A stretch of 64,000 nt of DNA, taken from NCBI GenBank assembly GCA_013001465.1, contig JABDMM010000029.1:11385-75384 (forward strand), read 5' to 3'. Below are positions 1 through 64,000 of the stretch, piece by piece. Both the position numbers and the translations under genes were made by a program. The notes under the pieces are model-generated. The model made no database searches. It saw only the letters and a program-made list of their open reading frames with translations, and was not told the DNA's origin. Origin of the DNA: Chitinophagales bacterium (GTDB taxonomy: Bacteria; Bacteroidota; Bacteroidia; Chitinophagales; JABDMM01). Positions within the stretch are counted from its first letter, which is position 1, and the number at the start of each line of letters is the position of its first letter.

Positions 1-425
1 AATCGAGGCAGCAAATATTGTGTTTGGGCAAGTTCTACCTGTGTTTTAGCTTGAACTGTTTGTGCCCTTTGAGCAAAAATATCGAGGATAAGCATGCTCC
101 TATCAAGAACTTTTATCCGAAGGGTCTTTTCAAGATTTCTCTGCTGAGTAGGCGAAATTTCATCGTCGATGATCAGCATATCGATGTCCTTAGCCTTGAT
201 ATACTGATGGATCTCTTCAAGCTTTCCTTTTCCAACATAAGTCGCTGTATTAGGATGCCTGAGCTTTTGGTAAAAGGTATTGATAGCTACAGCACCTGCT
301 GTTTCAGCAAGAAAAGCAAGTTCATCTAAATACTCTTCTAGTTGCTGCAACGTTTGGTCTTCGGTAACAAGCCCAAGTAAAACTGCCTTCTCTTCCTCGC
401 TCTCTCTTTTAAATTGAAATTTCAA
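1..425 (-). CDS. hflX: GTPase HflX, N-terminal part (gene continues beyond window start)
   Basis: Own minus-strand translation: LKFQFKRESEEEKAVLLGLVTEDQTLQQLEEYLDELAFLAETAGAVAINTFYQKLRHPNTATYVGKGKLEEIHQYIKAKDIDMLIIDDEISPTQQRNLEKTLRIKVLDRSMLILDIFAQRAQTVQAKTQVELAQTQYLLPRL. This carries HflX N-domain signatures (GKGK..E, DDEISPxQxRNLE, DRSxLILDIFAxRA, QVELAQxxY). An in-frame TAG just upstream leaves TTG at 425 as the first start. The ORF is absent from the track because it runs off the edge. Confidence 0.8.
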   Translation of the reverse strand, partial: MKFQFKRESEEEKAVLLGLVTEDQTLQQLEEYLDELAFLAETAGAVAINTFYQKLRHPNTATYVGKGKLEEIHQYIKAKDIDMLIIDDEISPTQQRNLEKTLRIKVLDRSMLILDIFAQRAQTVQAKTQVELAQTQYLLPR

Positions 426-585
426 ATTCTATCTTTTTTGAAGATACAAAAGTAGCAGATGTTATACGCTAATGCTAACTATACTGTAAAGGATTCCTAA
501 TAAAATAATGACATTCTTATAATAATGAGAAAATAATTTATGGAATCATCCACCCGTTTGCATCTATGTACAAATCCTCACAACT

Positions 586-1392
586 ATGAGATCAGTTTTG
601 CAAATTCCTATAAACTTTAGAGACCCACGTTGGTTTCAAATCTCATTCTTATCCTTCTTCCTGATATACGGAATTTTCTTTCTCGACTGGGAAATGGATA
701 TCACTCGCTATCTCGTGATCTTTGGATCAGCTATCATTGCACAGATCGTTTGCACCTATTTTACGACAAAGGATTATTCTTCGATCAAAAGCGCATTGAT
801 CTCGGCTCTTAGTTTGTGTCTGCTATTAAAAACAAACTTGTATGCTACAGCGGTTATTGCTGCTGTTATCACCATCGCAAGTAAATTCCTGATCCGTTAT
901 AATAATAAGCACATTTTCAACCCGGCTAATTTTGGGATCATCGCTACCATCTTGTTAACAGGCGATGCATGGCTATCTCCCGGTCAATGGGGAAACAGCA
1001 TGTTACTCCTTTTCATTATCGGCATTACCGGCTTCGCTGTTCTATTCAGAGTGGGCAGGATCGACACCAGCATAGCGTTTATCTCTACCTTCTTTGCGCT
1101 TGAATTCATGCAAAACGTGATCTATAAAGGATGGCCACTCGATTATGTATTACATGAGTTCTCCAGTGGTACTCTTCTGCTCTTCACTTTTTTCATGATC
1201 ACCGATCCTAAAACAACACCTAATTCTTCAAAAGCAAGAATTATCTGGTCGGTTATGATCGCTCTGCTCGCTTTCTTTCTTACAAATTGGTTTTACGTGC
1301 ATGCTGCTCCGGTTTGGGCATTGGTAATTTCCGCACCGGTCACCGCACTGCTAGATAAAGTATTTATTCACCAAAAATTTTCATGGACATGA
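586..1392 (+). CDS. RnfD/NqrB-like polytopic membrane protein (short form)
   Basis: 268 aa and strongly hydrophobic. It has an FFMITDPKTTP motif, as in the NQR2/RnfD/RnfE family. It overlaps the next gene by 10 nt. Confidence 0.5.
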   Translation: MRSVLQIPINFRDPRWFQISFLSFFLIYGIFFLDWEMDITRYLVIFGSAIIAQIVCTYFTTKDYSSIKSALISALSLCLLLKTNLYATAVIAAVITIASKFLIRYNNKHIFNPANFGIIATILLTGDAWLSPGQWGNSMLLLFIIGITGFAVLFRVGRIDTSIAFISTFFALEFMQNVIYKGWPLDYVLHEFSSGTLLLFTFFMITDPKTTPNSSKARIIWSVMIALLAFFLTNWFYVHAAPVWALVISAPVTALLDKVFIHQKFSWT

Positions 1393-2828
1393 AGAACATC
1401 ATTTTATTATCGATCCTTATCCCATTTCTCTTTGTATCAGATGCAATTGCATTCTGCGGCTTTTATGTCGCGAAAGCAGATGCAGATCTATTTAACAAGT
1501 CATCAGAAGTAATTATCAGCCGACAAGACAAGCATACCGTTATCACCATGTCGAATGATTATAGTGGCGATATCAAAGACTTCGCAATGGTGGTACCAGT
1601 TCCTCAAATACTTCAGGAAGAAGATATTCGGGTTGTTGAACACATCATCTTTGACAAGCTGGACGCATATTCGGGACCTCGGCTTGTTGAATATCATGAT
1701 AGAAACCCATGTGCACCGGTCTACGATATGATGGCACTGGAAAGTGTAAGTGCACCATCTAAAAGAAATGCGAGCGCAGATTGGGCGGAAGTGGAGGACG
1801 AAGACAACTATCAGGTGACCATTGAGGCAGAATATACTATCGGTGAATATGATATCGTGATCTTGTCTGCAGAAGAATCTGACGGACTGGAAAGATGGTT
1901 GCTCGATAACGGATATAAAATTCCAACCAAAGCAAGTTCTGTGCTTAAGCCTTATATCCGATCTGATATGAAATTCTTTGTCGTTAAGGTAAACCTGGAC
2001 AATCAAAAGATGATGGGTTTCGAAACACTTCGACCTATTCAAATCGAGTTCGAAAGTGATAAATTCATGCTGCCGATCAGGTTAGGAATGGCAAATGCTG
2101 AAGATTTTCAGGACCTGATCATTTACATGTTTACCGAAAGAGGAAGAGTTGAGACAGCAAACTACAGAACGATCAAACTGAGAACAGACAGAAATATACC
2201 AGAGTTTGTAGTGGACGACTTCGGCGGTTTCTACACCTCTCTTTTTGATAAAGCTTACGAAGAGGAATATAGAAATGCAGTGTTCATGGAGTACGCTTGG
2301 GATCTGGGATCTAATAACTTTGTAAAGTGTGACCCTTGTCCCGTTACTCCTCCATCGATCACCGACTTACATACTGCTGGTGTCAAATGGGTTAGCCGTA
2401 ACTATCAAAACAATTGGGGTGGCTCAGATTATGTTGGAAATGTTTTCATGACACGCCTTCATGTGCGTTACGACAGGTCAAACTTTCCACAGGACCTGTT
2501 TTTCACAGAAACTCCCAGTAGGGAAAATTTCCAGGGGCGCTTTATAATGACTCATGCAGCAAAAGGAGTTATAGACTGTGAGCAAGCACTTGGTTATTAC
2601 AAGCAAGTACAGAACAGAAGGGAAAATGAAATGGAGGAATTAGCTGAGCTAACAGACTGGGACTTGAGTGATTATAACTACTATTTAAAAGAGTATCAGG
2701 TTAAAATAGACAAGTTCAATAAGAGAAGAGAAATGAACAAAGGTGGATTGGGTATTAGTATTGTTATGCTGATCCTGTTAAGCGCCTTAAGTATAAGACT
2801 GGAAAGATCTTCCAGAAAGTACAACTAA
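1383..2828 (+). CDS. DUF2330-like secreted, C-terminally anchored protein
   Basis: 481 aa. Signal peptide followed by the AFCGFYVAKAD motif recalled as typical of DUF2330, plus a C-terminal TM helix (GLGISIVMLILLSALSI). Confidence 0.55.
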   Translation: MDMKNIILLSILIPFLFVSDAIAFCGFYVAKADADLFNKSSEVIISRQDKHTVITMSNDYSGDIKDFAMVVPVPQILQEEDIRVVEHIIFDKLDAYSGPRLVEYHDRNPCAPVYDMMALESVSAPSKRNASADWAEVEDEDNYQVTIEAEYTIGEYDIVILSAEESDGLERWLLDNGYKIPTKASSVLKPYIRSDMKFFVVKVNLDNQKMMGFETLRPIQIEFESDKFMLPIRLGMANAEDFQDLIIYMFTERGRVETANYRTIKLRTDRNIPEFVVDDFGGFYTSLFDKAYEEEYRNAVFMEYAWDLGSNNFVKCDPCPVTPPSITDLHTAGVKWVSRNYQNNWGGSDYVGNVFMTRLHVRYDRSNFPQDLFFTETPSRENFQGRFIMTHAAKGVIDCEQALGYYKQVQNRRENEMEELAELTDWDLSDYNYYLKEYQVKIDKFNKRREMNKGGLGISIVMLILLSALSIRLERSSRKYN

Positions 2829-2844
2829 TAATGAGCTTTTCAAC

Positions 2845-2884
2845 AACTCCCGTTAGGTCTATGCTGCTTAACGGGAGTTTTTTA
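2845..2884 (+). terminator. Rho-independent terminator after the DUF2330 gene
   Basis: An 11-bp stem, aactcccgtta (2845-2855) pairing with taacgggagtt (2869-2879), followed by a T-run to 2883. Confidence 0.65.
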
Positions 2885-2910
2885 TGAACGGAACTGATAG
2901 ATAAAATAGG

Positions 2911-2918
2911 TAGTTTTG
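2911..2918 (+). promoter_or_regulatory. Bacteroidota-type -7 box (TAGTTTTG) upstream of purF
   Basis: Exact match to TAnnTTTG, 17 nt before the ATG at 2935. No convincing -33 TTTG at the expected spacing. Confidence 0.3.
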
Positions 2919-2934
2919 TTACTCAATAGCAGCA

Positions 2935-4842
2935 ATGAGCGATTTTATCAAGCATGAATGTGGGGTAGCATTGATCCGCCTCCTCAAACCTCTCGAATAT
3001 TATATCGAAAAATATGGCACCCCTGCGTATGGTCTGAACAAGCTTTACCTGCTTATGGAGAAACAACATAACCGCGGTCAGGATGGCGCAGGAATCGCAT
3101 CCGTAAAACTGGATATGTTAGCTGGTGGACAGTATATTGATCGGCTGCGGTCTCTTGAAGATCAACCTATTAAACACATTTTTGAAGAAGTTTTTATTCC
3201 TTTCAGAAAGGCTAATGTTAAGCAACTGAACGATGCGAAATGGATCAAAAGAAATCTAAAATTTTCCGGTGAGCTACTCTTAGGTCATTTAAGATATGGC
3301 ACTCACGGCAAGAACAATATTAATAATTGCCACCCTTTTGTTCGTGAAAATAACTGGATGGCCAGGAATTTGGTCATTGCCGGAAACTTTAACCTCACAA
3401 ATGTTGATGAGTTGTTCGATCAATTGATTAGCCTTGGTCAGCATCCAAAAGAGAAATCCGATACTGTGACTGTTCTTGAAAAGATAGGTCATTTCCTGGA
3501 TGTAGATGTCCAGAAGATTTTTGATAAGTATAAAGATCAGGGATATTCCAATACTGATATCACGAGGTTCATTATCGATGAACTAAATGTAAAAAGAATA
3601 CTCAAGCGATCTGCAAGAGATTTCGACGGTGGCTACGTTATGGCTGGTTTGATAGGTCATGGTGATGCTTTCGTTATGCGAGATCCAAATGGAATACGAC
3701 CAGCCTATTATTATGTAGATGATGAAGTTGTCGTTGTTGCATCAGAACGCCCCTGCATCCAAACAGCATTCAATGTTCATTTCGACAACATCAGAGAAGT
3801 AGGTCCCGGCAAAGCGTTGATAATTCGCAAAGATGGGGTTGTAAAAGAAAAACAAATCCTCAAACCCAGAGAAAAAAGGTCCTGCAGTTTTGAGCGTATC
3901 TATTTTTCCAGAGGAACTGACTTTGAAATATACAGAGAGCGGAAAGAATTAGGTTATTTGCTGACCGATGTAATATTGAATGAAATAGACAACGATCTGG
4001 AAAACACCGTTTTCTCATTCATCCCAAATACGGCAGAAGTCGCTTTCTATGGTATGATGAAAGGGTTGGATGAATATATCGATAATTACAAGTTAAAGAC
4101 CCTGCGAAAACAGCTACCATTGTCAGAAGAAGAGACCAATCACTTGATCAGATTAAGACCACGGGTAGAAAAAATAGCTGTAAAAGATGTTAAAATGAGA
4201 ACTTTCATTACCGATGATAGCTCAAGGACAGACTTGGTTTCTCATGTATACGACATTACTTATGGTTCTGTGATCGCGGATAATGATACATTGGTTATCA
4301 TAGATGATTCAATAGTAAGAGGTACAACACTTGAAAAAAGTATCTTAAGTATTCTCGACAGGCTGTGTCCAAAGAAGATCGTGATCGTTTCTTCAGCGCC
4401 TCAGATCAGGTACCCTGATTGTTATGGTATAGATATGTCCAGATTGAACGAGTTCATTGCTTTTAGAGCTGCTGTTCGGCTTTTAAGAGAACATGACAAA
4501 GAACACATTCTTGAAAAAGTTTACGCTGAATGCAGAGAGCTTCTGAAATTGCCTACATCAAAATGCACATATAATCCGGTGAAACAAGTATATGATTCGT
4601 ATAGTCAGGAAGAAATTTCTGCAATGATATCAGAGATTGTTAAGCCAAAGCATATTTTCTCGGATGTCAAGATCATCTACCAATCTATCGACAACCTCCA
4701 CAAAGCATGTCCTAACAATACAGGAGATTGGTATTTTACCGGTAATTATCCAACTCCCGGAGGTAACAGAATGGTTGCGACTGCATTCATTAATTTCATG
4801 GAGGACCGCGATGTTCGTGCATATGAGGTTGCCTACTCTTAA
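2935..4842 (+). CDS. purF: Amidophosphoribosyltransferase (long Bacteroidota form)
   Basis: 635 aa. Ntn-amidotransferase N-terminus (..HECGVALI), PRTase loop LVIIDDSIVRGTT, and a length typical of the Bacteroidota enzyme. Confidence 0.9.
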   Translation: MSDFIKHECGVALIRLLKPLEYYIEKYGTPAYGLNKLYLLMEKQHNRGQDGAGIASVKLDMLAGGQYIDRLRSLEDQPIKHIFEEVFIPFRKANVKQLNDAKWIKRNLKFSGELLLGHLRYGTHGKNNINNCHPFVRENNWMARNLVIAGNFNLTNVDELFDQLISLGQHPKEKSDTVTVLEKIGHFLDVDVQKIFDKYKDQGYSNTDITRFIIDELNVKRILKRSARDFDGGYVMAGLIGHGDAFVMRDPNGIRPAYYYVDDEVVVVASERPCIQTAFNVHFDNIREVGPGKALIIRKDGVVKEKQILKPREKRSCSFERIYFSRGTDFEIYRERKELGYLLTDVILNEIDNDLENTVFSFIPNTAEVAFYGMMKGLDEYIDNYKLKTLRKQLPLSEEETNHLIRLRPRVEKIAVKDVKMRTFITDDSSRTDLVSHVYDITYGSVIADNDTLVIIDDSIVRGTTLEKSILSILDRLCPKKIVIVSSAPQIRYPDCYGIDMSRLNEFIAFRAAVRLLREHDKEHILEKVYAECRELLKLPTSKCTYNPVKQVYDSYSQEEISAMISEIVKPKHIFSDVKIIYQSIDNLHKACPNNTGDWYFTGNYPTPGGNRMVATAFINFMEDRDVRAYEVAYS

Positions 4843-5264
4843 CTATTCACATTGAGTAGGAGAAAGATACAAGGTACAAAAGAGGTGTTATAAAGTTTGC
4901 CGGTGATTCAGACCTATCTAAAGTCCAAATTTTAACACGTTTTTCTGAAATGGAAGGCTTTCCAAGGCCTTTTGGAGTGTTCTAAAAAGCTAAAGCAACC
5001 TATGACACCCTTCTTAAATCACAATGATGGTGAGCTTGATGAACTGCTAACTTGGTTGGCAAAATAGTTATCAACCCAAATTAATTTTATCAATAATAAT
5101 ATTATATTTAATATGTATCGGATAGTGTTTCAAAAAGCTAAATAGGCCTGTTAATTTTTCTGCACATTTTACCACCCAAATCTTCAAACCAAGCTTAACC
5201 TTTTTCAACAGCACTCGTACTATTATGCTGAATAACTCGGGTTGTTTTCATATATCAAAACAAA

Positions 5265-5272
5265 TAGATTTG
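5265..5272 (+). promoter_or_regulatory. -7 box TAGATTTG with TTG 20 nt upstream (5242-5244), promoter of the OmpA-family gene
   Basis: Exact TAnnTTTG match with a TTG at 20-nt spacing, 59 nt upstream of the TTG start at 5331. Confidence 0.4.
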
Positions 5273-5330
5273 AATACTCCCCGTCAATTTTAGTGAATAA
5301 TGCAATGTGCGATAGAAAACCAAAACTATC

Positions 5331-7232
5331 TTGAAGTTTAACAATTTTATAAAGGTTGCCATAAGTGGCCTTTTCATATTAGTATCTGTAAATTATTCAT
5401 CTGGCCAGGGATTTGGGTTAGATTCATTAGATCTAACGAAGTCCAAAAAGCGCAAAGATGAGAAGCAAAACCAGGTAGAGTTTCTTCAACCTGATATCGA
5501 TGCTTTATATTACAATTATTATAAGCGAGATGCCATTTCAAGTCCGCTTAGTCCACGACTGGATCTTGACTCAATGGCGTTCCATAAAGATAAGAACAAG
5601 CGCATTCAACAGGATGCTTATACTAATAATGAATATTATTACCCTTCCAAGCCTCGTAACCAATGGGAGTTAGGTGTGAACGGTGGGTTGATGATGATTA
5701 GCGGAGATGTTAAGACTAAATTTTTAGGAGGTAACAAACCTGCTCTACCTGGATATGGCGTAGGATTCTCGGTTAGAAAAGCATTAGGCTATGTATTGTC
5801 TATTAGAGGTCAATATCTCTTTGCGAGAACTTCAGGTCAAAACTGGGAACCCAGAAGTGCAAGATGGGACAATGCAGTTAACGGTTTAAATGATGCCGCA
5901 GTAGATTACAAAGTAAATGGGAACCCTGCAGCGAGTGGGCTTTACTTCCCAAATTACCGAACTACACTTCACGAATTTTCAGTTTCCGGAGTGATAACTT
6001 TAGGAAATGTGAGATTCCATAGAGAGAGGAATAGACTTAATTTTTATGGCTTTTTTGGCGCCGGTATGATGGCATATTATACCGAGGTTGATCAGTTAGA
6101 TGCTAACGGTAATATTTACGATTACAGAAATGTACTCGATTACTACTATACAAACCAAGGATTAGTAAACTCGACGAAAGAGCTTAAAGCTGAGGTGTTA
6201 AATCAGCTTCATGCATTATCAGATGGCAAGTTTGAAACGGCAGCTGAAGGACACAAAAACGAGGAAGGCTTTGGGAGATATGTTACTAATCCGATCGCCA
6301 ATGTTGGAATTGGAATTGGATTTCACCTTTCGAAAAAAGTCACTCTAAATCTTGAACAACGAGTGACCTGGACAAACGATGACCTGCTCGATGGAGTAAG
6401 GTGGCAGGATACCGAAGCTGATGCCATATTAACAAGAGATTATGACACTTACGGCTATACGTTCGCATCTTTAAATTTCCATTTAGGAAAAGACGCAGTG
6501 GAACCACTTTGGTGGATGAATCCAATGGACCATACTTACAAAAGGTTAGGCCAGATGGATCCTGCTGCAATGATAGAAGATCTCATCAAAGATGACGATG
6601 ACGATGGCGTACCAAATAAATTGGATCGAGAACCGGAAACTCCAACGGGGTGCCCGATCGATCCAAAAGGAATAGCACTTGACAGTGATGGAGACGGTTG
6701 TATCGATTGTCTCGATAAAGAACCGTTCTCTCCACCTGGTTATCCAATTGATGAGAATTGTGTTGCCATAGTGCCTGAATCTGAATGCTGTGATGAAGTA
6801 TCAACAGCACCTGCTGATCTCGATTGTTCGGCGGTGAATCTTCCGAGCATTCACTTTGAGATCGATAAATTCTATATCAGTCCTGAGTTTTTCGCTCATT
6901 TACACTCGATTGCGATGCGTATGCAAATGTGTCCGGATCTGAGAGTGATGGCCATTGGAACTGCAGATTCAAGAAGCTCTTCAAAATATAATGAACAGCT
7001 TTCGTGGAACAGGGTAAATAAAGCAATTACTTATCTTACAGAAAAGTATGGCCTATCCAGAGACCGATTTATCGTAGACTATATTGGTGAGAAGGAAGCG
7101 GGATATGCAAAGTCTGAGTTTGAACATTTACAGAACCGTCGAGTAGACTTCAAATTTGCTGAAGGAGAATCCGGACCTAGTAATCCTCCTGCACCGCACC
7201 CTGGCTTAAAAGCCGGAAGTGATAACTATTAG
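5331..7232 (+). CDS. OmpA-family outer-membrane protein with thrombospondin type-3 (Ca-binding) repeats
   Basis: 633 aa with a signal peptide. Asp-rich repeats (DDDDDGVPNKLDREP, DSDGDGCIDCLDKEP) and a C-terminal OmpA domain (IHFEIDKF..., NRRVDF). TTG is the first canonical start after an in-frame TAG at 5313. Confidence 0.85.
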   Translation: MKFNNFIKVAISGLFILVSVNYSSGQGFGLDSLDLTKSKKRKDEKQNQVEFLQPDIDALYYNYYKRDAISSPLSPRLDLDSMAFHKDKNKRIQQDAYTNNEYYYPSKPRNQWELGVNGGLMMISGDVKTKFLGGNKPALPGYGVGFSVRKALGYVLSIRGQYLFARTSGQNWEPRSARWDNAVNGLNDAAVDYKVNGNPAASGLYFPNYRTTLHEFSVSGVITLGNVRFHRERNRLNFYGFFGAGMMAYYTEVDQLDANGNIYDYRNVLDYYYTNQGLVNSTKELKAEVLNQLHALSDGKFETAAEGHKNEEGFGRYVTNPIANVGIGIGFHLSKKVTLNLEQRVTWTNDDLLDGVRWQDTEADAILTRDYDTYGYTFASLNFHLGKDAVEPLWWMNPMDHTYKRLGQMDPAAMIEDLIKDDDDDGVPNKLDREPETPTGCPIDPKGIALDSDGDGCIDCLDKEPFSPPGYPIDENCVAIVPESECCDEVSTAPADLDCSAVNLPSIHFEIDKFYISPEFFAHLHSIAMRMQMCPDLRVMAIGTADSRSSSKYNEQLSWNRVNKAITYLTEKYGLSRDRFIVDYIGEKEAGYAKSEFEHLQNRRVDFKFAEGESGPSNPPAPHPGLKAGSDNY

Positions 7233-7233
7233 A

Positions 7234-7800
7234 TTAAACTTCCTCGGCTACGACTTCTTTTACCTCAGGAATCATCCTTTTTAACAGACCTTCAATACCT
7301 CCTTTTAGGGTAACCATAGAAGAAGGGCATCCGCTGCATGCGCCTTGAAGCTGAACTGTTACCACACCTTCATCATAAGATTTGAAGGAGATATAGCCTC
7401 CATCCATTTCAATTGCAGGCTTTACATATTTTTCAAGTAGATCTGTGATCTTAGACTGAATAGAGCCATCTTCTTCCGTATGGACCTCTTTTTCCTCAAA
7501 ATAGTTTGAGTCAACAATTGCCTGACCAGATTCGATCTGATCCCTGATAGCATCCTTCAATTCATCCTGGATTTCATACCACTCATACTCATCTTTTTTA
7601 CTGATCGTGATGAAATTGTTTGAAATAAAAACTCTGTTCACAAATGGGATCTTAAACAACGCATTTGCCAATGGAGAACTCTTCGATTCAGCTTCGCTCG
7701 TAAATTCTGCGATATTATTAGCTAAGAGCATTCTGCCAGGTAATACAAATTTCAAACTAGCGGGATTTGGAGTTGTCTCCATATATATTTCTACAGGCAT
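7234..7800 (-). CDS. NifU/Nfu-type Fe-S cluster scaffold protein
   Basis: 188 aa. Nfu N-terminal domain plus a C-terminal NifU motif, GACSGCPSS. Confidence 0.85.
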   Translation of the reverse strand: MPVEIYMETTPNPASLKFVLPGRMLLANNIAEFTSEAESKSSPLANALFKIPFVNRVFISNNFITISKKDEYEWYEIQDELKDAIRDQIESGQAIVDSNYFEEKEVHTEEDGSIQSKITDLLEKYVKPAIEMDGGYISFKSYDEGVVTVQLQGACSGCPSSMVTLKGGIEGLLKRMIPEVKEVVAEEV

Positions 7801-7829
7801 CTTAATTTGTTTATGTTCACTTTAACATT

Positions 7830-7837
7830 CAAAGGTA
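7830..7837 (-). promoter_or_regulatory. -7 box TACCTTTG for the Nfu gene
   Basis: Exact TAnnTTTG on the minus strand, 29 nt upstream of the start at 7800. Confidence 0.4.
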
Positions 7838-7842
7838 GAAAT

Positions 7843-7850
7843 TAGTTTTG
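7843..7850 (+). promoter_or_regulatory. -7 box TAGTTTTG for the MFS gene
   Basis: Exact TAnnTTTG, 26 nt upstream of the ATG at 7877. TTTA at 7821-7824 could serve as the -33 element. Confidence 0.45.
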
Positions 7851-7876
7851 AGCCCCCATATGGATATAAGTAGAAT

Positions 7877-9151
7877 ATGAAAAACCTTAGAGCAGTAACT
7901 ACATTGCTTATAGCTAATGCTGTATCAGGTGTTGCTCAGGGAATAACCATGATCGCCATCCCTTGGTATTTCACCAGTATTATGGATAAAACTCAATTAT
8001 TTGGAGTCATCTACTTTATAGTTACTCTCGTTTCGCTTTTTTGGGGGCCATCTGCAGGAACGATAGTAGACAAGTTCAATAGGAAAAAAATCATGCTTAC
8101 AATAACAGGCAGTGGCACAGTGTTGATCGCCACTCTTGCTACATTAACATACCTGAGTAATGGTGAACAATGGATCTATGTCGCATTGGTTTTTGGGGTT
8201 ACCGTATTCATTTATAACATTCACTACCCTAATTTATATGCCTTTGCGCAAGAGATCACTGAAATCAGCAACTATGGTAGGATCACTTCATATCTTGAAA
8301 TTCAAGGTCAATCCACTTTCGCAATAGCTGGTGCAATAGGTGCTATATTACTAACAGGCACAGATGATGGCGTATTTAAGATCCTGGGGCGAACATTTGA
8401 TCTGGGATTTAAGATCGATGCCTGGCCTTTGCATAAAATATTTTTCTTTGATGCATTCACATATATCGTTTCATTCTTACTTCTGAGTTCGATCAAATAC
8501 GAATCACTTTTTCATAAAGAAAAAAGCCGATTGTCTTTTTTAAAAAGGTTTAAGCAAGGGGTCAGTTTTTTGCGTGAGAATAGATTGATCTTCATTTTTG
8601 GCAATGCCTCCTATTTCGTTTTCGCTACTATCCTCGTGTCGGGATTTTTCCTCATACCTAAATACGTTGATGCACAACTTCAGGAAGGAGCGGAAGTATA
8701 TGCATGGGGTGAAATGTTTTTTGCCCTTGGTTCATTGTTCGCAGGATTTCTCATTAATAGAGTATTTGATGCAAAAGGACCCGTAAAAGGGATCATCGTT
8801 TTAAGCTGTTTAGCATCTCTCGTTTACTTTTCGCTTGTATTCAATATCTGGGCAGGCTTTTTCTATTTTGCGTATCTGTTGATCGGACTGGCAAACGCTG
8901 GAATCCGTATTTTAAGAATGACCTACATTTTTAAGACTGTCCCTAATAATGTCATAGGCCGGCTAGGTAGTATTTTTATGGTGATCAATACATTATTTAG
9001 GCTGTTCTTTATTCTCTTGTTTTCAATTTCGATTTTCACAGTCGGAAATCATGTTGTTTATGCTTTTTTCATTTTGGGTATATTTACCTTGTGTGGTATG
9101 TCAATACTGATTTATTATTTAAAACCACTTCGAGCCTTAACTCGGAATTAA
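7877..9151 (+). CDS. MFS transporter
   Basis: 424 aa with roughly 12 predicted TM segments. It has an MFS loop motif, GTIVDKFNRKK. Confidence 0.8.
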   Translation: MKNLRAVTTLLIANAVSGVAQGITMIAIPWYFTSIMDKTQLFGVIYFIVTLVSLFWGPSAGTIVDKFNRKKIMLTITGSGTVLIATLATLTYLSNGEQWIYVALVFGVTVFIYNIHYPNLYAFAQEITEISNYGRITSYLEIQGQSTFAIAGAIGAILLTGTDDGVFKILGRTFDLGFKIDAWPLHKIFFFDAFTYIVSFLLLSSIKYESLFHKEKSRLSFLKRFKQGVSFLRENRLIFIFGNASYFVFATILVSGFFLIPKYVDAQLQEGAEVYAWGEMFFALGSLFAGFLINRVFDAKGPVKGIIVLSCLASLVYFSLVFNIWAGFFYFAYLLIGLANAGIRILRMTYIFKTVPNNVIGRLGSIFMVINTLFRLFFILLFSISIFTVGNHVVYAFFILGIFTLCGMSILIYYLKPLRALTRN

Positions 9152-10084
9152 ACTATATCTATAATCGAAAGCTGGTATATAATTATAAATCCCAGAGCAG
9201 GACAGGGGAAAGGAAAAAAACGATGGATCAGCCTTGAAAAGTCGCTTATTGAAAAAGGCATTTCTTATTCGAGCTCATATACTGAATATAAAGGCCAGTC
9301 TTCTTTTATCGTTCGACAAGCAGTCGAACAAGGGTTTAGAAAATTTATTTGCATCGGAGGTGATGGATCTTTTCATCATTTGGTTAATGGATTATCTAAT
9401 TCTAACATCCCTGCAACAGAAGTTGAGTTACTTATTGTTTCGGCAGGTACAGGAAACGATTTTGCAAGAAATTATAACATGCCCAGGGGAAATGAAATTC
9501 TCGATCTGATCGATAATGGTGACCGGCATATTCAGGATCTCGGAACAGTAACATACCAAGTAGATGGAGAAAACCAGAAATCTTTCTTTCACAACTTTGC
9601 CGGAGCTGGATTTGATTCCTATGTCATCAAGAATAATAGTAACCTGAAGTGGCTTGGAGCTTCCTCATACATGTTCTCGATCTTCACCTCCTTCCTTTCA
9701 TACAGCAATAAGCACTGTTTGATAAATGCCGGTGGTGACATTATAGAAGGAAAAATTTATATGATGCTAGCAAGTGTAGGAACCTACTGTGGTGGTGGTA
9801 TGAGAATAAACAAAAATGCTGTTACAGATGATGGCTTGTTAGACCTGCTTATTGCAAGAGACATCAATAAACTAGATGTAGCTCTAAATGTATCTTCTCT
9901 TTATAATGGTTCTATCTCAAGTCACCCAAAAGTATATACCAGACAAGTTGAACAGCTTTCGATCATTCCAAAAGATATTCTATCGGTAGAAGCTGATGGA
10001 GAATTGCTGGGTATAGCTCCTTCTGAAATTAAGATCGTTCCGAAAGCGTTAAAAGTTCTTATCCCCAGAGACTTTCGATCTTAG
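9152..10084 (+). CDS. YegS/DAGK-family lipid kinase (open frame; true start unresolved)
   Basis: A continuous frame from 9152 encodes ..SWYIIINPRAGQGKGKKRW...FICIGGDGSFHHLVNG...SAGTGNDFAR, the diacylglycerol-kinase catalytic domain. The first ATG/GTG/TTG in frame is TTG at 9380, downstream of the GGDG motif. The track therefore shows only 9380..10084. Confidence 0.75.
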   Translation, partial: TISIIESWYIIINPRAGQGKGKKRWISLEKSLIEKGISYSSSYTEYKGQSSFIVRQAVEQGFRKFICIGGDGSFHHLVNGLSNSNIPATEVELLIVSAGTGNDFARNYNMPRGNEILDLIDNGDRHIQDLGTVTYQVDGENQKSFFHNFAGAGFDSYVIKNNSNLKWLGASSYMFSIFTSFLSYSNKHCLINAGGDIIEGKIYMMLASVGTYCGGGMRINKNAVTDDGLLDLLIARDINKLDVALNVSSLYNGSISSHPKVYTRQVEQLSIIPKDILSVEADGELLGIAPSEIKIVPKALKVLIPRDFRS

Positions 10085-10085
10085 G

Positions 10086-10778
10086 CTAGATCACTTTTAT
10101 CAACTCCTGCCAAACCTTGTCTTTGGAAGGAGGGTCAGCTTTAATCTCTATTTCTAAATTGCTAACCGGATGAGTAAATGAAAGTTTGCGAGCATGCAAG
10201 TGAATAGAACCATCTGCATTACTCCTGCTAAAACCATATTTTAAATCTCCTTTGATTGGTTTACCTATTGAAGATAGTTGGACACGGATCTGATGATGTC
10301 TGCCTGTCTTCGGCTCTATTTCTAACAATGAATAATTGTCGATCATGCCTAATACACGATAACTCAAGGAGGCTTGCTTTGTGAACGGCATTTCCTTGTT
10401 GAAAGCTTTCGACTTATTCGCTTTCTGATCTTTTTTTAAATAGTTTGTAATGGTCATCTCCTGTTCTTCAGGAATACCTTTCACAACTGCCCAATACGTT
10501 TTTCTTACCATCCTTTCCTTGAACAAGTTATTCATACGCTGAAGCGCTTTTGAAGTCTTCGCTAAAACAACAACACCGCTGGTTGGTCGGTCTAACCTGT
10601 GAATCAAGCCACAAAAAACATTACCCTTCTTGTCATACTTTACCCGTAGGTATTCTTTCACAAGATCTACAAGATGCACATCTCCAGTTATGTCACCTTG
10701 AACCAATATTGTCGCCGGCTTATTAACTGCTATCAGATGATTGTCTTCATACAGAATATCTAACTCATGCATTTTCAT
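10086..10778 (-). CDS. RluA-family pseudouridine synthase
   Basis: Motifs HRLDRPTSGVVVLAKT and ILYEDNHLIAVNKPA. The track start (TTG at 10817) overlaps the upstream gene by 53 nt, so ATG at 10778 is preferred. Confidence 0.85.
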   Translation of the reverse strand: MKMHELDILYEDNHLIAVNKPATILVQGDITGDVHLVDLVKEYLRVKYDKKGNVFCGLIHRLDRPTSGVVVLAKTSKALQRMNNLFKERMVRKTYWAVVKGIPEEQEMTITNYLKKDQKANKSKAFNKEMPFTKQASLSYRVLGMIDNYSLLEIEPKTGRHHQIRVQLSSIGKPIKGDLKYGFSRSNADGSIHLHARKLSFTHPVSNLEIEIKADPPSKDKVWQELIKVI

Positions 10779-11829
10779 ATTTTTCTTGATATCTGCCAAT
10801 GTCAACTTCTCTATCAATAGGTTTACCTTCTGTTAAATGTAACAACAGTTTATTAGCGAAATAGGGTGCCAGGGAATAACCTTTCGTTCCCATGCCATTA
10901 AAGATGTACAGGTTTTTAAATTGTGGATGCTGCCCAAGAAATGGCCTTCTGTCTTTCACGGTTGGTCGTATGCCCACATAATGCCCTTTGACTTCATAAG
11001 GTACCTTGACCAAAGTGTTAAGATCCTGAATTAATCTATTGTACATTTTAGAAGTCGGGTGCAAAGTGCTGTCGTTTAATTCAGAAGTAGCTCCAATATA
11101 ATATAGATCATCGCCAAGAGGGACAACCGAGATCTTTGAACTTAAAATATTCCTGAGACCTAAGTCAGCTGCATGTACATGTAAACATTCCCCTTTCGTG
11201 ATCGCAAATGGAAGAAAATCAAAAAGTGAATTCTTTGATGCTCGGTAACCCTGACAGAAAATTGCTTTACTTGCCTGAATACCCTTCCATTGGACAGCGT
11301 TGTTTTTAAAAGATAGATCGCATTCACTAAACTCTTCAGAAATAAGAAATTCTTTTAACTCAAGATAGGATCTCCAGCTGGATAAAAATTTGTGACTATC
11401 TATTCGAGCGGCATTGTCGATATGAAAGCATCCGAAAGGTAAGTTGAATTTGCTTTCATCCATATAATAGAGTTCATCACTAGCCAGGAATGGCTGATAA
11501 TATCCTGTTTTTGCTTTGGCACTCCACTCGTTAAGGTCCTGATTGGAGTGTAGCGCTTTGAAAATTTTTTCTTTACTATAAAATTTTGCGTCACATACTT
11601 TCTCTATTGCTGAATAGTGTTCATCAGCAAAGCTTACGAGCTCGTCAGCTAACCATGTTTTTACAAATCTTCTTCCTGTGATCGGGTTGATGATTCCCGA
11701 CGCAATAGCAGAAGCATTCCAGTATTCGGATTTGTCGATAATTCTAAACGAAGCACCCGCTAAATGGAGAAAGTAAGTAAGCCAACTTCCGGCAATTCCC
11801 TGACCAATTACCAAAAAATCAACTTTCAT
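10765..11829 (-). CDS. FAD-dependent oxidoreductase (DAO family)
   Basis: 354 aa with an N-terminal Rossmann motif, DFLVIGQGIAGS. Confidence 0.8.
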   Translation of the reverse strand: MKVDFLVIGQGIAGSWLTYFLHLAGASFRIIDKSEYWNASAIASGIINPITGRRFVKTWLADELVSFADEHYSAIEKVCDAKFYSKEKIFKALHSNQDLNEWSAKAKTGYYQPFLASDELYYMDESKFNLPFGCFHIDNAARIDSHKFLSSWRSYLELKEFLISEEFSECDLSFKNNAVQWKGIQASKAIFCQGYRASKNSLFDFLPFAITKGECLHVHAADLGLRNILSSKISVVPLGDDLYYIGATSELNDSTLHPTSKMYNRLIQDLNTLVKVPYEVKGHYVGIRPTVKDRRPFLGQHPQFKNLYIFNGMGTKGYSLAPYFANKLLLHLTEGKPIDREVDIGRYQEKYENA

Positions 11830-12185
11830 AGTGATTCTAATTCGATTTTTAGTTTTTTTGGCAAACTCGCTATAATCAGGGTGTAGGAGTCATCTATCCA
11901 TTTTCGGAGAATAGGATCCTTAATTGTAGAAGGTTCAAACACTACTGTATTCCATAACTTCTTGTTCATATGATATCCAGGGGTAACCTCTTCATATCTT
12001 TCCCTTAGTTCTTCAGCATAATCAGGATCGCATTTCAGATTAACTCGGAAAGGATAATTATCAAGGCCTGTGAGAGCAAACATCTTGCCCATGACTTTAA
12101 ATACTAAAGTGTCCGGACCAAATGGGAATTCTTCGGTTACACCTTTCTTTTCAATACAGTATTCGCGAAAAGATTCAATATCCAT
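11826..12185 (-). CDS. MmcQ/YjbR-family protein
   Basis: 119 aa. The start, FREYCIEKKGVTEEFPFGPDTLVFKVMGKMFA, is typical of YjbR. Confidence 0.75.
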   Translation of the reverse strand: MDIESFREYCIEKKGVTEEFPFGPDTLVFKVMGKMFALTGLDNYPFRVNLKCDPDYAEELRERYEEVTPGYHMNKKLWNTVVFEPSTIKDPILRKWIDDSYTLIIASLPKKLKIELESL

Positions 12186-12691
12186 TACTGTTTAATATAT
12201 GTAACAACACATTGGTGAAACTGACCCGCTTGGGTATACTCCAATTCAATCTCAATTCGCGGTGGAAAAAAATTTTCATCATAATTACCAATGCCGTAAA
12301 CATTTTGCAGAAGACCCTGGCTAAAAGAGATCTCTATCAAGTTTCCCTTATTCTGAGGATTGGTAAAAATTTGTGCTGGCGCAGTAATGCCCTGACCAAG
12401 AAAATTCGAAATCGACAAGCTGTTTAGATTAAAACCATCCCAACTGATATAGGAATTATAAGATCCTGATGATGATGGAGGCGAACAATTTTCGTTTACA
12501 AAGTAATTGCCAACATATTTCTCATAGGATAACTGCTGACAATTATCACCCTCATATCCGTCGATACAAAAACAAGTTCCTTGATTACAATTCTCGTTAA
12601 TGCCGCAAATTACATCCTCGCAACTCCGGTTATCACATGAAAACAAGAATAAACCGAATGCGATCAAGATCAGTGAAAGAAATCTTTTCAT
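12185..12691 (-). CDS. Lipoprotein with an EGF-like cysteine-rich module
   Basis: 168 aa. Lipobox LFLFSC followed by CEDVICGINENCNQGTCFCIDGYEGDNCQQ. Confidence 0.5.
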   Translation of the reverse strand: MKRFLSLILIAFGLFLFSCDNRSCEDVICGINENCNQGTCFCIDGYEGDNCQQLSYEKYVGNYFVNENCSPPSSSGSYNSYISWDGFNLNSLSISNFLGQGITAPAQIFTNPQNKGNLIEISFSQGLLQNVYGIGNYDENFFPPRIEIELEYTQAGQFHQCVVTYIKQ

Positions 12692-12819
12692 TTATGAATA
12701 GTTTTAGAGTATGAATCGTATCAATAATGGTAAATTTCGTAAGAATACTTGCATTATTAAAGAGCTTTTGAGCTTTCATCAAGTTTTTTCTAAATTAAAC
12801 ACCTAAATATTGCACAGAA

Positions 12820-13362
12820 ATGAATGACGAAAAATTATTGGGAACCGGATCGAAAGTAGATCATCCAAAATTTGGTTTAGGAATTGTCGTTGAGTTAAAC
12901 GATCCCTATTACAAAATCTATTTTGCAAGAGAAGGGACAACCAAATCGATAGATATGAGTTTCGATGGGTTAGATATTATCGAAGCAAAGGAGCCTGAAC
13001 AGCGTCCTTTTGAGCTAGAAGATATTGAAAATGCTATCAACAGAGCAGTTGCGAAATATATCGATCCTCCTACGATTGTTCCTTTAGGAAGCAAGTGGGC
13101 TGGCGGCAGTATGGTTTTACATCCGGGAGAAGATGGATTACAATCAAAAGAAATTCCTATCGAAACATTTTTTCATAAAATTGTAATGGTAAGGGATCGT
13201 CTACGTGTTTTAGAGCAAAATATCAATAGTAGTAAAAAACTCGATGACGAAGACAAAGTGAATCTACAACAGTACATAACTCGCATATACGGCTCACTTA
13301 CAACGTTTAATGTACTTTTCAGCAATAAAGAATACTACTTTAAAGGGGAAGGGAGAAAATAA
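12820..13362 (+). CDS. Hypothetical protein
   Basis: A 180-aa ORF in an otherwise empty interval. No motif recognised. Confidence 0.5.
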   Translation: MNDEKLLGTGSKVDHPKFGLGIVVELNDPYYKIYFAREGTTKSIDMSFDGLDIIEAKEPEQRPFELEDIENAINRAVAKYIDPPTIVPLGSKWAGGSMVLHPGEDGLQSKEIPIETFFHKIVMVRDRLRVLEQNINSSKKLDDEDKVNLQQYITRIYGSLTTFNVLFSNKEYYFKGEGRK

Positions 13363-13539
13363 AATCAACATTTTATTGGGGAAATTTCATGGATAACTAC
13401 TAAGTTAGATTTACCAATTATCCTATAAAATTTTAGAGTTTTACCAAATACCCGCATCTAATCCCGTCATTATAGTTAAAAACGTATTGATTTTATCTAT
13501 AATAAGTATTATTTTATTTACACTATACCAATCAGAATT

Positions 13540-16485
13540 ATGCACTTTATCACTCGCACATGTATTGCTGTTGTAGCAATACTTTTCTTTTCTTTTTCAA
13601 GTATCGCCTCAGATTCCTATGTCAGAGGAGAACTTCTAATTCAACTTTCACCGGGAGCACAGATCGACAAGGTTAAGAGATCCTTTCTTAAGTATCAGGT
13701 ACAGCCGGTTCAGCCTATTTCTCCTCATATGCGGATTTGGTTAGTTCGCTTTGATACACTCGCTATAAATGAACATGCGATTATTAGAGAATTGTATGAG
13801 CATCCCTTAATCGATATTGCACAGGTAAATCACAAAATATCACTCCGTTCTACAATACCAAATGATCCTAACTTTGCGAGTCAATGGCAGCACTTAAATT
13901 CAGGAACAAGTGGAGGTATAGCCGATGCTGATATAGACAGCGACGAAGCCTGGGATATTACAACCGGAGGTAACACCTCTGGTGGAGATGAAATCGTAGT
14001 TTGTGTCATTGAGGGAGCAGATCTTACTCATCCGGATCTTGCCGGGAATGCATGGTTCAATACCGCTGAGATTCCGGGAAATAGTATCGATGATGATGGT
14101 AACGGATACGTTGATGACTATCAAGGATGGAATGTATCTTCAAACGATGACAATGTGTATTCTGGAAGTCATGGAACGCAAGTAGCAGGAATGATCGGTG
14201 CAAAAGGTAACAATAACACCGGGGTAAGTGGTGCAAACTGGAATGTAAAGATCATGGTAGTTGCAGGTCATTCAGCTTCAACTGAAGCATCGGTGATAGC
14301 TGCGTACAGCTATCCCTGGTTCATGAGAAAGAAATACAATCAAACAAATGGTAATAGTGGTGCATTTGTTGTTGCAACAAATGCTTCGTGGGGAATTGAT
14401 GGCGGAGATCCGGCGTCTGCTCCATTATGGTGCTCTTTTTATGATTCACTAGGAGAAGTTGGAATACTGAACTGCGGTGCAACTGCAAACAATTCCGTTG
14501 ATGTGGATGTTGTCGGAGACCTTCCAACTGCATGCCCCAGTGATTTTATGGTATCCGTTACTGCGACAAACAATTCGGACATGAGAACCTTTTCTGCTTA
14601 TGGTCAGACAACGATCGATGTAGGAGCTCCGGGAGCAAGTATTTATACTACTTCAGCAGGTGGTGGATATGGAACAACGAGTGGAACTTCATTTGCAAGC
14701 CCACTTACAGCTGGAGTCATAGGGTTGTTATACTCAGTCCCTTGTCCGGCATTAAGTCTACTGATCGATTCTGACCCTAGAGGTGCTGCTCTTGCAGTGC
14801 GAAGTGCATTGTTTGCAGGAGTAGATATCGTTGGAAATTTACCTGGGAACACAGTTACGGGTGGTAGGATCAATGCATTTAACAGTATAAACATACTGAT
14901 GAATAATTTCGGCTGTGGTGGATTGCCAATATGTTCAACACCCTCCGGGTTGAATGCGACATCTATTGGAATGTCAAACGCTACTTTAAATTGGAATAGC
15001 TCTACCATGGCGCTTTATTATCAGGTAGAATTTAGAGAAGCTGGTTCTTCAAGCTGGTTTTCCGACACGACTTCAAGTTTAAGCTACGGCATAAGCGGCT
15101 TGCAGTCATGCACATCTTACGAATTTCGTATAACTGCCTTCTGCGATTCTTTGAGCTCTATAACAAGTCCTTCCACAAGTTTTAATACTGGTGGATGCGC
15201 TAATTGTATTGGTGCCCCATATTGTACTTCAATAAGTAACAACGCGAGTGAAGAATGGATCTCGAATGTAGCCGTTGGCTCATTAAGTAATCCAAGTAGC
15301 AACTTGAATGGCGGATATTCGGATTTCACAAACCTCACGATCAATCTTACAAGAGGGAGTTCTTATCCTATATCAGTAACTCCAGCATTTTCCGCTTCAA
15401 ACTTTACAGAGTATTTCAGAGTCTGGATCGATTTTAATCAAGATGGAGACTTTGATGATGCAAACGAATTGGTTTTCGATCCGGGAGTTGGTGGTTCTGC
15501 CCAAGTCAATGGAGTGATATCCATTCCTTCAAATGCTGCCATAGGTTCATGCAGAATGAGGGTTTCGATGAAATGGAATGCCGTTCCAAGCAGCTGTGAA
15601 AGTTTTTCTTATGGTGAAGTAGAGGATTATTGTGTGATGATTCTGGACTCAGAATCCTGCGATGCCCCCAACTCAAACTATACAACAAATGTACTTTATG
15701 GATCGGCTACATTAAATTGGGACCTTGTATTGGGCGCCGTTGGTTATACTATTCGAGGTAGACAAGTTGGAACTTCTGCATTTGTCACATTGAATATTTC
15801 TTCAGGCACAACCACCACTTATAATGCATCCGGACTGGCATCAAATACCTCATACGAATGGCAAGTCAGAGCTAATTGTGATAACTCGGGAAGTGTTGTT
15901 TCACCCTGGACATCATTCACATCGTTCACCACACTTGAATGTGCAACTCCTGCTAACCTTAGCACCAGTAATATAAACAACAGTTCCGCACGCTTGAACT
16001 GGAATACCGTTGCCGGAGCTATAGGTTATAAAATTCAGGGGCGCGTTGTAGGTACAAGCGGTCTGGTCTCCATTAACGTGGCTGGTAATTCTTCATCTCA
16101 TTATGATGCTTTTGGATTAAGTTCTAATACCTCTTATGAATGGAGAATTCAATCGAATTGCCCGGGAGCAAAATCACCATATTCTGCCTTCAATACATTC
16201 ACGACCGTAGGCTTACAATCAACGAGCAAAGTGTCTGTAACTGGAAACGATGCAAAGATCTACCCTAATCCTGCTTCAGGAATAGTATTAATTGAGCTGA
16301 GTGAACTGTTTGATTTACCAGCGTCAACAATATCAGTATTTGATGGTACTGGAAAAGAAGTTTATTCGGCACGATCAAATTATCCAGTGCATACTTTGGA
16401 TGTAAGTGAATTTAGTGCGGGTGTCTATCAAGTTCTGATCCAGAATAAAGATATTCAATTCAGGAATAGATTAGTAGTTTACTGA
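13540..16485 (+). CDS. Secreted S8 (subtilisin-family) peptidase with FN3-like domains, GEVED domain and T9SS C-terminal sorting domain
   Basis: 981 aa with a signal peptide. S8 His (GSHGTQVAG) and Ser (GTSFASPLTAG) motifs, SYGEVEDYCV, three FN3-like modules, and a C-terminal KIYPNPASG...LVVY T9SS CTD (about 16255-16482). Confidence 0.9.
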   Translation: MHFITRTCIAVVAILFFSFSSIASDSYVRGELLIQLSPGAQIDKVKRSFLKYQVQPVQPISPHMRIWLVRFDTLAINEHAIIRELYEHPLIDIAQVNHKISLRSTIPNDPNFASQWQHLNSGTSGGIADADIDSDEAWDITTGGNTSGGDEIVVCVIEGADLTHPDLAGNAWFNTAEIPGNSIDDDGNGYVDDYQGWNVSSNDDNVYSGSHGTQVAGMIGAKGNNNTGVSGANWNVKIMVVAGHSASTEASVIAAYSYPWFMRKKYNQTNGNSGAFVVATNASWGIDGGDPASAPLWCSFYDSLGEVGILNCGATANNSVDVDVVGDLPTACPSDFMVSVTATNNSDMRTFSAYGQTTIDVGAPGASIYTTSAGGGYGTTSGTSFASPLTAGVIGLLYSVPCPALSLLIDSDPRGAALAVRSALFAGVDIVGNLPGNTVTGGRINAFNSINILMNNFGCGGLPICSTPSGLNATSIGMSNATLNWNSSTMALYYQVEFREAGSSSWFSDTTSSLSYGISGLQSCTSYEFRITAFCDSLSSITSPSTSFNTGGCANCIGAPYCTSISNNASEEWISNVAVGSLSNPSSNLNGGYSDFTNLTINLTRGSSYPISVTPAFSASNFTEYFRVWIDFNQDGDFDDANELVFDPGVGGSAQVNGVISIPSNAAIGSCRMRVSMKWNAVPSSCESFSYGEVEDYCVMILDSESCDAPNSNYTTNVLYGSATLNWDLVLGAVGYTIRGRQVGTSAFVTLNISSGTTTTYNASGLASNTSYEWQVRANCDNSGSVVSPWTSFTSFTTLECATPANLSTSNINNSSARLNWNTVAGAIGYKIQGRVVGTSGLVSINVAGNSSSHYDAFGLSSNTSYEWRIQSNCPGAKSPYSAFNTFTTVGLQSTSKVSVTGNDAKIYPNPASGIVLIELSELFDLPASTISVFDGTGKEVYSARSNYPVHTLDVSEFSAGVYQVLIQNKDIQFRNRLVVY
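15658..16215 (+). repeat. Tandem duplicated FN3-like coding modules inside the S8 peptidase
   Basis: Two adjacent modules of about 95 aa share ..A(T/R)LNW(D/N)xVxGA(V/I)GYxIxGRxVGTS...NTSYEW(Q/R)(V/I)(R/Q)(A/S)NC... (15658-15942 and 15943-16215). A more diverged copy lies at about 14932-15190. Confidence 0.6.
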
Positions 16486-18171
16486 TCAGACCTTTATTTG
16501 GTTTAACTCATTTCTGATTTCATTAGCTAACCTCTCTACGATTCCTTCCTTAAACGGTGATTCGAGTTTGGCTAGTTTAACAAGTTCAAGAAATGAGCGG
16601 CTTCCACCCGCTTCACATAAAGTAAGGTAATCTTGCCATGCAGTTTTATAATCATCCTTCATCTTTAGCCAAAATTGAAAGGCGCATATCTGGGCAAGAG
16701 TATAATCTATGTAATAAAACGGAGTGCTATAAATATGCAGTTGTCGCTGCCAATAACCACCGTTCTCGAGATATTCATTGCCTTCGTAATTCTTGGAAGG
16801 GGTATATTTTTTCTCCAGTTCACGCCACTTTGCATTCCTTTCATCCGGAGTCATATCCGGATTGAGATAAACCTCATGCTGAAATTCATCGACAGTTGCA
16901 CCATATGGAAGAAATAGTAAACTTCCAGCCAGATGATCGAATTTGTACTTGTCCGTCTCTTCTTTAAAGAATAGATGCATCCATGGCCAGGTAAAAAATT
17001 CCATACTCATTGAGTGAATTTCGCAAGCTTCGTATGTAGGCCAGTGATATTCCTGAACTTCGAGGTTTCTAGATGAATAAACCTGAAAAGCATGCCCGGC
17101 TTCATGGGTAAGAACATCAATATCATGAGAGGTGCCATTAAAATTGGAAAAAATAAAAGGTGACTTGTAATTATTGATGAAGGTGCAATAACCACCTGCC
17201 GCTTTTCCTTTCTTGTTGACCAGGTCCATCATCTCATGTTCTCTCATGAAACTAAAAAACTCTCTGGTTTCTTCTGAAAGTTCAGAATACATCTTCATGC
17301 CATTCTCTATAATCCAATCCGGTTCCCCTTTTGGTTTAGGATTGCCGTTTTTGAAAGCGAGAGGAAGATCATAGTACATCAGTTTATCTAAACCAAGTCT
17401 CTTTTCCTGAGCTTCTCTCAATTTGACACAGATCGGTACTATATGTTTTTGGATATTCTCTCGAAACTTTGCCACCATTTCCATATTGTAGTCGGATCTT
17501 AACATTCTCTTATATCCCAGCTCGACAAAATTGTTGTATCCTAACTTCTGTGCAATTCTATGCCGTGTCTTAACCAATTTATCAAATAGCTCGTCAAGTT
17601 TCTCCTTGTTATCTGCCAAAAATTTGAATTTTGCTTCCGATGCTTTCCTTCGAACTTCCCTATCCGTGGATTGGGTAAAAGGTTCGATCCCACTCAAATT
17701 ATAAACCTCACCATTAAATTCAATTTTAGCTGAAGCGATAAGGTTTGTATACTCAGTAGATAGTCTATTCTCTTTAGTTAGGTCATCAATAATCTCTGGT
17801 TCGAAAGTCTTTACCATAAGTTCAGCAATCGTAAATAACTGGTCGCCAAACTTATCTATGAGCCTTGCTTTGTGAGGAGATGCATTGATAGCTCTGTAAA
17901 AATTGTTTTCGAGATCTTCATAATGCGGCATTATCTCATCGAAATAATTTTGCTCTTTCTCATATTGCTCATCCTCTGTGTTAATAGAGTGTCTTACGCT
18001 GGCAATAGATTCATGAGTCCTGAAGTCGTTTCTTAACTCATTTATCTTGTAAAGAATTTCTGACTGCTGCTCAAAAGACTCTGCACTTCGAAAGCTTGCA
18101 GTCAAGTTGCTGTATTCTTTCTTTACAAGCTCTATGTCTGGTCTTTTATATTCTAATTCTGGAAATTTCAT
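16486..18171 (-). CDS. M3-family oligoendopeptidase (PepF-like)
   Basis: 561 aa with the zinc motif HEAGHAFQ and overall PepF-like sequence. Confidence 0.85.
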   Translation of the reverse strand: MKFPELEYKRPDIELVKKEYSNLTASFRSAESFEQQSEILYKINELRNDFRTHESIASVRHSINTEDEQYEKEQNYFDEIMPHYEDLENNFYRAINASPHKARLIDKFGDQLFTIAELMVKTFEPEIIDDLTKENRLSTEYTNLIASAKIEFNGEVYNLSGIEPFTQSTDREVRRKASEAKFKFLADNKEKLDELFDKLVKTRHRIAQKLGYNNFVELGYKRMLRSDYNMEMVAKFRENIQKHIVPICVKLREAQEKRLGLDKLMYYDLPLAFKNGNPKPKGEPDWIIENGMKMYSELSEETREFFSFMREHEMMDLVNKKGKAAGGYCTFINNYKSPFIFSNFNGTSHDIDVLTHEAGHAFQVYSSRNLEVQEYHWPTYEACEIHSMSMEFFTWPWMHLFFKEETDKYKFDHLAGSLLFLPYGATVDEFQHEVYLNPDMTPDERNAKWRELEKKYTPSKNYEGNEYLENGGYWQRQLHIYSTPFYYIDYTLAQICAFQFWLKMKDDYKTAWQDYLTLCEAGGSRSFLELVKLAKLESPFKEGIVERLANEIRNELNQIKV

Positions 18172-18181
18172 ATTGAATAAT

Positions 18182-18706
18182 TTATAGAATTCGTTTGATC
18201 CTTTTGGTGAAAAAGTTAACTATGATAACAATATTCAAAGCGATAACCAACACCAGGCTGCCTATCCCAATGATAAAAACTTCTCTGTAAAGATATTTCA
18301 AAAGTCTGGCTTCTTCACCAGCTGAGATTTCATCCTTTAAATGGTTTGCAAATGACTCTATTTCATAGGAATCCATAACTACCGAGAATTTTTGCAGGTT
18401 TGAAAGGATGAAAACAAACAAATGAATATTCAAGAGAAAAATAATGAGCTTAACCCATTTATTCCGAAAAATCAGAATGTCTTTAAAGAAAACACTATAT
18501 CGGAAATAGGTAATGAAAGTAAATATGATCAGAACATTAAACCAATAAAAAGTATAATGAATAGCTGATGTAACTGGCAATAATATGACGTAAGCTGATA
18601 AGACAGTAACCAGCCACCAAATAGCTTCTCTTAAATATTTTAATTTGTTATTAGACGGATGAAAGTCTGAAGTCAGTTTTTGGCTCATATCACTGGCAGC
18701 CTTCAA
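18182..18706 (-). CDS. Hypothetical 4-5 TM membrane protein
   Basis: 174 aa and hydrophobic. It overlaps the upstream kinase-like gene by 17 nt and lies 10 nt from the M3 peptidase gene. Confidence 0.5.
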   Translation of the reverse strand: MKAASDMSQKLTSDFHPSNNKLKYLREAIWWLVTVLSAYVILLPVTSAIHYTFYWFNVLIIFTFITYFRYSVFFKDILIFRNKWVKLIIFLLNIHLFVFILSNLQKFSVVMDSYEIESFANHLKDEISAGEEARLLKYLYREVFIIGIGSLVLVIALNIVIIVNFFTKRIKRIL

Positions 18707-20576
18707 TGCAATTGCCTTGCAGATTTATGATCTGAGCGATACCGAGAACTGAGACTTTAGCCTTGTCACCACTAAAGGGCTCGGCGCTGTCAAACTTGAA
18801 AGGGATAATTAATTTTCCGCTCCTATCAATATAGCCCCATAAGCCATCTTTTGATACTGCTGCTGTGTTTTGGCTGAAGGACTTAACATAATCGTACTCA
18901 ATTTCTCCCAGAACATTGCCGGCTGTTGAAATAAAGCCCCACTTACCATTTAACCTTACAGCAGCTAGTCCATCAGTAAAATTAGTGACGAAATCATATG
19001 ATGCAGGTATTTGTTCTTTCCCATCCGAATTGATGAATCCCCACTTATTTTCTTTTTTAACCATAGCAAGTCCGCCATCGAACTGACCAATATATTGATA
19101 TCTTGGAGGCATCGTTATGTTTCCTTTACCATCCTTTAAGCCTATCTTACCGTTAGCCGCTGTAAATTGTATTCTTTTATCATCTCTAACCTCAATAGGA
19201 GTTTCCGGCGGAATCTTTATACTCTCATTTGGTTTTGGGTTTTTTTTCTCAGCAACCTCGCCTGTAACCATATCCGTTAACTGGCTTGTAGTTTCGTTGG
19301 AAACTTCAGAATTGGAAGCAGGTTGTGGACTTTGAGAAGCGATCACTTCCAGATCTCCTGCGTCTTTCGTTGCCTCTGCTTTCGAATTCTTATGATTAAT
19401 TACCGATATACTGAAGAAGGTGATCGCAAACAAGCCAATCACAATCCAAAGAACTGACCATGTCCAGTTAAGTGCGGTGTCTGTGCTGTCTGATGACTTT
19501 TCTCTCCAACTCTCTTTTCTCGATGACGGCTGCACTGCCGAGTTTATTTTTTCGATCAAGTCATTCTCTTCATCTAACTGACTCAATTGAACTTCTTGTT
19601 CATCTTCGACAAAAATACTTTCTACCAATTCATTATTGTCGAACTCTGTTTTTGGAGTTTCATTAATTGGCTCAGCCCTAGGTTTGGTATCACTCAAGAT
19701 CACATTACTCGTTTCCTCGGAGACTAAATTTTGCTCTATAAATTGAGATGGAACTTCTGCATTGCCTAAAAGGATATCATATGCATCCTTAACTGACTTA
19801 AGCCTGTTTTGAGGATCCACCTGCAGGCATTGGTCTATGAGGTATCTCACTTTTGGAGACAAATCGGCCGCTATCTGACCATGTAATCCAGAAAGTATGT
19901 TATTCTTTAGCTTTTCAGCGCCTAAAGAATTTACAGAGCCAAATGGCGGTTGGCCCATTATCATCTCAAACAGGATCGCTCCAAATGACCAAATGTCTCC
20001 TGAAACAGACCCCTGCTGTCTTCTAAAGTATTCAGGTGGCAAGTATTCTATAGGATCAGAAGAAAAAACCGGCAATGCAAAACCCTTCAATTTAATTTTA
20101 ATATTGCCTTCCTCGTGTTTGATCAAAATATTTTGAGGCTGTAGGTTACCATGAAACAGCTGATTTGAATGGAGGTAATCCAAGCCTTTTAAAACCTGAA
20201 CTAAAATCTCTTTTTTTAGATCGTTAGACGGGAGAGTTCTTAAATAAACTTCTAGAGTAGATGCACCCTCGAAAAGCTGCTGAACAACTATACAGCATGA
20301 ATCGGAGTCCAGTCCCAGATGGTCGGGTGGTTCTATCTGAAAAGAGCTTTTATACTCAAGTATGTTTGGATGAGCAAGCCAGGTCAGATTCTTAACAGCC
20401 TTCTGAATCTCCTCACCTGCTGTATCGCTTTCCTTGATGAGATCTACAAAAACTTCTCTGTCTGTGACATTATCCCGACCTATAAAAGTAAGTCTGGCAT
20501 CAGATTCGAAAAACTTTCTTTCAAAATTAATGGTCAGAAAAGACTGAGATGAAATGTTTAAATCGGTTGTTGACAT
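18690..20576 (-). CDS. Membrane Ser/Thr protein-kinase homologue (predicted pseudokinase) with C-terminal WG/KWG repeats
   Basis: 628 aa. Kinase-fold motifs are present (HPNILEY, LKGLDYLHS, DIWSFGAILFEMIMGQPPF, DPQNRL), but the HRD position reads HGN and the DFG position reads KGF. One TM helix (VLWIVIGLFAITFFSISVI), then repeats of the form W/KWGFI(N/S)..G....P..YD. Confidence 0.8.
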   Translation of the reverse strand: MSTTDLNISSQSFLTINFERKFFESDARLTFIGRDNVTDREVFVDLIKESDTAGEEIQKAVKNLTWLAHPNILEYKSSFQIEPPDHLGLDSDSCCIVVQQLFEGASTLEVYLRTLPSNDLKKEILVQVLKGLDYLHSNQLFHGNLQPQNILIKHEEGNIKIKLKGFALPVFSSDPIEYLPPEYFRRQQGSVSGDIWSFGAILFEMIMGQPPFGSVNSLGAEKLKNNILSGLHGQIAADLSPKVRYLIDQCLQVDPQNRLKSVKDAYDILLGNAEVPSQFIEQNLVSEETSNVILSDTKPRAEPINETPKTEFDNNELVESIFVEDEQEVQLSQLDEENDLIEKINSAVQPSSRKESWREKSSDSTDTALNWTWSVLWIVIGLFAITFFSISVINHKNSKAEATKDAGDLEVIASQSPQPASNSEVSNETTSQLTDMVTGEVAEKKNPKPNESIKIPPETPIEVRDDKRIQFTAANGKIGLKDGKGNITMPPRYQYIGQFDGGLAMVKKENKWGFINSDGKEQIPASYDFVTNFTDGLAAVRLNGKWGFISTAGNVLGEIEYDYVKSFSQNTAAVSKDGLWGYIDRSGKLIIPFKFDSAEPFSGDKAKVSVLGIAQIINLQGNCIEGCQ

Positions 20577-20588
20577 AATTATACAACG

Positions 20589-20596
20589 GCAAAGGT
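20589..20596 (-). promoter_or_regulatory. -7 box TACCTTTG upstream of the kinase-like gene
   Basis: Exact TAnnTTTG on the minus strand, but only 12 nt from the ATG at 20576. This implies a very short leader. Confidence 0.3.
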
Positions 20597-20649
20597 AATG
20601 ACAACTTGTGTGAAGAAAGAATGTTATTGTTAACAGTTATAACAAAGCC

Positions 20650-20674
20650 AGAAGGATCCCGGGAGGATCCTTCT
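20650..20674 (-). terminator. Perfect 10-bp GC-rich hairpin, candidate terminator of the 487-aa gene
   Basis: agaaggatcc-cggga-ggatccttct. On the minus strand it is followed by GGCTTTGTT. It lies 285 nt downstream of the stop at 20960 and upstream of the kinase promoter box. Confidence 0.4.
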
Positions 20675-20959
20675 AAACTTTTAAGCTTTGAATGTTTTTC
20701 AGAAACCCTTATTGATCTGAATTACCAAACCCTTTTAACCAATAAAAATCCAATCCATGAAAAACCTATACTTAAAAGCAGGCTTTGAAAACCAATCATC
20801 ATTATGAAAAGAACAATGCTAAGGTCTTAACTATTTTACCTAAATGAAAGGACAATTTAATCACGAATTGAAGTTATAAATACACCCACTTGTTTACCAA
20901 ATGATTGATATGTAGTGTTTTGTGGATTTTTTAACTGGTGTTAATTGAATTTTATGTTT

Positions 20960-22423
20960 TCAGTATGCAACACGGTGTTGTTTTTGCGCTTTCTCATCGA
21001 CCCATTTGTCAAACCTGATAATCTCCCATTCCAACGGATCCCAGAAAAAATTACCCTTACCATTTGAAAGCTTTGCAAGAGATTCTGAGTCTTTATTCGT
21101 CAATAAATGAAAATCAAAGGCATGTTTTTTAATACTCTTAAGAAGGTTGAAAATCGTAGACAATCGGTCTTCTTTTTTTTGAAATGCAGTGTAGAACTGC
21201 TTTCTAAATGCATTTAACTTGAACTCAAAGATGTCGTAGTTGCCTTCCTCTATTTGGCACATCATATCTAAGATCCTGTTATGGATATACCACGTTGTGT
21301 TCTTCTTTTTCAAATCTGAACTTTTATTTAAAATGAAAATAGCGTCTTGAAACCTTCCTTTTTTGAATTCCAGAATCGCTTTATGGTAGTCATAGACATC
21401 CTTGTTTTCATCCCTCAATTTATATGCGTTATGCTTCTTGAATTTTTCAAGATACTTTTCCGCATTTGGAAGATCGCCTTGCAGAAAGTAAATTTGAAGT
21501 ATGAGTTCCAGCACTTTCCACTCATTGTATGTTCCTTTCCTGAATAAAGCAAGGGCATTTTCAGCATGTAATAAAGCTCTTTTTTTCTTTTCTGCTATCA
21601 AATAGAAATAAGAAAGTTTCATTTGAATCCCAGCAAGGTGAGTCTTGGCAAAACTCGTTGGTGATTCTTCCATAAATTCCCTGAATTTCTCCGCAACTTT
21701 CCTGGCGCTTTCAAATTTATGCTTTCGCTCAAAATAGCTGATAGCACCGATAAAGTAGTTTTCAGATATCCTTGCAGATCCACTGTTTTTATGTAGCTTC
21801 TTCAGCTCTTTATAGAACTCCTCAGGTGAGCCATGATCGGATTGGTTTGTATCATAAGTAAAGTGAAGGCTAAGCTCATCTTTTAATCTTTGGGACTCGA
21901 TAAACAAATCTACTTGTTTATTCGTGTTCTTAAGCTCCTGGTAAACTTCTTCAAATCTGCTTCGCTTTGAAACATAGGCAGATTTTGCAAAAAGGATCTG
22001 AAGGATCAATAGTTTTTCCTCATACAATTCAAACTTATCACAAAGCTGGATAGACTCTTTAACCATATCCTCATAAGCTTCAAATGCGTTTCTTGTAACC
22101 AGATGATTTATAACCTGTATCATCCTACGGACATAAATCTTACTCACATTCTTGGGAAGGGTAGCTTGTGACTCATGGTCAACCATGTAAAATACTTTCC
22201 CCAGATCTTGAATCAATTTTCTCTTTAAGTGACTATAGGATGAGCTTGAATTTTTCTGATATAAAGCATGGCAAGCTTCCCTGTCAGTTAATGTTGGGTT
22301 CTGAAGAATTAGTTTTAAAAGCTCTTTGCGCTTCGTTTTTTGGGAAGATCCTTCATATAACTTATGAGCCATTTCCAGCTCTGCTGGTTTCATACATTTT
22401 ATTATACTTCTAATCCGATCCAT
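20960..22423 (-). CDS. Hypothetical helical-repeat (TPR-like) protein
   Basis: 487 aa, predicted all-alpha and repeat-like. No catalytic motif recognised. Confidence 0.45.
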   Translation of the reverse strand: MDRIRSIIKCMKPAELEMAHKLYEGSSQKTKRKELLKLILQNPTLTDREACHALYQKNSSSSYSHLKRKLIQDLGKVFYMVDHESQATLPKNVSKIYVRRMIQVINHLVTRNAFEAYEDMVKESIQLCDKFELYEEKLLILQILFAKSAYVSKRSRFEEVYQELKNTNKQVDLFIESQRLKDELSLHFTYDTNQSDHGSPEEFYKELKKLHKNSGSARISENYFIGAISYFERKHKFESARKVAEKFREFMEESPTSFAKTHLAGIQMKLSYFYLIAEKKKRALLHAENALALFRKGTYNEWKVLELILQIYFLQGDLPNAEKYLEKFKKHNAYKLRDENKDVYDYHKAILEFKKGRFQDAIFILNKSSDLKKKNTTWYIHNRILDMMCQIEEGNYDIFEFKLNAFRKQFYTAFQKKEDRLSTIFNLLKSIKKHAFDFHLLTNKDSESLAKLSNGKGNFFWDPLEWEIIRFDKWVDEKAQKQHRVAY

Positions 22424-22488
22424 ATCATATTATTCTAAATATAATCAATCTTTTTAGCAAACTTTTTATATAAAAATTAGTATATTTA

Positions 22489-22701
22489 ATGCTACGTAAA
22501 GGATTACCAATTAATAATAAACCCGTGGAATTACTTTTAGCTTTATTATTATTTCTAAGTGATGGATCGGATGATGGCCCAAATCGACCACAGTCAGACA
22601 AGTCTGTAAATCAAAAAGATCTTGTGGAAGAAGAAGTGAAAATCGATCTTTCCTGGGATGTCGATGATGAAGAAAAACCTAATATTAAAAAGTTCTTATA
22701 A
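22489..22701 (+). CDS. Possible small secreted acidic protein (doubtful)
   Basis: 70 aa. A hydrophobic segment, VELLLALLLFLS, then a D/E-rich tail. It has no homology signal, so it may be non-coding. Confidence 0.25.
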   Translation: MLRKGLPINNKPVELLLALLLFLSDGSDDGPNRPQSDKSVNQKDLVEEEVKIDLSWDVDDEEKPNIKKFL

Positions 22702-22737
22702 CTTATTCCCTCTTTGCCTCTTACCTTTCAAATAAAG

Positions 22738-22762
22738 CCGGTGAAACACTTTGTTCCACCGG
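22738..22762 (-). terminator. Candidate terminator hairpin after mscL
   Basis: A 6-bp stem (ccggtg/caccgg) with a 13-nt loop. On the minus strand it is followed by CTTTATTTG. Confidence 0.35.
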
Positions 22763-22779
22763 GCATTACTTGTTGCAGT

Positions 22780-23205
22780 TTAATTGCGAGCTCTTAATGC
22801 ATCTCTGATCTCAGTAAGCAAAACTTCTTCTTTACTAGGTTCAGGTGGAGCCTCTGGTGCAGCCTCTTCCTTCTTCTTAGAATTTTCATACGCTTTGATC
22901 ACCATGAAAATGACGAACGCAACAATAAGAAAATCCACAATCGTTTGAATGAAACTTCCATAGGCGATTGCAGCTGCTCCAGCTTCTCTGGCAGCATCAA
23001 GTGTGTCGTATTTCATTCCGTCCAAAGCATAATGTAGTTGTCCAAAGTCCATACCACCCATAAATTTGCCAATTGGAGGCATCAAAACATCTTTTACAAA
23101 CGAGCTAATGATCTTTCCAAATGCTGCTCCTATGATTACAGCTACAGCAAGATCTAAAACATTGCCTCGCATGGCAAAATCCTTAAAATCTTTAACTAAT
23201 CCCAT
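22780..23205 (-). CDS. mscL: Large-conductance mechanosensitive channel
   Basis: 141 aa. FKDFAMRGNVLDLAVAVIIGAAFGKIISSFVKDVLMPPIG is the canonical MscL N-terminus. Confidence 0.9.
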   Translation of the reverse strand: MGLVKDFKDFAMRGNVLDLAVAVIIGAAFGKIISSFVKDVLMPPIGKFMGGMDFGQLHYALDGMKYDTLDAAREAGAAAIAYGSFIQTIVDFLIVAFVIFMVIKAYENSKKKEEAAPEAPPEPSKEEVLLTEIRDALRARN

Positions 23206-23351
23206 AATTGTTTAATTTGGTTATTGAATTTGCTTTAATAAACTTATCGCAAATCTATTGCATAAGAAATCGCATCAATGGTTGATTTTATGCACATTTT
23301 TATTCGTTGGTTTAATAAGACTCACCTCATTTGAAGAATTTGAATAATACA

Positions 23352-24689
23352 ATGTTCGCTATAGTTGACGTCGAAACGACAGGTGGTTCTCCAAGTTTTG
23401 ATCGAATTACAGAAGTCGCTGTGCTTGTGCATAATGGCAAAAGAATTATCGAATCTTTTTCCTCTTTGATAAATCCTCAGCAGGAGATTGACCCGTTTGT
23501 TATGGCCCTAACCGGAATAAGTAACGAAATGGTAGAAGATGCACCTTTGTTTGAAGATGTGTACCCGGTTTTCGAAGAGCTTACCCGAGACAAAATCCTT
23601 GTTGCACATAATGTTCGTTTCGATTATGGAATGATCCGCCGTGAATATAAACGTATGGATCGCAGATTTCAGAGAAAACATTTATGCACTGTTAAGTTAG
23701 CTAGAAAAATTTTCCCCGGTTTGCGTTCATACAGCCTTGGAACTTTATGTAAAAACCTTGAAATTCCAATAATGAACAGGCATCGCGCTTATGGAGATGC
23801 TGAAGCAACAACAGTGCTTTTTGAAAAACTCCTGTTCAATGATCGCAAAGAACTGATCTATTCAGAATTGGAAAACGAGTTAAGCGAACAACTCCTCCCG
23901 CCAAATTTAAGTAAGCATGTCATAGATGACCTACCTGAAGATACTGGTGTCTACTATTTCCTTAACCAACAAAATAAAATTCTATATATCGGAAAGAGCT
24001 TGAACATCAGACAACGCATCATTAGTCACTTCTCTAATGACCTCAAGAAGGCCAGATATGCTGAACTGAAGAAAAATATCTACTCTGTCAATTACGAATT
24101 AGCTGGTAATGATCTTATCGCCCAACTTATAGAGTCAGCGGAAATTAAAAAATATATGCCTCCCTTCAACAGAGCGCTTCGCAGAAAAAAATACCGCTAT
24201 GGGATTTATGTGAAAGAAGATCAGCTTGGACTGAAAAAATTTGAGATAGGCCCAATGAGGCTGGAAGAAAAACCTTTGATATTATGCACTACAAAAAGAT
24301 CCGCTGAGCTTACGCATGAAAGACTGGAGAAAAAACACCAATTGAAAATCTTTAAACAACTTATGAGCCTCTCTTATAAAAATGAAGAACGAAGCATTAA
24401 GGTGAGGAAAATATATGAAGAAAGAATGAAACGTGCGATCGAAGATCAGGAATACCCCCATGAAAACTTCTTCATTGTTGGTGAAGGCTTACGCTCCTCT
24501 GAAAGATCTATTGTTTGCATTGAACAATCCGAGTATAAAGGCTTTGGATATATCGATAACGGGATCCAAACTAATCGCCCAGATGAATTGAAAGAATTTA
24601 TTCAGTTTGGGTTCGACACACCCGATGTAAAGAGAATTATTAAACGATGGATCAAAAAAAATCGATCCACTTCAATAATTAAATACTAG
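23352..24689 (+). CDS. DnaQ-like 3'-5' exonuclease fused to a GIY-YIG nuclease domain
   Basis: Exo I motif FAIVDVETTG, Exo III motif HRAYGDA, then GIY-YIG (GVYYFLNQQNKILYIGKSLNIRQR). ATG at 23352 is preferred to the TTG at 23331 in the track. Confidence 0.85.
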   Translation: MFAIVDVETTGGSPSFDRITEVAVLVHNGKRIIESFSSLINPQQEIDPFVMALTGISNEMVEDAPLFEDVYPVFEELTRDKILVAHNVRFDYGMIRREYKRMDRRFQRKHLCTVKLARKIFPGLRSYSLGTLCKNLEIPIMNRHRAYGDAEATTVLFEKLLFNDRKELIYSELENELSEQLLPPNLSKHVIDDLPEDTGVYYFLNQQNKILYIGKSLNIRQRIISHFSNDLKKARYAELKKNIYSVNYELAGNDLIAQLIESAEIKKYMPPFNRALRRKKYRYGIYVKEDQLGLKKFEIGPMRLEEKPLILCTTKRSAELTHERLEKKHQLKIFKQLMSLSYKNEERSIKVRKIYEERMKRAIEDQEYPHENFFIVGEGLRSSERSIVCIEQSEYKGFGYIDNGIQTNRPDELKEFIQFGFDTPDVKRIIKRWIKKNRSTSIIKY

Positions 24690-25493
24690 TTAAGGCAGTG
24701 TGTTCTTAAATGCTGTGTACTCCGTATCCTCTTGTTGTTGAGTTATCGTCGCTGTACAACCTGCATCCATAGATTGTTCAATGATATTCTCAACCCTGTT
24801 ATCCGGGTTAGGGTGTGTACTTAAAAACTGTGGAGGAGATGAAGAGCCATCATCTATGATTTTCTGGAAAAAATCTGCCGCCCCGCTTGATCTATATTTA
24901 GTTGGACATAGATAAACGACAGATTGATTATCAGCATCGGTTTCGTTATTTCTCGAAAATTTCAAGAATACAAGATCCGATGCTATCTGTGCTAATAATG
25001 ATTCATTACTACCCGAGATCACTTCAAGTAAAAGTGATACTGAGTATACTTTCGTAAGTTGATTTGTAGAATGGCGCTCATCTGCATGTGCCATTTCATG
25101 TCCTAAAACCCCTGCTAAGCTTGAAGCGTTGTCGAGATACCTGATCAATCCTGTATAGAAATACAAATATCCACCTGGTGTGGCAAAAGCGTTCAAAGTA
25201 TTGTCATCATTGATAATAGCGACCTTCCAGACAAATTCATCTTTATACTTTATCTGACCCGAATTTAAAATTTCTTGCTTCATGCTATTCAGATAATTGT
25301 ATGCATCTGCATACTGAACTTCATCGAGAATAGGATAAGTGGTAGGATCTGATCTGATCTCCTGATCAACTTTTGCACCAAGATCAATATCGTCCTGTAT
25401 CGAAAACACGTTAAATCCATCACTGCAGCCGAAAAGAGAAACTGCCAGTAGTGTAATTCCAACTAACCCATTTTTATAATTTATCACTTTCAT
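24690..25493 (-). CDS. M48-family metallopeptidase lipoprotein
   Basis: Lipobox LFGCSD and the zinc motif HEMAHADERH. Confidence 0.85.
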   Translation of the reverse strand: MKVINYKNGLVGITLLAVSLFGCSDGFNVFSIQDDIDLGAKVDQEIRSDPTTYPILDEVQYADAYNYLNSMKQEILNSGQIKYKDEFVWKVAIINDDNTLNAFATPGGYLYFYTGLIRYLDNASSLAGVLGHEMAHADERHSTNQLTKVYSVSLLLEVISGSNESLLAQIASDLVFLKFSRNNETDADNQSVVYLCPTKYRSSGAADFFQKIIDDGSSSPPQFLSTHPNPDNRVENIIEQSMDAGCTATITQQQEDTEYTAFKNTLP

Positions 25494-25567
25494 GTATTTA
25501 TTTTAATTATGAGACTGCAAGTATGTTGCCAAGGTTTTATTGGGTAGAGAAAAAGCAAAGTTACCTT

Positions 25568-26065
25568 TTAAAAAAGGCCCAACACAAAGAAAATTGTGAT
25601 AATCACTGAAACAATTACTTTTGAAAGTGTCCCGGCTAAAAAGCCAAGAAAAGTTCCAATGCCTGCACGGAGCGCGTCTTTTGAAGCCCTCCCGCTAACC
25701 ATTTCGCCAACAACAGCGCCAATAAACGGACCTGCAATGATACTAATTCCTCCTGTTGCTCCAGCGAAGATCAATCCGGCAATTATCCCAATGCTGCTTC
25801 CAACAATACCGGCCCTGGTACTCCCGGTTCTTTTTGCACCATAAATTGGTATCAGCATGTCGATGATCAGTATTCCAATTGCAAGTATCCCAAGCACAAT
25901 AAGGATACTTGGAGAATATCCTTCTCCATCGTTTGCATATCCTGTAAAGTGCAGTAATAATATTGCAGCAAAACTAAGAGGCGGACCCGGTATCACAGGA
26001 AGAAAGCATCCCACCAAACCAAGTATCAGCAGTAGGAATCCAATTATAATGATCAGTATTTCCAT
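25568..26065 (-). CDS. DUF456-family membrane protein
   Basis: 165 aa. Contains LLILGLVGCFLPVIPGPPLSF, typical of DUF456. Confidence 0.7.
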   Translation of the reverse strand: MEILIIIIGFLLLILGLVGCFLPVIPGPPLSFAAILLLHFTGYANDGEGYSPSILIVLGILAIGILIIDMLIPIYGAKRTGSTRAGIVGSSIGIIAGLIFAGATGGISIIAGPFIGAVVGEMVSGRASKDALRAGIGTFLGFLAGTLSKVIVSVIITIFFVLGLF

Positions 26066-26128
26066 GTTTATAAATATTAAATTCTAACTTCGAAATTACT
26101 GTAAACGAAGTGGAAAAGTATACCGTAG

Positions 26129-26917
26129 ATGGGATTAAGGGTAACAATTATACAAACAGAATTAGCGTGGGAAAACACGGAAGCAAACCTTGATTTCTTC
26201 GAGACTAAGATTCAATCAGTTAAAGACTCCGATCTTATAGTTTTACCCGAAACTTTCACGACTGGATTTTCGATGAACGTTCAAGATCTCGCTGAAGAAA
26301 TGAGTGGAGAGACACTTCTCAGAATGAAGAAATGGTCCGAAGCTTCAGGAGCAGTCATTGTTGGGAGCTATATTGTTAGGGTAGTTCAACGATGTTATAA
26401 CCGGCTGATCTGGATGAATCCCGACGGTTCATATGAAACCTATGATAAAAGACATCTGTTTAGTCTAGGAAATGAACACCAACATTTTAAACAAGGCGAA
26501 AGCCGTTTGATCTGCTCTGTAAAGGGTTGGAAAGTTTGCCCGATGATCTGCTATGATCTTCGGTTTCCTGTTTGGTCAAGAAACAAGCTGGTCTCTGAAA
26601 GAGAAGCAGAGTACGATATACTTGTATATATTGCAAATTGGCCTTATAAAAGAATAAGTGCCTGGGATGCTTTACTAAAAGCTCGTGCAATCGAAAATCA
26701 AGCTTACGTTGTGGGGGTTAACCGAATTGGACTCGACGGTAATAATATAGACCATAAAGGACATTCTACAATTTTTGACCCAAATGGAGAGCAACTGTGT
26801 GATATGGAAGGAAGAGAGAGTGTTGTTACTCTTGAGCTAAATGGCGATCTTCTCGAAAAAACCAGAAGGTCATTACCCTTTCTAAAGGATTCCGATGAAT
26901 TTAAAATCTTACCCTGA
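26129..26917 (+). CDS. Carbon-nitrogen hydrolase (omega-amidase/YafV-like)
   Basis: 262 aa with the nitrilase-superfamily Glu (LPETF), Lys and Cys (PMICYDLRFP) motifs. Confidence 0.85.
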   Translation: MGLRVTIIQTELAWENTEANLDFFETKIQSVKDSDLIVLPETFTTGFSMNVQDLAEEMSGETLLRMKKWSEASGAVIVGSYIVRVVQRCYNRLIWMNPDGSYETYDKRHLFSLGNEHQHFKQGESRLICSVKGWKVCPMICYDLRFPVWSRNKLVSEREAEYDILVYIANWPYKRISAWDALLKARAIENQAYVVGVNRIGLDGNNIDHKGHSTIFDPNGEQLCDMEGRESVVTLELNGDLLEKTRRSLPFLKDSDEFKILP

Positions 26918-27022
26918 TCAAAAGCAACAATTTTATGTCTTGCTTGCCTTGATGCATTGATAGATTTCGGTGCTGCTCAAACATATTTAACTCCTTGTTA
27001 ACCGCAACATAAACATATATCA

Positions 27023-27038
27023 ATCGTATCTATACGAT
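27023..27038. promoter_or_regulatory. 7-2-7 inverted repeat, candidate ArsR-family operator
   Basis: atcgtat-ct-atacgat, ending 14 nt upstream of the arsR-family ATG at 27052. Confidence 0.4.
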
Positions 27039-27051
27039 AAATAGAATTGAT

Positions 27052-27372
27052 ATGAATCTGACAGTTGCGAAAAAGGAAATGTTTAACAAAGATGAGAATG
27101 AAATTGCCTCTATAGCCAAGGCCCTCGGTCATCCGGCAAGAATAGTTATTCTTAAGATCTTATCCGATAAAGGTGGTTGTTCTTGTGGAGAACTTGTAAG
27201 TGCATTACCCCTATCTCAATCAACTGTTAGCCAACATCTGCAAGAATTGAAAAATGCAGACCTTATTAATTGGATTGAAGATGGGCCAAAGGTTTGGTAC
27301 ACCGTGAATAGCCGAATGTGCGATATGGCGCTAAACAGATTCCATTATATGCTGAACCGCATTCGTGTTTAG
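27052..27372 (+). CDS. ArsR/SmtB-family transcriptional regulator
   Basis: 106 aa. Winged HTH: LGHPARIVILKIL...CSCGELVSALPLSQSTVSQHLQELKNADLI. Confidence 0.85.
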   Translation: MNLTVAKKEMFNKDENEIASIAKALGHPARIVILKILSDKGGCSCGELVSALPLSQSTVSQHLQELKNADLINWIEDGPKVWYTVNSRMCDMALNRFHYMLNRIRV

Positions 27373-27440
27373 CTCAAAATTCTATTTAATCACCTAAATT
27401 TATCTTTAAGGGCTTAAATTTGTCGCTCAACTCACAAGCG

Positions 27441-28802
27441 ATGTCGACAAAATCCAGTTTTGCAGCCCTGCTGTTCTTTACTCTATTTTTTCTTACTCAG
27501 TGCACAGCACAGAAACTAGTTTCGGGGCCAATGCCTGGTTATACGGAACATTTTGAATCTCTTATTTGGCTTGAAGTTGCTTCCGATGTCCTCAAGGTTG
27601 AGATAAAGTATCGAAAACTTGGAGATCAAAAATTCATGAGCTCTCAATATGATGGTCCGCTTCAAAAAAAGTACAATCCAATTAAATTTCAGCTACAGCA
27701 TCTCGAAATGGGTAGTACCTACGAATATGAATTATGGATAGATGGCAAGAAAACATCCTCAGAAAAACAATATACCTTTTCGACAAGAAAACTATGGGAG
27801 TACAGAGAGGCACCTCCTGAGTTTTCTTTCATAATTGGTTCCTGTGCTTACATAAATGATACTCAGTATGATCGCCCCGGAGATCCATACGGACAAGATT
27901 ATCGAATCTTCAAAACCATAGAGAATAATCCTTCCGAATTTATGATTTGGCTGGGGGACAACAACTACTTGCGCGAAGTAGATTGGAGCTCTGAAAGTGG
28001 TATACAGTACAGATATCACAACGACAGGAAGTTACCTGAGATGCAGGGACTTCTCAGCTCCCGAAATCATTTTGCAACCTGGGACGACCACGACTATGGG
28101 CCAAATGATTCCGATAAATCGTACAGACTAAAAAACGTCTCCTTACAGGCCTTTAAAGACTATTGGGGAAACCAGACATATGGAGAAGATAAGAATCCAG
28201 GCGTGTATTCGAGTTTTTCATGGGCAGATGCAGACTTTTTTCTACTCGATAACCGATACCATAGATCAAACAACAGATATCCTGACGACTCACCAGAAAA
28301 AACTTTTTTAGGGAATAAGCAGATGGAATGGCTGAAAAACAGCCTGCTTTCTTCGCGTGCAAGGTTTAAATTTATTGTTTGTGGTTCTCAAATGCTGAAC
28401 CTACACAATAGAAATGAAGCTTTTGCAAGATATGCTAATGAGTTTGAAGAGCTGATGAATTTTATAGTTGAGGCTGACATTTGGGGTGTGGTTTTTATTT
28501 CGGGAGACAGGCATTTTTCAGAAATCATCAAAAGAGAGCAAGCTTCTTTTTATACTCTTTATGATATAACAAGTTCCCCATTGACCGCCCGCCCTTATTT
28601 CAGCGTTCTAAAAGGAAAAGAAGGTGAAAATCCGGACCGGGTTGAAGGCAAGGTCGCTGTTGAACAAAACTTCATCAAAATTTCAGTTCAGGGTGAAGAA
28701 CGCACAGATCGAAACTTACTGATACAATGCTTTGATATCGACAATAAAGAGCTTTGGAATTTTAAGATCGATGATGACCAACTTAGGCCAGCCCGAGATT
28801 AA
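27441..28802 (+). CDS. PhoD-like alkaline phosphatase / metallophosphoesterase
   Basis: Signal peptide plus WLGDNNY and WDDHDYGPND motifs. ATG at 27441 is preferred to the TTG at 27420. Confidence 0.8.
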   Translation: MSTKSSFAALLFFTLFFLTQCTAQKLVSGPMPGYTEHFESLIWLEVASDVLKVEIKYRKLGDQKFMSSQYDGPLQKKYNPIKFQLQHLEMGSTYEYELWIDGKKTSSEKQYTFSTRKLWEYREAPPEFSFIIGSCAYINDTQYDRPGDPYGQDYRIFKTIENNPSEFMIWLGDNNYLREVDWSSESGIQYRYHNDRKLPEMQGLLSSRNHFATWDDHDYGPNDSDKSYRLKNVSLQAFKDYWGNQTYGEDKNPGVYSSFSWADADFFLLDNRYHRSNNRYPDDSPEKTFLGNKQMEWLKNSLLSSRARFKFIVCGSQMLNLHNRNEAFARYANEFEELMNFIVEADIWGVVFISGDRHFSEIIKREQASFYTLYDITSSPLTARPYFSVLKGKEGENPDRVEGKVAVEQNFIKISVQGEERTDRNLLIQCFDIDNKELWNFKIDDDQLRPARD

Positions 28803-29472
28803 TTCTTATTTACTACCTCTGATAGATGCATTTAAAGCATCTGCAGACTCAGTTCACGCTGATCGTATGAGTGCTTACATGAAAAACAACTTCCCTTTTT
28901 TCGGGATTTCATCACCACATAGAAAAGAATTGATGCGGGAATTCTTGAAAGAGTATTCTTATCCCCAGCCTACACTGTTTCCAGATGTCATTGTTTCTTG
29001 TTTTCAGCAGCATGAAAGAGAACTCCAGTACTTCGCAGTAGATATCCTAACTAAAAAGATAGATAAGCAGAATAAAGAAACAATTGAGTTAGCAGAATGG
29101 ATGATTGTAACAAAGTCATGGTGGGATTCAGTAGACGCAATTGCATCAAATATAATTGGACCTTTGCTGCTGAAATTTCCAGAACTGAGAAATCGTAGTG
29201 ATGGGTATTTGAAAAGCGATAACATGTGGCTTCGGCGAACAGCATTATTGCATCAGTTAAAGTATAAAGATCAAACTGACGAGGAGAAATTGTTTGCATA
29301 CTGTCAAGAATTGTCTGATGAGAAAGGATTTTTTATAAGGAAAGCAATTGGGTGGGCACTCAGAGAATACAGCAAGACGGATCCTAAGTCTGTCATCAAC
29401 TTTGTAAACAAAATACAGATTTCAGCATTAAGTAGGAAAGAAGCATTAAAATGGCTCAACAACAAATCATAA
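28771..29472 (+). CDS. DNA alkylation repair protein (AlkD-like HEAT repeat)
   Basis: ..RMSAYMKNNFPFFGISSPHRKEL...FIRKAIGWALREYSK. The start is uncertain: the track gives 28732, and ATG at 28771 gives less overlap with phoD. Confidence 0.75.
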   Translation: MMTNLGQPEINSYLLPLIDAFKASADSVHADRMSAYMKNNFPFFGISSPHRKELMREFLKEYSYPQPTLFPDVIVSCFQQHERELQYFAVDILTKKIDKQNKETIELAEWMIVTKSWWDSVDAIASNIIGPLLLKFPELRNRSDGYLKSDNMWLRRTALLHQLKYKDQTDEEKLFAYCQELSDEKGFFIRKAIGWALREYSKTDPKSVINFVNKIQISALSRKEALKWLNNKS

Positions 29473-29999
29473 AATCACTTTTGTTCGGTGTCTTTGGAAT
29501 TATTATCATAGGTATACTTGGTTATTTGAGTATTGGAATCCTTGCCCCGGAAGAATACACAGGAATTATAAGCGAGGAGATCGAAGTTCCTGAGCGATTT
29601 ATCTGGACGTATCTCACAGAAATTGATTCACTACCTGCCAAAAGAAAAGATATTGAAAAAGTAGAAATGCTTGGTTTGAATGAGCTCAATTTAGAAAAGT
29701 GGCGAGAATATACTGATAGTAAAGGCTTTGTAGAAATGGAGTTCATGGAAAAAGTGCCGGATCGCAGAGTAATTGTTAAAATGAGTCGAAGTTCATTTGG
29801 AATGACCGGAAAATGGACATATGAGTTTACTCCCTTGAACAATGAAAAAACCAAACTCACCGTTAAAGAAGAGAGTACCGCAGAAAGATTCATTCCTCGT
29901 GCAATGTTAACAATAGGTGGACGTGACTCTTATCTCATAAACCAGATCCAAATAATTAAAGATGTTTATGCCAGCGAGTCAACCAAAACAGAAGAATAA
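29451..29999 (+). CDS. Hypothetical N-terminally anchored protein (possibly SRPBCC-fold)
   Basis: 182 aa with an N-terminal TM helix. The family assignment is weak. Confidence 0.4.
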   Translation: MAQQQIIKSLLFGVFGIIIIGILGYLSIGILAPEEYTGIISEEIEVPERFIWTYLTEIDSLPAKRKDIEKVEMLGLNELNLEKWREYTDSKGFVEMEFMEKVPDRRVIVKMSRSSFGMTGKWTYEFTPLNNEKTKLTVKEESTAERFIPRAMLTIGGRDSYLINQIQIIKDVYASESTKTEE

Positions 30000-30166
30000 C
30001 CGTCCTAAGAAATAGAAAAACTTTAATTGTTAATAAAATTGTTTTTTAATTAATTTAAAATAACTTTACTGGTTCGGAACTCTTTTGACACACATTTGTT
30101 AACTTACTGATAACCATTGCCACCACTCACTAAAAGCGAATTATATAAACTAAACAATTACACTGC

Positions 30167-31036
30167 ATGCGACAACTCAAGATCTCTAAATCGATTACTA
30201 ACCGTGAAAGTCAGTCGATTGAAAAATACTTACAAGAAATTGGTAAGGTAGACCTGATTTCGGCTGAAGAGGAAGTCAAATTAGCTCGAAGAATTAAGAA
30301 AGGTGACCAGGAAGCGCTGGAAAAATTGGTTAGAGCGAATCTTCGATTCGTTGTATCGGTTGCAAAGCAATATCAAAACAGCAGTCTGTCGCTGAACGAT
30401 TTAATTAATGAAGGGAATTTGGGGCTCGTAAAAGCAGCACAAAAATTCGATGAAACTAAGGGTTTCAAGTTCATTTCTTATGCTGTTTGGTGGATCCGTC
30501 AATCTATAATGCAGGCACTTGCTGAACACTCCAGACTGGTGAGATTACCTTTGAATAAAGTCGGGTCACTAAGCAAGATCAACAAAGCATTCACAGAGCT
30601 TGAGCAGAAGTTCGAGAGAGAGCCTTCTCCTGAAGAGCTTTCTGAAATTCTTGAGATGACTGCGGATGAAATTGAAACTACTGTTCGTGTTTCATCAAGA
30701 CCTGTTTCTGTAGATGCTCCGTTCGCTGATGGCGAAAGTGGATCTTTGCTCGATGTTCTCGAAAATGGACAAGTTGAGAAAACAGATGGGCGTTTGACAT
30801 ATCAGGATTCCCTGAGTGTTGAAACTCAAAGATCTCTTTCTACGCTTACAGAGAAAGAACAACAAGTGATCAAGCTGTTCTTCGGAATTGGCATACCACA
30901 CCCAATGACGTTGGAAGACATTGGAGAATATCTTGGAATTACTCGCGAAAGAGTTAGGCAAATCAAAGACAAAGCTATCAATAAGCTTCGATCTACTTCT
31001 AGAAGTAAATCACTCAAAGCTTATTTGGCTCAGTAG
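30167..31036 (+). CDS. rpoD: Primary RNA polymerase sigma factor (short Bacteroidota sigma-A)
   Basis: 289 aa. Region 2 ([14 protein letters not shown]...[18 protein letters not shown]...[13 protein letters not shown]) and region 4 ([24 protein letters not shown]). Confidence 0.9.
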
Positions 31037-31058
31037 TCCAATCTAATAACCTTTAGAG

Positions 31059-31089
31059 AAGGCTCTCCTTGCACAGGAGGGCCTTTTTT
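31059..31089 (+). terminator. Rho-independent terminator after rpoD
   Basis: A 10-bp stem, aaggctctcc with ggagggcctt (one G-U pair), a 7-nt loop, then TTTTTT. Confidence 0.7.
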
Positions 31090-31107
31090 ATGTGCTGTTG
31101 ATGTAAT

Positions 31108-32640
31108 CTAAGCGATAATACTCACTAAAAGATTGTGAAGCTCCTTACGGTCAGCTTTGCCATTTGCATTGCGTGGGAAACGCTCAACATTGTGAACATC
31201 GTGAGGAATCATATAACTAGGCAGTTTGGATTCAAGGTGAGAAATCAACTTCTCCACTCCAATATTTAGATTTTCGACAAGAAGATGAGGTGTCAGGAGG
31301 CCTTTATGGTTTTTAACAGCGATAAAAGCGACTTTCGCATGAGCACCTAAAAAATTGCGGACAACATGTTCTACCTCGCCAGGTTCTACTCTGTAGCCAT
31401 CAAGCTTTAACTGAAAATCTTTTCTGCCTAAGAAAATATAATTCCCTTCTTCATTAAGATATCCAATGTCCCCGGTATCGTATGCTTTCGAACCATTTGA
31501 CAGAACCAGATATGCCTCTTTAGTCTTCTCTTCATCCTTCCAATATCCATCTGTAACTTGCTTACTACAAAGAGCGATGATTCCTTTTTCACCAGGAGAA
31601 AGAATATTGTGATCCTGGTCTAAAATATAGAATTCCATACCTGGCACAGGTTTACCTATAGGAACAACTCCATTAACCGCTTGTGAAAATGATTCATCGT
31701 TTGACCAGACATACATTGAAGAAGCGCCCGGGCACTCAGAGGGTCCATATATATTTTGAATGATAGCATCCTCTGATAAGCAAGATGACCACTCCACCAT
31801 CAATTCATGTAAAAGAGGTTCACCACAAAACATACTATATCTCAAGGCTGGAAGTTGTAGTTCCTTAATGTAGGGTTTGATATATAACAATGTTGATGGG
31901 ACCAGCATTGAAACAGTGATGTCATGGTCAAGTAGTATGCTTATTATATTATAATACTTAATACCTTCTTCAGGAACAACAAAGCAACTCGCTCCCATAG
32001 AAAGGGGGATGAAGGTCATCATTCCTGCCAGATCAAAGGTCCAATCAAACATTTGGAGAAATCTGTCATCGCTGGAAAGATCATATTGCGATTTGTCAAA
32101 GTATAGTGTAATGAAGTGAGCAAGATTAACGTGCTTCACTAAAACTCCCTTGGGGCGGCCGGTGCTACCTGAGGTGAATAGCATGTATGCAAAGCTGTCA
32201 GCATCAATTTCATTAACAAAAACATCACAATCATCACCTGTTTCAACAGATGTAAGATCGATGCTGCAAAGACCAGCAGCTTTTATATCATATGAATGTT
32301 TTGAAATTTGTAACGGTAGATCACAGTATAACATTACCGAGATCTCAGACTCCTCTATTATTTCCTTAAACCTGTCGTATGGGTTATGCCTGTTTATCGG
32401 TATATACGGAATTCCTGACATTACCAGTGCGATGATTGCCGCATAAGTATGAACATCCTGACCGGTAATTACACCAACAAAGTTCTGATGATTGAAATTT
32501 CTTTCTGCAAACTCTTTTTGGTAGTTCGCCACCAGATTACCTAGGTCATTATAGGTATACCTCTCATTATTGCAGAATAATGCAAGATTACCTCCATGGT
32601 TTTGGAAGCTCTCAATAAAATATTCTGGCAATAGTTTCAT
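31108..32640 (-). CDS. Stand-alone NRPS/DltA-type adenylation enzyme (amino-acid activating)
   Basis: 510 aa with A-domain core motifs: YMLFTSGSTGRPKGV (A3), TFDLAG (A4, Asp retained), NIYGPSE (A5), YDTGDIG (A7), GRKDFQLKLDGYRVEPGEVE (A8), NGKADRKEL (A10). No fused T or C domain. Confidence 0.8.
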   Translation of the reverse strand: MKLLPEYFIESFQNHGGNLALFCNNERYTYNDLGNLVANYQKEFAERNFNHQNFVGVITGQDVHTYAAIIALVMSGIPYIPINRHNPYDRFKEIIEESEISVMLYCDLPLQISKHSYDIKAAGLCSIDLTSVETGDDCDVFVNEIDADSFAYMLFTSGSTGRPKGVLVKHVNLAHFITLYFDKSQYDLSSDDRFLQMFDWTFDLAGMMTFIPLSMGASCFVVPEEGIKYYNIISILLDHDITVSMLVPSTLLYIKPYIKELQLPALRYSMFCGEPLLHELMVEWSSCLSEDAIIQNIYGPSECPGASSMYVWSNDESFSQAVNGVVPIGKPVPGMEFYILDQDHNILSPGEKGIIALCSKQVTDGYWKDEEKTKEAYLVLSNGSKAYDTGDIGYLNEEGNYIFLGRKDFQLKLDGYRVEPGEVEHVVRNFLGAHAKVAFIAVKNHKGLLTPHLLVENLNIGVEKLISHLESKLPSYMIPHDVHNVERFPRNANGKADRKELHNLLVSIIA

Positions 32641-32675
32641 TCAGGCATTATTCTTTTCTTTCTAATACGGAGGAA

Positions 32676-33020
32676 TTACGCTCTGTTGTTTTCATCCGGA
32701 AAAACGATCTTGGGTTGGATATTTTTAGCTTTGTCTTTTTCTACAAGGCCGTAACTTAACACAATAACGATATCGCCAACTTCGGCCTTTCTTGCAAGAG
32801 GTCCGTTGAGACATATAACTCCACTTCCGCGCTCCCCTTTTAATACATATGTTTCAGACCGTTCTCCATTATTGACATTACAGATCAGTACTTGCTCACC
32901 TTCTATCAAGTCGGCTTTATCCATTAGATCTTCATCTATGGTAATACTGCCAATATAGTTAAGCTCAGTTTCAGTTATTCTGGCTCTGTGAATTTTAGAT
33001 TTCAGTACTGATATAAGCAT
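32676..33020 (-). CDS. panD: Aspartate 1-decarboxylase proenzyme
   Basis: 114 aa. The start is LKSKIHRARITETELNYIGSITID, with the Gly-Ser self-cleavage site. It aligns along its length with E. coli PanD from memory. Confidence 0.9.
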   Translation of the reverse strand: MLISVLKSKIHRARITETELNYIGSITIDEDLMDKADLIEGEQVLICNVNNGERSETYVLKGERGSGVICLNGPLARKAEVGDIVIVLSYGLVEKDKAKNIQPKIVFPDENNRA

Positions 33021-33038
33021 CTCTTCGCATTATTTATT

Positions 33039-34298
33039 TCATGATCTTCCCTCATTCTCATCTTTAGCTCCTACCAAAACAGCCATGCTGCCGGGTAGAT
33101 GTTTATTATCATACATCTTTTGAACACTATCGCCTATTTTATCATATGGAAAAACTTCAGAAACGATGGGTTCAATTTCTTTATTTCTAACTAAGTCATT
33201 AAACAAAGTATGCTCTTCGACACTAGCACCGTGAGACCCTTGTACCCTTTTTTTAAAGATCCATAAAAAACGTAGGTCGAAAGAAGCCATATACCCGGTA
33301 GTTCCTGCACATGTTATTACCATTCCTCCGGGATCACAAACAAATAATGAAGTTGGGAAAGTCATTTCTCCAGGGTGTTCAAGCACTATAAATGGAGCTT
33401 TGCCTCCAGTGATAGTTAGCAGTTCTTTGTTAAAGGCTTTTACACCCTTTCTCCATTCGAGGTATGCCGGGTCGTCCTGAACAGCAGTTTTCAACGCGCC
33501 CCAGTGTGAATAATTACTCCTGTTTATGGTAAGCGCACCTAGCTTTTTACAAAATTCTGCTCTTTCATCACTACTAACTACTGCAACCGGAATACCTCCA
33601 GCTCTCTTGACTAGTTGTATACCCATTACACCAAGCCCCCCGGAACCTCCCCAGATCAAAACCACATCTCCCTTTTTAACGGTATGTGGATGGTGGTGTA
33701 GCAACATTCGATAAGCGGTTGCACCGGAAAGCATATAGACAGAGGACTCCGCCCAGCTTAGATGTTTTGGTTTCGGAACACATTGAAAATGTTTTGCTTT
33801 ACAAAATTGAGCAAACGATCCCCAATTTGTCTCAAAACCCCATGCCCGTAATGTCGTTGAAAGCATATCATCGCCGCCTGCTGCCAGATATGGTTCATTG
33901 GGATCGATATGTGCGGGTAATACAACGATCTCGTCTCCAACAGAGACGTTCTTTACATCTTTTCCAATTTTCCAGACTATACCGGATGCATCAGATCCCG
34001 CTATATGAAAATCGCCATTAGCCTCACCTCTGATTTCTCTTAATTTAATGACATCTACGGGATAGCCTGTTGAGGCCCAAACGCAATTATAGTTGACTCC
34101 CGCAGCTTTTACAGCTATCAGAACTTCATCATCCGCTATTTCTGGTACTTTTATTTTTTCTGGCTTGTAAGCATCTTTAGGCTCCCCGAACCGGTCCTGT
34201 CTTATTACTTGTGCATGCATGTACTCAGGCACTACGCCTAGTTCTGGTAGGCTGCCCACGTCAACAATTTCTACTTTATCAATTTTAGAACTTTCCAT
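33039..34298 (-). CDS. Crotonyl-CoA carboxylase/reductase (CCR) family enoyl-CoA reductase
   Basis: 419 aa, aligned by eye to Streptomyces CCR. Shared stretches include AAGVNYNCVW, AWGFETNWGSFAQF...PKPKHLSWAE, VLIWGGSGGLG and GSHGAS. The Asn, Phe-Glu and His positions of the CO2 pocket appear conserved. Confidence 0.75.
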   Translation of the reverse strand: MESSKIDKVEIVDVGSLPELGVVPEYMHAQVIRQDRFGEPKDAYKPEKIKVPEIADDEVLIAVKAAGVNYNCVWASTGYPVDVIKLREIRGEANGDFHIAGSDASGIVWKIGKDVKNVSVGDEIVVLPAHIDPNEPYLAAGGDDMLSTTLRAWGFETNWGSFAQFCKAKHFQCVPKPKHLSWAESSVYMLSGATAYRMLLHHHPHTVKKGDVVLIWGGSGGLGVMGIQLVKRAGGIPVAVVSSDERAEFCKKLGALTINRSNYSHWGALKTAVQDDPAYLEWRKGVKAFNKELLTITGGKAPFIVLEHPGEMTFPTSLFVCDPGGMVITCAGTTGYMASFDLRFLWIFKKRVQGSHGASVEEHTLFNDLVRNKEIEPIVSEVFPYDKIGDSVQKMYDNKHLPGSMAVLVGAKDENEGRS

Positions 34299-34311
34299 TA
34301 GATTTCTTTTT

Positions 34312-35868
34312 TTATTGAACCGCTTTGTCTTTTCCTTCCCAAAAAGGAGCTCTTAGCTTTCTTCGCAACAATTTCCCTCTTGGGCTACGCGGTAATTCGT
34401 TTTTCCACTCTACCCTTATAGGTCTTTTGTATTCCGGTAAATGGTCGATACACCAGTTCAGTAAGTCTTTGTCATCCATTTCGCCATTAAATGGAACAGC
34501 AATAACGCAAAGCCCTTCACCATATAAATCATGAGGAATTCCGACAACTGCGACATCTTTTATCCTGGGATGCTTCAGCAATTCTTTTTCAACCTCGGCC
34601 GGGAAAATATTGATCCCTCTTGAGACGATCATATCATTTATCCTATCCACAAGAAATAGATAGCCCTCACTGTCTAAAAACCCTACATCACCCGAATGAA
34701 ACCATCCTTGGTCGTCAAACATTTTTTCATTTCGTTCTTCAAGGTTCCAGTATCCATCAATTACATTTGGCCCTCTCAAACATACCTCCCCGGATTCATT
34801 TGTTCCGGCTATGGATCCGTCAGCTTTCATAATAACAAGCTCAACGTCATGAAGTGGTCGACCAACAGACTTTATAATGTCTTGATACTTTGAATCTTTA
34901 TCATTCATATAGTTTACATGATCATCGAACCTTAAAAGAGTAGATATCCCTGTGGTTTCAGTTAGGCCATATCCCTGCGTCATATAGCATTCAAACAGTT
35001 CAATGGCTTTGGCAATTACATTTAACGTGGAAGGCGAACCTCCATATTGAATATGCTGAAGAGAAGAGAAATCATATACTTCTGAGCCTTTCATCTCGAC
35101 AATAGATTGCATCATAACCGGAGCGAGGTGTCCGTTTGTTACTTTATATTCCTGTACGGCCTCACAAAAGCCTTTTGGACTAAACATTTCCAGCAATACA
35201 TTGGTACAGCCCACATACAGTCCAAGTATAAAAAACCCAATCCCGGGCATGCTATGTAGTTTGGCTTCAACAAGATTGACAGAACTTGATCCCAGGCATG
35301 GCGTCTCGTTCACTACTTTATTCAATTCAAAGAATAGGTTTGCATTTGAAATAGGGACGCCTTTTGGATAGCCTGTAGTGCCTGATGTATAAAGATGAAA
35401 TAGACAGTCTTTTGTGTTTACTTCAACATTCAAATTTTCTGTTTTGTCCTTGTATTCCTTCTGAATCTTCGGATAAAGTGTTTCAAGAACATGTGAAGGG
35501 ACATTAAATTCTCGATTAGCGTCTTTAACCACCTTTTCGAAATACTCGCTATAAAATACGTGTTTAACTGTTGAGTCCTTTATTACATGGGCCAACTCAT
35601 CAGAATTGTATTCGTAGTTAAGTGGGACTGGAATAATACCTGCATTTATTGCAGCATGAAAAAACTGAATTATCAGGTCGTTGTTGAGATCAAGTATTCC
35701 AATTCGATCCCCTTTTTTGAGACCCAGATCAGTGAAATAATGAGCAACTCTATTTATGTCGTTGTTGAATTCTTTATAGCTAAAGACTTTGTCCTCGAAC
35801 ATATATGCTGTTCTAAGGGGATGAGCCCCGGCTCTGTATTCTATTAACGATTTAAATGTTTCGGCCAT
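34312..35868 (-). CDS. ANL-family acyl-CoA synthetase / AMP-dependent ligase
   Basis: 518 aa. Motifs LYTSGTTGYPKGV, GYGLTETT, FHSGDVGFLDSEGYLFLVDRINDMI and PRSPRGKLLRR. Confidence 0.85.
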   Translation of the reverse strand: MAETFKSLIEYRAGAHPLRTAYMFEDKVFSYKEFNNDINRVAHYFTDLGLKKGDRIGILDLNNDLIIQFFHAAINAGIIPVPLNYEYNSDELAHVIKDSTVKHVFYSEYFEKVVKDANREFNVPSHVLETLYPKIQKEYKDKTENLNVEVNTKDCLFHLYTSGTTGYPKGVPISNANLFFELNKVVNETPCLGSSSVNLVEAKLHSMPGIGFFILGLYVGCTNVLLEMFSPKGFCEAVQEYKVTNGHLAPVMMQSIVEMKGSEVYDFSSLQHIQYGGSPSTLNVIAKAIELFECYMTQGYGLTETTGISTLLRFDDHVNYMNDKDSKYQDIIKSVGRPLHDVELVIMKADGSIAGTNESGEVCLRGPNVIDGYWNLEERNEKMFDDQGWFHSGDVGFLDSEGYLFLVDRINDMIVSRGINIFPAEVEKELLKHPRIKDVAVVGIPHDLYGEGLCVIAVPFNGEMDDKDLLNWCIDHLPEYKRPIRVEWKNELPRSPRGKLLRRKLRAPFWEGKDKAVQ

Positions 35869-35882
35869 TTTGTTGCGATTGT

Positions 35883-36881
35883 TTATTCAGGGACAACGTA
35901 AAGTGCTGAACCACCAGAAAACCCTGCCCCTGCTGTAAGCATTAATATGGTTTGTCCTGGTTTAAGATCTCTTTTTTCGTATACGGAATTCAGAGTAAAT
36001 GGTATAGTTCCGGCCATGCTATTACCCATAATGTCTATAGTTACTTCCATTTTCTCCAAAGGAATCTCCAAAGCTTCTGCGACTTTTTTCATTACATACA
36101 TGTTTGCCTGATGCATAACAAAATAATCTACATCACCTGGTTTAATTCCATATGAACTACATACCTTTTCTCCAAGGTTTTTCATAACTGCTACAGCTCT
36201 TTGAAGAAACTCTTTACTATCAATCGTCATAATAGTACCATGCAATCCATCATCGAGTGTTTTATGTGTGGGGGGTATAAGGCTTCCACCAGCAGGGACA
36301 TTCAATTTGTCGATCCCGTAGCCATCTTGCCACAATGCAATTTCCATGAACCCTTCCTCTGTGGAGCATTTGCTTAAAACAACTGCGCCGGCACCATCAC
36401 CAAAAACGGGGATAAATCTTTCATCCTTTTTAGTAAGGAAACGAGATTTTATATCGGCACCTGCAACGAGAACATATTCTGCACCGGTTGCTAATAATCG
36501 TACAGCTCTGTCTAACGCATAAACAAAAGATGCACAAGCATTAACTGTATCTTCTGCAGGGCATGTCGCACCAAGAATGTGCTGAATCCTACCTGCGGCA
36601 GCAAGGCTAGTATAATCTGCCGTACCGGTTCCAAGAATAATTCTGTCGAGTTGCTCTGGTTTGATATTGGCGCGCTCCATAGCTATTTTACAGGCTTCCG
36701 CCGCCATGTGGCTCGTTCCTGTACCTTCATCAGCCCAATGTCTTGTGGTTATACCTACTACTTTTTCGATATACTCAGGATCCAGATCCAGATCCCATGC
36801 ATCGATCACTTCCTGATTGGTTACAGGTTTGCCCGGCAAATGACCACCGGTTCCGATAATTTTAACTCCCCAACCTTTCAT
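35883..36881 (-). CDS. FabH-like beta-ketoacyl synthase III
   Basis: 332 aa. Cys-His-Asn triad motifs NACASFVYAL, MHQANMYV and MGNSMAGT, with a C-terminal GAGFSGGSA. Confidence 0.85.
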   Translation of the reverse strand: MKGWGVKIIGTGGHLPGKPVTNQEVIDAWDLDLDPEYIEKVVGITTRHWADEGTGTSHMAAEACKIAMERANIKPEQLDRIILGTGTADYTSLAAAGRIQHILGATCPAEDTVNACASFVYALDRAVRLLATGAEYVLVAGADIKSRFLTKKDERFIPVFGDGAGAVVLSKCSTEEGFMEIALWQDGYGIDKLNVPAGGSLIPPTHKTLDDGLHGTIMTIDSKEFLQRAVAVMKNLGEKVCSSYGIKPGDVDYFVMHQANMYVMKKVAEALEIPLEKMEVTIDIMGNSMAGTIPFTLNSVYEKRDLKPGQTILMLTAGAGFSGGSALYVVPE

Positions 36882-36905
36882 AGGTTTAACTACTGCCTTA
36901 AATAA

Positions 36906-37952
36906 TTAGACTCTGATCAACAATCCGCCCCAGGAAATTCCTCCCCCAACGACAGACATCATTAATAAGTCGTCCTTTTTAATAGTTTCTGATTTAATTG
37001 CTTTGTGAAGCGCCAGCAGTGAACTTACTGCACCACAATTAGCATATTCAGAAACTACATTTACCACTTTTTCGGTCGGTATATTTGCTTTTTCAGTAGC
37101 AAGTAAAACCGTTTTTTTCGTTGATTGGTGTGGTATAAAACAATCGACGTCTTCCGGCTTAATATTGGCATGCCGATATAATTTGTCCGGGAGCCATTCC
37201 CAGATCTGATTCATATAAGCTGTAGCCTTTGGTGCCATCAACATCAGGTATTCGTTATTCTTGATCGCTTTTTCAGTTGGAGGAAGAGCACCTTGTACAC
37301 CATACATCGAAGCATAATGGCCATCAGAGTCTAGATAAGAAAGCAACAACTTGCTTCCATTTTTTTCAACTCTGGATAAAACAACTGCTGCAGCCGCATC
37401 TCCTCCCGCGAATACTTGATTTGTGTTAAAATCTGCAATTTTAGAAAATGTTTCTGCAGACACAATAAGCACATTCTTCAGACCGCTCTGAAGACTTAAA
37501 AAACCCAACGTCATTGCATAAAGATTGGAAGCACATCCGGTTTTCATTTCGAAAGATGCGCATTTCATTCCTAACTGTCCACCAACATATGTCGCAGTTG
37601 AGGAGGTATATCTTGGCGATGTCGTTGTAACTGAAATCAAAAGATCTATATCTTCTGGTAATAATTCTGCATCGTGCAAAGCATTCTTAATCGCATGATA
37701 CATCATATCCACAGAAGTGGCTTCATTCTCAGTAAGCACGTGACCAGGGGTGTGAACCCAAAACCGCTTACTGAAACCCCATTTATCCTCTATATAATTT
37801 TTATCTATTCCAATGTCAAGCAATTTGGTCTTCCAATCTGCTCCGTATTTCAGATTATATATATCCTCGTTGCTGACCCATTTACCCAACTCTTCCGGGA
37901 ATGCTGTGGCAATTCCCTTGATTTCTACATTGCTCAAATTCTCTATATACAT
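36906..37952 (-). CDS. Divergent KASIII/thiolase-fold condensing enzyme
   Basis: 348 aa. Motifs TGCASNLYAM (Cys), IPHQSTKK (His) and YANCGAVSS (Asn). It is more divergent than the neighbouring FabH-like gene. Confidence 0.7.
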   Translation of the reverse strand: MYIENLSNVEIKGIATAFPEELGKWVSNEDIYNLKYGADWKTKLLDIGIDKNYIEDKWGFSKRFWVHTPGHVLTENEATSVDMMYHAIKNALHDAELLPEDIDLLISVTTTSPRYTSSTATYVGGQLGMKCASFEMKTGCASNLYAMTLGFLSLQSGLKNVLIVSAETFSKIADFNTNQVFAGGDAAAAVVLSRVEKNGSKLLLSYLDSDGHYASMYGVQGALPPTEKAIKNNEYLMLMAPKATAYMNQIWEWLPDKLYRHANIKPEDVDCFIPHQSTKKTVLLATEKANIPTEKVVNVVSEYANCGAVSSLLALHKAIKSETIKKDDLLMMSVVGGGISWGGLLIRV

Positions 37953-38059
37953 ACCCCAGTCAGATAAATTATTCTTTTATATAAAGTTTTCAGGAATTTA
38001 AATTAAGTTTTCCACAAAAACAAGTGCAAAGTTCCTTAAATAATATGAATTATTATAAC

Positions 38060-38914
38060 TTAATCGCTTGATAAACTTGCGTTCTTTAAAGATTTAACGT
38101 GCAAATCCAATTGTGGAAAGGGAATCGTAATTCCATGTTCACGGAATCTTTTTTCGATCATAAATCGCATATTACTTTTGATATTTTCAATACCTAAAAT
38201 GTCATCAGAGGCAAAGAAAATATCAAAATGTAGCGCAGAGTCACCAAACTCTAAGAATCTTACGATTGTGGGCGGGTATCGTTTCACATCCTGGCAATCC
38301 TTTGCAACAGAAAGCAAAATTGATCTAACTTTTTCTGGATCAGAGCCATAGGCAACAGATACAGGAAGTGAAAATCTTGTCAAGTGTGTGCTATGACTCC
38401 AGTTAATTACACTGTTTACTGTAATCTTTGAATTTGGTACTACAACATCGATCTTCTCCTTGGTTTCTATTTGTGAGGTTCTAATGCCTATTTTCCTGAC
38501 AATACCAACTTTACCATCAACTTCCACGATGTCACCGACCTCAACTGACCCTTCAAAGAGAAGTATTAACCCTGATACCAGGTCATTAAATGTCTGCTGC
38601 AATCCTAAACCAACCCCAACCAGAAGGGCAGCAGAACCTGCAAGGAGCAGTGTTATATTAAGTCCTACAATTTGCAGTGCCGTAAGAAGCCCGACGATAT
38701 AAATAAAATATTTTATCAATCTGGAAGTAGCAAACTGTCTCCCTTTATCGATATTCCTTTGTTTGAAATAGCGCTTTAGTAAAACTTTGTCTAAAAAAAA
38801 CACCATTAACCTGGCTGCCAAAAGAACAATTACAAACAACAGTAATTCATCAATAGAAAGTTGAAAGTCTTTATACTTAAAGACATTGTATTTCAATATC
38901 TCATTGATGCTCAT
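38060..38914 (-). CDS. Small-conductance mechanosensitive channel (MscS family)
   Basis: 284 aa. Three TM helices plus a beta domain, FEGSVEVGDIVEVDGKVGIVRKIGIRTSQIET. Confidence 0.85.
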   Translation of the reverse strand: MSINEILKYNVFKYKDFQLSIDELLLFVIVLLAARLMVFFLDKVLLKRYFKQRNIDKGRQFATSRLIKYFIYIVGLLTALQIVGLNITLLLAGSAALLVGVGLGLQQTFNDLVSGLILLFEGSVEVGDIVEVDGKVGIVRKIGIRTSQIETKEKIDVVVPNSKITVNSVINWSHSTHLTRFSLPVSVAYGSDPEKVRSILLSVAKDCQDVKRYPPTIVRFLEFGDSALHFDIFFASDDILGIENIKSNMRFMIEKRFREHGITIPFPQLDLHVKSLKNASLSSD

Positions 38915-38961
38915 TAGATTACAGTTGTTTTTATAGCCAAATAGGGGGACATCGCCTTCAT

Positions 38962-39360
38962 CTATTCTGAAACATAATTCTCCATGATTGAATGAATGCG
39001 TCTGGTGTCACTATATACCTGCCAATATTCGATTTGGTTTCCTTTAATTTGTATCCGCCAGGCACAGGGTTGCCTCCATTTGTGATCTTTGTTCTCGCTT
39101 CCCATGTAGCTTCCGGAAGCAAAACCGAATAATCCAACCAAATCGCCCTCCAGAAAATAATTTTCTACTTCTATAAAGTAATCAGGAAACCACTGGAAAT
39201 AGGACTTCCAGTTTTGAAGCATCATCGACCTACCTTTAAACATCTTACCGCCAGCATCGACATAACGATGATTTTCAGTCATCAATGATTCCAGGGATTC
39301 AATATCTTTCTGGTTAATTGATTGAATAAATTGAAGGACGACATCTATAGGATCGGCCAT
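38962..39360 (-). CDS. NTF2-like (SnoaL-like) domain protein
   Basis: 132 aa. The pattern VLQFIQSINQKDIESLESLMTENHRYVD is typical of SnoaL/NTF2-like proteins. Confidence 0.55.
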   Translation of the reverse strand: MADPIDVVLQFIQSINQKDIESLESLMTENHRYVDAGGKMFKGRSMMLQNWKSYFQWFPDYFIEVENYFLEGDLVGLFGFASGSYMGSENKDHKWRQPCAWRIQIKGNQIEYWQVYSDTRRIHSIMENYVSE

Positions 39361-39396
39361 GATTACAGTAACTTCGTTTCAACAAAAATTAAAATA

Positions 39397-39972
39397 GTGA
39401 AAATAGGCTTATTTTTTGGTTCTTTTAATCCCATTCATACAGGCCATCTGATTATTGCAAATTATCTACACAGTCTTTCAGATCTCGACAAGGTCTGGTT
39501 TGTTGTTTCTCCGCAGAACCCTTTTAAATCTAAATCAACGCTCCTGAATAAGTATGATCGTTTTCATCTTGTCCAACTTGCGGTGGAAGATAACGATAAT
39601 CTGGAAGCGAGCAACATAGAGTTCAGCATGCCGTTGCCTTCTTATACCATAGATACTCTTGTTTATTTAAAAGAAAAGCACCCGGATAAACAATTTTCAT
39701 TGATCATGGGTTCTGATAATCTAAAGAGCTTTCATAAGTGGAAAAACCATGAGTCCATTTTAGAAGATTACGATATTTATGTGTACAGGCGATTGGGAAG
39801 CGATACCCATCAGTTGGGAGAGCATTCAAATGTTCATATTATTGACGTGCCTTTTATTGAGATTTCTTCAACGTTTATAAGAGAAAGTATTAAAGCAGGA
39901 AGGTCGGTTAAGTATTTTGTACCCGAACCAGCCTTAAAATATATTGAAGAAATGAATTATTATTCAGAATAA
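39397..39972 (+). CDS. nadD: Nicotinate-nucleotide adenylyltransferase
   Basis: VKIGLFFGSFNPIHTGHL (HxGH motif) and ISSTFIR. GTG at 39397 is preferred because the track start at 39322 overlaps the divergent gene. Confidence 0.85.
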   Translation: MKIGLFFGSFNPIHTGHLIIANYLHSLSDLDKVWFVVSPQNPFKSKSTLLNKYDRFHLVQLAVEDNDNLEASNIEFSMPLPSYTIDTLVYLKEKHPDKQFSLIMGSDNLKSFHKWKNHESILEDYDIYVYRRLGSDTHQLGEHSNVHIIDVPFIEISSTFIRESIKAGRSVKYFVPEPALKYIEEMNYYSE

Positions 39973-39974
39973 AG

Positions 39975-41354
39975 TTAAGCAGGGCCTTCATACTCAGAAA
40001 CTACGAATCTTAGCTTTCCACTTGATGTGCGTTCAATTTTATCTACATATCTGATATCGAAGTAATCCGCATCTAATCTTGAACGGATCTCCTGGATAAG
40101 ACTTTCTTCGTCATTCTGTTGATAGCTTGAAGACTTTACCACATCAAAGTGAATGAATCCATCCTTCTCCTGGACAATTCTCGCTTCGACTACATTGATC
40201 ATGTCCTTGAAAATATGGTCCATTCTCCCGATTTTAGTTCCATTGCGCAATGTCACGAAATCTTCGCTTCTTCCATCAACCCTGTCTACAATTCGACTCT
40301 CTCTACCACACTGACATTTGTGATTTGCTGTAATTGTTGCTACATCATTTGTATCGTATCGCAGAAAAAACATTGCGGGGTTAGAAAATGAGCTGCCTAC
40401 AATCCTATATTGATCTTTCTGGCCTTGGATAGGAATGAATTCCACAAATGAGTAGTCCTCATCAACATGCATATTGCCATATTCACATTCTGAAATGTTT
40501 GCCACAGGTTCTGACAATCCATAATGTTGTATCGGGCTAACGCCGAAAGCTTCTTTTATCAATCTCTTGTGACTTTCAAGAAGATTTTCGGCGCCGATAG
40601 ACACCTTCTTGACCTTGTGTTCAAACCGCAATCCATTCTCCAACATAAGAGAAGCTAAATTGGAAAGGAATGAGGGATAACCGTGAAACCAGCTAATTTT
40701 TTCATGATTAATTTTATCAATGTATGCAGGGAGGGTTTTCTTGTTGAGGTGATACATGCTGAACATATGTCTTTTGGTTGCCTTAACGGTTCTCCAATAT
40801 GGCGGTTTCGATTGATTTATCGGTACAATTGTACGGCCTCCAAAAAAAGCGACCCATGTTGCGAACCCGATCCCCCTATTCATTCTAAATCTCCACCAGA
40901 CTGCCCATTTCTCTTGTTCACAGCTTACTGACTCAGGATAGATCAGTCCGGCACCGGTGGTACCCGAGGTATGGGTGATTAAGTGCGGGTGGCTTTTATA
41001 GTTATCGTTTACAACTTGATCAATATTCTCTCTTATTGAAGTTTTCGTAGTGATGGGCAGCTTCTCAATACCTTTGAGATCAGAAAGCTCTGAAGGTTCA
41101 AAACCAACTTCTTTAAATAGTCTTCTATAATATATTGAATGTTGTTGAGCGCGTATTAAGTTGTCTTTCAAGCGTTCAATTTGTAATTGCTTTAATTTAT
41201 CGATGGGCCATCTATCCCTATATCTTATTGAATCTAGTATTCGAAAGAATTCTTTATTATAACGGCGCTTAACCATTCTCTTTCCGTATAATTCGATTAG
41301 AATTTTCTGTATAAAAAGAGGTGATTGGTGGTATATTCGTTCGGTCATATTCAT
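39975..41354 (-). CDS. Phenylacetate-CoA ligase-like (CapK/F390-synthetase family) adenylate-forming enzyme
   Basis: 459 aa. TSGTTGAG P-loop-like motif with a PaaK/CapK-like size and layout. Confidence 0.7.
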   Translation of the reverse strand: MNMTERIYHQSPLFIQKILIELYGKRMVKRRYNKEFFRILDSIRYRDRWPIDKLKQLQIERLKDNLIRAQQHSIYYRRLFKEVGFEPSELSDLKGIEKLPITTKTSIRENIDQVVNDNYKSHPHLITHTSGTTGAGLIYPESVSCEQEKWAVWWRFRMNRGIGFATWVAFFGGRTIVPINQSKPPYWRTVKATKRHMFSMYHLNKKTLPAYIDKINHEKISWFHGYPSFLSNLASLMLENGLRFEHKVKKVSIGAENLLESHKRLIKEAFGVSPIQHYGLSEPVANISECEYGNMHVDEDYSFVEFIPIQGQKDQYRIVGSSFSNPAMFFLRYDTNDVATITANHKCQCGRESRIVDRVDGRSEDFVTLRNGTKIGRMDHIFKDMINVVEARIVQEKDGFIHFDVVKSSSYQQNDEESLIQEIRSRLDADYFDIRYVDKIERTSSGKLRFVVSEYEGPA

Positions 41355-41404
41355 CGCCGATCAATTTTATGGTGAATTTAGCATAATCGTTTGAGGGTTT
41401 AAGC

Positions 41405-42526
41405 ATGAAGAAAAAAATCCTAATGATCGGCCCTTGCAGGGGTCATAATATACAAAGGTATCTGGATGTCTTTCAAAAAGATAAGGACCTTTATGACTTT
41501 GCCTTTGCAAACTACCATCCAAAGCGTGAGTTTTCAAGTCGCAGCTATCCCGGCCTTGAAATTTTTGATGTTTGGAATGTTTTTAAGCTGCTCTTGAGGT
41601 TATTAAGAAATAATGATATCCTCTGGATTCATATGCATGTTCCAATACCATTGATACTTTTCGCCTTGATTTTTCGAAATAGGAAATCTGTTGTAAACTA
41701 TAATATCTGGGGCGAGTCCATTCCACGAGTTGCATCTGGTAAAGGATTAAAGGCTGGAATATACCGATTCATAATGCGTGAAGCGGATCACGTCATGTGC
41801 CCATGGTATGCTACTTATGAAATAATAAAAGAGAACATAGGTGGAGTTAATGCCTTTGTTCACCCTATGGGAATGAATGGTGAATTTTTTGATCTTGAAA
41901 CCAAACAAGAACTTCAGTCAGAAACTCAGCAGTTTTTAAATACACTTCCAAATGATGTCACTAAATTATATTTTCCAAAGAGCTTTTCGAACGCTAGTGA
42001 TCACGACTTAATTATAGAGGCTGGTAAAATCTTGTTAGATAAAGGTGTCCGCAACTTCATTATATATTTCTGGATGGGTAACCAGTTGAACCAGGAACTT
42101 GAAGCACTGTACAGACAAAAAATAAGTGAACTGGGGTTAAATGATCACATTTCTATTATACATCATAGTTTTTTGCCGACATATGATATCCAGCAAGTCT
42201 GGCTGAAAATGGATGTTGGGTTGCAGATTGCAATATTCGATCTCTTATCGACCACTATTCTTGAACCAATGTTCCTCGAAAAGGAATTTATCGCCACAGA
42301 TATCGCTCCATATCGAATCATAGAAGAAAAATATAATGTAGACCTTGATCTGATCCCGATGGACAAAAATGCGCTAGCGTCTAGAATGGAAAGGCTGATA
42401 AAGGGCTACAAAACCAACGAACTGATAATGAAAAAAAGAAAGGAGGTAACAGAGACCCATTTCAATACTTACAATAACATTCCTTCGATCGTCAGTTATC
42501 TTATCACCGAGGGAAGAAAAAAGTAA
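41405..42526 (+). CDS. Glycosyltransferase (GT-B, GT4-like)
   Basis: 373 aa. The N-terminus (KILMIGP) and two-domain layout suggest a GT-B fold. Motif support is weak. Confidence 0.5.
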   Translation: MKKKILMIGPCRGHNIQRYLDVFQKDKDLYDFAFANYHPKREFSSRSYPGLEIFDVWNVFKLLLRLLRNNDILWIHMHVPIPLILFALIFRNRKSVVNYNIWGESIPRVASGKGLKAGIYRFIMREADHVMCPWYATYEIIKENIGGVNAFVHPMGMNGEFFDLETKQELQSETQQFLNTLPNDVTKLYFPKSFSNASDHDLIIEAGKILLDKGVRNFIIYFWMGNQLNQELEALYRQKISELGLNDHISIIHHSFLPTYDIQQVWLKMDVGLQIAIFDLLSTTILEPMFLEKEFIATDIAPYRIIEEKYNVDLDLIPMDKNALASRMERLIKGYKTNELIMKKRKEVTETHFNTYNNIPSIVSYLITEGRKK

Positions 42527-43303
42527 ATATGAACATGTCTTGTTTCATAAATACATAATAAGCTGGTTTTTAATATTTCGCCTTCTACATTTATACACCG
42601 TTCTTGTGTATAAAACTGTGTGTTCTATTAATATTTTGAGCAGAATTCACCTTTGTAAAATCAGAAAGTTTACAGGTTAGAAAGTTATAATAACTTTTCA
42701 GATCTACATTCACGAAATCTACATTACCTGCTTCTTGTTTGTGCATTTCTTTTATCAAGAAAATATGTTGTTGTGAAATTAACATACCTTAACAAAAACT
42801 GTGTTTTACTGTATGGTCCTTTAATTTGCTTTAATTTAGTTATGTGAATAACACCATTCCAAATAGGGATAACTTAAAAAACAATGAAGAATTCATAAAG
42901 TTTTTTACAAATCCACACCCTTAATAATGATTAATAAACTTTTTAAAAAAGAAATTATAATTTATCATCTCGTTGAAACCTCATTGGATTTTTAACTGAA
43001 ATAACTTTCTATTTTAGCTCCGGATTTAGTTCAATGCTGCTGGCGCATCGATTAATTTTGAATCAACAATTTTAAAATTTCAAAATCTTTAGACAAAGTA
43101 GGTATAAGTTAAAAGAAAAGCTATTATATTGCACTTGAGGTAGTTACTCATATTACCATATTGTAACTGTCCCCTATCAAAAGCCGTTATTTTAATGGAA
43201 TTCGGTTATAGTTAAACATTGTTGTTCTCCCTAAAGCAGCAATAGCAATAGCCGACAATAATTTGAGCTTCAGAACAGTTTAATAATAACTTAAAGTTAT
43301 TTC

Positions 43304-44053
43304 ATGATTCGCAACTTGCTATTGTTAGGGGTTTTGTTAGGGGTAAATATTCCAAGTATTTTGAAGGAACAAACCTTACTAGAAAGTCAACTTCAATATG
43401 AAAAAGTTGAAGAGGCTTTTAAAAAATTTGATAAATCATGGGAAGAAATTTGTGCTGAGAGAAACCTGGTTTATCCTCCTGATAATCTTTTTGTTAGAGT
43501 ATTTAAAAGAGAAAAGATTGTAGAAGTGTGGGGATCTGGAGGAGATGATAGCTTTGTTTTATTGAAAGACTTTCCTATTTGTGCTTTATCCGGCGATCTT
43601 GGACCAAAAAGAATGGAAGGTGATAAACAAGTACCGGAAGGAGTCTATAACGTTGAATTGTTTAACCCAGTTTCTAAATACCACTTATCTGTAAAAATAA
43701 ACTACCCGAATAAATCTGATAAAATATTGGGTCATCGGATTTACCCTGGAAGTAACATTTTCTTTCATGGAGGTTGCAAAACAATCGGGTGCATTCCGTT
43801 AACAGATGAGCTAATTAAAGAGTTCTACACATTGGCACTAAAGTCCTACTCAAATAATGGAAAGCTTCCTGTACATATTTTCCCATTTAAAATGGATGGT
43901 GAAGAGTATGAAAAAGCATGTGAAGAAATGCAGAATAACAAGAAGTTCTGGAGTGAAATACAGCCAATATACCAGTTCTTTGAAACCAAAAAAGCCCTGC
44001 CAATTGTAAGTATTGACAATGGTGGTTCCTACCGCTTGGTAAATCTGAATTAA
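43304..44053 (+). CDS. L,D-transpeptidase catalytic-domain family protein
   Basis: 249 aa with a signal peptide and a YkuD-like His/Cys motif, IFFHGGCKTIGCIPL. Confidence 0.6.
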   Translation: MIRNLLLLGVLLGVNIPSILKEQTLLESQLQYEKVEEAFKKFDKSWEEICAERNLVYPPDNLFVRVFKREKIVEVWGSGGDDSFVLLKDFPICALSGDLGPKRMEGDKQVPEGVYNVELFNPVSKYHLSVKINYPNKSDKILGHRIYPGSNIFFHGGCKTIGCIPLTDELIKEFYTLALKSYSNNGKLPVHIFPFKMDGEEYEKACEEMQNNKKFWSEIQPIYQFFETKKALPIVSIDNGGSYRLVNLN

Positions 44054-44054
44054 A

Positions 44055-45245
44055 TTATCTGCTTTCCAATGAATCGTTGATCTTTTCGAGAAGAAGCTCA
44101 GTTTCTTCAGGATCCATCCCATCTCGGCGAGCAATTTCAATTGAATTTATTGCTGCTTTTTTAGCCTCTTCCAAACGTCCAAGTTTTAATAATAAGTTAG
44201 CCTGGGTATCGGTATTATACCAGTTCTTATCTAGTCTTATTGATTTTAAAACCCAAAACAATGCTTCATTTAACTTAATTTCATCTTCTTCATTTTCAAA
44301 ATACTTCCATGCCGCTGCATTGAGCTCGTTACTATTGCTGCAGTGCATCGTAAGGTACTTCTGGGCATACTTATGACCATTTTCTTCATCGTCTTTGTAA
44401 AAGATGTACTGAGCATAAGCAGTTAGTTTTTCTGCCAGATCAGGGATACTTGACTTCACCTGAGAAATAAAACTATTCAGAGCTTTTGCATCTTCAGATT
44501 TGCCAATTTCATATATTTTATAGGAATAGGCATGTTCGAAGAACTGATTCACAGATGCGGTACCATGGCTTACTTCAAGACTTTTCTTATTTTCTAGTAA
44601 AGAATAAAAATACTCCGAATCGGTATCATAGAAATTGTAAGATATCACAGCCCAATGTGTGGAATCTTTATAGTCAGCATCATTAAGCTGAGCTATATAT
44701 GTTTGAATAGCAGAGGAATTATCTAATCCGGCCTCATTAATGGCATGAATATAAGTTCTTAAAAACTCCAGGCTCTTCTCACCTTTTTCAAATTTTGTCT
44801 CATATGAAACGAGTTGCCTTTCAGGATTAACAGCATCCCAACCTGCATCAACAAAATCTCCTGGATCCCTGTAACCACTGATGCGGTGTACCCATTTACC
44901 CTGCGGACTAAAATATAACAGCGTCGGGAACCCATTTACACCATTTTTTTCAGCGAATTTCTCTCCCATGGCACCGTCTTCTGCATTTAACTTGATATTG
45001 ATGAATGTTTTATTGTAATAACTTGCAACTCCTTCAGCGGTGAAAACATCTTTATCAAGTTTTTTGCACCAGCTGCACCAGTCAGTATAAACATCAACGA
45101 AAATATGTTTATTTGCTTTTTTTGCATCGGCTACAACTTGCTCCCAATTGTCGTATGCTTTAAAGTCGATGTTTTGAGCAGATGACTCGGTTACAATGAA
45201 TAGCGCAAACACAAAAATTCCTGTCTTTATGAATTGGGAAACCAT
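44055..45245 (-). CDS. Secreted thioredoxin-fold protein with helical-repeat C-terminus
   Basis: 396 aa. Signal peptide and a CxxC motif, VYTDWCSWCKKLD. Confidence 0.75.
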   Translation of the reverse strand: MVSQFIKTGIFVFALFIVTESSAQNIDFKAYDNWEQVVADAKKANKHIFVDVYTDWCSWCKKLDKDVFTAEGVASYYNKTFINIKLNAEDGAMGEKFAEKNGVNGFPTLLYFSPQGKWVHRISGYRDPGDFVDAGWDAVNPERQLVSYETKFEKGEKSLEFLRTYIHAINEAGLDNSSAIQTYIAQLNDADYKDSTHWAVISYNFYDTDSEYFYSLLENKKSLEVSHGTASVNQFFEHAYSYKIYEIGKSEDAKALNSFISQVKSSIPDLAEKLTAYAQYIFYKDDEENGHKYAQKYLTMHCSNSNELNAAAWKYFENEEDEIKLNEALFWVLKSIRLDKNWYNTDTQANLLLKLGRLEEAKKAAINSIEIARRDGMDPEETELLLEKINDSLESR

Positions 45246-45313
45246 GGGTTATAAATTTTATTATGTATTAAAGGATAAAAGTATCAATTATTGCTTTATA
45301 CCGAGTCATGTTG

Positions 45314-45344
45314 ATTGTAAAAACAAAGCACGTGTAAGTGCTTA
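45314..45344 (-). terminator. Rho-independent terminator of the long minus-strand operon ending with idi
   Basis: On the minus strand: stem aagcac/gtgctt overlapping the idi stop, a 6-nt loop, then TGTTTTT. Confidence 0.55.
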
Positions 45345-45860
45345 GACGTAGTTCCTTCTCAAAAGTTCTTTAAAAATGATTACGAACCAAACGGAGTAAT
45401 TATGTTCATTTTCTGACATGTCTCTTTCAAGTTCATCAATGTCGACCCACTTTACATCTGCTACTTCTGAATGATTAAAGGGGATCTCGCCTTCATAAGT
45501 ACCGATAAACACTTCGTCTAGTTCATGTTCGATGAGTCCAGTCTGGTCATCTTCAGCTTTATATTGAAATGTAAATGCAAATTGCAGATCTGCATCAATT
45601 CCTAACTCCTCTTGCATTCTCCGATTGGCGGCATCGATGGTTTTTTCACCAGACCTAGGATGGCTGCAGCAAGCGTTGCTCCATATCAGTGGCCAGTGAT
45701 ACTTTTCTGCAGATCGTTGTTGAAGTAACATTTGGCCCCCAGGGTTAAGAATGATCACACTAAATGCTTTGTGAAGCACGCCTTTTTCGTGTGCCTCTAT
45801 TTTACCCATCAATCCGGTTTCATTTCCATCTTCATTTACCAAAACTACCTGTTCTTCCAT
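45342..45860 (-). CDS. idi: Isopentenyl-diphosphate delta-isomerase, type 1 (Nudix)
   Basis: 172 aa, aligned to E. coli Idi from memory: LHKAFSVIILN, WSNACCSHP, IEHELDEVF. Confidence 0.85.
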   Translation of the reverse strand: MEEQVVLVNEDGNETGLMGKIEAHEKGVLHKAFSVIILNPGGQMLLQQRSAEKYHWPLIWSNACCSHPRSGEKTIDAANRRMQEELGIDADLQFAFTFQYKAEDDQTGLIEHELDEVFIGTYEGEIPFNHSEVADVKWVDIDELERDMSENEHNYSVWFVIIFKELLRRNYV

Positions 45861-45868
45861 CGTTATTT

Positions 45869-47506
45869 TTATTTGATTTCAATTTCAAATTCATTATCCC
45901 AATTGGCCCTAACGGATAAGTTTTTTAAATAATAGAACACTTCTTCAGCCTGTATTTTACCTTGAAGATTTCCGCTGTCCCATTTACCATTTCCGTTTGA
46001 GTCGGTAAAGATTCTAAGTTTATATACTCCGCCTTTCAGCTTCCCTATGTTTAATATTCCACCTTTGATATTAGCGGGAGCAAAGCTATTAATCTCAGCC
46101 CCTCTTGAGTTAATTAAGTCTATAACTGCATTTTCAGATAAAGGATCTTTAAAAAGCAGGTTTAAAGTTCCGTAATCTTCTGAATTATCGGTTTTAAACT
46201 TTAAGATAATTTTTGAATTTCCCGTTCCAAGATAATCTGTAAATGCCATAGGGGCAGCTATGAATTCGTATTGCATATTCTCTTTCCAATCGCCTTGGAT
46301 AATTAACTTTCTTTTATCGTTTGGATGCATTGTAATTGTTGCTTTTAACTCCAGCCTACTACTATCTTCTACAATTTTGATTTTACCGGGGTCGACATTC
46401 ACTAACGGCCGTATCAATTTTAAAATCAATCCTTTATAGATAGATACATTTTGTTTGCTTTTCTTTCCAATTTTTGATTTTGAATTGACGTCCTGTGCTA
46501 TTGTGACCTGGTTTTTCTTACTGCCTAACGAGTCGTTATCAATGCGTTCTAAAGAGATGTTAATAGTATCTGAATTGCCGTTGTCCGGGATTAAAACCAG
46601 CTCAGCATTATCTTTATAGACATCAGAATACCAATAGTTTATAGTGTCTCTTGATCTGTTTATAACCGCTTTGTCTTTCTCGGTATACAGCGCAGTATTT
46701 AAATTAAAAGTACGGATACCTTTAGAATAAATAATTTGGATCAAGCCAAGCTGGGTGTTTCTAACACTTTTAATGTAAAGTTTTGAAGGCTCCTGAAGAA
46801 ATACATTAAAATCGAAATTTTCAATGTTTGAGTCGCCCTGTAGTATGATATCAGAATCAGGAAAACCCAACAACTCGGTCTCGAGGTCATATTTATAATT
46901 CCTATTTCCGTCTTTTAAAGCAAAAACACGATAAGTCCCTTGACGAATGTTTTCAATTTTGTATTGGCCCGATTCGTTTGTTTTACTGAAGTAAAACGGT
47001 TTTTGATTTAGAATGACAGAGTCTTCCAGTTTGTCATATAGCATAACAAGGACATCGCTAACAACTTCCTTATTCTTTGCTAAAGTTAATGTTCCGCTTA
47101 CAGAAAGAGAATCAATATGCGATCCTGTAGAAAAGACATAGTTTAAATTAGACGCAGGATTTGATGCTCTGAAATCTACGATTGAATTCCCAAAGAATAT
47201 GGAGTATGTTGTTTTTTCTTGCAGAGCGATTCCTTTCAAATCAACGATCACTTTCTTTCCCCGATGCGTAAATTTTGGCGTTGGGTCCATTGGTGGGGAA
47301 ATCACAATTTCATTAAATGCATCCTCGAGTAAAATGTATTCATCAAATGTAAGTTCAACTCTATCTGAAGTAAACAGCACTGTTTTGTTCGGTGGTGTTG
47401 CATTTATCATCACCGGTGCTGTTTTATCAACAGGTCCGCCAGTCGGAGGTGTTTGAAGAGCGCAGGCAGAAATTAAAAAGAGAAGCAAAATGAAAAGGCA
47501 CCTCAT
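45869..47506 (-). CDS. Ig-like domain lipoprotein
   Basis: 545 aa. Lipobox LISAC, then TGGPVDKTAPV (SbsA-Ig-like start) and a beta-rich sequence. Confidence 0.55.
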   Translation of the reverse strand: MRCLFILLLFLISACALQTPPTGGPVDKTAPVMINATPPNKTVLFTSDRVELTFDEYILLEDAFNEIVISPPMDPTPKFTHRGKKVIVDLKGIALQEKTTYSIFFGNSIVDFRASNPASNLNYVFSTGSHIDSLSVSGTLTLAKNKEVVSDVLVMLYDKLEDSVILNQKPFYFSKTNESGQYKIENIRQGTYRVFALKDGNRNYKYDLETELLGFPDSDIILQGDSNIENFDFNVFLQEPSKLYIKSVRNTQLGLIQIIYSKGIRTFNLNTALYTEKDKAVINRSRDTINYWYSDVYKDNAELVLIPDNGNSDTINISLERIDNDSLGSKKNQVTIAQDVNSKSKIGKKSKQNVSIYKGLILKLIRPLVNVDPGKIKIVEDSSRLELKATITMHPNDKRKLIIQGDWKENMQYEFIAAPMAFTDYLGTGNSKIILKFKTDNSEDYGTLNLLFKDPLSENAVIDLINSRGAEINSFAPANIKGGILNIGKLKGGVYKLRIFTDSNGNGKWDSGNLQGKIQAEEVFYYLKNLSVRANWDNEFEIEIK

Positions 47507-49380
47507 TATCTACCTACATAAACCATTAAGACAGAAATATCAGAGGGAGACACACCGCTTATTCTGGAAGCCTGGCCAATTGTTGCAGGCCTTACCTTAT
47601 TAAGTTTTTCTTTTGCTTCAGCAGAAAGCGACGGCATTTCCAGGTACGGGAGATCTTCTTTTAGAATAACAGATTCAAGTCGGTTCATTTTATCTACCAT
47701 TTCTTTTTCTTTTTGAATATAACCATCATACTTCAATTCTATTTCAGATGCGGTTAATATTTCTTGAGAGTATTTTCTCAACTCATCGGCAACTCCGGGT
47801 ACATTATCAATAACGAGATCAAGCGTAACACCTGGTCTACTCAATACCTTCTTGAGCTTCATTTTCTGATTTATCTCAGCGCTTCCTAATTTATTAAGTA
47901 TCGGGTTGATGTACTCAGGATCTACAGAAAGATTTTTGATAAAGTTGAGAACGTTGCTTATTGATGCTGTCTTGTTTTTCACTTTTTCGTAACGTTCATC
48001 TGAAGCCAGTCCTATTTTATGCCCTATAGGAGTAAGACGCTGGTCTGCGTTGTCTTGGCGCAACAAAATTCGAAATTCAGCACGAGATGTGAACATTCGA
48101 TAGGGCTCATCGGTGCCTTTATTGATAAGATCATCGATGAGAACGCCAATATAGGCCTCAGAGCGTTTTAGTATTAACGGATCTTTATCTGTGCACTGTA
48201 GATGAGCATTTATTCCGGCCATCAAACCCTGACACGCAGCTTCTTCGTAGCCGGTAGTCCCATTTATTTGTCCGGCAAAATATAGATTTTGAACTAGTTT
48301 TGTTTCCAGGGACAAGCTAAGCTGGGTTGGTGGAAAGTAATCGTATTCTATGGCGTATCCCGGTCTGAATATCTTAGCATTCTCAAAACCTGGTATAAGC
48401 TGTAGCGCTTTATACTGGACATCCTCCGGCAGGGAAGTTGAGAATCCATTCAAATAAATTTCAACAGTATTCCACCCTTCAGGTTCGACAAACAATTGAT
48501 GTCTGTCCCTCTCGGCAAAGCGGTCGATCTTGTCTTCGATAGAGGGACAATAACGTGGTCCTATGCCACGTATCCTTCCGTTGAACATTGGTGATCGGTC
48601 AAAACCCGATTGAAGCATTTGATGGACTTTCGGGTTGGTGTATGCTACCCAACAATTTTTTTGTATTTCAGGCTTTCTTGAATCGAGAAAAGAGAATCCC
48701 TGAATATCTTCATCACCATGTTGAACTTCCAGAATCTCATAATTGATAGACCTTCCATCTAAACGAGGTGGTGTCCCGGTTTTCATTCTGCCACTTTCAA
48801 AGCCAAGTTCAACAAGTTGTTCTGTAATTCCTGTCGCGGCTCTTTCTCCGGCTCGTCCCCCACCAAATTTCTTCTCACCTATGTGGATTGTACCGTTGAG
48901 GAATGTTCCGCTGGTAAGGATTACAGCTTTTGAATGAATTGTCATTCCCATACCGGTTTTGACCCCTTTGACCTGATTGTTTTCGACGACGATACCGCTA
49001 ACCATTTCCTGCCAGAAGTCCACGTTAGGAATATTCTCTAGCCGAGACCTCCAATCGGTTGCAAAAAGTTGTCTGTCATTCTGTGTTCGAGGGCTCCACA
49101 TAGCAGGCCCTTTAGATTTATTCAGCATTCTAAACTGGATCATACTATGATCACTAACCAATGCCGAATAACCACCAAGAGCATCAATCTCTCGAACTAT
49201 CTGGCCCTTAGCTATGCCTCCCATAGCTGGATTACAGGACATCTGTGCTATGGTTTGCATATTCATTGTAACCAGAAGAACAGACGAACCTATATTGGCC
49301 GCAGCAGCAGCAGCTTCGCAGCCGGCATGGCCAGCACCAACAACTATTATGTCGTACTCTTTAAACATTTGGAAATGCAA
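47506..49380 (-). CDS. mnmG: tRNA uridine 5-carboxymethylaminomethyl modification enzyme
   Basis: 624 aa. The start is YDIIVVGAGHAGCEAA, with full-length GidA/MnmG-like sequence. Confidence 0.95.
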   Translation of the reverse strand: MHFQMFKEYDIIVVGAGHAGCEAAAAAANIGSSVLLVTMNMQTIAQMSCNPAMGGIAKGQIVREIDALGGYSALVSDHSMIQFRMLNKSKGPAMWSPRTQNDRQLFATDWRSRLENIPNVDFWQEMVSGIVVENNQVKGVKTGMGMTIHSKAVILTSGTFLNGTIHIGEKKFGGGRAGERAATGITEQLVELGFESGRMKTGTPPRLDGRSINYEILEVQHGDEDIQGFSFLDSRKPEIQKNCWVAYTNPKVHQMLQSGFDRSPMFNGRIRGIGPRYCPSIEDKIDRFAERDRHQLFVEPEGWNTVEIYLNGFSTSLPEDVQYKALQLIPGFENAKIFRPGYAIEYDYFPPTQLSLSLETKLVQNLYFAGQINGTTGYEEAACQGLMAGINAHLQCTDKDPLILKRSEAYIGVLIDDLINKGTDEPYRMFTSRAEFRILLRQDNADQRLTPIGHKIGLASDERYEKVKNKTASISNVLNFIKNLSVDPEYINPILNKLGSAEINQKMKLKKVLSRPGVTLDLVIDNVPGVADELRKYSQEILTASEIELKYDGYIQKEKEMVDKMNRLESVILKEDLPYLEMPSLSAEAKEKLNKVRPATIGQASRISGVSPSDISVLMVYVGR

Positions 49381-49447
49381 AAATAGAGTATTTGCAAATT
49401 CTAATTAGAATAGAAGGGAAATTAGTGGATGTTCCACGTGGAACAAT

Positions 49448-49876
49448 TTAGGATGGGAAGAGGCTAAGCATTTCGTTTTCTTTCTGCCTCATTTCGTTTT
49501 TTTGGTCTTCAGATCGATCGGCATATCCCAGAAGATGCAGTACACCATGTACGATCACTCTTCTTAGTTCTACATCAAATGCCTGATCTAGCTTTGCGGC
49601 ATTTTCTTTTACGCGTTCTATGCTGATATAAATGTCGGCCTCAATAAACTCTTCGGTTTCTTCTAAGGGAAAGGTAATAATATCGGTGTAAAAGTCATGC
49701 TCGAGGAAGTCGTTGTTGATTTGGCGCACATATTCATCATTCGACAAGACATAACTTAGACTGAAAGTTTTGTTACTGTGTTTATCGACACATTCCCTAA
49801 TCCAGCCACAAACTTTTTTATGGTCTTCAAGCTGGAAATCTATTTCGTGGGAATAAAAGCTGAATTGGTGTTTCAA
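49448..49876 (-). CDS. ybeY: rRNA maturation endoribonuclease YbeY
   Basis: 142 aa with the zinc motif HGVLHLLGY. Confidence 0.9.
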   Translation of the reverse strand: MKHQFSFYSHEIDFQLEDHKKVCGWIRECVDKHSNKTFSLSYVLSNDEYVRQINNDFLEHDFYTDIITFPLEETEEFIEADIYISIERVKENAAKLDQAFDVELRRVIVHGVLHLLGYADRSEDQKNEMRQKENEMLSLFPS

Positions 49877-50298
49877 ACTTTGAATTGAATTTCAACAGTG
49901 CTTCCGTTATCAGAAAAAATAACCATGTCGGCGAGTTGCTTCATTAAGAAGACGCCTCTTCCTGAGAGGTTTTCCAGATTTTCGGGAGACGTTGGATCCG
50001 GAAGGTTGTTGTAATCAAATCCCGGACCTTCATCGATGACTTTAAAAGAAATTATTTCTTTTTCAGTGTCTTTCTTACAAATGATAGTTACCTGTTTTGA
50101 GGCATCTTCATCGTTTCCATGAAAGATTGCGTTGTTTACAGCTTCGCTGAGAGATACCAGGATGTTACCAAAGATGTCATCGCTGATTTCAAACTTCTCC
50201 CTCACTTCGTCTACAAACGGTTCGATTTGCGATATGCTTTCTGCTGTTGAGGCTAGCGTTAGGGTTGTCACTGATCCGGTTATAATGTTTGGCGCCAA
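49873..50298 (-). CDS. RsbW-like HATPase_c protein (anti-sigma-factor-type Ser kinase fold)
   Basis: 141 aa. N-box NAIFHGN, G1 DEGPGFD and G2 GRGVFLM. Confidence 0.7.
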   Translation of the reverse strand: MAPNIITGSVTTLTLASTAESISQIEPFVDEVREKFEISDDIFGNILVSLSEAVNNAIFHGNDEDASKQVTIICKKDTEKEIISFKVIDEGPGFDYNNLPDPTSPENLENLSGRGVFLMKQLADMVIFSDNGSTVEIQFKV

Positions 50299-50310
50299 AA
50301 TTAAATATAT

Positions 50311-53300
50311 TTAGTTGGAAAAACTTATGTTTTTAAAATACTTTTCTACTAAGGATTTGTAATAAGGTTTCAATGCAGGAGGAACAGTTCTGTACAAATC
50401 TATTTCTGCTTCTCTCTTTTGAAGATATTCTTCAAGTCCAGGAGGAACTTCTCTGGCTAACTCTCTTGCTGTCTTGGATTCCCTTTTCTTTTCTTTTTCT
50501 CTTTGCCGTTCAGCATTTGCCGCTTCAAGCAACCTCACTTCTATCTCCTTTTGTCTTTTGATCAACTCATTAGTAAGCTGCTTGTTTACCAGGTCTGTCT
50601 CCGTTTGTTCCATCATGTCCATCATCTTATCCAGATCACCGAGAGAATTCTTACCATCTTTATTTTCCTGATCATTTATTTCTTTCAACTTTTCCCGAAT
50701 TGCTGCCTGCCTTGCCGCCATTTGAGCCATTGATTTACTCATCTGTTTTCCATTAGGCTTATCACCTTTTTTCATTGCATCCTGCATCTGAGACATCTGG
50801 TCGTTCAATTGTTTCTGCATCTGTTGCAAGGAAGGGATCTTGCCACCTTTTTTCTGACTCGGGTTTTGGCACATCTGCTCTCCGGACATTTGCTGCGCCA
50901 TCTGTTGCTGCATTTGATCCATCACTTCACTCAGCATCAATGCAAGATTGTTATATCCTGTCATGACGTATTGCTGATTTGTCAATGCTTGCTTAACTTT
51001 TCTGTCTTCAAGGTACGTTAAGCTTTTGTCCAGGTTTTTGTTTATCTCAGCAATTTCTTTAGTCACAAATGACTTTATTTCAAAGACGCGCTTTGCCAGA
51101 GCATATAAACTATCTTCTACCATTTCAGAGTCATCTTTTAGTTTAAACTGCTTCTGTATAAGTTCAACGTATCTGGGGTTGTTTATGTTTGTCTTTTCGA
51201 TCTCATCTATCAAATTCTCTTGCTCAAATGACAGGTAGATCAAATTTTCAAGTAGCTGACGCAAGGCCTCCATATCTTCTCCCATCTGATCCATCTGCAT
51301 TTGCATCTGCATTGATGCCAACTCGTCTGACATTTCTTTCATTTTATCAGATGCATTTTTCTGTTGCTCTGACGCTCCTTTGTTTTTTTGTTTTTGAAGC
51401 TGCTCGCTTGCTTGTTTCATGGATTCTTTTGCTTCTTCTTTGAGTTCATCGGCCTTGGAAAGATCTGGATCGCTGTCCATTTCGTCACTCATTTCCTGAA
51501 GCTCTTTCATGTCTTCGGTCAGCTTATCAAATTCTTTATTCAACTCCTCCTGCTTTTCCTGTAGCGCTTCCGAGTCAGCATTTTTTTCCTGAGATTCCTC
51601 GCTCAACGCCTCTTGTTTTTCTGCAAGTTCGTCTAGCTTTTCAATAGTTTCGGTTAGCTTTTGTTCAAACTCTAATTGTTTAAAAAGTTCGAGCATTCGA
51701 TCTAATTCCTTTTCCAGGTTTTCATCTGTGAATTCGAAATCATCCATTTTTTCCAGCACATCCTCCTTCATCATTTCATCCATCATCTCTTCCATCTTTT
51801 CGAATAGTTCCTTCATTTCATCTGTTAGCACTTCATCAAACAATTCCTGCAACTGCTCTTGCTTCTTCTGTATCTCTTCGGGAATATTCTTGTACTCGTT
51901 TTGTTCTGATAGATTTTCATTAAACTTATCCGTTAGCTTCTCTACATTTTTTTGAAGGTCTTTCTGCTTTTCAACCATATCAGAAAGATTCTTTTTGTCT
52001 TCCCACCCGATATTCTTTTTATCAAGCAACTTATCTTTTAAATCCTTTATCTGTTCTTTTAGCTCTTTTGATGAAGAGATCGCTTTTTTTAACTCGTCTT
52101 TTATCTCGTCATTGAGCTGATCTGTTTTGTCTTCCAGCTCGTCCAACGTTGGCATTTCAAAAGTCATCATTGCCGATTTGGTCGATTTTGAACCAGAAAC
52201 ACCATCGTTGTCCCACACCTCAAAATAATAATTCATCCTGTCTCCTGGTTTTAAATTCATGCTATATAGATCCCAATAGTGTGAGAACTGCTGAATGTTC
52301 TGGGTCGATTGTAACGGAATTTCCTTCTTCTCCATCTTTTTTACTTCGCCAGAATCGATTTCAAAATTGAATGTCAGTTTTTTTAAGCCATAGTCATCAG
52401 AAACCTCACCGAGGTAATAGAGGAAGTTTTTGTTTGTAGAATCCACATGCTCATCAACATAAATGGATGGATACTGATCAGGCACAACGTTTATTGTATA
52501 GGAAATCGAATCGGCATCTTTAAGATATTGATTCGAAACCTTAATTGTATATACCTGATTTTGATATAAGGGTGAGCTATAGTTAAATTCATTCTCATTG
52601 CTTCTGCTGGCTTCGAATGTTGTGTCTGTAAACTCAAGATCGATACGTGAGGTACTCGAAGTTTTAAATCTCCAGCTTACACGGGTTCCACGTGGAACGC
52701 TTATATCACCGATATTGGTGAGTTCCTCATCTTTTTTCCCAAGGTAAGCCGGATAGTCCAGGAATGTCTTAAACCCAACAATTTTAGGTTTCGGAAGCAC
52801 CTCAACAATGTATTCTTTGGAATCAAACCCGCTAGCACTTAAAACAAAGCTTTGGTTTTTCTGGAGATTATTAAAGGTGTGCGCGTAGATGTTATCTTTT
52901 CCGGGTCTGAGCTTATACGAATGTCCGCTCGACTTTAAATATACCTCTTTAGGAATGACCTTTCCCTCAATTGCCAACTCTAACTTAAAGTCCTCATGTT
53001 CAACAACCTTCATGTTTTCATTCTTGATTATAAAGGCAAAGGGCATCTTCTTTTCAAAACTTACATTGTTTCTGATCAGCCGGGTACTTCCTTCTTGTAT
53101 AACTCTTGGAGCTGCGATTAACACAAATAAAAATACCATCGCAGGTGGAAGGAGGTATTTTAAGAACCTTCTATTGTCCTTTAGATTGATAGCCGTAACA
53201 AACGAAACGGGTCTCAGATCAAATATTTTCTGATCTATGCTCGCCTCTATCAGATCACCGGCGTTGGTGTTGTAAGACTGCTGCTCTTTCAATTGAAGAA

Positions 53301-53634
53301 TGTTGAGAAGCTTGTCTTTTACTTCATGAAAATGATTGCCGATAATGGACGCTGCTTTTTCATGACTGATTATCTTTCCCAGCCTGAAAAAATGCACAAG
53401 TGGCATTGCCACGAATCTTATAAAAACGAGTGCACTGGATAGAACAAAGCCAAAAAACAGCACTTTTCTTAATGCAGACGACAAATAGAGAAAGTATTCT
53501 AACGTATTTACGATCAAAAACAAAGCGATCGCAAACGCTGCAAAGAAAATGAAACCCTTTATCGTTTCATTAATGTAGTATTTTCTTATAAACTGGTCTA
53601 GTTTATGTATTAACTTGTTATAGTTGTCCTTCAT
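50311..53634 (-). CDS. Large N-terminally membrane-anchored coiled-coil protein (DUF4175-like, from memory)
   Basis: 1107 aa. N-terminal TM helices, a central beta-rich region, and a C-terminal E/K/Q/M-rich low-complexity coiled coil of about 500 aa. Confidence 0.55.
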   Translation of the reverse strand: MKDNYNKLIHKLDQFIRKYYINETIKGFIFFAAFAIALFLIVNTLEYFLYLSSALRKVLFFGFVLSSALVFIRFVAMPLVHFFRLGKIISHEKAASIIGNHFHEVKDKLLNILQLKEQQSYNTNAGDLIEASIDQKIFDLRPVSFVTAINLKDNRRFLKYLLPPAMVFLFVLIAAPRVIQEGSTRLIRNNVSFEKKMPFAFIIKNENMKVVEHEDFKLELAIEGKVIPKEVYLKSSGHSYKLRPGKDNIYAHTFNNLQKNQSFVLSASGFDSKEYIVEVLPKPKIVGFKTFLDYPAYLGKKDEELTNIGDISVPRGTRVSWRFKTSSTSRIDLEFTDTTFEASRSNENEFNYSSPLYQNQVYTIKVSNQYLKDADSISYTINVVPDQYPSIYVDEHVDSTNKNFLYYLGEVSDDYGLKKLTFNFEIDSGEVKKMEKKEIPLQSTQNIQQFSHYWDLYSMNLKPGDRMNYYFEVWDNDGVSGSKSTKSAMMTFEMPTLDELEDKTDQLNDEIKDELKKAISSSKELKEQIKDLKDKLLDKKNIGWEDKKNLSDMVEKQKDLQKNVEKLTDKFNENLSEQNEYKNIPEEIQKKQEQLQELFDEVLTDEMKELFEKMEEMMDEMMKEDVLEKMDDFEFTDENLEKELDRMLELFKQLEFEQKLTETIEKLDELAEKQEALSEESQEKNADSEALQEKQEELNKEFDKLTEDMKELQEMSDEMDSDPDLSKADELKEEAKESMKQASEQLQKQKNKGASEQQKNASDKMKEMSDELASMQMQMQMDQMGEDMEALRQLLENLIYLSFEQENLIDEIEKTNINNPRYVELIQKQFKLKDDSEMVEDSLYALAKRVFEIKSFVTKEIAEINKNLDKSLTYLEDRKVKQALTNQQYVMTGYNNLALMLSEVMDQMQQQMAQQMSGEQMCQNPSQKKGGKIPSLQQMQKQLNDQMSQMQDAMKKGDKPNGKQMSKSMAQMAARQAAIREKLKEINDQENKDGKNSLGDLDKMMDMMEQTETDLVNKQLTNELIKRQKEIEVRLLEAANAERQREKEKKRESKTARELAREVPPGLEEYLQKREAEIDLYRTVPPALKPYYKSLVEKYFKNISFSN

Positions 53635-55400
53635 TTTTTTGCTATAGCATCTGCCTCATCTTCGGGAACGAAATAAACATCCCTGAAGTTTCTGTATTCC
53701 ATTGGATTTTGTGGAAAATTTCTAACCCTCGGATTGAGCAATCTGTTGTTCTTCGAGTAATAAATTGGTAAAATAACCGCGTCTTTCATCGCTATTTGGT
53801 CTGCTTCTGCATATTTTTCATACCTCTCCGCTTTATCTAATGTTCTTATCGCTTCTTCGAATGCTTTGTCATAAGCCGGACTAACATACCGGAAAGAGTT
53901 GATATATGCTTTATCCTTCAGACTTTCAGGAACATGAATTGAGTAAAGAAGGTTCAAAAAATTCTCCGGATCCGGATAATCAGCAACCCACCCAAGTCTC
54001 CAAAAACCAACCTTTGCAGTTTCCACTGTCTCCGTATGTTGCGCCCAGACTACTTGGTTAATACTGATATCTATGTTTAGAGTTTCCTGTAACATCTTTT
54101 GTATCGCTTCTGCAATTTGTTCGTTTCTTCCTCCTCCAGAATTTATCTGAAGTACAGATGGTGGAAAGCCTACCCCATCCGGATAACCGGCTTTGGCTAG
54201 ATGTGCTCTCGCTTTTGACGGATCGTACTTGTACCCTTCAACCTTGTCAAAAGGATAACTGTCGAAAGCAGCCGGTACGATCCCATGGTATGCAGGTATA
54301 CCCTGCCCCTTTAACGTGTAATCCACTATTTTTTGTCTGTCCAGGGCATAATTAAATGCTTTTCGGACGTCGATATTGCCAAATACTTCATGCGGCATCA
54401 AAAATCCATAATACTGTACAGACATTTCTACAGCTTCCTGGAGTGTAAATTTGTCATATCCGGGTTTCAAATTTCCTTCCAAATCAATGATCTCAGTGAT
54501 CAACTCCAGAGGTAAGCGATATTTCAGATCCAGATTCCCTTGTTTAAAGTCCAGCAACTCGACCTTTTCTTCTTTTATGAAAGTTACCTTTATTCCGTCA
54601 AGGTATGGAAGTGCATTCTCTGCATCATCAGTACCCCAGTAATTTTCGTTCTTGATCAAGACTACCGAAATATCCGGGGAAACGATCTTTAGTTTAAACG
54701 GACCAGTACCTACTGCATAATCTCTAAGTTCCATTCCATATTCTTCCACTGCTTCTTTTGGATAAACATATGCAAAGGTTAGAGCAAGTCGTGAAAGGAA
54801 TACCGCAAATGGTCGCTCAAGCTCAACCTGAAGAGTATAATCGTCGATAACCCTTATTCCCGAAACTCCACCTTCCGGTTTATTCCCTTTCGCCGTTTCT
54901 TTATTGTAAGCATTTGCTCCCTTGACGAGATCTTTAAAGATCCAAAAACCCTGATTATTTACGTCAGCTTCACAGGTGCGATCAAAGCAGTACTTAAAAT
55001 CATGTGCAGTTACTTCTCGTCCCTTACCATCGTCAAAACACTTGTCATCATGGAATCGTACACCTTTGCGAATTTTAAAAGTGTATAATGTAGCGTCATT
55101 AGATACTTCCCAGCTTTCTGCAAGTGCGGGGATGATGTCAAGATTATCTTGATCGAAGATTACCAAACCTTCATATATCTGATTTGCGATTCGATGACCA
55201 ACCACCTCTGTAATATTCAAGGGATAAAGACTTCTGAAATATTCGGTTTCATTAAATCTGAATACACCACCCTGGTACCGATTCCCGTTAAGTTTTGAAA
55301 GCTGCCCGTCGTCATTTTTTCTTGAAGAGCTTGATGATCCGCCACAGGAAACCAAAGAAAAAGAGAAAATTAATATTAATAAGTAATTGATGTATCTCAT
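53631..55400 (-). CDS. ABC transporter substrate-binding lipoprotein, family 5 (peptide/nickel type)
   Basis: 589 aa. Lipobox LVSCGG with an SBP_bac_5-like sequence throughout. Confidence 0.85.
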   Translation of the reverse strand: MRYINYLLILIFSFSLVSCGGSSSSSRKNDDGQLSKLNGNRYQGGVFRFNETEYFRSLYPLNITEVVGHRIANQIYEGLVIFDQDNLDIIPALAESWEVSNDATLYTFKIRKGVRFHDDKCFDDGKGREVTAHDFKYCFDRTCEADVNNQGFWIFKDLVKGANAYNKETAKGNKPEGGVSGIRVIDDYTLQVELERPFAVFLSRLALTFAYVYPKEAVEEYGMELRDYAVGTGPFKLKIVSPDISVVLIKNENYWGTDDAENALPYLDGIKVTFIKEEKVELLDFKQGNLDLKYRLPLELITEIIDLEGNLKPGYDKFTLQEAVEMSVQYYGFLMPHEVFGNIDVRKAFNYALDRQKIVDYTLKGQGIPAYHGIVPAAFDSYPFDKVEGYKYDPSKARAHLAKAGYPDGVGFPPSVLQINSGGGRNEQIAEAIQKMLQETLNIDISINQVVWAQHTETVETAKVGFWRLGWVADYPDPENFLNLLYSIHVPESLKDKAYINSFRYVSPAYDKAFEEAIRTLDKAERYEKYAEADQIAMKDAVILPIYYSKNNRLLNPRVRNFPQNPMEYRNFRDVYFVPEDEADAIAKK

Positions 55401-55422
55401 TGCGTGTATTTAATTAATAAAG

Positions 55423-56196
55423 TTAAATCTTAATCGACATATAGACTGGACAATGATCAGAGAATGGAACATGCTCCAACAGATCGCAGTCGATTATTTC
55501 ATAATTAAACTTTGAACCGGCAGTAATATAATCTATTCGCCAGCCTTTGTTTCTTTCTTTCGCCCTTGTTCTGAGACTCCACCAACTGTAACGCCCACCC
55601 TCTGAATGAAATTGCCTAAAACAGTCCCGATAGCCAAGGTCAAAATAATCATCCATCCATGCCCTTTCTTCAGGCTTAAACCCACTGGTGTTTTTGTTTT
55701 TCACCGGATCATGGATATCGATCTCCCGGTGACAGATATTAAAATCACCACAGACCAAAGCTGCTTTCTTCTGATTAATTTCCTTGAATGCGGGCTCTAG
55801 TTTATCTAGAAATTCCATTTTGATGCTTTGTCTGTGTTCACCCCCCGAGCCTGATGGGAAATAGCAGGAAACAACGGTGAAGTTACCCAGGTCTGCTTCT
55901 ATATATCGGCCTTCTTTGTGAAATCCGTCATTTGATTCGCCGTGCTTTCGCAGTATACTCCTGAAAGGTAGTTTGCTAAATATGGCAACCCCACTATAAC
56001 CTTTCTTGTCTGCTTCGCAAATGGCAATATGATAGCCCATGCTTTTGAACGTCTCCAGATCCAGCTGAGATTCGTGAGCTTTCAACTCTTGCAAACACAA
56101 AATGTCGAAAGCATTTTCCTTCACCCATTCTGTAAAACCCTTTCGAATAGCAGCACGGATCCCATTTACATTGTAGGAAACTAACGAAATCCTCAT
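55423..56196 (-). CDS. xth: Exodeoxyribonuclease III
   Basis: 257 aa. Motifs SYNVNGIRA, LCLQELK, GDFNICH and SDHCPV. Confidence 0.9.
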   Translation of the reverse strand: MRISLVSYNVNGIRAAIRKGFTEWVKENAFDILCLQELKAHESQLDLETFKSMGYHIAICEADKKGYSGVAIFSKLPFRSILRKHGESNDGFHKEGRYIEADLGNFTVVSCYFPSGSGGEHRQSIKMEFLDKLEPAFKEINQKKAALVCGDFNICHREIDIHDPVKNKNTSGFKPEERAWMDDYFDLGYRDCFRQFHSEGGRYSWWSLRTRAKERNKGWRIDYITAGSKFNYEIIDCDLLEHVPFSDHCPVYMSIKI

Positions 56197-56564
56197 TCCC
56201 CTATCAGCCTTTCATCTTCAAAATATTGTACAACACGCTTTTTGATCAACTCCTCTTGCTCTTTCAAGTTAGATTTCGGGAATGGTTTAATGGTAGTATA
56301 GTGCGGCCAGCCCTCATCGTCCCTGCCTTGATATTCAAAATACCCATCTTGTGAAAAGAGCCGACAAATTGCGATGTGCATAAGGTCTTCTTTTTCTTCT
56401 TTTTCAAAACTATCTTTGATCATACCAAGCTCATTGATTCCGATAAGGTACAGAATGGCGTTTAGATCAGGGCGCTTTCCAAATCGATCTCGAACCAACC
56501 TCCTGACAGCGTACCACTTCATTAGAAACGGATCTTTGGGATTATTATCGAATAATATGGGCAC
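56193..56564 (-). CDS. Hypothetical protein
   Basis: 123 aa with a 4-nt overlap with xth. No motif recognised. Confidence 0.5.
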   Translation of the reverse strand: MPILFDNNPKDPFLMKWYAVRRLVRDRFGKRPDLNAILYLIGINELGMIKDSFEKEEKEDLMHIAICRLFSQDGYFEYQGRDDEGWPHYTTIKPFPKSNLKEQEELIKKRVVQYFEDERLIGE

Positions 56565-56579
56565 AGTATAAATTTAAAT

Positions 56580-56984
56580 ATGAAAGAATCTAAAGAACCA
56601 AAAGGGTTCCAAAAAGCCAAAAAAAGAGCCGAGGAGCTTCTTAAGAATACTCCTGAGGTTACGGATCTGTTAAACAAGACCGTCAAAAAACTCAAATTTA
56701 CAAACAACCAAAAACTTAATAAACTAAAGAACGAGATTATAACCTTGGTTCGGATGGTTAATGCCTGGGTAAATGGAAGATATCGATCTGTACCCTGGAA
56801 CACTATACTATTCGCCTGTGCTGCCCTGGTGTATTTTGTCAACCCTTTCGATCTTATCTTTGATGCAATCCCTTTTTTCGGACTTGTAGATGATATTACT
56901 GTTATCGGTTTCGTCGTTAATGCTATTCAAAAGGATATTGAAAAATTCAGGGTTTGGGAGAACGAGCAGGACGGCAGTGACTAG
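56580..56984 (+). CDS. DUF1232 (YkvA-family) membrane protein
   Basis: 134 aa. Contains VNPFDLIFDAIPFFGLVDDITVIGFV, the DUF1232 signature. Confidence 0.75.
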   Translation: MKESKEPKGFQKAKKRAEELLKNTPEVTDLLNKTVKKLKFTNNQKLNKLKNEIITLVRMVNAWVNGRYRSVPWNTILFACAALVYFVNPFDLIFDAIPFFGLVDDITVIGFVVNAIQKDIEKFRVWENEQDGSD

Positions 56985-57496
56985 ATCTTATCGCCGATCG
57001 GGTTCTCCGATAAAATATCTCTGAGGATCATCTGAAGAATATCAGAGTCAAGTTTTTCTATCAAGCCCAGAAGCGCTTCCTTTCTATCGGTTTCGTTTTT
57101 TATTCCAGTTGCCTGCTTTAACTCTTCTAACTGACTGCCACGGAGATGAAACTTTAATGTTCCTAAAATGTTGCTAGTGATCTTCTCTTCCTTTGCCGAA
57201 TCAGACATAGATTCGTATGTCCTTATCTGATCTATGATCTCCCTTAAAGTGGACTTAAACTTTTGAACTGAAGCTGGTAAGTTCCTGACTCTTTTAGGAT
57301 AGAGCTCTTCATAACTCACAACCTCTTCATAAGCTAATTTGGATAGCGTTTTTGAAAATTCATTTCCTGATCCTATCGCATTGTCAAGTATCTTTATTGT
57401 TGAACCCTTCCATGGATCTAACTCAAAACCTTCCTGCTCGATCTTGAGCAGTTGGTCGGATAAATAAGTTATGAGAGCCATTTTATCCATGCTCAA
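56981..57496 (-). CDS. Hypothetical protein
   Basis: 171 aa, soluble. No motif recognised. Confidence 0.45.
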   Translation of the reverse strand: MSMDKMALITYLSDQLLKIEQEGFELDPWKGSTIKILDNAIGSGNEFSKTLSKLAYEEVVSYEELYPKRVRNLPASVQKFKSTLREIIDQIRTYESMSDSAKEEKITSNILGTLKFHLRGSQLEELKQATGIKNETDRKEALLGLIEKLDSDILQMILRDILSENPIGDKI

Positions 57497-57717
57497 TACT
57501 CGACAAACGGATCCTCTTTAGAAGCAAAAATGAACACGAGACCCACTATTAGTAAGAATAAAGCAATGAGCCATGGAATGATATAACCCGTTTCCAGCAA
57601 GGTTATCTTATCCTGATTATACTCCAGATATGCTGAAGAATTTAAAAATAAAAAGATCAGGAAAATGTTCATTAGCAAACCTACAACTGTTAATATTCCT
57701 CCGATTACTTTAGACAT
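57493..57717 (-). CDS. Small 2-TM membrane protein (start uncertain)
   Basis: The ORF is open to 57846, but that start would overlap the divergent DUF1295 gene. The internal ATG at 57717 (MSKVIGG...) gives 74 aa. Alternative starts are at 57774 and 57846. Confidence 0.35.
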   Translation of the reverse strand: MSKVIGGILTVVGLLMNIFLIFLFLNSSAYLEYNQDKITLLETGYIIPWLIALFLLIVGLVFIFASKEDPFVEY

Positions 57718-57784
57718 GTTTTTATGATTTTCGAAAGCAAATTTAACAAGACATTCTATATTCGTGTTATTCATCGACACCTTT

Positions 57785-58672
57785 ATGAAAAAAAGTCTAT
57801 TATTTTCCTGGACAGCAATGTTCGTTGCATATAGCATAGCGATCATAAGCGCATATTTAATTTTTGAAGCTTTTAAGCTTCAATACTCTACCATAATTGC
57901 TCTCCTGATCGCAGATTTGGCGGCTACGATCATAATTTTTATTGCGAGCATGGTGCTAAATAATTCCAGTATGTATGATCCCTACTGGAGCGTTATTCCA
58001 CCTTTGATGGTATACCTGTTCATCGCCGAAGAAGGCGCGGGAGGGAATGAGATAAGACAAACGCTTGTTCTCATATTGGTGTCTTTTTGGGCAATTCGGC
58101 TGACCACAAATTTTTTGAGGGATTGGCCCGGACTCATTCATGAAGATTGGAGATACGTCGATTTCAGAAATAATAATCCAAAAACGTATTGGTTGATCTC
58201 ATTCTCAGGGATCCATTTTTTCCCCACTCTAATAGTGTTTTTAGCATGCCTGCCAGCTTTTATGGCTTGCAAGAGTGATGCGTCACTCAACGTATTGGAC
58301 TATTTGGCTGTATTAGTGACATTTGGAGCTGTGGTGATCGAATATATTTCAGATGAACAGATGCGAAATTATAAAAAGAGAGGTAATACCGGACCCGAAG
58401 CTATTATGGATAAGGGACTATGGAAATATTCCCGACATCCAAATTATTTTGGAGAAGTGGCATTTTGGGTTGGACTGTTCTTATTTGCAATAGCTGCAGA
58501 CTTCTCATATTGGTGGACGGGCGCAGGAGCCTTAGCTATGATTTTGCTTTTCGTCTTTATAAGTATACCAATGATGGATAAAAAAATGTTGAAGAAGCGG
58601 CCGGGGTTCGAAAAACAGATGAAATCTACTTCGGCACTGTTATTACTGCCAAGAAAAAGGAATGAGGAATAA
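57785..58672 (+). CDS. DUF1295 / steroid-5-alpha-reductase-like membrane protein
   Basis: Multi-TM, with YSRHPNYFGEVAFW. ATG at 57785 is preferred to the GTG at 57764. Confidence 0.75.
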   Translation: MKKSLLFSWTAMFVAYSIAIISAYLIFEAFKLQYSTIIALLIADLAATIIIFIASMVLNNSSMYDPYWSVIPPLMVYLFIAEEGAGGNEIRQTLVLILVSFWAIRLTTNFLRDWPGLIHEDWRYVDFRNNNPKTYWLISFSGIHFFPTLIVFLACLPAFMACKSDASLNVLDYLAVLVTFGAVVIEYISDEQMRNYKKRGNTGPEAIMDKGLWKYSRHPNYFGEVAFWVGLFLFAIAADFSYWWTGAGALAMILLFVFISIPMMDKKMLKKRPGFEKQMKSTSALLLLPRKRNEE

Positions 58673-60134
58673 ATTCATCATTTCAATAGATCAGGGAACA
58701 ACATCTTGCAGGACAATAATATTCGACCTTCAGGGGAAAGCAGTTTCATCCTCACAAAAAGAGTTTCAACAGATCATTCCCGAAAGTGGATGGGTTGAAC
58801 ACGACGCTAAGGAGATCTGGAGTGTCCAGTATCAAACCATTCTTGAAGCAATAAAAAAAGCTCAGATCGATGCAGACGATATTCTCACCATTGGTATCAC
58901 AAACCAGAGAGAAACGACGGCCATTTGGAGAAAAAGCACCGGAGAGCCTGTTTATAATGCTATCGTTTGGCAAGACAACAGAACCAGTAAGCGGTGCAGT
59001 AAGCTCGCTGAAGGAAGTCAACGTGACCGGATCGTATCGGCTACGGGACTAATACCGGATTCCTATTTTTCCGCAAGTAAAATAGAATGGATCCTCAAAA
59101 ACATTGTTAAACCGAATAATCTACCCATTGAAGATCTTGCATTCGGGACTATCGACTCCTGGTTGTTGTGGAATTTAACAGGTGGTGAAGTACACGCTAC
59201 CGACTATAGCAATGCTTCAAGAACAATGCTTTTCAATATCAACTCGCTTCAATGGGATAAAGAAATGCTTACACTGTTTAATATTCCCTCTCATATTTTA
59301 CCTGAAGTAAAGGACTCATCAACACTGTTTGGATATACAGTTGAAAATTTGTTAGACAATGTAAAAATTCCAATCAGCGGAATTTTGGGCGATCAGCAAG
59401 CTGCTTTGTATGGACAAGATTGTTTTCAGATAGGAATGGCAAAAAACACATATGGAACAGGCTGTTTTATCCTCGCAAATACTGGCTCAAAACCATTTAA
59501 ATCAAATCATGGACTGTTGACAACGATAGCATGGAAAACCGGCAAAAAGGTTGTTTATGCTTTAGAAGGGAGTGTTTTTAATGCAGGATCTGCAATTAAT
59601 TGGTTCGTTGATGAACTTGGATTAGCTGCAAACGTTCAGGAAACATCAGGCATAGCTGCAAGTATCCAAGGTTCTGATGGCGTTTTTGTGATTCCCGCTT
59701 TTTCAGGACTTGGGAGTCCTTATTGGGACATGAATTCAAGAGCAGCCATTCTGGGTTTAAGTAGAAAACACGGGAAATCACACATCATTAGAGCGCTTCT
59801 TGAGTCTCTTGCTTTTCGATCAGCGGATGTTCTCAAAGCAATGGAAAAAGATACAGGTGAAAAAATAAACAAACTGAAGGTGGATGGAGGTGTTTGTAAA
59901 AATGATTTCCTGTTACAGTTTCAAGCAGACATTCTTGGAATAGAAGTATGCAGACCTGAATTTATCGAGACAACCGCCCTGGGTGCAGCTAAAGTAGCGG
60001 CACACTATTTTAATGAACTGAAAGAATCAGATAACGATACTATTCATTCATTTTATCCGGAGATGGATAAAACCATGAGAGAAAAACATTACGAAGACTG
60101 GTTGAAAGCAGTTAAAAGAATTCTCAGTACTTAA
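58662..60134 (+). CDS. glpK: Glycerol kinase
   Basis: 490 aa. The start is IISIDQGTTSCRTIIFD, with NQRETTAIW and full-length GlpK-like sequence. Confidence 0.95.
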   Translation: MRNKFIISIDQGTTSCRTIIFDLQGKAVSSSQKEFQQIIPESGWVEHDAKEIWSVQYQTILEAIKKAQIDADDILTIGITNQRETTAIWRKSTGEPVYNAIVWQDNRTSKRCSKLAEGSQRDRIVSATGLIPDSYFSASKIEWILKNIVKPNNLPIEDLAFGTIDSWLLWNLTGGEVHATDYSNASRTMLFNINSLQWDKEMLTLFNIPSHILPEVKDSSTLFGYTVENLLDNVKIPISGILGDQQAALYGQDCFQIGMAKNTYGTGCFILANTGSKPFKSNHGLLTTIAWKTGKKVVYALEGSVFNAGSAINWFVDELGLAANVQETSGIAASIQGSDGVFVIPAFSGLGSPYWDMNSRAAILGLSRKHGKSHIIRALLESLAFRSADVLKAMEKDTGEKINKLKVDGGVCKNDFLLQFQADILGIEVCRPEFIETTALGAAKVAAHYFNELKESDNDTIHSFYPEMDKTMREKHYEDWLKAVKRILST

Positions 60135-61399
60135 GAGATTGTCTTAAAGCCTGTATATGGTTGCAGAACTTCAGGAATAATAATACCTTGATCGGTTTGA
60201 TTGTTTTCCAAAAGTGCAGCGACAATTCTTGGAAGGGCGATCGCGCTTCCATTTAAAGTGTGAGCCAGAATATTTTTCTTATCCCGATTCTTATATCTCA
60301 ATTTAAGCCTGTTTGATTGAAAAGCTTCAAAGTTACTAATAGAGCTCACCTCCAACCATTTCTCCTGGGCAACAGAGTAAACCTCCATGTCATAAGTAAG
60401 AGCAGAAGTAAAACCCAGATCTCCTGAACACAACCTGGCTATTCTGTATGTGAGTCCAAGCTTAGACACCAAACCTTCCACATAAGAGACCATCTCATCT
60501 AAAGTAGCGTAGGATTTATCCGGATGTTGGATCTGTACTATTTCTACTTTGTCGAACTGGTGAACTCTGTTGAGCCCCCTCACATCTTTACCGTAAGACC
60601 CTGCCTCTCTTCTAAAGCATGGGGTATAACCAACCATTTTCACCGGGAAATCTTCTTCTACAAGAATTCGGTCCCTATATAAGTTTGTAATTGGAACTTC
60701 TGCGGTAGGAATCAGATAGAATGGATCCTCTTTCATTTCATACATCTGACCTTCTTTGTCAGGAAGTTGTCCCGTCGCAAATGCTGTCTCTCCATTGACG
60801 AGCAGAGGTGGAATTACTTCTGTATACCCTGCTTCTATTGCACTGTCCAGAAACCAGTTGATCAATGCTCTTTGTAGTTTAGCTCCCTTTTCAAGATATA
60901 CTGGGAAGCCCGCCCCAGTAAGCTTTGACCCTAAATCAAGATCGAAGAGCTTGTACTTATCCGCCAGATCCCAATGAGGTACTGCATTGTTGATCTCTCT
61001 TGGCTCACCAGATTTCTTTATGATCTCATTGTCCTGATCTGTATTTCCTTTCGGCACACTCTCATGAGGTGCATTTGGAATGGTTACTAGTAGATCCCTT
61101 ATTTCTTCTTCAGTTTTAGAAAGAGAAGAGTCAATCTCTTTGATCGACTCCTTTAGTTTAGTTGTTTCATTTTTTATCGACTCTGCTTCTTTCGTTTTTC
61201 CCTCTTTATACAAGTCACCGATCGATTTTGACTTGGAGTTCATATCGGATTGCAGCTCATTTAATCGATGCTGGGCTTCTTTTCTTGCATCATCCAACGC
61301 AATGACACTATCAAGTTTGTCTGCAAAGTCTTCAGACCGCTTTGCCAACCTTTTCTTTAGCTCTTCCGTATTATTTCTAATATCACTTAACTGTAACAT
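60131..61399 (-). CDS. serS: Serine--tRNA ligase
   Basis: 422 aa. N-terminal coiled-coil arm plus class II motifs (FRREAGS, GSAIALPR). Confidence 0.95.
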   Translation of the reverse strand: MLQLSDIRNNTEELKKRLAKRSEDFADKLDSVIALDDARKEAQHRLNELQSDMNSKSKSIGDLYKEGKTKEAESIKNETTKLKESIKEIDSSLSKTEEEIRDLLVTIPNAPHESVPKGNTDQDNEIIKKSGEPREINNAVPHWDLADKYKLFDLDLGSKLTGAGFPVYLEKGAKLQRALINWFLDSAIEAGYTEVIPPLLVNGETAFATGQLPDKEGQMYEMKEDPFYLIPTAEVPITNLYRDRILVEEDFPVKMVGYTPCFRREAGSYGKDVRGLNRVHQFDKVEIVQIQHPDKSYATLDEMVSYVEGLVSKLGLTYRIARLCSGDLGFTSALTYDMEVYSVAQEKWLEVSSISNFEAFQSNRLKLRYKNRDKKNILAHTLNGSAIALPRIVAALLENNQTDQGIIIPEVLQPYTGFKTIS

Positions 61400-61420
61400 T
61401 CTTCTTTATAATTAAGTGGG

Positions 61421-61428
61421 CAAATTTA
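61421..61428 (-). promoter_or_regulatory. -7 box TAAATTTG for serS
   Basis: Exact TAnnTTTG on the minus strand, 21 nt upstream of the serS ATG at 61399. Confidence 0.45.
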
Positions 61429-61638
61429 ATGCTTACATATGTAAGCGGGAGTGCCATATTTAACAAATTTTCATAATTTTATTGTTGGGTAGGAAAAGAT
61501 TGGTTAACATTGCACCATATTCGTTTATTCTACCGAAGATATTTTCTTAATAATCTCCAATATATAATCAAAGAAATTTTCAATTGGGCGCTTGTCCAAA
61601 CACTTTTCTTTATTGCTTAACACTAATAATCCATCTCC

Positions 61639-63228
61639 ATGTACGACATTTTGCAGCTGAATGAAATGATTCTACCTGAATTAAAAGAAATTGCAGGTGA
61701 TTTGAAAATCAAGAATGCAAAGAACCTTGAAAAAACTGAGCTTATCCATAAGATTTTAGATGCTCAAGCTCTGCAGCCCGAAGATGTGGCAAAGCAGGCT
61801 AAAAGTAATGAGGCCGAAGCAAAGCCAGAAAAAAAGAAGGCCGCCAGGAAGGTTAGAGCAAAAAAACCCACGGAAGAACCTGCAACGGTAGAACTTGAGT
61901 TGAACCTGGAAGAAACTCCGGTTGCTGAAATTCCGCAAGCAAAAGAAAATAAAGAGGAAAATAAAGAGGAAGATAAAAGTGAAGAAAAGCGCCCTGAGAG
62001 AACAGACGACATTCGGAAGGAAGACAAACATTCTGAAAGGAAAGAAAGAAAAAGAGGCGAAGACGAAAGACCAATTAAGAGAGAAAAGAAAAAACCAAAG
62101 TTCAATGTAGAACTGGATGGTGTTATAGATGGACAAGGTGTCCTCGAAATGATGCAAGATGGCTATGGTTTTTTAAGATCTTCAGACTATAATTATTTGA
62201 CGTCACCCGATGATATTTATGTTTCACCTTCTCAGATCAAATTGTTTGGTCTTAAAACAGGCGATACAGTTTGGGGAGCAATTAGACCACCTAAAGAGGG
62301 TGAAAAATACTTTGCCCTTTTAAAAGTTGAAACGATTAATGGTAGAAAGCCTGAAGAGGTTCGTGACAGAGTGCCTTTTGACTACCTGACACCTCTTTTC
62401 CCTTTTGAAAAGTATAGTCTGACTATTGATGCCAAAAAATATGTGACAAGGATCATTGACTTGTTTACACCGATTGGAAAAGGTCAGAGGGGAATGGTCG
62501 TAGCACAACCAAAGACTGGAAAGACAACCATTTTGAAGGATGTTGCAAATTCAATTGCTGAAAATCATCCGGAGGCATATTTATTGATCCTGTTGATCGA
62601 CGAGAGACCTGAAGAGGTAACAGATATGCAGCGTAGTGTGAATGGTGAGGTTATCGCATCCACATTTGATGAACCTGCAGATCGTCACGTTAAAGTTTCA
62701 GATATTGTTTTGCAGAAAGCTAAAAGATTGGTCGAATGTGGCCATGATGTTGTAATCCTGATGGACTCGATAACGCGTCTCGCAAGAGCACACAACACTG
62801 TAGCACCTTCTTCCGGAAAAGTACTCTCAGGAGGGGTCGAAGCAAATGCACTTCATAAACCAAAACAGTTCTTCGGAGCAGCTAGAAAAATTGAAAATGG
62901 TGGTTCACTTACCATCATTGCAACAGCGTTGATTGAAACGGGATCGAAAATGGACGAAGTTATCTTCGAGGAATTCAAAGGGACTGGTAATATGGAACTT
63001 CAACTCGACAGAAGACTTTCTAACAAGAGGATCTATCCTGCGATCGATGTTATTGCATCAAGCACCAGAAGAGAAGACCTGCTTCTGGATAAGGATATTT
63101 TACAAAGAATGTTAATACTCCGAAATCACATCGGAGATATGAATACGGAGGAAGCTATGCAGTTTCTACTACAACATATGAGAGGAACAAAGTCTAACGA
63201 AGAGTTTATGATTTCAATGAATGGCTAA
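61639..63228 (+). CDS. rho: Transcription termination factor Rho with K/E-rich N-terminal insertion
   Basis: 529 aa. Rho N-terminal helix bundle, a charged low-complexity insert of about 110 aa, an RNA-binding domain (GYGFLR), Walker A (PKTGKT) and a RecA core. Confidence 0.95.
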
Positions 63229-63266
63229 ATTTCATTCTAAAAGTTAGTTCGGAAATAAATTTATTT

Positions 63267-63274
63267 TAACTTTG
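63267..63274 (+). promoter_or_regulatory. -7 box TAACTTTG for rpmH-rnpA-yidD
   Basis: Exact TAnnTTTG, 24 nt upstream of the rpmH ATG at 63299. Confidence 0.4.
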
Positions 63275-63298
63275 CTCTCCATTTAAAAAGGATGAAGA

Positions 63299-63454
63299 AT
63301 GAAAAGGACGTTCCAGCCTTCAAATACCAAGAGAAAAAACAAGCACGGTTTTCGTGAAAGAATGAAAACTAAACATGGAAGAGATATCCTTTCAAGGAGA
63401 AGAGCAAAAGGAAGGAAAAAACTCACCGTTTCCGAGGAAGGCGGACTTAAATAA
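63299..63454 (+). CDS. rpmH: 50S ribosomal protein L34
   Basis: Own translation (51 aa, below the track cutoff): [51 protein letters not shown]. This is the canonical L34 sequence. Confidence 0.9.
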
Positions 63455-63851
63455 GCCTGACCCTACCAGAAGAAATACGTTTAATAAATCCGAGCATCTT
63501 AAAAGTTTTAATTCTATCCGTCGGATCTTTCGCTCCGGACACACTGTACGTGATTTTCCCATCACTGTACGGTGGATAAGCGAGGATAGCGCCGAACCGG
63601 AGTTTCTCATTGGATTTAGTGTTCCCAAAAGACATTTCCCGAAAGCAAAAGATCGAAATTTTATTAAAAGAAGGTTGCGTGAAGCTTATAGGCTTAATAA
63701 GTATGTCCTTTCGGACAGATTAAAGACTCCACAAATACACTCCATCATGTTTATCTATGGCTCAAACAAATGTTTGGGTTTTGAAGAGATCCAAAGCAAA
63801 CTAATTTCTTGTTTAATGCGTTTGGCAAAAAGTATAGATGGAAACGATTAA
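63375..63851 (+). CDS. rnpA: Ribonuclease P protein component
   Basis: RnpA homology runs from about residue 33: FNKSEHLKS...FPITVRW...[31 protein letters not shown]. The only canonical start in frame is ATG at 63375, inside rpmH. Confidence 0.75.
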
Positions 63852-64000
63852 AAAACTTTTAGAGTGGTTCTTGATAACCCTTGTAAGAATTTATAGGAGC
63901 GTAATATCCCCTTGGCTTCCTGCTTCTTGTCGATACACTCCAACCTGTTCGCAGTATGCGATCGATTCAATTAAAAAATTCGGACCCATTAAAGGACTTT
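63837..64000 (+). CDS. yidD: Membrane protein insertion efficiency factor YidD (partial, runs off window end)
   Basis: Own translation: [54 protein letters not shown], with the CR(F/Y)xPTCSxYA signature. It overlaps the rnpA end by 15 nt. Confidence 0.8.

Follow-up and report, generated by a model that had tools for sequence, protein, structure and literature searches.

How translation of a gene begins when its conserved N-terminus precedes every canonical initiation codon in its frame is the question raised by one locus in a 64,000-nucleotide stretch of DNA from a metagenome-assembled genome (MAG) of a Chitinophagales bacterium (this whole stretch is termed the window in what follows). An MFS transporter gene ends there with TAA at 9149–9151, and the same reading frame stays open behind it for 310 codons, from 9152 up to TAG at 10082–10084, where it encodes what is predicted to be a lipid kinase. 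The original prediction had noted both the stop and the open frame, and the ORF and codon listings bear it out. It had also claimed that canonical starts are lacking from the first part of the kinase frame, and a codon-by-codon listing indeed has no ATG, GTG, TTG or CTG from 9152 through 9379. Not until TTG at 9380 does a canonical start appear; the 234-aa ORF reported by ORF finders begins with it, and the first in-frame ATG is codon 110 of the kinase ORF. What the frame does contain near the expected kinase N-terminus are AUH codons: ATA at 9155, ATA at 9161, ATC at 9164 and ATA/ATT/ATA at 9179–9185. The features concerned are the following.

7877–9151, + strand: MFS transporter gene, upstream partner in the putative operon, a 424-aa ORF (Pfam MFS_1, E=1.6e-18)
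9149–9151, + strand: TAA stop of the MFS gene, sharing its frame with the kinase
9152–10084, + strand: ORF of the predicted YegS/Rv2252/BmrU-type lipid kinase (DAGK_cat and YegS_C), apparently intact
9155–9157, + strand: ATA, the GenBank/PGAP start codon, giving a 309-aa product MSIIESWY...; +3 nt from the MFS stop, with A at −3
9161–9163, + strand: ATA, probably the ancestral start in mutated form, four residues ahead of the conserved Trp; +9 nt from the MFS stop
9164–9166, + strand: ATC, an alternative near-cognate candidate, three residues before the Trp; +12 nt from the MFS stop
9356–9367, + strand: GGDG nucleotide-binding motif (codons GGA GGT GAT GGA), upstream of the first canonical start
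9380–9382, + strand: TTG, first canonical start in the kinase frame, use of which removes 76 residues including GGDG

The observed state, a startless and otherwise intact kinase gene behind the MFS stop, is confirmed. The MFS ORF at 7877–9151 is an exact match to GenBank NNC94309.1 (424 aa), and the kinase is on record there as NNC94310.1 (309 aa, from the MAG Chitinophagales bacterium), called from the ATA at 9155; the two genes share one 92,762-bp contig. A non-canonical ATA start is already part of the public annotation of this locus. Gene callers limited to ATG, GTG and TTG would cut 76 residues, and GGDG with them, from a kinase that PGAP rescued with its ATA start.

Membership of the product in the YegS/Rv2252/BmrU family is indicated by curated profile cut-offs, which are passed with both domains full-length. 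TIGR00147 is matched with 145.7 bits (cut-off 118.65), kinase residues 7–305 corresponding to profile positions 3–295 of 296. Pfam DAGK_cat (PF00781) scores 84.4 against a cut-off of 23.6, with residues 8–131 on profile positions 2–123 of 125, and Pfam YegS_C (PF19279) scores 88.1 against 27 over kinase residues 151–303. Because the profile matches begin at residues 7–8, the conserved N-terminus really does lie upstream of any canonical start, and with it GGDG, as had been read from the letters alone. All 19 columns that are invariant in a 23-sequence alignment are retained (19/19: NP, GGDG, G.GND, GGGM and the C-terminal DGE), GGDG being the invariant columns G69, G70, D71 and G72; the sole departure noted in nearly invariant columns is Phe in place of Trp104. 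The window gene is a predicted YegS/Rv2252/BmrU-type lipid kinase whose coding sequence appears intact. Its product is like the YegS/Rv2252/BmrU and DgkB-type soluble lipid kinases in having both domains full-length and the GGDG, G.GND, GGGM and DGE motifs, and differs from them in that Phe and in being at most 41% identical to any database protein (the best non-self match among 5.8 billion proteins).

A startless run is by itself not unusual, since 11 of the 45 genes of the window have internal runs of at least 76 codons free of start-like codons; it is the location at the 5′ end that sets the kinase run apart. Stop-to-stop ORFs of 150 codons or more number 48 in the window, the kinase among them, and in all of the others (47/47) a canonical start occurs no more than 31 codons past the upstream stop, while the kinase needs 76. 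It is the only one of the 48 with such a missing-start defect. When ATG, GTG and TTG were looked for in all frames from 9101 to 9222, none was found, and the resulting start-free gap at the junction, 125 nt, is one of roughly the ten longest among some 3,090 such gaps in the window. Since no frame offers a start within 9101–9222, an indel cannot supply one and only a substitution can; rescue of the start by an indel or a frameshift is ruled out on this ground. Genome GC is 38.5%, and the 310 codons of the kinase ORF have no stop among them.

Comparison of orthologous loci, which the original prediction had proposed as a check, was possible at some evolutionary distance, and in nine distant loci it reveals separate genes and ATG starts. 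A scan of GTDB species representatives by MFS alignment yielded 80 loci with 39–49% identity, and in 6 of the 80 the kinase is directly downstream of the MFS gene (L012, L022, L024, L025, L029 and L040), the other 74 MFS-orthologue loci being without a kinase nearby. The same pair is present at L001 and at two metagenome loci (L088 and L089). The kinases of the nine pair loci are 36–38% identical to that of the window, and each starts with ATG (9/9). At eight of them (L001, L012, L022, L024, L025, L029, L088 and L089) the MFS stop and the kinase ATG overlap, by 8 or 11 nt and in different frames, and at L040 there is an 18-nt gap between the two genes. The MFS proteins of relatives are orthologous to that of the window (46–49% identity) and end at the equivalent place, 2–3 residues later than the window's. 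At L001, for instance, where the kinase is 36% and the full-length MFS 46% identical to the window's, the MFS protein ends three residues later, with an overlap of 11 nt between the MFS end and the kinase ATG (ccATGaagaaTAA).

Adjacency and tight spacing of the pair are conserved across lineages in these nine loci, and the different-frame overlaps of 8 or 11 nt suggest that translational coupling is ancestral. MFS gene and kinase gene probably constitute an old operon of two separate, translationally coupled genes. By the same comparison the window junction appears derived: the two genes are in the same frame, the MFS stop is 2–3 codons earlier, there are about 11 extra nt, and ATA stands for ATG. 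ATA is not conserved among these distant orthologues (the start is ATG in 9/9 syntenic relatives, and the nearest relative of the kinase is 41% identical). The best kinase relative in JGI metagenomes is 37% identical, and the best MFS relative 49% identical among GTDB species representatives, from which the MAG's own lineage is absent.

Which of the AUH codons occupies the place of the usual start can be judged from homologues. Among the best 120 kinase homologues, from which N-terminal offsets were surveyed, the commonest distance from the first residue to the aromatic residue of W-F-x-I-x-N-P in non-redundant proteins is 4 (30 proteins). An offset of 11 was scored for 34 homologues, which are near-identical 322-aa sequences of one clade. 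Nearly all of the homologues scored begin with M (90/95). In the 23-sequence alignment, 10 of the 22 other sequences have Met in the column of the window's Ile4, which is encoded by the ATA at 9161–9163. The claim that ATA and ATC codons are present where members of the family normally start holds in that ATA 9161 coincides with the modal Met of homologues; the PGAP start at 9155 probably precedes the family Met position by two codons. ATC 9164 corresponds, by extrapolation, to position 1 of the TIGR00147 profile.

A start-context model trained on 36 local ATG starts is small and overfitted, and was treated as weak. ATC 9164 scores best under this weak model, close to the average true start and at the 98th background percentile, while ATA 9161 is at the 73rd, ATA 9155 at the 34th and TTG 9380 at the 30th; the model favours 9164, gives 9161 no advantage over it and disfavours 9155. 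As the family Met position is that of the ATA at 9161–9163, a single G-to-A transition at 9163 would explain the anomaly, and would by itself account for the missing start. That the reverse change (A9163G) creates ATG, as had been pointed out, is evident from the sequence.

What initiation at such a codon might yield is known mainly from E. coli, where AUA, AUC and AUU support about 1–2% of AUG initiation in one reporter system and 0.02–3% in others (bioRxiv 10.1101/063800). Termination-reinitiation is efficient only while the stop-start spacing stays within about −8 to +10 nt, and falls by 40–80% at +13 or +14 nt (PMC10666635); the scanning mechanism in reinitiation is still debated (PMC12548453). 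The ATAs at 9155 (+3) and 9161 (+9) are within the efficient range, and ATC 9164 (+12) is borderline. Bacteroidetes ribosomes do not use Shine Dalgarno pairing, and initiation in this group relies on start regions that are A-rich and unstructured, with stray AUGs depleted near starts (PMC6847099). Folding of the junction RNA revealed no structure of a kind that could mediate coupling by unfolding or promote readthrough (z=+0.73). A literature search on bacterial reinitiation at AUA or AUC and on ATA starts among Bacteroidota found nothing specific, and turned up no documented reinitiation of any kind for that phylum.

The account towards which we lean, as the likeliest of those considered if still short of probable, is that the ancestral start was lost by an ATG-to-ATA change and that small amounts of kinase now arise from AUA or AUC, through near-cognate initiation or reinitiation. 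In the ancestral state the kinase ATG would have overlapped the MFS end and the two genes would have been translationally coupled. The junction would then have been remodelled so that MFS synthesis stops at TAA 9149, and the family Met codon would have become the ATA at 9161–9163 by a G-to-A transition. Initiator tRNA may now pair with a near-cognate codon, AUA 9161 if not AUA 9155 or AUC 9164, to give low-level initiation, which would be favoured by ribosomes terminating 3–12 nt upstream, by unstructured A/U-rich RNA and by there being no rival AUG, GUG or UUG in any frame for about 120 nt. The sequences themselves establish the state of the junction, the place of the homologous Met, the conserved gene pair with its overlaps and the integrity of the ORF; both the reality of the base call and the making of kinase protein are what we infer. 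Among the four options offered by the original prediction, start-codon substitution has the strongest support, because ATA 9161 falls exactly on the modal Met of homologues; near-cognate initiation or reinitiation is plausible from the 3–12 nt spacing and the conserved overlapping pair in relatives, and a fusion by TAA readthrough is disfavoured. A stronger version, in which initiation at AUA or AUC is genuine and a stable trait of the lineage, and the kinase is made only by ribosomes that have just come off the MFS gene and restart at a near-cognate codon, is decidedly doubtful.

Divergence of the kinase relative to its neighbour bears on these possibilities. The ratio of kinase to MFS identity is 0.75–0.88 in pairs of loci that include the window and 0.91–1.08 in other pairs. 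With L040 as the outlier, the MFS proteins are about equally distant (41% identity for the window against 41–42%) and the kinases are not (36% against 42–44%). This points to a kinase that evolves faster in the window lineage. The extra divergence would fit long-term low expression or relaxed constraint, is only suggestive, and has no tie to the start codon.

Two of the points that stand against low-level near-cognate synthesis, namely that all relatives use ATG and that near-cognate codons give no more than 3% of AUG output in E. coli (bioRxiv 10.1101/063800), also speak for a nascent pseudogene, in which a real ATG-to-ATA change occurred so recently that the kinase is effectively unmade and there has been no time yet for stops or frameshifts to appear. 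Divergence of the kinase beyond what its MFS partner leads one to expect could reflect relaxed selection of just this kind. However, the 310 codons are stop-free and keep every invariant family residue, whereas long-term loss of function should bring disruptions, none of which is seen in the kinase ORF, and a weakly coupled gene would need just such a stop-start spacing and a junction free of competing starts. A pseudogene of very recent origin fits almost as well as the favoured account, from which it differs only in whether residual translation matters; we consider it unlikely, though deserving of real weight. Somewhat less probable again is that the codon at 9161–9163 is truly ATG and the G-to-A artefactual, through sequencing, polishing, a mixed-strain consensus or a minority allele. 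The sequence stems from a metagenome-assembled genome, the base comes from one genome, and a single transition restores a start exactly at the homologous Met position. Against this, substitution errors in an assembled consensus are rare. The 47 other long ORFs all start normally, no genes are split and domains are full-length; moreover the junction differs from that of relatives in more than one base (same frame, earlier MFS stop, about 11 extra nt), which points to a locus that has truly been remodelled. A generally poor assembly of the window was considered and is unsupported by these same normal starts and unsplit genes, and the ten neighbouring ORFs have either full-length Pfam domains or no match, none being split.

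Readthrough of the TAA, which would tether the kinase to the cytoplasmic C-terminus of the transporter as an MFS–kinase fusion, draws on the two ORFs being in the same frame, parted only by that codon, and on there being no internal canonical start. It is very improbable: the genes overlap in different frames in eight relatives, where fusion is impossible, the best 120 kinase homologues are stand-alone proteins of about 300–350 aa, no readthrough-promoting structure is apparent, and TAA is the ordinary, dominant stop of the window (30/45 genes). Stop-codon reassignment is unlikely for like reasons, the relatives having separate genes with an equivalent MFS end, and TAA being usual. Equally hard to credit is a truncated protein from TTG 9380, or from the ATG at codon 110, with the open frame upstream as a relic. 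In favour of TTG 9380, no canonical start precedes it and ORF finders report the ORF from this codon, but the product would lose the NP..G loop and GGDG, both invariant in the family, and the 76 codons ahead of it form an open stretch with homology to the family. The context of TTG 9380 is poor (30th percentile, by the weak 36-sequence model), and no database protein begins at the equivalent position. The original prediction had allowed that orthologues might naturally begin there and lack the GGDG region; none among the best 120 homologues does.

The favoured account, low-level synthesis after loss of the ATG, is best set beside other natural near-cognate starts, such as those of E. coli infC and pcnB with AUU and the ATA, ATC, ATT and CTG starts in GenBank. 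The window gene is like these in having an AUH codon at the expected start and a conserved N-terminus upstream of any ATG, GTG or TTG. The AUU of infC is conserved and serves IF3 autoregulation. In contrast, the available relatives of the window kinase all use ATG and no regulatory logic is evident at the window locus. Known coupled gene pairs have overlaps of −1, −4, −8 or −11 nt, or spacings of up to about +10 nt. The window pair resembles them in being co-directional and in having relatives that overlap by 8 or 11 nt, and differs from them in that its genes are same-frame and non-overlapping, with AUA or AUC as candidates in place of restart at ATG, GTG or TTG.

As it stands, the locus is a single-base oddity of known kind and mainly an annotation point, and one base of a MAG cannot carry a broader claim. 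Should the base call be correct and the protein be synthesized, the locus would offer a natural case of near-cognate initiation or reinitiation in Bacteroidota, a group in which start sites are chosen without Shine Dalgarno pairing. Were restart by ribosomes just off the MFS gene the sole source of kinase, the amount of kinase would follow transporter synthesis strictly and at a low ratio, in a phylum without Shine Dalgarno-guided initiation.

The conserved operon of MFS and lipid kinase genes, with its overlaps of 8 or 11 nt, hints at a functional link between transporter and kinase. At five other loci (L002 and L004–L007) kinase homologues adjoin RNase R and there is no MFS gene. The pairing of an EntS-like MFS gene with the kinase is seen only in some Chitinophagales-type lineages.

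Several Chitinophagales-type MAGs share a conserved gene pair, an EntS-like MFS transporter gene followed by a YegS-type lipid kinase gene. In eight loci with this pair, six from relatives (L001, L012, L022, L024, L025 and L029) and two from metagenomes (L088 and L089), the end of the MFS gene is overlapped, by 8 or 11 nt, by the ATG of the kinase, with the consensus aacccaaaccATGaa(n)TAA.

MFS-kinase overlaps, by locus
L001, 2990-3015: overlap
L012, L022, L024 and L029, around 4229-4251: overlap
L025, 1741-1757: overlap
L088, 1339-1360: overlap
L089, 1732-1750: overlap

At a further relative's locus, L040, an 18-nt spacer separates the two genes, and the kinase is absent at 74 of the 80 MFS-orthologue loci returned by the scan of GTDB species representatives.

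The junction in the window is some 11 nt longer than in relatives. The 12 nt from the MFS stop to the homologous start position (9152-9163) have the sequence ACTATA|TCTATA, in which a hexamer is repeated in tandem almost perfectly, and this could be a small duplication that contributed to remodelling of the junction. Spanning the junction is a 125-nt stretch (9101-9222) from which ATG, GTG and TTG are absent in every plus-strand frame; it ranks among the ten or so longest gaps of its kind in the 64-kb window, and may reflect the AUG depletion near start sites described for Bacteroidetes, or chance.

Compared with its counterparts in L001, L012, L022, L024, L025 and L040, the window kinase (9152-10084) has a long branch. 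Its identity to the kinases of the syntenic relatives is 36-38%, against 47-49% for its MFS partner, while in all other pairs kinase identity is about that of the MFS; its top database match has only 41% identity.

Elsewhere in the window, TTG or GTG is the first canonical start in two plus-strand ORFs, 5316-7232 and 39322-39972, with the first ATG 86 and 102 codons, respectively, into the stop-to-stop ORF. On the minus strand, 16486-20636 carries a Ser/Thr protein kinase gene and then two tightly packed same-strand ORFs, for which a Pfam search (E<=1e-5) gave no match.

ORFs of the minus-strand group
18690-20576, minus: Ser/Thr protein kinase with WG-containing beta repeats
18182-18706, minus: ORF without Pfam match
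16486-18171, minus: ORF without Pfam match

Follow-up and report, generated by a model that had tools for sequence, protein, structure and literature searches.

The six minus-strand genes at 31108–37952 of the window (the whole 64-kb stretch of DNA analysed) may be a composite operon, made of a trimmed branched-lipid cassette and a PanD–Adom pair. We prefer this explanation, including the mechanism proposed for it below, with slightly less than even confidence. Module 1 (KAS1, KAS2, ANL and ECR; 33039–37952) would be a trimmed, deep-branching version of a cassette of other genomes. Module 2 (PanD and Adom; 31108–33020) would be a lineage-specific pair that already stood beside rpoD. The second module would make beta-alanine and activate an amino acid, and it need not belong to the pathway of the first. 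Two loci carry the composite argument: L044, where PanD–Adom stands without the cassette, and L048, a short relative.

The ORF listing gave the genes in the order KAS1, KAS2, ANL, ECR, PanD, Adom, at the same coordinates as the original prediction. The features of the locus are as follows:

36906–37952, minus strand: KAS1, divergent KASIII (348 aa)
35883–36881, minus strand: KAS2, FabH/BioZ-like KASIII (332 aa)
34312–35868, minus strand: ANL, FadD13/feruloyl-CoA synthetase/4CL-type acyl-CoA ligase (518 aa)
33039–34298, minus strand: ECR, enoyl-CoA carboxylase/reductase of the CCR family (419 aa)
32676–33020, minus strand: PanD, aspartate 1-decarboxylase (114 aa)
31108–32640, minus strand: Adom, stand-alone NRPS/DltA-type adenylation enzyme (510 aa)
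31054–31090, plus strand: intrinsic-terminator-like hairpin and T-run between the convergent rpoD and Adom
37953–38059, minus strand: 107-nt gap 5′ of KAS1, a possible promoter region

The spacing from KAS1 to Adom was 24, 14, 13, 18, and 35 nt. No terminator-like site was found in any intergenic gap of the six genes, so a single transcript is plausible, although internal promoters may exist; the operon-like packing described earlier was borne out. At the 3′ side of Adom, the convergent sigma-70 gene rpoD (30167–31036) is 71 nt away, and the terminator claimed on that side corresponds to a real, terminator-like hairpin (31054–31090, −23 kcal/mol, z = −3.96). The upstream neighbour of KAS1 is an MscS gene (38060–38914) at a distance of 107 nt. 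The Bacteroidota −7 box had only a near-match in this gap, GAACTTTG (38034–38027), which is weak evidence, as the window shows no enrichment of this motif. The surrounding genes rpoD, mscS, mnmG, serS, and rho are housekeeping genes. The GC and GC3 of the arrangement showed no anomaly; therefore, it is not a recent import. Across the 64-kb window there was no ACP/PCP, C domain, thioesterase, SDR, MBOAT, panC, or PKS/NRPS, and the operon contained no dehydratase or acyl-CoA dehydrogenase as a source of enoyl-CoA. The original prediction was right that carrier protein and other fab genes are missing, and right not to take the operon for the housekeeping FAS locus.

Pfam and NCBIfam confirmed the predicted family of every gene, and KAS1 and KAS2 were both assigned to ACP_syn_III. 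KAS1 is divergent, scoring 164 bits against PRK09352 (cut-off 249), with an N-terminal extension of ~70 aa; its best match among solved structures was FabH 4ryb (134 bits; OleA 39 bits). KAS2 is FabH-like, with 246 bits against the same model, and its best PDB matches were the BioZ structures 6kue/9j6e (167–169 bits), with E. coli FabH at 153 bits. Cys140, His275, and Asn305 of KAS1 were invariant throughout the family, as were Cys116, His257, and Asn287 of KAS2 in 33 orthologues. With the Cys-His-Asn triad in all orthologues, both KASIII are, to judge from their sequences, catalytically complete. Alignments of KAS1 and KAS2 to OleA were partial and reached 39–45 bits, against 134–168 bits for FabH, and in blastx neither NltA nor NltB was a significant hit.

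ANL scored 408 bits against PRK06187 (AMP-binding, CoA-ligase type) and 200–222 bits against CoA ligase structures (8weu/8wev 222 bits, FadD13 201 bits). Its match to NltC was 42 bits, with 27% identity across 97 aa. ECR scored 495 bits against TIGR01751 (crotonyl-CoA carboxylase/reductase), above the 378.55 cut-off, and it matched AntE and 9kva at 420 bits. Motifs common to carboxylating CCRs (N-x-N, (F/Y)-E, GSH) are retained, and the earlier view that alkylmalonyl-CoA supplied by ECR is the likely extender unit was upheld. The pocket-gating position of ECR is Gly357, which aligns with a Gly in CinF and with Val350 in AntE. The M. extorquens CCR has Phe at this position, and 24 of the 25 cassette ECR orthologues having a residue there carry Phe or Tyr. 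The AntE V350G mutant has a broader substrate scope (PMC6164871). The enoyl-CoA used in the window would be of medium or long chain, because Gly357 is CinF-like.

PanD scored 146 bits against TIGR00223, above the 106 cut-off, and has the self-cleavage motif Gly24-Ser25. Being 65–73% identical to thousands of Bacteroidota PanDs, it is by these comparisons of the ordinary Bacteroidota type. A dedicated biosynthetic role, as first proposed for it, is therefore unproven. The panD order in other Bacteroidota is panC-panD-LPG_synthase_TM-CTP_transf; in this lineage PanD and panC are separated. Adom scored 269 bits against TIGR01733 (amino-acid adenylation), which is under the cut-off, and 244 bits against the DltA model (cut-off 476). 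Its best match was LgrA A2, a Gly-module A-domain (174 bits), and DltA reached 143–156 bits. The sequence contains residues typical of amino-acid-activating A-domains, namely the Asp of FDxx and the Lys of the C-terminal GK, and there is no carrier domain. The closest relative of Adom (P0092, 52% identity) likewise adjoins PanD and rpoD. Locus L044, from a related contig, reads PanD (70% identity)-Adom-HTTM-rpoD (93% identity), and upstream of it lies DUF5916, not the cassette.

The cassette of other genomes has the order KAS1-KAS2-FabG-like SDR-ANL-ECR-DltB-like MBOAT. It was complete in 21 species-representative genomes of the Chitinophagales, Flavobacteriales, and Leptospirales, and its carriers (loci L004–L034) include Parafilimonas, Ilyomonas, Flavobacteriales MAGs, Leptospira ainazelensis, and L. 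ainlahdjerensis. The nearest relatives of KAS1, KAS2, ANL, and ECR of the window are cassette genes, at ~40–55% identity and with the order kept. KAS1 is 40–44% identical to the first cassette gene in loci L003–L036, and the KAS2 homologue is the second cassette gene in every case. The SDR was present in all 28 loci with KAS1, KAS2, and ANL, whereas PanD or Adom was near the cassette in none of ~30 cassette loci. Compared with the cassette, the window is without the SDR and MBOAT, has PanD-Adom downstream, and carries Gly for Phe/Tyr in ECR. Relative L048 keeps MscS-KAS1-KAS2-ANL, also without the SDR, as far as its contig reaches. The original prediction treated the six genes as an orphan unit. 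This description did not hold, since four of them belong to a six-gene cassette conserved in at least 21 other species, never with PanD or Adom, and PanD-Adom stands beside rpoD without the cassette in L044. No characterised Bacteroidota pathway matches the gene set, in agreement with the prediction.

An 80-aa carrier protein occurs at some cassette loci, and DUF1574/SGNH-superfamily proteins occur at those of the Leptospira group. A PAL/TAL-like lyase and a second CoA ligase follow ECR in L015, L026, and L028. A dedicated ACP is absent from most cassette loci; therefore, the housekeeping ACP or CoA must serve. No large PKS-like ORF was found in the 10-kb flanks of ~30 orthologous loci, and Adom and MBOAT were never together in the loci examined. 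DUF1574 is a member of the SGNH-hydrolase superfamily, and pairs of MBOAT and SGNH proteins (PatA/PatB, AlgI/AlgJ) function in glycan O-acylation (PMC9487903). The cassette is widespread and uncharacterised, and it probably builds a branched fatty-acyl compound.

In the proposed mechanism, ANL would activate a free acid, either a fatty acid or an aryl acid, as the CoA thioester, and ECR would convert a 2-enoyl-CoA to alkylmalonyl-CoA by reductive carboxylation. KAS1 and KAS2, as a heterodimer or in two successive steps, would then carry out decarboxylative Claisen condensation(s) of an acyl-CoA primer with alkylmalonyl-CoA, giving an alpha-alkyl-beta-ketoacyl thioester. In the full cassette the SDR would reduce the beta-keto group, and the DltB-like MBOAT would hand the acyl group over to an acceptor in the cell envelope; in the window these steps would be missing or encoded elsewhere. 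The product is likely an alpha-alkyl beta-ketoacyl thioester or a lipid derived from it, as the family assignments suggest.

A single six-gene pathway is unlikely. Here beta-alanine from PanD, activated by Adom without a carrier protein, would be joined to the alpha-alkyl-beta-ketoacyl unit that KAS1/KAS2, ANL, and ECR make; either it would be N-acylated by that unit or it would serve as the unit's starter, yielding an N-acyl-beta-alanine lipoamino acid or a 3-alkyl-piperidine-2,4-dione-type lactam. The gaps of 13–35 nt (18 nt between ECR and panD) without a terminator, the Asp and Lys of Adom with its LgrA match, and the separation of PanD from panC are consistent with it. The cassette also takes up accessory precursor modules elsewhere (the lyase and ligase of L015, L026, and L028), and dedicated PanD homologues have precedent in KirD, which makes beta-alanine for kirromycin, and CrpG, which makes methyl-beta-alanine for cryptophycin. 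However, the pair occurs without the cassette in L044 and at none of the cassette loci, PanD does not stand apart from housekeeping PanDs, and there is neither a carrier protein nor a condensation/amide-forming enzyme. We also doubt that the genes supply primers for unusual fatty acids, with ANL activating an unusual acid, ECR acting mainly as an enoyl reductase, and the KASIII priming the housekeeping FAS, so that membrane or envelope lipids would receive omega-substituted or branched fatty acids. KAS2 is nearly FabH-grade and closest to BioZ, a primer-selecting KASIII, and the rarity of a dedicated ACP and the PAL/TAL and ligase genes of some loci would fit. Against this, ECR is far above the CCR equivalog cut-off with its carboxylating motifs intact, and two KASIII are redundant for priming alone.

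Supply of alkylmalonyl-CoA to a PKS or other consumer elsewhere in the genome has a low probability. A FabH homologue, an acyl-CoA ligase, and a CCR are the content of revR, revS, and revT (PMC5187497), and ECR has the CinF-like long-chain pocket residue. However, neither the 64 kb nor the flanks of the orthologous loci contain a candidate PKS, and two active KASIII and a conserved MBOAT would be superfluous. A lipstatin/nocardiolactone/Ole-type route is very improbable; an OleA-like pair would join two acyl-CoAs head to head, ANL would be a beta-lactone synthetase, and beta-alanine would decorate the product. The order of two thiolase-fold genes with an ANL gene after them is superficially that of lstA-lstC and nltA-nltC, and the full cassette has an SDR between KAS2 and ANL. 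However, the KASIII match FabH far better than OleA and do not match NltA or NltB significantly, their triads are intact whereas LstB and NltB are truncated and without a triad, and ANL resembles CoA ligases rather than NltC. The window has no OleD/LstD-type reductase, and the presence of ECR implies a decarboxylative condensation, not a head-to-head one. Membership in these families, as suggested by the original prediction, is largely refuted at sequence level by the FabH-type, triad-bearing KASIII, the FadD/4CL-like ligase, and the absent reductase. We give almost no credence to a chance adjacency of housekeeping fabH, fadD, and panD. PanD is standard and the neighbourhood is housekeeping, but KAS1 is far under the FabH cut-off, and KAS1, KAS2, ANL, and ECR are co-inherited over three orders and two phyla. 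In Bacteroidota, a CCR is not known to be a housekeeping gene.

For the composite operon, the closest known logic, compared by gene content, is the alkylmalonyl-CoA supply by RevR/RevS/RevT (reveromycin, Streptomyces sp. SN-593) and by similar CCR cassettes, with the expected chemistry fatty acid → acyl-CoA → 2-enoyl-CoA → 2-alkylmalonyl-CoA. In contrast to the Rev set, the window has no PKS consumer nearby and two KASIII genes, one from a distinct divergent family. The hosts are Bacteroidota/Leptospirales instead of an actinomycete, and beyond the Rev content the full cassette has a FabG-like SDR plus a DltB-like MBOAT. The likeness to Lst/Nlt/Ole lies in the adjacent thiolase-fold genes with an ANL behind them and in the conceptual end point, an alpha-branched beta-oxygenated fatty acid. 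LstABCD(EF), NltABCD, and OleABCD use OleA-type thiolases and a triad-less B subunit, whereas the thiolases here are FabH-type; unlike OleC/NltC, ANL is of the CoA-ligase type. As for the Dlt system (DltA–DltD), Adom is DltA-like, the cassettes of other genomes encode a DltB-like MBOAT, and some of their loci have the 80-aa carrier protein or a DUF1574 partner, but the window is without DltB, DltC, and DltD. In mycolic and corynomycolic acid synthesis (FadD32, AccD4, Pks13, CmrA), an activated acyl group and a 2-carboxyacyl-CoA form a 2-alkyl-3-ketoacyl product by Claisen condensation, followed by SDR reduction and acyl transfer to an envelope acceptor. The enzymes are unrelated, with KASIII in place of Pks13, ECR of the biotin carboxylase, and MBOAT of the mycolyltransferases, and the resemblance is purely a functional analogy.

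ORF calling showed the same six tightly packed minus-strand genes as the original prediction, and Pfam and NCBIfam agreed with the gene families that it had named. In the direction of transcription, the genes are:

KAS1, 36906–37952, minus strand: divergent KASIII (ACP_syn_III); FabH subfamily score 163.8 bits against a cut-off of 249
KAS2, 35883–36881, minus strand: KASIII (ACP_syn_III), nearly FabH-grade; 246.3 bits against a cut-off of 249
ANL, 34312–35868, minus strand: AMP-binding enzyme of the CoA-ligase type (Pfam/NCBIfam), 518 aa
ECR, 33039–34298, minus strand: crotonyl-CoA carboxylase/reductase (TIGR01751), 495.1 bits, above the equivalog cut-off of 378.55
PanD, 32676–33020, minus strand: aspartate 1-decarboxylase (TIGR00223), 146.4 bits, above the cut-off of 106
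Adom, 31108–32640, minus strand: stand-alone NRPS/DltA-like adenylation enzyme (Pfam/NCBIfam)

The intergenic gaps within this run are 24, 14, 13, 18 and 35 nt. Upstream, a 107-nt gap leads to an MscS gene, and downstream a 71-nt gap leads to a convergent sigma-70 (rpoD-like) gene. The predicted terminator on the rpoD side was recovered as a hairpin 3′ of rpoD (−23 kcal/mol, z = −3.96), and no terminator-like site was found in any intergenic gap of the run. In the promoter scan of the window, sigma-70-like sites were below the shuffle expectation (14 vs. 25.8) and the Bacteroidota −7 motif TAnnTTTG was at chance (65 vs. 68.7), with no exact match in the 107-nt gap or 5′ of panD. The 64-kb window contains no carrier protein (ACP/PCP), as had been anticipated for the operon, and no SDR, MBOAT, panC, PKS or NRPS. 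The remaining genes are housekeeping genes, including mnmG, serS and rho. The GC and GC3 contents of all six genes are in line with those of their neighbours, so there is no sign of recent import, and recent horizontal transfer was rejected.

The public annotation of KAS1 (P0001) has 343 aa and the longest ORF has 348 aa; therefore, a different start codon was picked in the public annotation. The short contig L048 of a close relative encodes the 348-aa form. Past the MscS gene and a SnoaL-like protein, positions 39322–42526 carry a cytidylyltransferase-like gene (plus strand), a 459-aa protein, comparable in size to F390-synthetase/CapK, with only a weak AMP-binding match (25.7 bits), and a glycosyltransferase of the GT4 type. 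These genes may form a small locus for surface polysaccharide, with no obvious tie to the operon. The gene at 18690–20576 combines a Ser/Thr protein kinase with WG-containing beta-propeller repeats (four stretches of PF14903).

The original prediction suggested that the operon may be a lipstatin/nocardiolactone-like pathway to a beta-hydroxy-acid or beta-lactone-type lipid. The lipstatin, nocardiolactone and olefin (Lst/Nlt/Ole) pathways are marked by OleA-type thiolases, an OleC-type beta-lactone synthetase and an OleD-type SDR, and their B subunit (LstB/NltB) is a shortened protein without the Cys-His-Asn triad (Robinson et al., 10.1101/856955). KAS1 and KAS2 scored 134–168 bits against FabH structures and 39–45 bits against X. 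campestris OleA, the latter over the N-terminal part only, and a head-to-head, non-decarboxylative thiolase of the OleA type was rejected. The best structure match of KAS2 was BioZ, a 3-oxopimeloyl-ACP synthase. The NltA, NltB and NltC constructs were taken from the supplement of 10.1101/856955; with their printed text containing OCR errors, blastx of NltA/NltB against KAS1/KAS2 gave nothing significant (best 26 bits). Both KASIII proteins have the full triad (Cys140, His275 and Asn305 in KAS1; Cys116, His257 and Asn287 in KAS2), which is invariant in the orthologues, and neither was accepted as a triad-less B subunit. In pairwise scores, ANL reached 42 bits against the OCR-error-bearing NltC construct (27% identity over 97 aa) and 200–222 bits against feruloyl/fatty-acyl-CoA synthetases and FadD13, and a beta-lactone synthetase of the OleC/LstC/NltC type was likewise rejected. 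The 64-kb window has no SDR homologue that could represent an OleD/LstD/NltD-type reductase. Membership thus fails on each testable feature because of the KASIII scores, the triads, the ANL scores and the absent SDR. Judged from these comparisons, the operon is outside the Lst/Nlt/Ole family.

Other KASIII families were also weighed. DarB/dialkylresorcinol, pyrone-forming (MxnB/CorB) and PqsBC-type enzymes scored 29–75 bits, or 31–53 bits against a cut-off of 550, and were rejected since these scores are far below those for FabH. A housekeeping FabH was rejected because KAS1 and KAS2 are both below the FabH subfamily cut-off and their context is a conserved cassette, not fab/pls genes.

This cassette was first seen in the genomic contexts of two KAS1 relatives. 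The KAS1 alignment was then scanned over one genome per species, which gave 41 loci that were typed by ORF calling with phmmer and BLAST clustering and showed the same pattern. Beyond an identical protein in a Chitinophagales bacterium MAG, the KAS1 relatives are just 40–44% identical, and the JGI search gave no relative closer than 44% (KAS1) or 43% (Adom). The full six-gene set KAS1-KAS2-SDR-ANL-ECR-MBOAT was found in 21 species-representative genomes, including Parafilimonas, Ilyomonas, further Chitinophagales, Flavobacteriales MAGs, Leptospiraceae, Leptonemataceae and other Spirochaetota; the named spirochaetes are Leptospira ainazelensis and L. ainlahdjerensis. An SDR was present in all 28 loci holding KAS1, KAS2 and ANL, and the MBOAT in the 21 complete loci. 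The SDR resembles FabG, and the MBOAT resembles DltB (TIGR04091, 138–172 bits, under the cut-off). Against the window proteins, the orthologues scored 250–325 (KAS1), 300–430 (KAS2), 350–480 (ANL) and 410–560 bits (ECR) by phmmer.

The window keeps the cassette order of KAS1, KAS2, ANL and ECR and lacks both the SDR, which elsewhere lies between KAS2 and ANL, and the DltB-like MBOAT. Contig L048 is likewise SDR-less, with the order MscS-KAS1-KAS2-ANL and identities to the window of 85% (MscS), 89% (KAS1), 82–84% (KAS2) and 79% (ANL).

The cassette loci differ in their surroundings. One Chitinophagales sub-clade (L009, L015, L026 and L035) has an 80-aa PP-binding protein directly 5′ of KAS1. 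In L026, this carrier protein lies at 7555–7797, and a second example element of the sub-clade at 6102–7517. The DltB-like MBOAT is divergently transcribed in these four loci, and an ECF sigma/anti-sigma pair, a Wzy-type O-antigen ligase-like gene and a GT2 glycosyltransferase are neighbours; this setting is suggestive of the acylation of envelope glycans or lipids. In the same sub-clade, an aromatic amino-acid ammonia-lyase of the PAL/TAL type (TIGR01226, 372 bits; FlxA-like, 300 bits) and another CoA ligase, also FadD/4CL-like, are encoded 3′ of ECR at L015:15765–18958, L026:13571–16770 and in L028. The pair looks like a precursor-supply module for cinnamoyl- or coumaroyl-CoA, which are enoyl-CoAs that an ECR could carboxylate.

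The spirochaete loci are rearranged. In the Leptospiraceae-type loci (L018, L024, L030 and L036), ECR is followed by a fatty-acid-desaturase-like protein (DesA model, 58 bits), the MBOAT on the opposite strand, one or two copies of a ~400-aa protein with no NCBIfam match and then KAS1-KAS2-SDR-ANL. The Leptospira loci (L002/L025 and L034) encode between ANL and ECR a protein of the DUF1574 family, which has been assigned to the SGNH-hydrolase superfamily (PMC9487903). One Chitinophagaceae MAG has the cassette at L005 and a solitary second KAS1 paralogue without partners at L023. Distant KAS1-like proteins (24–27% identity) were found in Casimicrobiaceae, Burkholderiales and Gemmatimonadaceae (L037–L043). 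Each of their genes is preceded by a ~310-aa ORF with a weak match to the SDR query (26–29 bits), and these pairs may be a separate two-gene system.

PanD and Adom have a different distribution. Neither was found within 10 kb of any of the 28 loci with KAS1, KAS2 and ANL. The window PanD has the self-processing site Gly24-Ser25 (NYIGSITID) and shares 65–73% identity with thousands of ordinary PanDs from Bacteroidota. The closest relative of Adom (P0092, 52% identity) is encoded on contig L044, in the order DUF5916, PanD (70% identity), A-domain, HTTM (opposite strand) and rpoD (93% identity). The HTTM gene between the A-domain gene and rpoD (L044:5862–7214) encodes a membrane protein resembling vitamin-K-dependent gamma-carboxylase. 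No KASIII, ligase or ECR is present on L044; its gene order means, therefore, that the PanD-A-domain-rpoD neighbourhood exists apart from the cassette. Five ACP/DltC queries found no carrier protein in the window or on L044. Remoter Adom homologues (~40% identity) lie away from PanD, and their neighbours are small carrier proteins, SGNH/GDSL proteins or formyl-/sulfo-transferases. Two of the Bacteroidota PanD relatives have the conserved order panC-panD-LPG_synthase_TM-cytidylyltransferase (L049:5008–7851 and L052:150–2886), and an LPG_synthase_TM gene is also found near a distant A-domain homologue (L045:11789–12724). Adom scored 238–244 bits against DltA models with cut-offs of 476 and 560; a Dlt system was rejected on these scores and on the absence of an MBOAT or carrier protein in the window. 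An approximate motif-based reading of the Adom specificity code is D-L-M-S-M-C-I-G-A-K, and our literature search found no set of beta-alanine A-domain codes to set beside it.

The six genes had been regarded as an orphan unit. Four of them belong to the conserved cassette and the PanD-Adom pair occurs separately, so that description was abandoned; of the predicted synteny, the KAS1-KAS2-ANL-ECR order holds in relatives and the PanD/Adom part does not. The six-gene set is a composite, in which a trimmed, deep-branching cassette variant lies upstream of a lineage-specific panD/A-domain pair, and the unity of all six genes is doubtful. We consider it improbable that they jointly make a carrier-protein-independent hybrid metabolite with beta-alanine joined to an alpha-branched lipid. 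In full, the hybrid reading would have an ECR with an enlarged Gly357 pocket supply long-chain alkylmalonyl-CoA, KAS1/KAS2 combine it with ANL-activated acyl-CoA, and Adom activate beta-alanine from PanD, a combination that we regard as unlikely. If true, the six genes would yield either an alpha-branched beta-keto lipo-beta-alanine, representing a new class, or a 3-alkyl-piperidine-2,4-dione, and the lineage would have swapped the ancestral SDR/MBOAT "export" half for an amino-acid-capping half.

The structures closest to the window ECR were 9kva and AntE (420 bits), and M. extorquens CCR scored 397 bits. The CO2-pocket residues of the K. setae ECR are Asn, Phe/Tyr-Glu and His. N69/N71, (F/Y)155-E156 and H356, their putative counterparts, are invariant over 27 cassette ECRs. 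The N-x-N, (F/Y)-E and G-S-H motifs of the window ECR align with those of AntE, CinF and M. extorquens CCR. At the substrate-pocket position, the window ECR has Gly357, AntE has Val350, the crotonyl-specific M. extorquens enzyme has Phe, and CinF, which acts on 2-octenoyl-CoA, has Gly. The AntE chains 4y0k and 4y1b differ solely at position 350, and AntE V350G was reported to broaden the substrate scope (PMC6164871). Twenty-five cassette orthologues have a residue at this position, which is Phe/Tyr in 24 of them and Gly only in L029. From these residues we infer that a typical cassette ECR would act on a short enoyl-CoA, which KAS2 and the SDR would plausibly provide locally. In the window, where the SDR is missing, the ECR would carboxylate an enoyl-CoA of medium or long chain length instead, formed from fatty acids that the ligase has activated.

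The analysis brings to light an uncharacterised conserved cassette, predicted to encode two active-type FabH-like KASIII enzymes, an SDR, a ligase, an ECR and an MBOAT, that is common to Chitinophagales, Flavobacteriales and Leptospirales, including two named Leptospira species. To our knowledge, ECRs are seldom found other than in actinomycetes, myxobacteria and proteobacteria with the ethylmalonyl pathway. Our literature search found nothing relevant on PanD, CCR and KASIII in Bacteroidetes, or on the combination of MBOAT, KASIII and crotonyl-CoA. The coupling of an ECR to stand-alone KASIII enzymes and a membrane acyl-translocase suggests that envelope lipids or glycans may receive alpha-branched acyl groups by a route that needs no PKS. 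The window version is a natural "minimal" variant, SDR-less and MBOAT-less, with a long-chain-type ECR pocket and an attached panD/A-domain pair, and its compactness suits it to heterologous expression. Of greater interest is the six-gene, MBOAT-bearing cassette, which occurs in named Leptospira species.

We propose that ANL would activate a fatty acid and that the window ECR would carboxylate the derived medium/long-chain enoyl-CoA to alkylmalonyl-CoA. KAS1/KAS2 would then run a decarboxylative condensation with this alkylmalonyl extender to give an alpha-alkyl-beta-ketoacyl thioester; we argue for this step because two catalytically complete FabH-like enzymes adjoin the ECR. Where the cassette is complete, reduction of the thioester would fall to the SDR, and the DltB-like MBOAT would hand the reduced acyl product to an envelope acceptor. 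PatA/PatB and AlgI/AlgJ are systems in which an MBOAT protein and an SGNH partner cooperate like this (PMC9487903).

The nearest known system is that of reveromycin, in which RevS and RevT, with the FabH homologue RevR, supply alkylmalonyl-CoA from fatty acids (PMC5187497). By family searches, the window has the same content of a FabH homologue, an acyl-CoA ligase and a CCR (PMC5187497). The window differs in having no modular PKS consumer within 64 kb, and the flanks of the orthologous cassette loci showed no ORF family of PKS size. By analogy, the module would behave most like the alkylmalonyl-CoA logic of RevRST combined with a free-standing KASIII condensation.

Follow-up and report, generated by a model that had tools for sequence, protein, structure and literature searches.

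Does a gene for aspartate 1-decarboxylase (panD) that lies directly ahead of a gene for a free-standing amino-acid adenylation enzyme supply that enzyme with its substrate, beta-alanine? The question is raised by a six-gene operon of a Chitinophagales bacterium located in the window, by which we mean the whole 64-kb stretch of DNA analyzed here out of a 92.8-kb MAG contig. The carrier and panD searches reported below cover these 64 kb. All six genes reside on the minus strand and are given in 5′ to 3′ order, together with the spacer between the last two and the hairpin that follows them.

36906..37952, minus strand: KASIII-like condensing enzyme a, 348 aa (ACP_syn_III Pfam domains)
35883..36881, minus strand: KASIII-like condensing enzyme b, 332 aa (PRK09352, 246.3 bits, cutoff 249)
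34312..35868, minus strand: acyl-CoA ligase-type AMP-binding enzyme, 518 aa (best model PRK06187)
33039..34298, minus strand: crotonyl-CoA carboxylase/reductase (CCR), 419 aa (TIGR01751)
32676..33020, minus strand: panD, pyruvoyl-dependent aspartate 1-decarboxylase, 114 aa, NCBI NNC94333.1 (TIGR00223, PF02261)
32641..32675, minus strand: 35-nt spacer from the panD stop to the A-gene start (read from the sequence)
31108..32640, minus strand: free-standing DltA-like amino-acid adenylation enzyme (A enzyme), 510 aa, NCBI NNC94332.1 (Pfam AMP-binding)
31060..31089, no strand assigned: hairpin and T-run (read directly from the sequence)

panD and the A gene lie at the end of a tightly packed operon

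The intergenic gaps across the operon are 24, 14, 13, 18, and 35 nt. The last of these matches exactly the distance given for panD and the A gene in the initial annotation and is too short to hold a promoter–terminator pair of its own. The hairpin comprises 10 bp, including one G-T pair, and a 5-nt loop, with the T-run after it. It is situated between the A gene and a convergent rpoD-like gene, is missing from the list produced by a consensus scan, and, judged from its sequence, probably ends the transcripts of both genes. These short gaps (13 to 35 nt), together with only one hairpin, placed at the end of the operon, favor a single transcript. A sigma-70 promoter scan returned 17 matches versus 30 in shuffled sequence, using a consensus that does not cover Bacteroidota promoters, and the window gave no Rfam or tRNA matches. 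Neighboring genes for MscS, SnoaL-like, and PaaK-like proteins were considered as parts of the system and rejected, because they are not kept beside the related gene modules of loci L011, L012, and L013 (see below).

PanD is predicted to be an active aspartate decarboxylase

The window PanD scores 146.4 bits with TIGR00223, above the equivalog cutoff of 106, and matches the Pfam Asp_decarbox model PF02261 over its full length (E = 2e-48). Its self-processing site was described as intact from the outset, and indeed LNYIG24-S25 retains the Gly24-Ser25 pair. Residues K9, H11, Y22, R54, T57, Y58, and N72 are all kept as well, in E. coli PanD numbering, which agrees with published numbering. By these features the protein is an aspartate 1-decarboxylase that is predicted to process itself and to be active. 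Ordinary Bacteroidota PanDs are about 70% identical to it, so this is a mainstream housekeeping-type sequence, and the gene may be the genome's sole copy.

The placement of panD had been called unusual, and this holds with respect to gene order, because panD follows panC in three of three other Bacteroidota contexts examined. Neither panB nor panC is present anywhere in the 64-kb window (PanC by tblastn; pantothenate genes by Pfam). However, the placement is not without precedent, given the PanD homologues KirD and AurD (PMC9361827).

The A enzyme has a DltA-like specificity code and a changed loop

The A enzyme matches Pfam AMP-binding (PF00501, E = 1.5e-52), and the NCBIfam models that fit it best are those for DltA and for the amino-acid adenylation domain (TIGR01733, 268.6 bits, below its cutoff of 317.4). 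Its scores with the DltA models fall far below their cutoffs (TIGR01734, 238.4 versus 559.85; NF003417, 244.2 versus 476), and its PDB matches include the A domains of LgrA and PheA, with DltA at E = 1e-44. Core motifs A1 through A10 are readable, as the initial annotation had stated, with A2, A4, and A6 degenerate and A3, A5, A7, A8, and A10 intact. Alignment to GrsA shows that Asp235, the A4 aspartate noted earlier, and Lys517 are kept (GrsA numbering). We assign the protein to a Bacteroidota family of DltA-like enzymes, of which it is a divergent member.

The specificity code, extracted by alignment to GrsA and DltA, is DLMMMCIGAK. It is identical at 7/10 positions to the code of the D-Ala-specific B. 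subtilis DltA (DLMTMCTVAK; sequence verified against PDB 3E7W), including the Asp, Leu, and Cys at positions 235, 236, and 301 that recognize the amino group and the D-methyl group in the D-Ala pocket (PMC11253843). Only 2/10 positions are identical to the kirromycin/aurodox (KirB/AurB) code DTLQLGVIWK, the one beta-Ala code compared, and 2/10 to a generic Gly code. The ten-residue code thus gives no prediction of beta-alanine. Nevertheless, beta-alanine is an isomer of D-alanine and is a plausible substrate. Other beta-Ala codes (VDWVISLADK and variants) had no literature match and were set aside. An Asp displaced to position 236 was therefore not used as a mark of beta-Ala domains, and the comparison relies on the AurB code and published structural rules.

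According to those rules, A domains for beta-amino acids retain Asp235 as the contact of the beta-amino group, and the extra space comes from the beta13-beta14 loop, where residues 330/331 lie; in VinN-type enzymes, this loop is one residue shorter and a bulky residue occupies position 236 (PMC11253843). The loop of the A enzyme is as long as that of DltA and the other family members, the VinN-type shortening is absent, and residue 236 is the Leu also seen in DltA. The loop sequence has, however, changed to CPGA (Pro329-Gly330-Ala331). Among the best 120 relatives from a search of a 5.8-billion-protein database, Gly-Ala at 330/331 and the loop SECPGASS occur only in the window protein and in one other, encoded on the metagenomic contig L001.

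Other searches for close relatives were less productive. A genome-contig scan with the A protein alone, which relied on poorly conserved peptides, gave only distant Xanthobacter and Granulicella-type matches (24-28% identity), and an exhaustive representative search was dominated by multi-module NRPSs, whose scores are summed, and returned no new subfamily members.

The panD–A pair recurs without the upstream genes

Contig L001 carries panD and the A gene in the same order, orientation, and adjacency, with about 52-53% identity to the window for the A proteins and about 70-71% for PanD. The L001 PanD is closest to the window PanD (70%, versus 61-64% to panC-linked PanDs). The flanks differ, with a DUF5916 gene instead of CCR upstream of panD and an extra HTTM gene downstream of the A gene, and the pair is found without any KASIII or CCR genes. 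The pairing of panD with the A gene that the initial annotation had read from the window is therefore upheld, and the two genes behave as their own unit, for which association with a KASIII module is not required.

Note that a frameshift divides the L001 A gene in two, which may reflect an error or decay given the 2x coverage of the contig. After the two pieces are joined, the gene product is 53% identical to the window protein over the full length and shares long invariant blocks with it, which points to purifying selection on the A gene. The two contigs also share rpoD synteny (RpoD, 92% identical), and common ancestry could therefore explain the adjacency of panD and the A gene. A metagenome scan using the two-sequence alignment revealed no third panD-linked member; it returned only L018 (36% identity), which lies in a Dlt-like operon. 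The examples of the pair thus number two in total.

No carrier or Dlt partner is encoded in the window

The initial annotation's observation that carrier, condensation, and Dlt partners are missing nearby was sustained by every search of the 64 kb. There was nothing significant by phmmer with AcpP, DltC, PCP, and ArCP seeds, and no match (best E = 6.4) to an HMM built from four homologue-associated carriers, a model that recovered a fifth carrier, withheld from its construction, at E = 2.7e-15. Likewise, tblastn revealed no MBOAT, SDR, or PanC. When the listed ORFs of at least 80 aa, apart from one 82-aa ORF at 29051-29299, were scanned with Pfam, no PP-binding, PPTase, condensation, or pantothenate genes emerged. 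A DltC carrier, a DltB MBOAT, and DltD are all absent from the window.

For a member of this enzyme family, having no carrier nearby is unusual, because a small 'WDS' carrier protein is encoded within 2.3 kb of 4/4 other family members examined. One of the family members belongs to a full A-carrier-MBOAT-311-aa operon. A nearby carrier is absent for the A genes of both the window and L001.

The upstream genes form a variant of a recurring module

The four upstream genes are orthologous, in the same order, to a Bacteroidota module present in L011, L012, and L013 (40-58% identity). The standard module is KASIII-KASIII-SDR-ligase-CCR-MBOAT, with MBOAT last; in the window variant, SDR is absent and panD-A stands in the place of MBOAT. 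We found no description of this module in the literature. In L011-L013 and L019, the module is present but panD and the A gene are not, and its KASIII and CCR genes are joined to panD-A in one genome only.

Identities to the L011-L013 orthologues are 55-58% for CCR, 40-43% for the ligase, 52-55% for KASIII b, and 40-41% for KASIII a. The CCR scores 495.1 bits with TIGR01751 (cutoff 378.55), and among PDB entries it matches 9KVA, AntE, and 4GI2 most strongly (E ~1e-125 to 1e-118). The ligase scores highest with the long-chain-fatty-acid--CoA ligase model PRK06187, although its 407.7 bits fall below the cutoff of 476. Both KASIII paralogues score below the PRK09352 cutoff (a, 163.8 bits), and they are therefore KASIII-like rather than FabH proper.

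The Cys112-His244-Asn274 triad is kept in both paralogues and in the L011-L013 orthologues. We saw no sign in favor of the earlier suggestion that the KASIII-like proteins serve as beta-alanyl acyltransferases, given these full condensing triads and a module that is conserved separately from panD and the A gene. A route from beta-alanyl-CoA through acryloyl-CoA to methylmalonyl-CoA by CCR was also rejected, because the operon encodes no ammonia-lyase.

Relation to known systems

The free-standing architecture of the A enzyme is that of Dlt (DltA-DltC-DltB-DltD) and of Vibrio AlmE-AlmF-AlmG, and the likeness to Dlt extends to the pocket and to the A-carrier-MBOAT operons of its Bacteroidota homologues. 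The window differs from Dlt in its missing partners, in the low DltA model scores, in Pro-Gly-Ala at 329-331, and in the panD gene that precedes the A gene.

A PanD that supplies an adenylation domain with beta-alanine has a known precedent, because KirD/AurD is a PanD homologue that feeds the A domain of KirB/AurB in a biosynthetic cluster that also contains a CCR (PMC9361827). All three elements are thus combined there, although the KirB/AurB domain belongs to a multidomain NRPS that includes a carrier domain of its own and is encoded in a large actinomycete PKS/NRPS cluster rather than among six free-standing Bacteroidota genes. VinN/VinL/VinO and the bolagladin proteins BolO/BolC/BolN also combine a free-standing adenylating enzyme with a decarboxylase to form an activated beta-alanyl-type unit (PMC11253843, PMC7756342), and the KASIII homologues BolM/BolP are proposed to acylate the beta-alanyl unit of bolagladin (PMC7756342). 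In those systems, however, aspartate is adenylated first, loaded on a free-standing ACP, and decarboxylated on the carrier by a PLP enzyme, whereas the window encodes a pyruvoyl PanD that acts on free aspartate, no ACP, and no VinN-type shortened loop.

A tentative function for the pair

The reading that we favor, tentatively and with slightly less belief than doubt, is that panD and the A gene constitute a two-gene 'make and activate' beta-alanine cassette located behind the KASIII-CCR module. PanD would decarboxylate aspartate to beta-alanine, and the A enzyme, with a pocket near that of D-Ala-specific DltA except for a putatively remodeled beta13-beta14 loop, would adenylate this same-sized isomer of D-alanine. 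The beta-alanyl group would then be handed to a thiol or other nucleophile not encoded nearby, which might be a carrier protein with a distant gene, CoA/pantetheine, or a direct acceptor. Which substrate is activated, what accepts it, and how the pair relates to the module are what we infer, whereas the gene identities, the catalytic and pocket residues, the packing of the operon, the recurrence of the pair, and the lack of partners within 64 kb are observed. The cassette would be co-transcribed behind the KASIII-KASIII-acyl-CoA ligase-CCR module and occupies the usual MBOAT position, so the beta-alanyl unit is probably carried on, or joined to, the acyl product of the module. In favor of this reading, the pair is kept in L001 though both flanks have changed, and both pairs are free of the carrier that accompanies 4/4 other family members. 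The Gly-Ala loop, confined to the panD-linked pair among the best 120 relatives, and the mutual closeness of the two PanDs, set against panC-panD as the normal Bacteroidota context, are consistent with it. By analogy, so are the Asp235/loop rules (PMC11253843) and the KirD/AurD precedent (PMC9361827). Pointing the other way are a code that is 7/10 DltA-like and 2/10 beta-Ala-like, a loop lacking the VinN shortening, the two examples only with their shared rpoD synteny and frameshifted L001 A gene, a housekeeping-type PanD that is perhaps the only copy, and an L001 pair without KASIII or CCR.

Several of these same observations would fit an A enzyme that is a DltA-type D-Ala (or Gly) ligase whose carrier and membrane acyltransferase are encoded elsewhere, with panD a housekeeping gene lacking any metabolic link to it. 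We consider this rather unlikely. The DltA-like code with its Asp-Leu-Cys trio, the carrier-dependent, Dlt-like settings of other family members (including the full A-carrier-MBOAT-311-aa operon), the unremarkable PanD sequence, and an adjacency that may have been inherited with the rpoD synteny all agree with such a ligase. Yet it leaves unexplained why panD has departed from panC in exactly the genomes of this A subfamily, why the junction has survived rearrangement on both sides, and why the carrier loss and the change at 329-331 are found in this subfamily alone. Far less probable, indeed very unlikely in our judgment, is that the A gene is a functionless, decaying remnant of a Dlt-like system that has lost its carrier and MBOAT, with panD using the operon promoter. 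The missing partners, the L001 frameshift, and the degenerate A2, A4, and A6 motifs could be taken as decay, but the reading frame in the window is open over its full length and keeps Asp235, Lys517, A3, A5, A7, A8, and A10 intact, the conservation shared with L001 signifies purifying selection, and the frameshift resides in a 2x-coverage contig.

The six genes might instead build one small molecule from free-standing parts, which we regard as quite unlikely. The ligase and CCR would yield an alkylmalonyl-CoA, the A enzyme an activated beta-alanyl unit, and the KASIIIs would N-acylate this unit or condense it with the alkylmalonyl group to give an N-acyl-beta-alanine or a dihydropyridone/piperidinedione ring. 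Such a hybrid pathway gains from the tight packing of the operon, the two intact KASIII triads, a CCR closest to 9KVA, the promiscuous AntE, and 4GI2, and the loss of SDR and MBOAT from the window module, which suggests a changed end product. It also gains from the proposed N-acylation of a beta-alanyl thioester by bolagladin KASIII homologues (PMC7756342) and from the kirromycin/aurodox pyridone, which is made with PanD, a CCR, and a beta-Ala A domain (PMC9361827). However, neither half has a carrier protein, L001 has the pair but not the module, L011-L013 and L019 have the module but not the pair, and the combination, whose substrate is itself putative, has been seen in a single genome only.

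If beta-alanine is indeed activated by the A enzyme, then a D-Ala (DltA) pocket would have been retuned to an isomeric beta-amino acid through one loop, providing a natural and minimal case of alpha-to-beta switching, and Bacteroidota would possess a portable 'supply plus activation' cassette without a dedicated neighboring carrier. If the enzyme is merely a D-alanine ligase, the finding shrinks to a lineage-specific gene order. Independently of the substrate question, the analysis exposes the conserved KASIII-KASIII-SDR-ligase-CCR-MBOAT module and demonstrates Dlt-like operons in Bacteroidota. To our knowledge, D-alanylation-type envelope chemistry has been little studied in these Gram-negative bacteria.

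A carrier-free version of a pathway made entirely of the six free-standing proteins can also be drawn, which we judge distinctly improbable, and in which the aminoacyl-AMP or its CoA thioester would be given directly to a KASIII. As a proposal, the KASIII would join the beta-alanyl group to the CCR-derived alkylmalonyl group to form an N-acyl-beta-alanine or a dihydropyridone-type metabolite, which would resemble a minimal form of the kirromycin pyridone or bolagladin starter chemistry that operates without a thiolation domain.

Gene organization surrounding panD

The genes for the pyruvoyl-dependent aspartate 1-decarboxylase (panD) and for a free-standing, DltA-like amino acid adenylation enzyme (A enzyme) complete a minus-strand array of six genes in tandem orientation, whose intergenic gaps are 24, 14, 13, 18, and 35 nt.

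Genes of the array and its downstream boundary
36906–37952, minus strand, KASIII-like protein a, 348 aa
35883–36881, minus strand, KASIII-like protein b, 332 aa
34312–35868, minus strand, acyl-CoA-ligase-type enzyme, 518 aa
33039–34298, minus strand, crotonyl-CoA carboxylase/reductase (CCR), 419 aa (TIGR01751, 495 bits; cutoff 378.6)
32676–33020, minus strand, PanD, 114 aa (NNC94333.1)
31108–32640, minus strand, A enzyme, 510 aa (NNC94332.1)
31060–31089, 10-bp hairpin and T-run between the A gene and a convergent rpoD-like gene

The initial annotation had noted no carrier protein in the operon or its flanks, and our searches confirm this for the entire 64 kb. No carrier emerged from searches of the window seeded with AcpP, DltC, PCP, and ArCP sequences, and the best window match to an HMM built from four carriers that accompany A-enzyme homologues had E = 6.4; the same model recovered a left-out fifth carrier at E = 2.7e-15. 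No MBOAT, SDR, or PanC was found in the window by tblastn. Pfam scans of the listed window ORFs of at least 80 aa other than an 82-aa ORF at 29051–29299 yielded housekeeping genes only and no PP-binding, PPTase, condensation, or pantothenate genes.

PanD scores above its equivalog cutoff (146 versus 106 bits) and has the Gly24–Ser25 processing site and the full set of catalytic residues. Its placement away from panC is indeed unusual, as had been proposed, because panC precedes panD in three other Bacteroidota contexts (one from Saprospiraceae), each arranged panC–panD–LPG_synthase_TM–cytidylyltransferase-like. The LPG_synthase_TM protein of this recurring arrangement (contigs L014, 5008–7851; L016, 150–2886; L017, 4857–8160) is MprF flippase-like.

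The panD–A pair and the upstream module

A second panD-linked A enzyme, the only other one found, is encoded on metagenomic contig L001, where a relative with 52% identity lies directly downstream of panD in the same orientation after a 105-nt gap. This pair is also near a convergent rpoD, whose product is 92% identical to that of the window. Upstream of panD, L001 carries a gene for a DUF5916 protein whereas the window carries CCR, and downstream an HTTM gene is inserted in L001. Therefore, the panD–A junction has survived rearrangement on both sides. The L001 PanD is closest to the window PanD (70% identity, versus 61–64% to panC-linked PanDs). These comparisons indicate that panD and the A gene are probably a unit of their own, although, with two examples, the adjacency could also reflect common descent. 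In L001, a frameshift at 5403–5454 breaks the A gene into ORFs of 360 and 137 aa; at the 2x coverage given in the contig name, sequencing error and pseudogene are indistinguishable.

The four upstream genes belong to a conserved module distinct from this pair. The order KASIII–KASIII–SDR–ligase–CCR–MBOAT occurs in three unrelated Bacteroidota contigs (L011, 5367–12790; L012, 5287–12695; L013, 2603–9914) whose CCRs are 55–58% identical to that of the window, and these clusters contain no panD, A enzyme, or carrier. The window retains orthologues of four module genes; SDR and MBOAT are cleanly missing, and panD–A occupies the MBOAT position. Contig L019, with the closest CCR (60% identity), likewise has no downstream MBOAT. 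Both KASIII paralogues retain Cys-His-Asn, in the window and in the orthologous clusters, and look like true condensing enzymes, and the nearest structural matches of the window CCR are 9KVA, AntE, and 4GI2. A full-text search of the literature turned up no description of the module and no paper that links MBOAT to CCR or FabH in such a context.

In L019 (1–5988), the CCR gene and its ligase gene lie directly upstream of GT5–BamH–GlmS, the genes that flank panC–panD divergently in L014 and L017; possibly, then, the panD locus once adjoined the CCR module, before the window's arrangement arose.

Other genes near the array are a SnoaL-like protein gene (38962–39360) directly upstream of an MscS gene and a PaaK/CapK/F390-synthetase-like adenylate-forming enzyme gene (39975–41354) adjoining a weak GT1/GT4 glycosyltransferase match (41405–42526). 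None of these genes is conserved beside the KASIII/CCR module elsewhere.

The A enzyme and its family

The best models for the A enzyme are the amino acid adenylation domain and DltA, although it falls below every curated cutoff of these, and its nearest solved structures are the NRPS A domains LgrA and PheA, and also DltA. Among the best 120 relatives from a search of 5.8 billion proteins, the nearest (P0002) is 52% identical and the others at most 46%; many carry the JGI annotation DltA. In all four contexts examined (L002, L004, L018, and L021), a gene within 2.3 kb of the relative encodes a small carrier bearing a W-D-S-x-x-H motif; L021 holds the closest relative not linked to panD. The family is therefore a Bacteroidota DltA-like, carrier-dependent one in which the window's protein is an outlier. 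Of these four relatives, that on metagenomic contig L018 belongs to a complete Dlt-like operon (9971–14141), comprising the A enzyme, an 80-aa carrier (MWDSITH motif), a DltB-like MBOAT 28–33% identical to those of the module, and a 311-aa protein. L004 additionally encodes an FkbH-like protein of 564 aa. L002 holds another decarboxylase and adenylating-enzyme pairing (1118–3945), in which the coding sequence of an Orn/DAP/Arg-type PLP decarboxylase overlaps that of a 529-aa AMP-binding enzyme at the latter's start, approximately 5 kb from a DltA-like gene.

Specificity codes were extracted with the sequences of GrsA, checked through its published code, and B. subtilis DltA, checked against PDB 3E7W.

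Ten-residue specificity codes
Window A enzyme, DLMMMCIGAK
L001 A enzyme, DLMVMCVGAK
Bulk of the A-enzyme family, DLMLLCVIFK
B. subtilis DltA, DLMTMCTVAK

The window code matches that of DltA at 7 of 10 positions but the AurB/KirB code DTLQLGVIWK (PMC9361827), the sole β-alanine code retrieved from the literature, at only 2. Thus, β-alanine, the substrate put forward by the initial annotation, is not predicted by the code comparison proposed there. β-Alanine is, however, an isomer of D-alanine and has the same size. According to a review (PMC11253843), amino-group and D-methyl recognition in DltA and AlmE falls to Asp, Leu, and Cys at code positions 235, 236, and 301, and structurally characterized β-amino-acid A domains keep Asp235 for the β-amino group and gain space from the β13–β14 loop bearing positions 330/331. 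In this loop alone the two panD-linked enzymes differ from DltA as well as from the rest of their family, with SECPGASS in place of TEAT(I/V)(F/A). Because it is not shortened as in VinN, the remodeled loop is only suggestive of β-alanine use.

Alternative readings

The initial observation holds and its interpretation finds partial support: panD and the A gene behave as a unit and panD is unusually placed, but the code does not predict β-alanine. We tentatively rank highest a cassette that would make and activate β-alanine for an acceptor or carrier encoded elsewhere, inserted here where the KASIII/CCR module would carry its MBOAT; the twice-observed junction and the shared loop are consistent with it, and the DltA-like code speaks against it. 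That code and the Dlt-like settings of the other family members point instead to an ordinary DltA-type ligase acting on D-Ala or Gly, beside which panD lies for historical reasons, an account that does not explain the junction's survival and that we consider somewhat unlikely. Less probable still is a special case of the cassette, a fully integrated carrier-free hybrid pathway to an N-acyl-β-alanine or dihydropyridone, for which the tight array and the intact KASIII enzymes speak; against it, no carrier is present for either half, and the pair and the module each occur without the other. Decay of the A gene to a remnant, as the L001 frameshift might suggest, is very improbable for the intact 510-aa window gene.

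Each step of the proposed chemistry has a precedent. PanD homologues supply β-alanine to an A domain in kirromycin and aurodox biosynthesis, with CCR adjoining (PMC9361827), and KASIII homologues have been proposed to N-acylate a β-alanyl thioester in bolagladin biosynthesis (PMC7756342). The novelty lies in a Bacteroidota form whose enzyme is DltA-like and has no carrier beside it, and in the swap within the module.

At a distance of 5 kb from the operon, a gene at 26129–26917 encodes a 262-aa member of the carbon-nitrogen hydrolase family, in which some proteins are β-ureidopropionases, an alternative source of β-alanine.

Follow-up and report, generated by a model that had tools for sequence, protein, structure and literature searches.

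Crotonyl-CoA carboxylase/reductases (CCRs) are among the fastest CO2-fixing enzymes known and normally provide the unusual extender units of polyketides. To our knowledge, the characterised ones come nearly all from Actinobacteria, Proteobacteria and myxobacteria. In cinnabaramide biosynthesis, the 2-octenoyl-CoA carboxylase/reductase CinF (PDB 4a0s), a member of the actinobacterial clade, works for a PKS-NRPS assembly line, and the antimycin pathway has a promiscuous CCR, AntE (PDB 4y0k), that feeds the AntD PKS. The RevR/RevS/RevT set of reveromycin biosynthesis combines a CCR with an acyl-CoA ligase and a FabH homologue (PMC5187497) and is located inside a modular PKS cluster of Streptomyces. 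Other CCRs, as Ccr from M. extorquens (PDB 4gi2) and those of Leptospira type, are of the ethylmalonyl-CoA pathway type. OleABCD, LstABCD and NltABCD, in turn, are the head-to-head condensation systems that lead to olefins, lipstatin and nocardiolactone. Here we compare with these systems a CCR gene located at 33039..34298, on the minus strand of a 64-kb stretch of DNA (hereafter, the window). We estimate a probability of about 70% that it encodes a true CCR with a CinF-like pocket, acting outside the ethylmalonyl-CoA pathway as the fourth gene of a rare and conserved branched-lipid cassette. A database protein 100% identical to the product is labelled 'MAG: Chitinophagales bacterium', in agreement with the Bacteroidota origin assumed in a preliminary description of this locus. 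That protein is already named CCR at NCBI, and both NCBI and JGI annotate it and its Bacteroidota relatives as CCR, so the rarity of these enzymes in Bacteroidota which the preliminary description implied was overstated. The window enzyme is an additional member of a known family, within an undescribed lipid-type cassette.

The gene is an intact ORF with an ATG start that encodes 419 aa. Its product scores 495.1 bits against TIGR01751, the NCBIfam equivalog 'crotonyl-CoA carboxylase/reductase' (cutoff 378.55), over model positions 3-392 of 398. A phmmer search of the PDB gave matches near full length to solved CCRs, the best at about 1e-125, including AntE (E=1e-124; 48.8% identity) and M. extorquens Ccr (9e-118; 47.0%), with CinF (1e-80; 39.5%) and the S. 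collinus CCR (4e-73; 38.5%, over almost the whole length) behind them. The uncharacterised 9kva, with 49.0% identity, lies marginally above AntE, which is the closest characterised solved relative. The strong likeness to a Streptomyces CCR that had been noted by eye is thus confirmed, and the shared stretches then quoted are all present: AAGVNYNCVW at residue 65, AWGFETNWGSFAQF at 152, PKPKHLSWAE at 175, LIWGGSGGLG, the NADPH-site motif, at 214, and GSHGAS at 354. The protein contains the ADH_N (PF08240) and ADH_zinc_N (PF00107) domains, that is, the two-domain fold of the MDR superfamily with its Rossmann NADPH site. These domains would also suit an ordinary non-carboxylating MDR enoyl reductase or quinone oxidoreductase, but no quinone-reductase or alcohol-dehydrogenase model exceeds 93 bits, compared with 495 for the CCR equivalog. 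Moreover, when the AF2 model of the protein (pLDDT 92.1, pTM 0.91) was searched with Foldseek, ranks 1-21 were all CCR/ECR structures (TMq 0.80-0.94; AntE 0.92, CinF 0.86), and non-CCR MDR enzymes appeared from rank 22 on, with E values about 8 or more orders weaker than the weakest CCR match. Together with the conservation of all four CO2-pocket residues, described below, this makes a non-carboxylating enzyme scarcely credible. The gene product is predicted to be a genuine CO2-fixing, NADPH-dependent enoyl-CoA carboxylase/reductase, as the preliminary description held, given the equivalog score above cutoff, the near full-length matches to solved CCRs and the retained CO2 residues.

The CO2-binding residues of the K. 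setae enzyme are N81, F170, E171 and H365 (PMC6628652). We checked the pocket columns in a MAFFT alignment of 126 sequences, taking the K. setae numbering from the alignment of 6na3, whose chain follows the native numbering plus 2. All four residues are kept in the window CCR as Asn71, Phe155, Glu156 and His356, and the Asn, Phe/Glu and His previously assigned were therefore correctly placed. The same CO2 pocket and equivalog model are shared with M. extorquens Ccr and the Leptospira-type CCRs. At the pocket-size positions, the window CCR carries Ala152 and Gly357. These are occupied by Ile and Phe in K. setae Ccr, M. extorquens Ccr and the Leptospira clade, and the crotonyl-specific pocket, with an Ile before the WGF/YE motif and a Phe after the catalytic His, is absent from the window enzyme. 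In the alignment CinF likewise has Ala and Gly, and all six pocket residues (N, A, F, E, H, G), as well as family and fold, are common to both enzymes. Ala152 is a probable chain-length determinant, and presumably the CinF counterparts are Ala163 and Gly362. AntE differs in having Val at both positions, in its phylum and in its gene neighbourhood. Gly357 aligns with AntE V350, and the sole difference between 4y1b ('AntE V350A') and wild-type 4y0k falls in this column. The V350G substitution allows AntE to form longer and bulkier alkylmalonyl-CoAs (PMC6117356), and the window CCR has this Gly naturally. To judge by these residues, the acyl pocket is of the wide, long-chain type. Because Ala152 and Gly357 are small and of CinF type, the substrate is likely a 2-enoyl-CoA of medium or long chain, or one that is bulky in some other way, and not crotonyl-CoA, with a chain length that we infer from the pocket. 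The distinction between short- and long-chain pockets, which had been suggested as a check, falls in this way on the long-chain side. A natural CCR with an Ala/Gly pocket could also serve for the production of long or bulky alkylmalonyl-CoAs.

The CCR gene is the fourth of a minus-strand operon ordered as KSIII-A, KSIII-B, acyl-CoA ligase and CCR, with gaps of 24 bp or less. The ligase gene (34312..35868) lies 13 bp upstream of the CCR gene and PanD downstream of it, as had been described. It encodes an AMP-dependent acyl-CoA ligase-like enzyme of the ANL family (518 aa; PF00501 and PF13193) whose best NCBIfam match is PRK06187, a long-chain-fatty-acid--CoA ligase model (408 bits, under the cutoff of 476), and whose closest solved relatives are fatty-acyl/feruloyl-CoA synthetases and FadD13. 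It shares 40-42% identity with the cassette ligases of relatives, and the adenylation motifs are invariant. KSIII-B (35883..36881; 332 aa; PF08545 and PF08541; 246 bits to PRK09352) is a FabH-like ketosynthase with the triad Cys116/His257/Asn287. Its best PDB matches are BioZ and E. coli FabH (1e-44 to 1e-48), compared with about 1e-10 for OleA, and its cassette orthologues are 52-55% identical with an invariant triad. The first gene of the cassette, KSIII-A (36906..37952; 348 aa), encodes a divergent FabH-like ketosynthase with an N-terminal extension and the triad Cys140/His275/Asn305, named 'hypothetical protein HKN92_02165' at NCBI. Its family is rare, in that 5.8 billion proteins gave 73 matches at E<=1e-30, and one relative (P0242) is 89% identical to the window protein. 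For the two ketosynthases together, FabH/BioZ matches range from E=1e-38 to 1e-48 and those to OleA structures from 5e-9 to 7e-11, the latter with partial coverage; both are FabH-type enzymes, with chemistry that is presumably decarboxylative and not of OleA type.

The KSIII-A, KSIII-B, SDR, ligase and CCR set with an MBOAT gene occurs in L001, L002/L007, L008 and L013, and the cassette core recurs in Parafilimonas, other Bacteroidota and Leptospirales contigs. In these relatives, the SDR is FabG-like and placed between KSIII-B and the ligase, and the MBOAT is DltB-like. In one Leptospirales contig (L006) this core is preceded by an MFS gene, and L021 has it with a lysophospholipase-like alpha/beta hydrolase after the CCR. 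The adjacency of ligase and CCR is preserved in every cassette-bearing relative examined. A scan of a genome collection with the KSIII-A alignment found four loci only, in three Parafilimonas MAGs and one Leptospirales MAG, and the metagenome scan gave four short contigs of no contextual value. The match lists of CCR and KSIII-A have in common 10 entries with a longest contig of the same size. The cassette is both rare and conserved, and it did not turn up in our literature searches on CCRs in connection with MBOAT, KSIII or Bacteroidetes. As for the window, its annotated ORFs include no SDR, it has no MBOAT, and the cassette encodes no dehydratase or acyl-CoA dehydrogenase for making the enoyl-CoA. 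Since it lacks the SDR and MBOAT of most relatives, the window cassette may be incomplete or may lean on host enzymes. The GC profile around it is flat (0.36-0.43) and therefore gives no sign of recent acquisition; a scan for sigma-70 promoters at the locus is uninformative for Bacteroidota.

In the tree, the CCRs with Ala152 (50 of the 126 aligned sequences, including that of the window) form a single monophyletic clade that holds every cassette CCR examined. The window CCR sits on a long branch within it, and its nearest homologue is merely 60-61% identical. The sister group is that of the Leptospira CCRs with Ile and Phe, one of which (P0025) lies 4 kb from a B12-dependent methylmalonyl-CoA-mutase-family gene (MM_CoA_mutase). 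This relationship is one argument for a primary-metabolism role, in which the window CCR would belong to an ethylmalonyl-CoA pathway with its remaining genes elsewhere in the genome. In the same direction, the TIGR01751 equivalog is passed by ethylmalonyl-CoA pathway enzymes too, the identity to M. extorquens Ccr is 47%, and the DNA inspected comprises 64 kb only. Nevertheless, the crotonyl-specific enzymes compared have Ile/Phe where the window CCR has Ala/Gly, and its operon linkage to a pair of ketosynthases and a ligase extends to other phyla. Also, Pfam and NCBIfam detected no mutase, epimerase or mesaconyl-CoA hydratase of this pathway in any annotated ORF of the 64 kb, as the preliminary description noted for the vicinity, nor a methylsuccinyl-CoA dehydrogenase. 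We regard a primary-metabolism role as quite improbable. The conserved synteny, the monophyletic Ala152 clade and the CinF-like pocket support instead the dedicated role in extender- or branch-unit supply that was initially favoured.

A supply role could also be exerted at a distance, if the cassette only provided an unusual alkylmalonyl-CoA extender to a modular PKS elsewhere in the genome in the manner of RevR/S/T. The gene types, with CCR, acyl-CoA ligase and FabH homologue together, are indeed those of reveromycin (PMC5187497). However, the window has two KSIII genes, a second ketosynthase together with an MBOAT or hydrolase are conserved partners of the cassette, and, in contrast to RevRST, the relatives also have a FabG-like SDR plus a gene for an MBOAT, a hydrolase or an MFS protein. 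Neither PKS nor NRPS modules were found by Pfam and NCBIfam among the window ORFs, and the 8-10 kb flanks of seven relatives examined, L001, L002, L013 and L021 among them, contain no PKS; in these four, NRPS modules are absent as well. The extender cassettes known to us are, moreover, located inside their own PKS clusters. Supply to a remote PKS is accordingly improbable. CinF differs in this same respect, serving an assembly line where the window CCR is accompanied by free-standing KSIII enzymes.

We favour instead a probable role of the cassette in making a branched lipid, outside central carbon metabolism. Its general layout would be KSIII-A, KSIII-B, an optional FabG-like reductase, the acyl-CoA ligase, the CCR and, optionally, an MBOAT, a lipase-like hydrolase or an MFS transporter. 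The order of the steps and the product are what we infer from these enzymes. The ligase would form an acyl- or enoyl-CoA, and the NADPH-dependent CCR would then convert an (E)-2-enoyl-CoA and CO2 into a (2S)-2-alkylmalonyl-CoA. A FabH-like ketosynthase may condense this decarboxylatively with a second acyl-CoA to a 2-alkyl-3-oxoacyl thioester, in which the 3-oxo group would be reduced to 3-hydroxy where the SDR is present, and an alpha-branched lipid skeleton would result. OleA/NltAB and Pks13 reach the same alpha-branched skeleton by other routes. Tentatively, and with odds clearly below even, the KSIII-KSIII-(SDR)-ligase-CCR set may constitute an undescribed PKS-independent route to alpha-alkyl-beta-oxo/hydroxy lipids ('mycolate-like' or nocardiolactone-like) in Bacteroidota and Leptospirales. 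Reductive carboxylation by the CCR would take the place of a biotin carboxylase (AccD4) or of OleA-type non-decarboxylative chemistry, and transfer of the branched acyl group to an acceptor in the envelope would subsequently fall to an MBOAT. As part of the same tentative proposal, the window would hold a derived version in which the pocket is widest and a coupling to beta-alanine may exist. The window CCR is part of a separate clade, found in the company of membrane acyltransferases and free-standing FabH-like ketosynthases and not of PKS or ethylmalonyl-CoA pathway genes. If the cassette makes alpha-branched lipids, the 'mycolic' condensation would have been solved biochemically a third time, independently, and a new class of envelope or signalling lipids might be expected in Chitinophagales and Leptospirales.

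The same 2-alkyl-3-oxo/hydroxy skeleton would result from a beta-lactone or olefin pathway of Ole/Lst/Nlt type, in which the two ketosynthases would form a 2-alkyl-3-ketoacid for reduction by an SDR, the ANL enzyme would be a beta-lactone synthetase instead of a CoA ligase and the CCR would supply the carboxylated partner. In enzyme types the full cassette resembles these pathways, since its two thiolase-fold enzymes, SDR and ANL match nltABCD/lstABCD (bioRxiv 10.1101/856955), and in L021 the CCR is followed by an alpha/beta hydrolase. But in the cassette both ketosynthases are FabH-like, with OleA matches that are weak and cover part of the protein, and a CCR is added. The ANL enzyme looks CoA-ligase-like, with fatty-acyl/feruloyl-CoA synthetases as best matches, the L021 hydrolase resembles a lysophospholipase, and the window cassette is devoid of any SDR and thus of an OleD-type reductase. 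On balance, a beta-lactone or olefin product appears unlikely.

Downstream of the CCR lies the gene for PanD, aspartate 1-decarboxylase (32676..33020, minus strand; 114 aa; PF02261), which scores 146 bits against TIGR00223 (cutoff 106) and has the Gly24-Ser25 self-cleavage site. Its start is 18 bp downstream of the CCR gene, and PanD is probably co-transcribed with the cassette. It is followed by a stand-alone NRPS-type, DltA-like adenylation enzyme (31108..32640, minus strand; 510 aa; 269 bits to TIGR01733, below the cutoff of 317). All six genes are on the same strand, with gaps of 13-35 bp that leave no room for a terminator among them. This arrangement could reflect one pathway in which cassette, PanD and adenylation enzyme give a product containing beta-alanine, for example as a beta-alanyl starter or as an ester or amide on the branched acyl chain. 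That beta-alanine for secondary metabolites can come from PanD homologues, as from KirD for kirromycin, speaks for such a product. However, a related contig (L009), whose sigma factor is 93% identical, has PanD (71% identical) and the same adenylation gene beside rpoD and lacks the cassette, and none of the other cassettes examined has either gene. Besides, no carrier protein or condensation enzyme is present; for the former, the six-frame ORFs of the window were compared with AcpP, DltC and PCP queries, with nothing credible (best E=0.06). PanD may also be a plain housekeeping gene for pantothenate. A beta-alanine-containing product is thus doubtful, and any link of the cassette to these two genes would be putative. 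PanD and the DltA-like adenylation gene are a separate conserved pair, kept in L009 without the cassette, so that adjacency to PanD, previously used as an argument for the role of the CCR, is weak evidence.

For the adenylation enzyme we considered and rejected Dlt-type D-alanylation, given that DltA models score 238-244 bits, below their cutoffs of 476-560, and the window has no carrier protein or MBOAT. Its best PDB match is an internal adenylation domain of LgrA (chain residues 1240-1713, 300 bits). The specificity positions 330/331, which in the family are mostly Ile/Val and Phe/Tyr, are Gly/Ala in the two PanD-adjacent enzymes, that of the window and that of L009, and in none of the rest among the 60 closest family members compared, a restriction that speaks for the joint pathway with cassette and PanD.

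The gene for the crotonyl-CoA carboxylase/reductase (CCR; 33039-34298, minus strand) is an intact open reading frame of 419 codons that begins with ATG. Publicly, this CCR (P0001) is annotated with 414 aa rather than the 419 aa of the longest ORF, which leaves a doubt of five codons (34284-34298) about the true start. We found that the protein matches, end to end, the NCBIfam equivalog model for crotonyl-CoA carboxylase/reductase (TIGR01751) with 495.1 bits (curated cutoff 378.55), while the next-best models, those of quinone oxidoreductases and alcohol dehydrogenases, reach 93 bits at most. Its best sequence matches among solved structures are CCRs without exception: 9kva, a 'putative crotonyl-CoA reductase' (E 5e-125, 49.0% identity), AntE (1e-124, 48.8%), Methylobacterium extorquens Ccr (9e-118, 47.0%), CinF (1e-80, 39.5%), Streptomyces collinus CCR (4e-73, 38.5%) and Kitasatospora setae Ccr (about 3e-71, 38.4%). 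When a confident AlphaFold2 model (32 homologues, mean pLDDT 92.1, pTM 0.91) was compared with the PDB by Foldseek, ranks 1-21 were all CCR or enoyl-CoA carboxylase/reductase (ECR) structures, with query-normalised TM-scores of 0.80-0.94, and ordinary MDR dehydrogenases appeared from rank 22 onward with E-values about 8 or more orders of magnitude weaker than the weakest CCR match. A 100%-identical protein on a 92.8-kb contig is recorded as 'MAG: crotonyl-CoA carboxylase/reductase [Chitinophagales bacterium]', so public records already name the enzyme; in a set of 5.8 billion proteins its next-best homologue shares only 60-61% identity. As an enzyme it adds a divergent new member to a well-known family that is already annotated.

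The CO2 pocket of K. setae Ccr is formed by N81, F170, E171 and H365 (Stoffel et al., PMC6628652). An alignment of CinF with the K. setae chains fixed the residue numbering. Chain 6na3 has the second NYN Asn at residue 83, the WGFE Phe-Glu at 172/173 and the GSH His at 367, so the native number is the chain number minus 2 and the four residues coincide exactly with the three motifs. A MAFFT alignment joined the window CCR with five solved CCRs and 120 homologues from the database, 126 sequences in all. The window residues in the four columns are Asn71, Phe155, Glu156 and His356; across the alignment, Asn and His occur in 126/126 sequences, Glu in 125/126, and the aromatic position is Phe or Tyr. 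Since the four residues are kept, and the K. setae F170Y variant also retains full carboxylation (PMC6628652), the window CCR is predicted from its sequence to carboxylate. The preliminary description had identified a CCR by eye and judged that its CO2-binding residues appear retained; the TIGR01751 score above cutoff, the CCR-only best structures and the properly aligned pocket confirm both points, and a non-carboxylating reductase is effectively excluded. The five peptide stretches quoted there are all present, at residues 65, 152, 175, 214 and 354.

By sequence comparison, the residue directly after the catalytic His differs among CCRs, being Phe in the crotonyl-specific enzymes of K. setae, S. 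collinus and M. extorquens, Val in AntE, Gly in CinF, which acts on octenoyl-CoA, and Gly357 in the window CCR. This column is AntE Val350, because PDB entry 4y1b ('AntE V350A') differs from wild-type 4y0k exactly there. With the V350G change, AntE yields alkylmalonyl-CoAs that are longer and bulkier (PMC6117356). Before the WGFE motif, crotonyl-specific enzymes have Ile and AntE has Val; CinF and the window CCR (Ala152) both have Ala. In the CinF structure paper, Ala163 and Gly362 were reportedly named as the cause of the enlarged pocket. The window CCR is identical to CinF at each of the six positions compared (N, A, F, E, H, G). By these residues, the window enzyme should be a carboxylation-competent ECR with a wide pocket.

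In a neighbour-joining tree of CCR sequences, the 50 of 126 aligned sequences that carry Ala at position 152 group as one clade. Its sister is a large clade of Leptospira-type Ile/Phe enzymes, and the window CCR sits on a long branch at the base of the Ala clade. An Ile/Phe-clade member, P0025, has an MM_CoA_mutase-family gene 4 kb away, as expected for the ethylmalonyl-CoA (EMC) pathway. When the window's other large ORFs were annotated with Pfam and NCBIfam, only housekeeping and envelope genes were recognised, and no B12 mutase, epimerase, MaoC hydratase or acyl-CoA dehydrogenase, in agreement with the earlier remark that EMC genes are missing near the CCR. Pocket, clade and context, the last as seen over the 64 kb of the window, all argue against an EMC role for the window enzyme, which is disfavoured.

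Six genes follow one another on the minus strand with gaps of 13-35 bp, the CCR in fourth place: KSIII-A (36906-37952, 348 aa), KSIII-B (35883-36881, 332 aa), an AMP-dependent ligase (34312-35868, 518 aa), the CCR (419 aa), PanD (32676-33020, 114 aa) and a stand-alone adenylation enzyme (31108-32640, 510 aa). The CCR gene thus lies close to, and in the same orientation as, the genes of a CoA-ligase-like enzyme and of two FabH-like ketosynthases presumably of the decarboxylating type. Both ketosynthases have the Cys-His-Asn triad and match FabH and BioZ at E=1e-38 to 1e-48, far more strongly than OleA (about 1e-9 to 1e-11, partial coverage). The ligase is nearest to fatty-acyl/feruloyl-CoA synthetases and FadD13, with PRK06187 as top family model. 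A beta-lactone pathway of the Ole/Nlt kind would match in its component sets, yet neither ketosynthase is OleA-type, and the enzyme of the adenylating (ANL) superfamily looks like a CoA ligase. GC content around the operon (window positions 26-44 kb) shows no step at the cassette boundaries.

The contigs of the nearest CCR homologues repeat the gene order with variable accessory genes, which places the CCR in a conserved, lipid-flavoured cassette. The order KSIII (about 350 aa), KSIII (about 332 aa), FabG-like SDR, ligase, CCR, DltB-like MBOAT occurs in a metagenome contig (L001), in Parafilimonas MAGs (L002/L007, L008) and in a 'Bacteroidetes bacterium' (L013). A Leptospirales MAG (L006) has an MFS transporter, two KSIII genes, SDR, ligase, CCR and a weak methylmalonyl-CoA-epimerase-like gene; L021 ends the series KSIII, KSIII, SDR, ligase, CCR with a lysophospholipase-like hydrolase. 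In L015 a CCR with the Ala/Gly pocket is followed by a convergent MBOAT, and in L014 ligase and CCR precede unrelated genes. The four core window proteins are 40-58% identical to their counterparts, and every cassette CCR examined lies inside the Ala152 clade. The KSIII-A family is rare (73 proteins at E<=1e-30) and includes proteins of the isolates Leptospira sp. 201903070 and 201903071; ten of the 'longest contig' lengths recorded for the matches recur in both the CCR and the KSIII-A list, so both genes lie on the same contigs there. This cassette appears to be undescribed in the literature searched and of more interest than the enzyme itself.

The DltB-like MBOAT (L002:8496-9914, L001:11372-12790, L013:9260-10678, L015:1480-2463) scores 147 bits on TIGR04091, below cutoff. 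As it is the commonest sixth gene of the cassette in Bacteroidota, it suggests that a membrane or extracytoplasmic acceptor receives the product or an acyl group derived from it. The 151-aa Glyoxalase_4 protein after the L006 CCR (L006:9000-9455; 53.7 bits on the methylmalonyl-CoA epimerase model, cutoff 115) may epimerise the (2S)-alkylmalonyl-CoA product. On a Leptospira-like contig (L020:9001-12679), a CCR that branches basally in the same clade has another lipid context, with a fatty-acid desaturase and MBOAT and without KSIII.

In the proposed pathway, the ligase would form an acyl- or enoyl-CoA; it might activate a 2-enoic acid directly, since ligases for alpha,beta-unsaturated acids are among its nearest solved relatives. 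Otherwise the enoyl-CoA might come from KSIII-A with a reductase and a host dehydratase, or from beta-oxidation. The CCR would convert it to 2-alkylmalonyl-CoA, which a ketosynthase would condense with a second acyl-CoA to a 2-alkyl-3-oxoacyl thioester. In most relatives reduction by the SDR would follow, with an MBOAT, a hydrolase or a transporter to handle the product; the window cassette has neither SDR nor MBOAT and is either a reduced variant or dependent on host enzymes. The Pks13 product has the same skeleton, which the cassette would reach by decarboxylative chemistry. The same holds in comparison with OleA/NltAB (bioRxiv 10.1101/856955). The pathway also resembles the RevR/S/T extender-supply trio (PMC5187497), but the window has no PKS: no PKS or NRPS module was found among its large ORFs by Pfam/NCBIfam, and no carrier protein is detectable in it. 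Supply of a distant PKS is possible but unsupported. A dedicated branch- or extender-unit role outside central metabolism, as first proposed, is supported with better evidence than was then available.

The preliminary description also took the adjacent PanD as context for the CCR. This adjacency is weak evidence, because a related organism's contig, L009, keeps the PanD pair with no ketosynthase, ligase or CCR upstream, and no other cassette examined has a PanD or adenylation gene. L009 (RpoD-like sigma factor 93% and PanD 71% identical to the window's) carries the nearest relative of the adenylation enzyme (52% identity), in the order DUF5916, PanD, adenylation enzyme, then an HTTM gene and the sigma factor on the opposite strand; the PanD/adenylation/sigma arrangement is common to both. 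PanD and the adenylation enzyme are a module separate from the CCR cassette, although functional fusion of the two in this genome only is possible. PanD has its Gly24-Ser25 processing site. The adenylation enzyme comes from a family of stand-alone, DltA-like enzymes. Among the 60 closest family members examined, Gly/Ala at specificity positions 330/331 occurs in the two enzymes next to PanD alone, most of the family having Ile/Val and Phe/Tyr; this would fit a different substrate, possibly beta-alanine. The conserved pair, with no carrier protein nearby, may be a beta-alanine-activating system. In both genomes (window 31108-33020, minus strand; L009:3892-5855) it lies beside a housekeeping-type sigma-70 gene. 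The HTTM/vitamin-K-dependent gamma-carboxylase-like membrane protein between adenylation gene and sigma factor (L009:5862-7214) is absent from the corresponding window position.

Elsewhere in the window, 18690-20576 (minus strand) encodes a fusion of a Ser/Thr protein kinase with WG-containing beta-repeats, followed by two same-strand ORFs without family match (18182-18706, overlapping the kinase, and 16486-18171). A small SnoaL-like (polyketide-cyclase-fold) protein (38962-39360, minus strand), not found beside the cassette in relatives, is encoded two genes upstream of KSIII-A, with an MscS channel gene in between. A PaaK/FlxY/F390-synthetase-like adenylating enzyme (39975-41354, minus strand) and a GT4-type glycosyltransferase (41405-42526, plus strand) are encoded by a back-to-back gene pair 2 kb upstream of the cassette.
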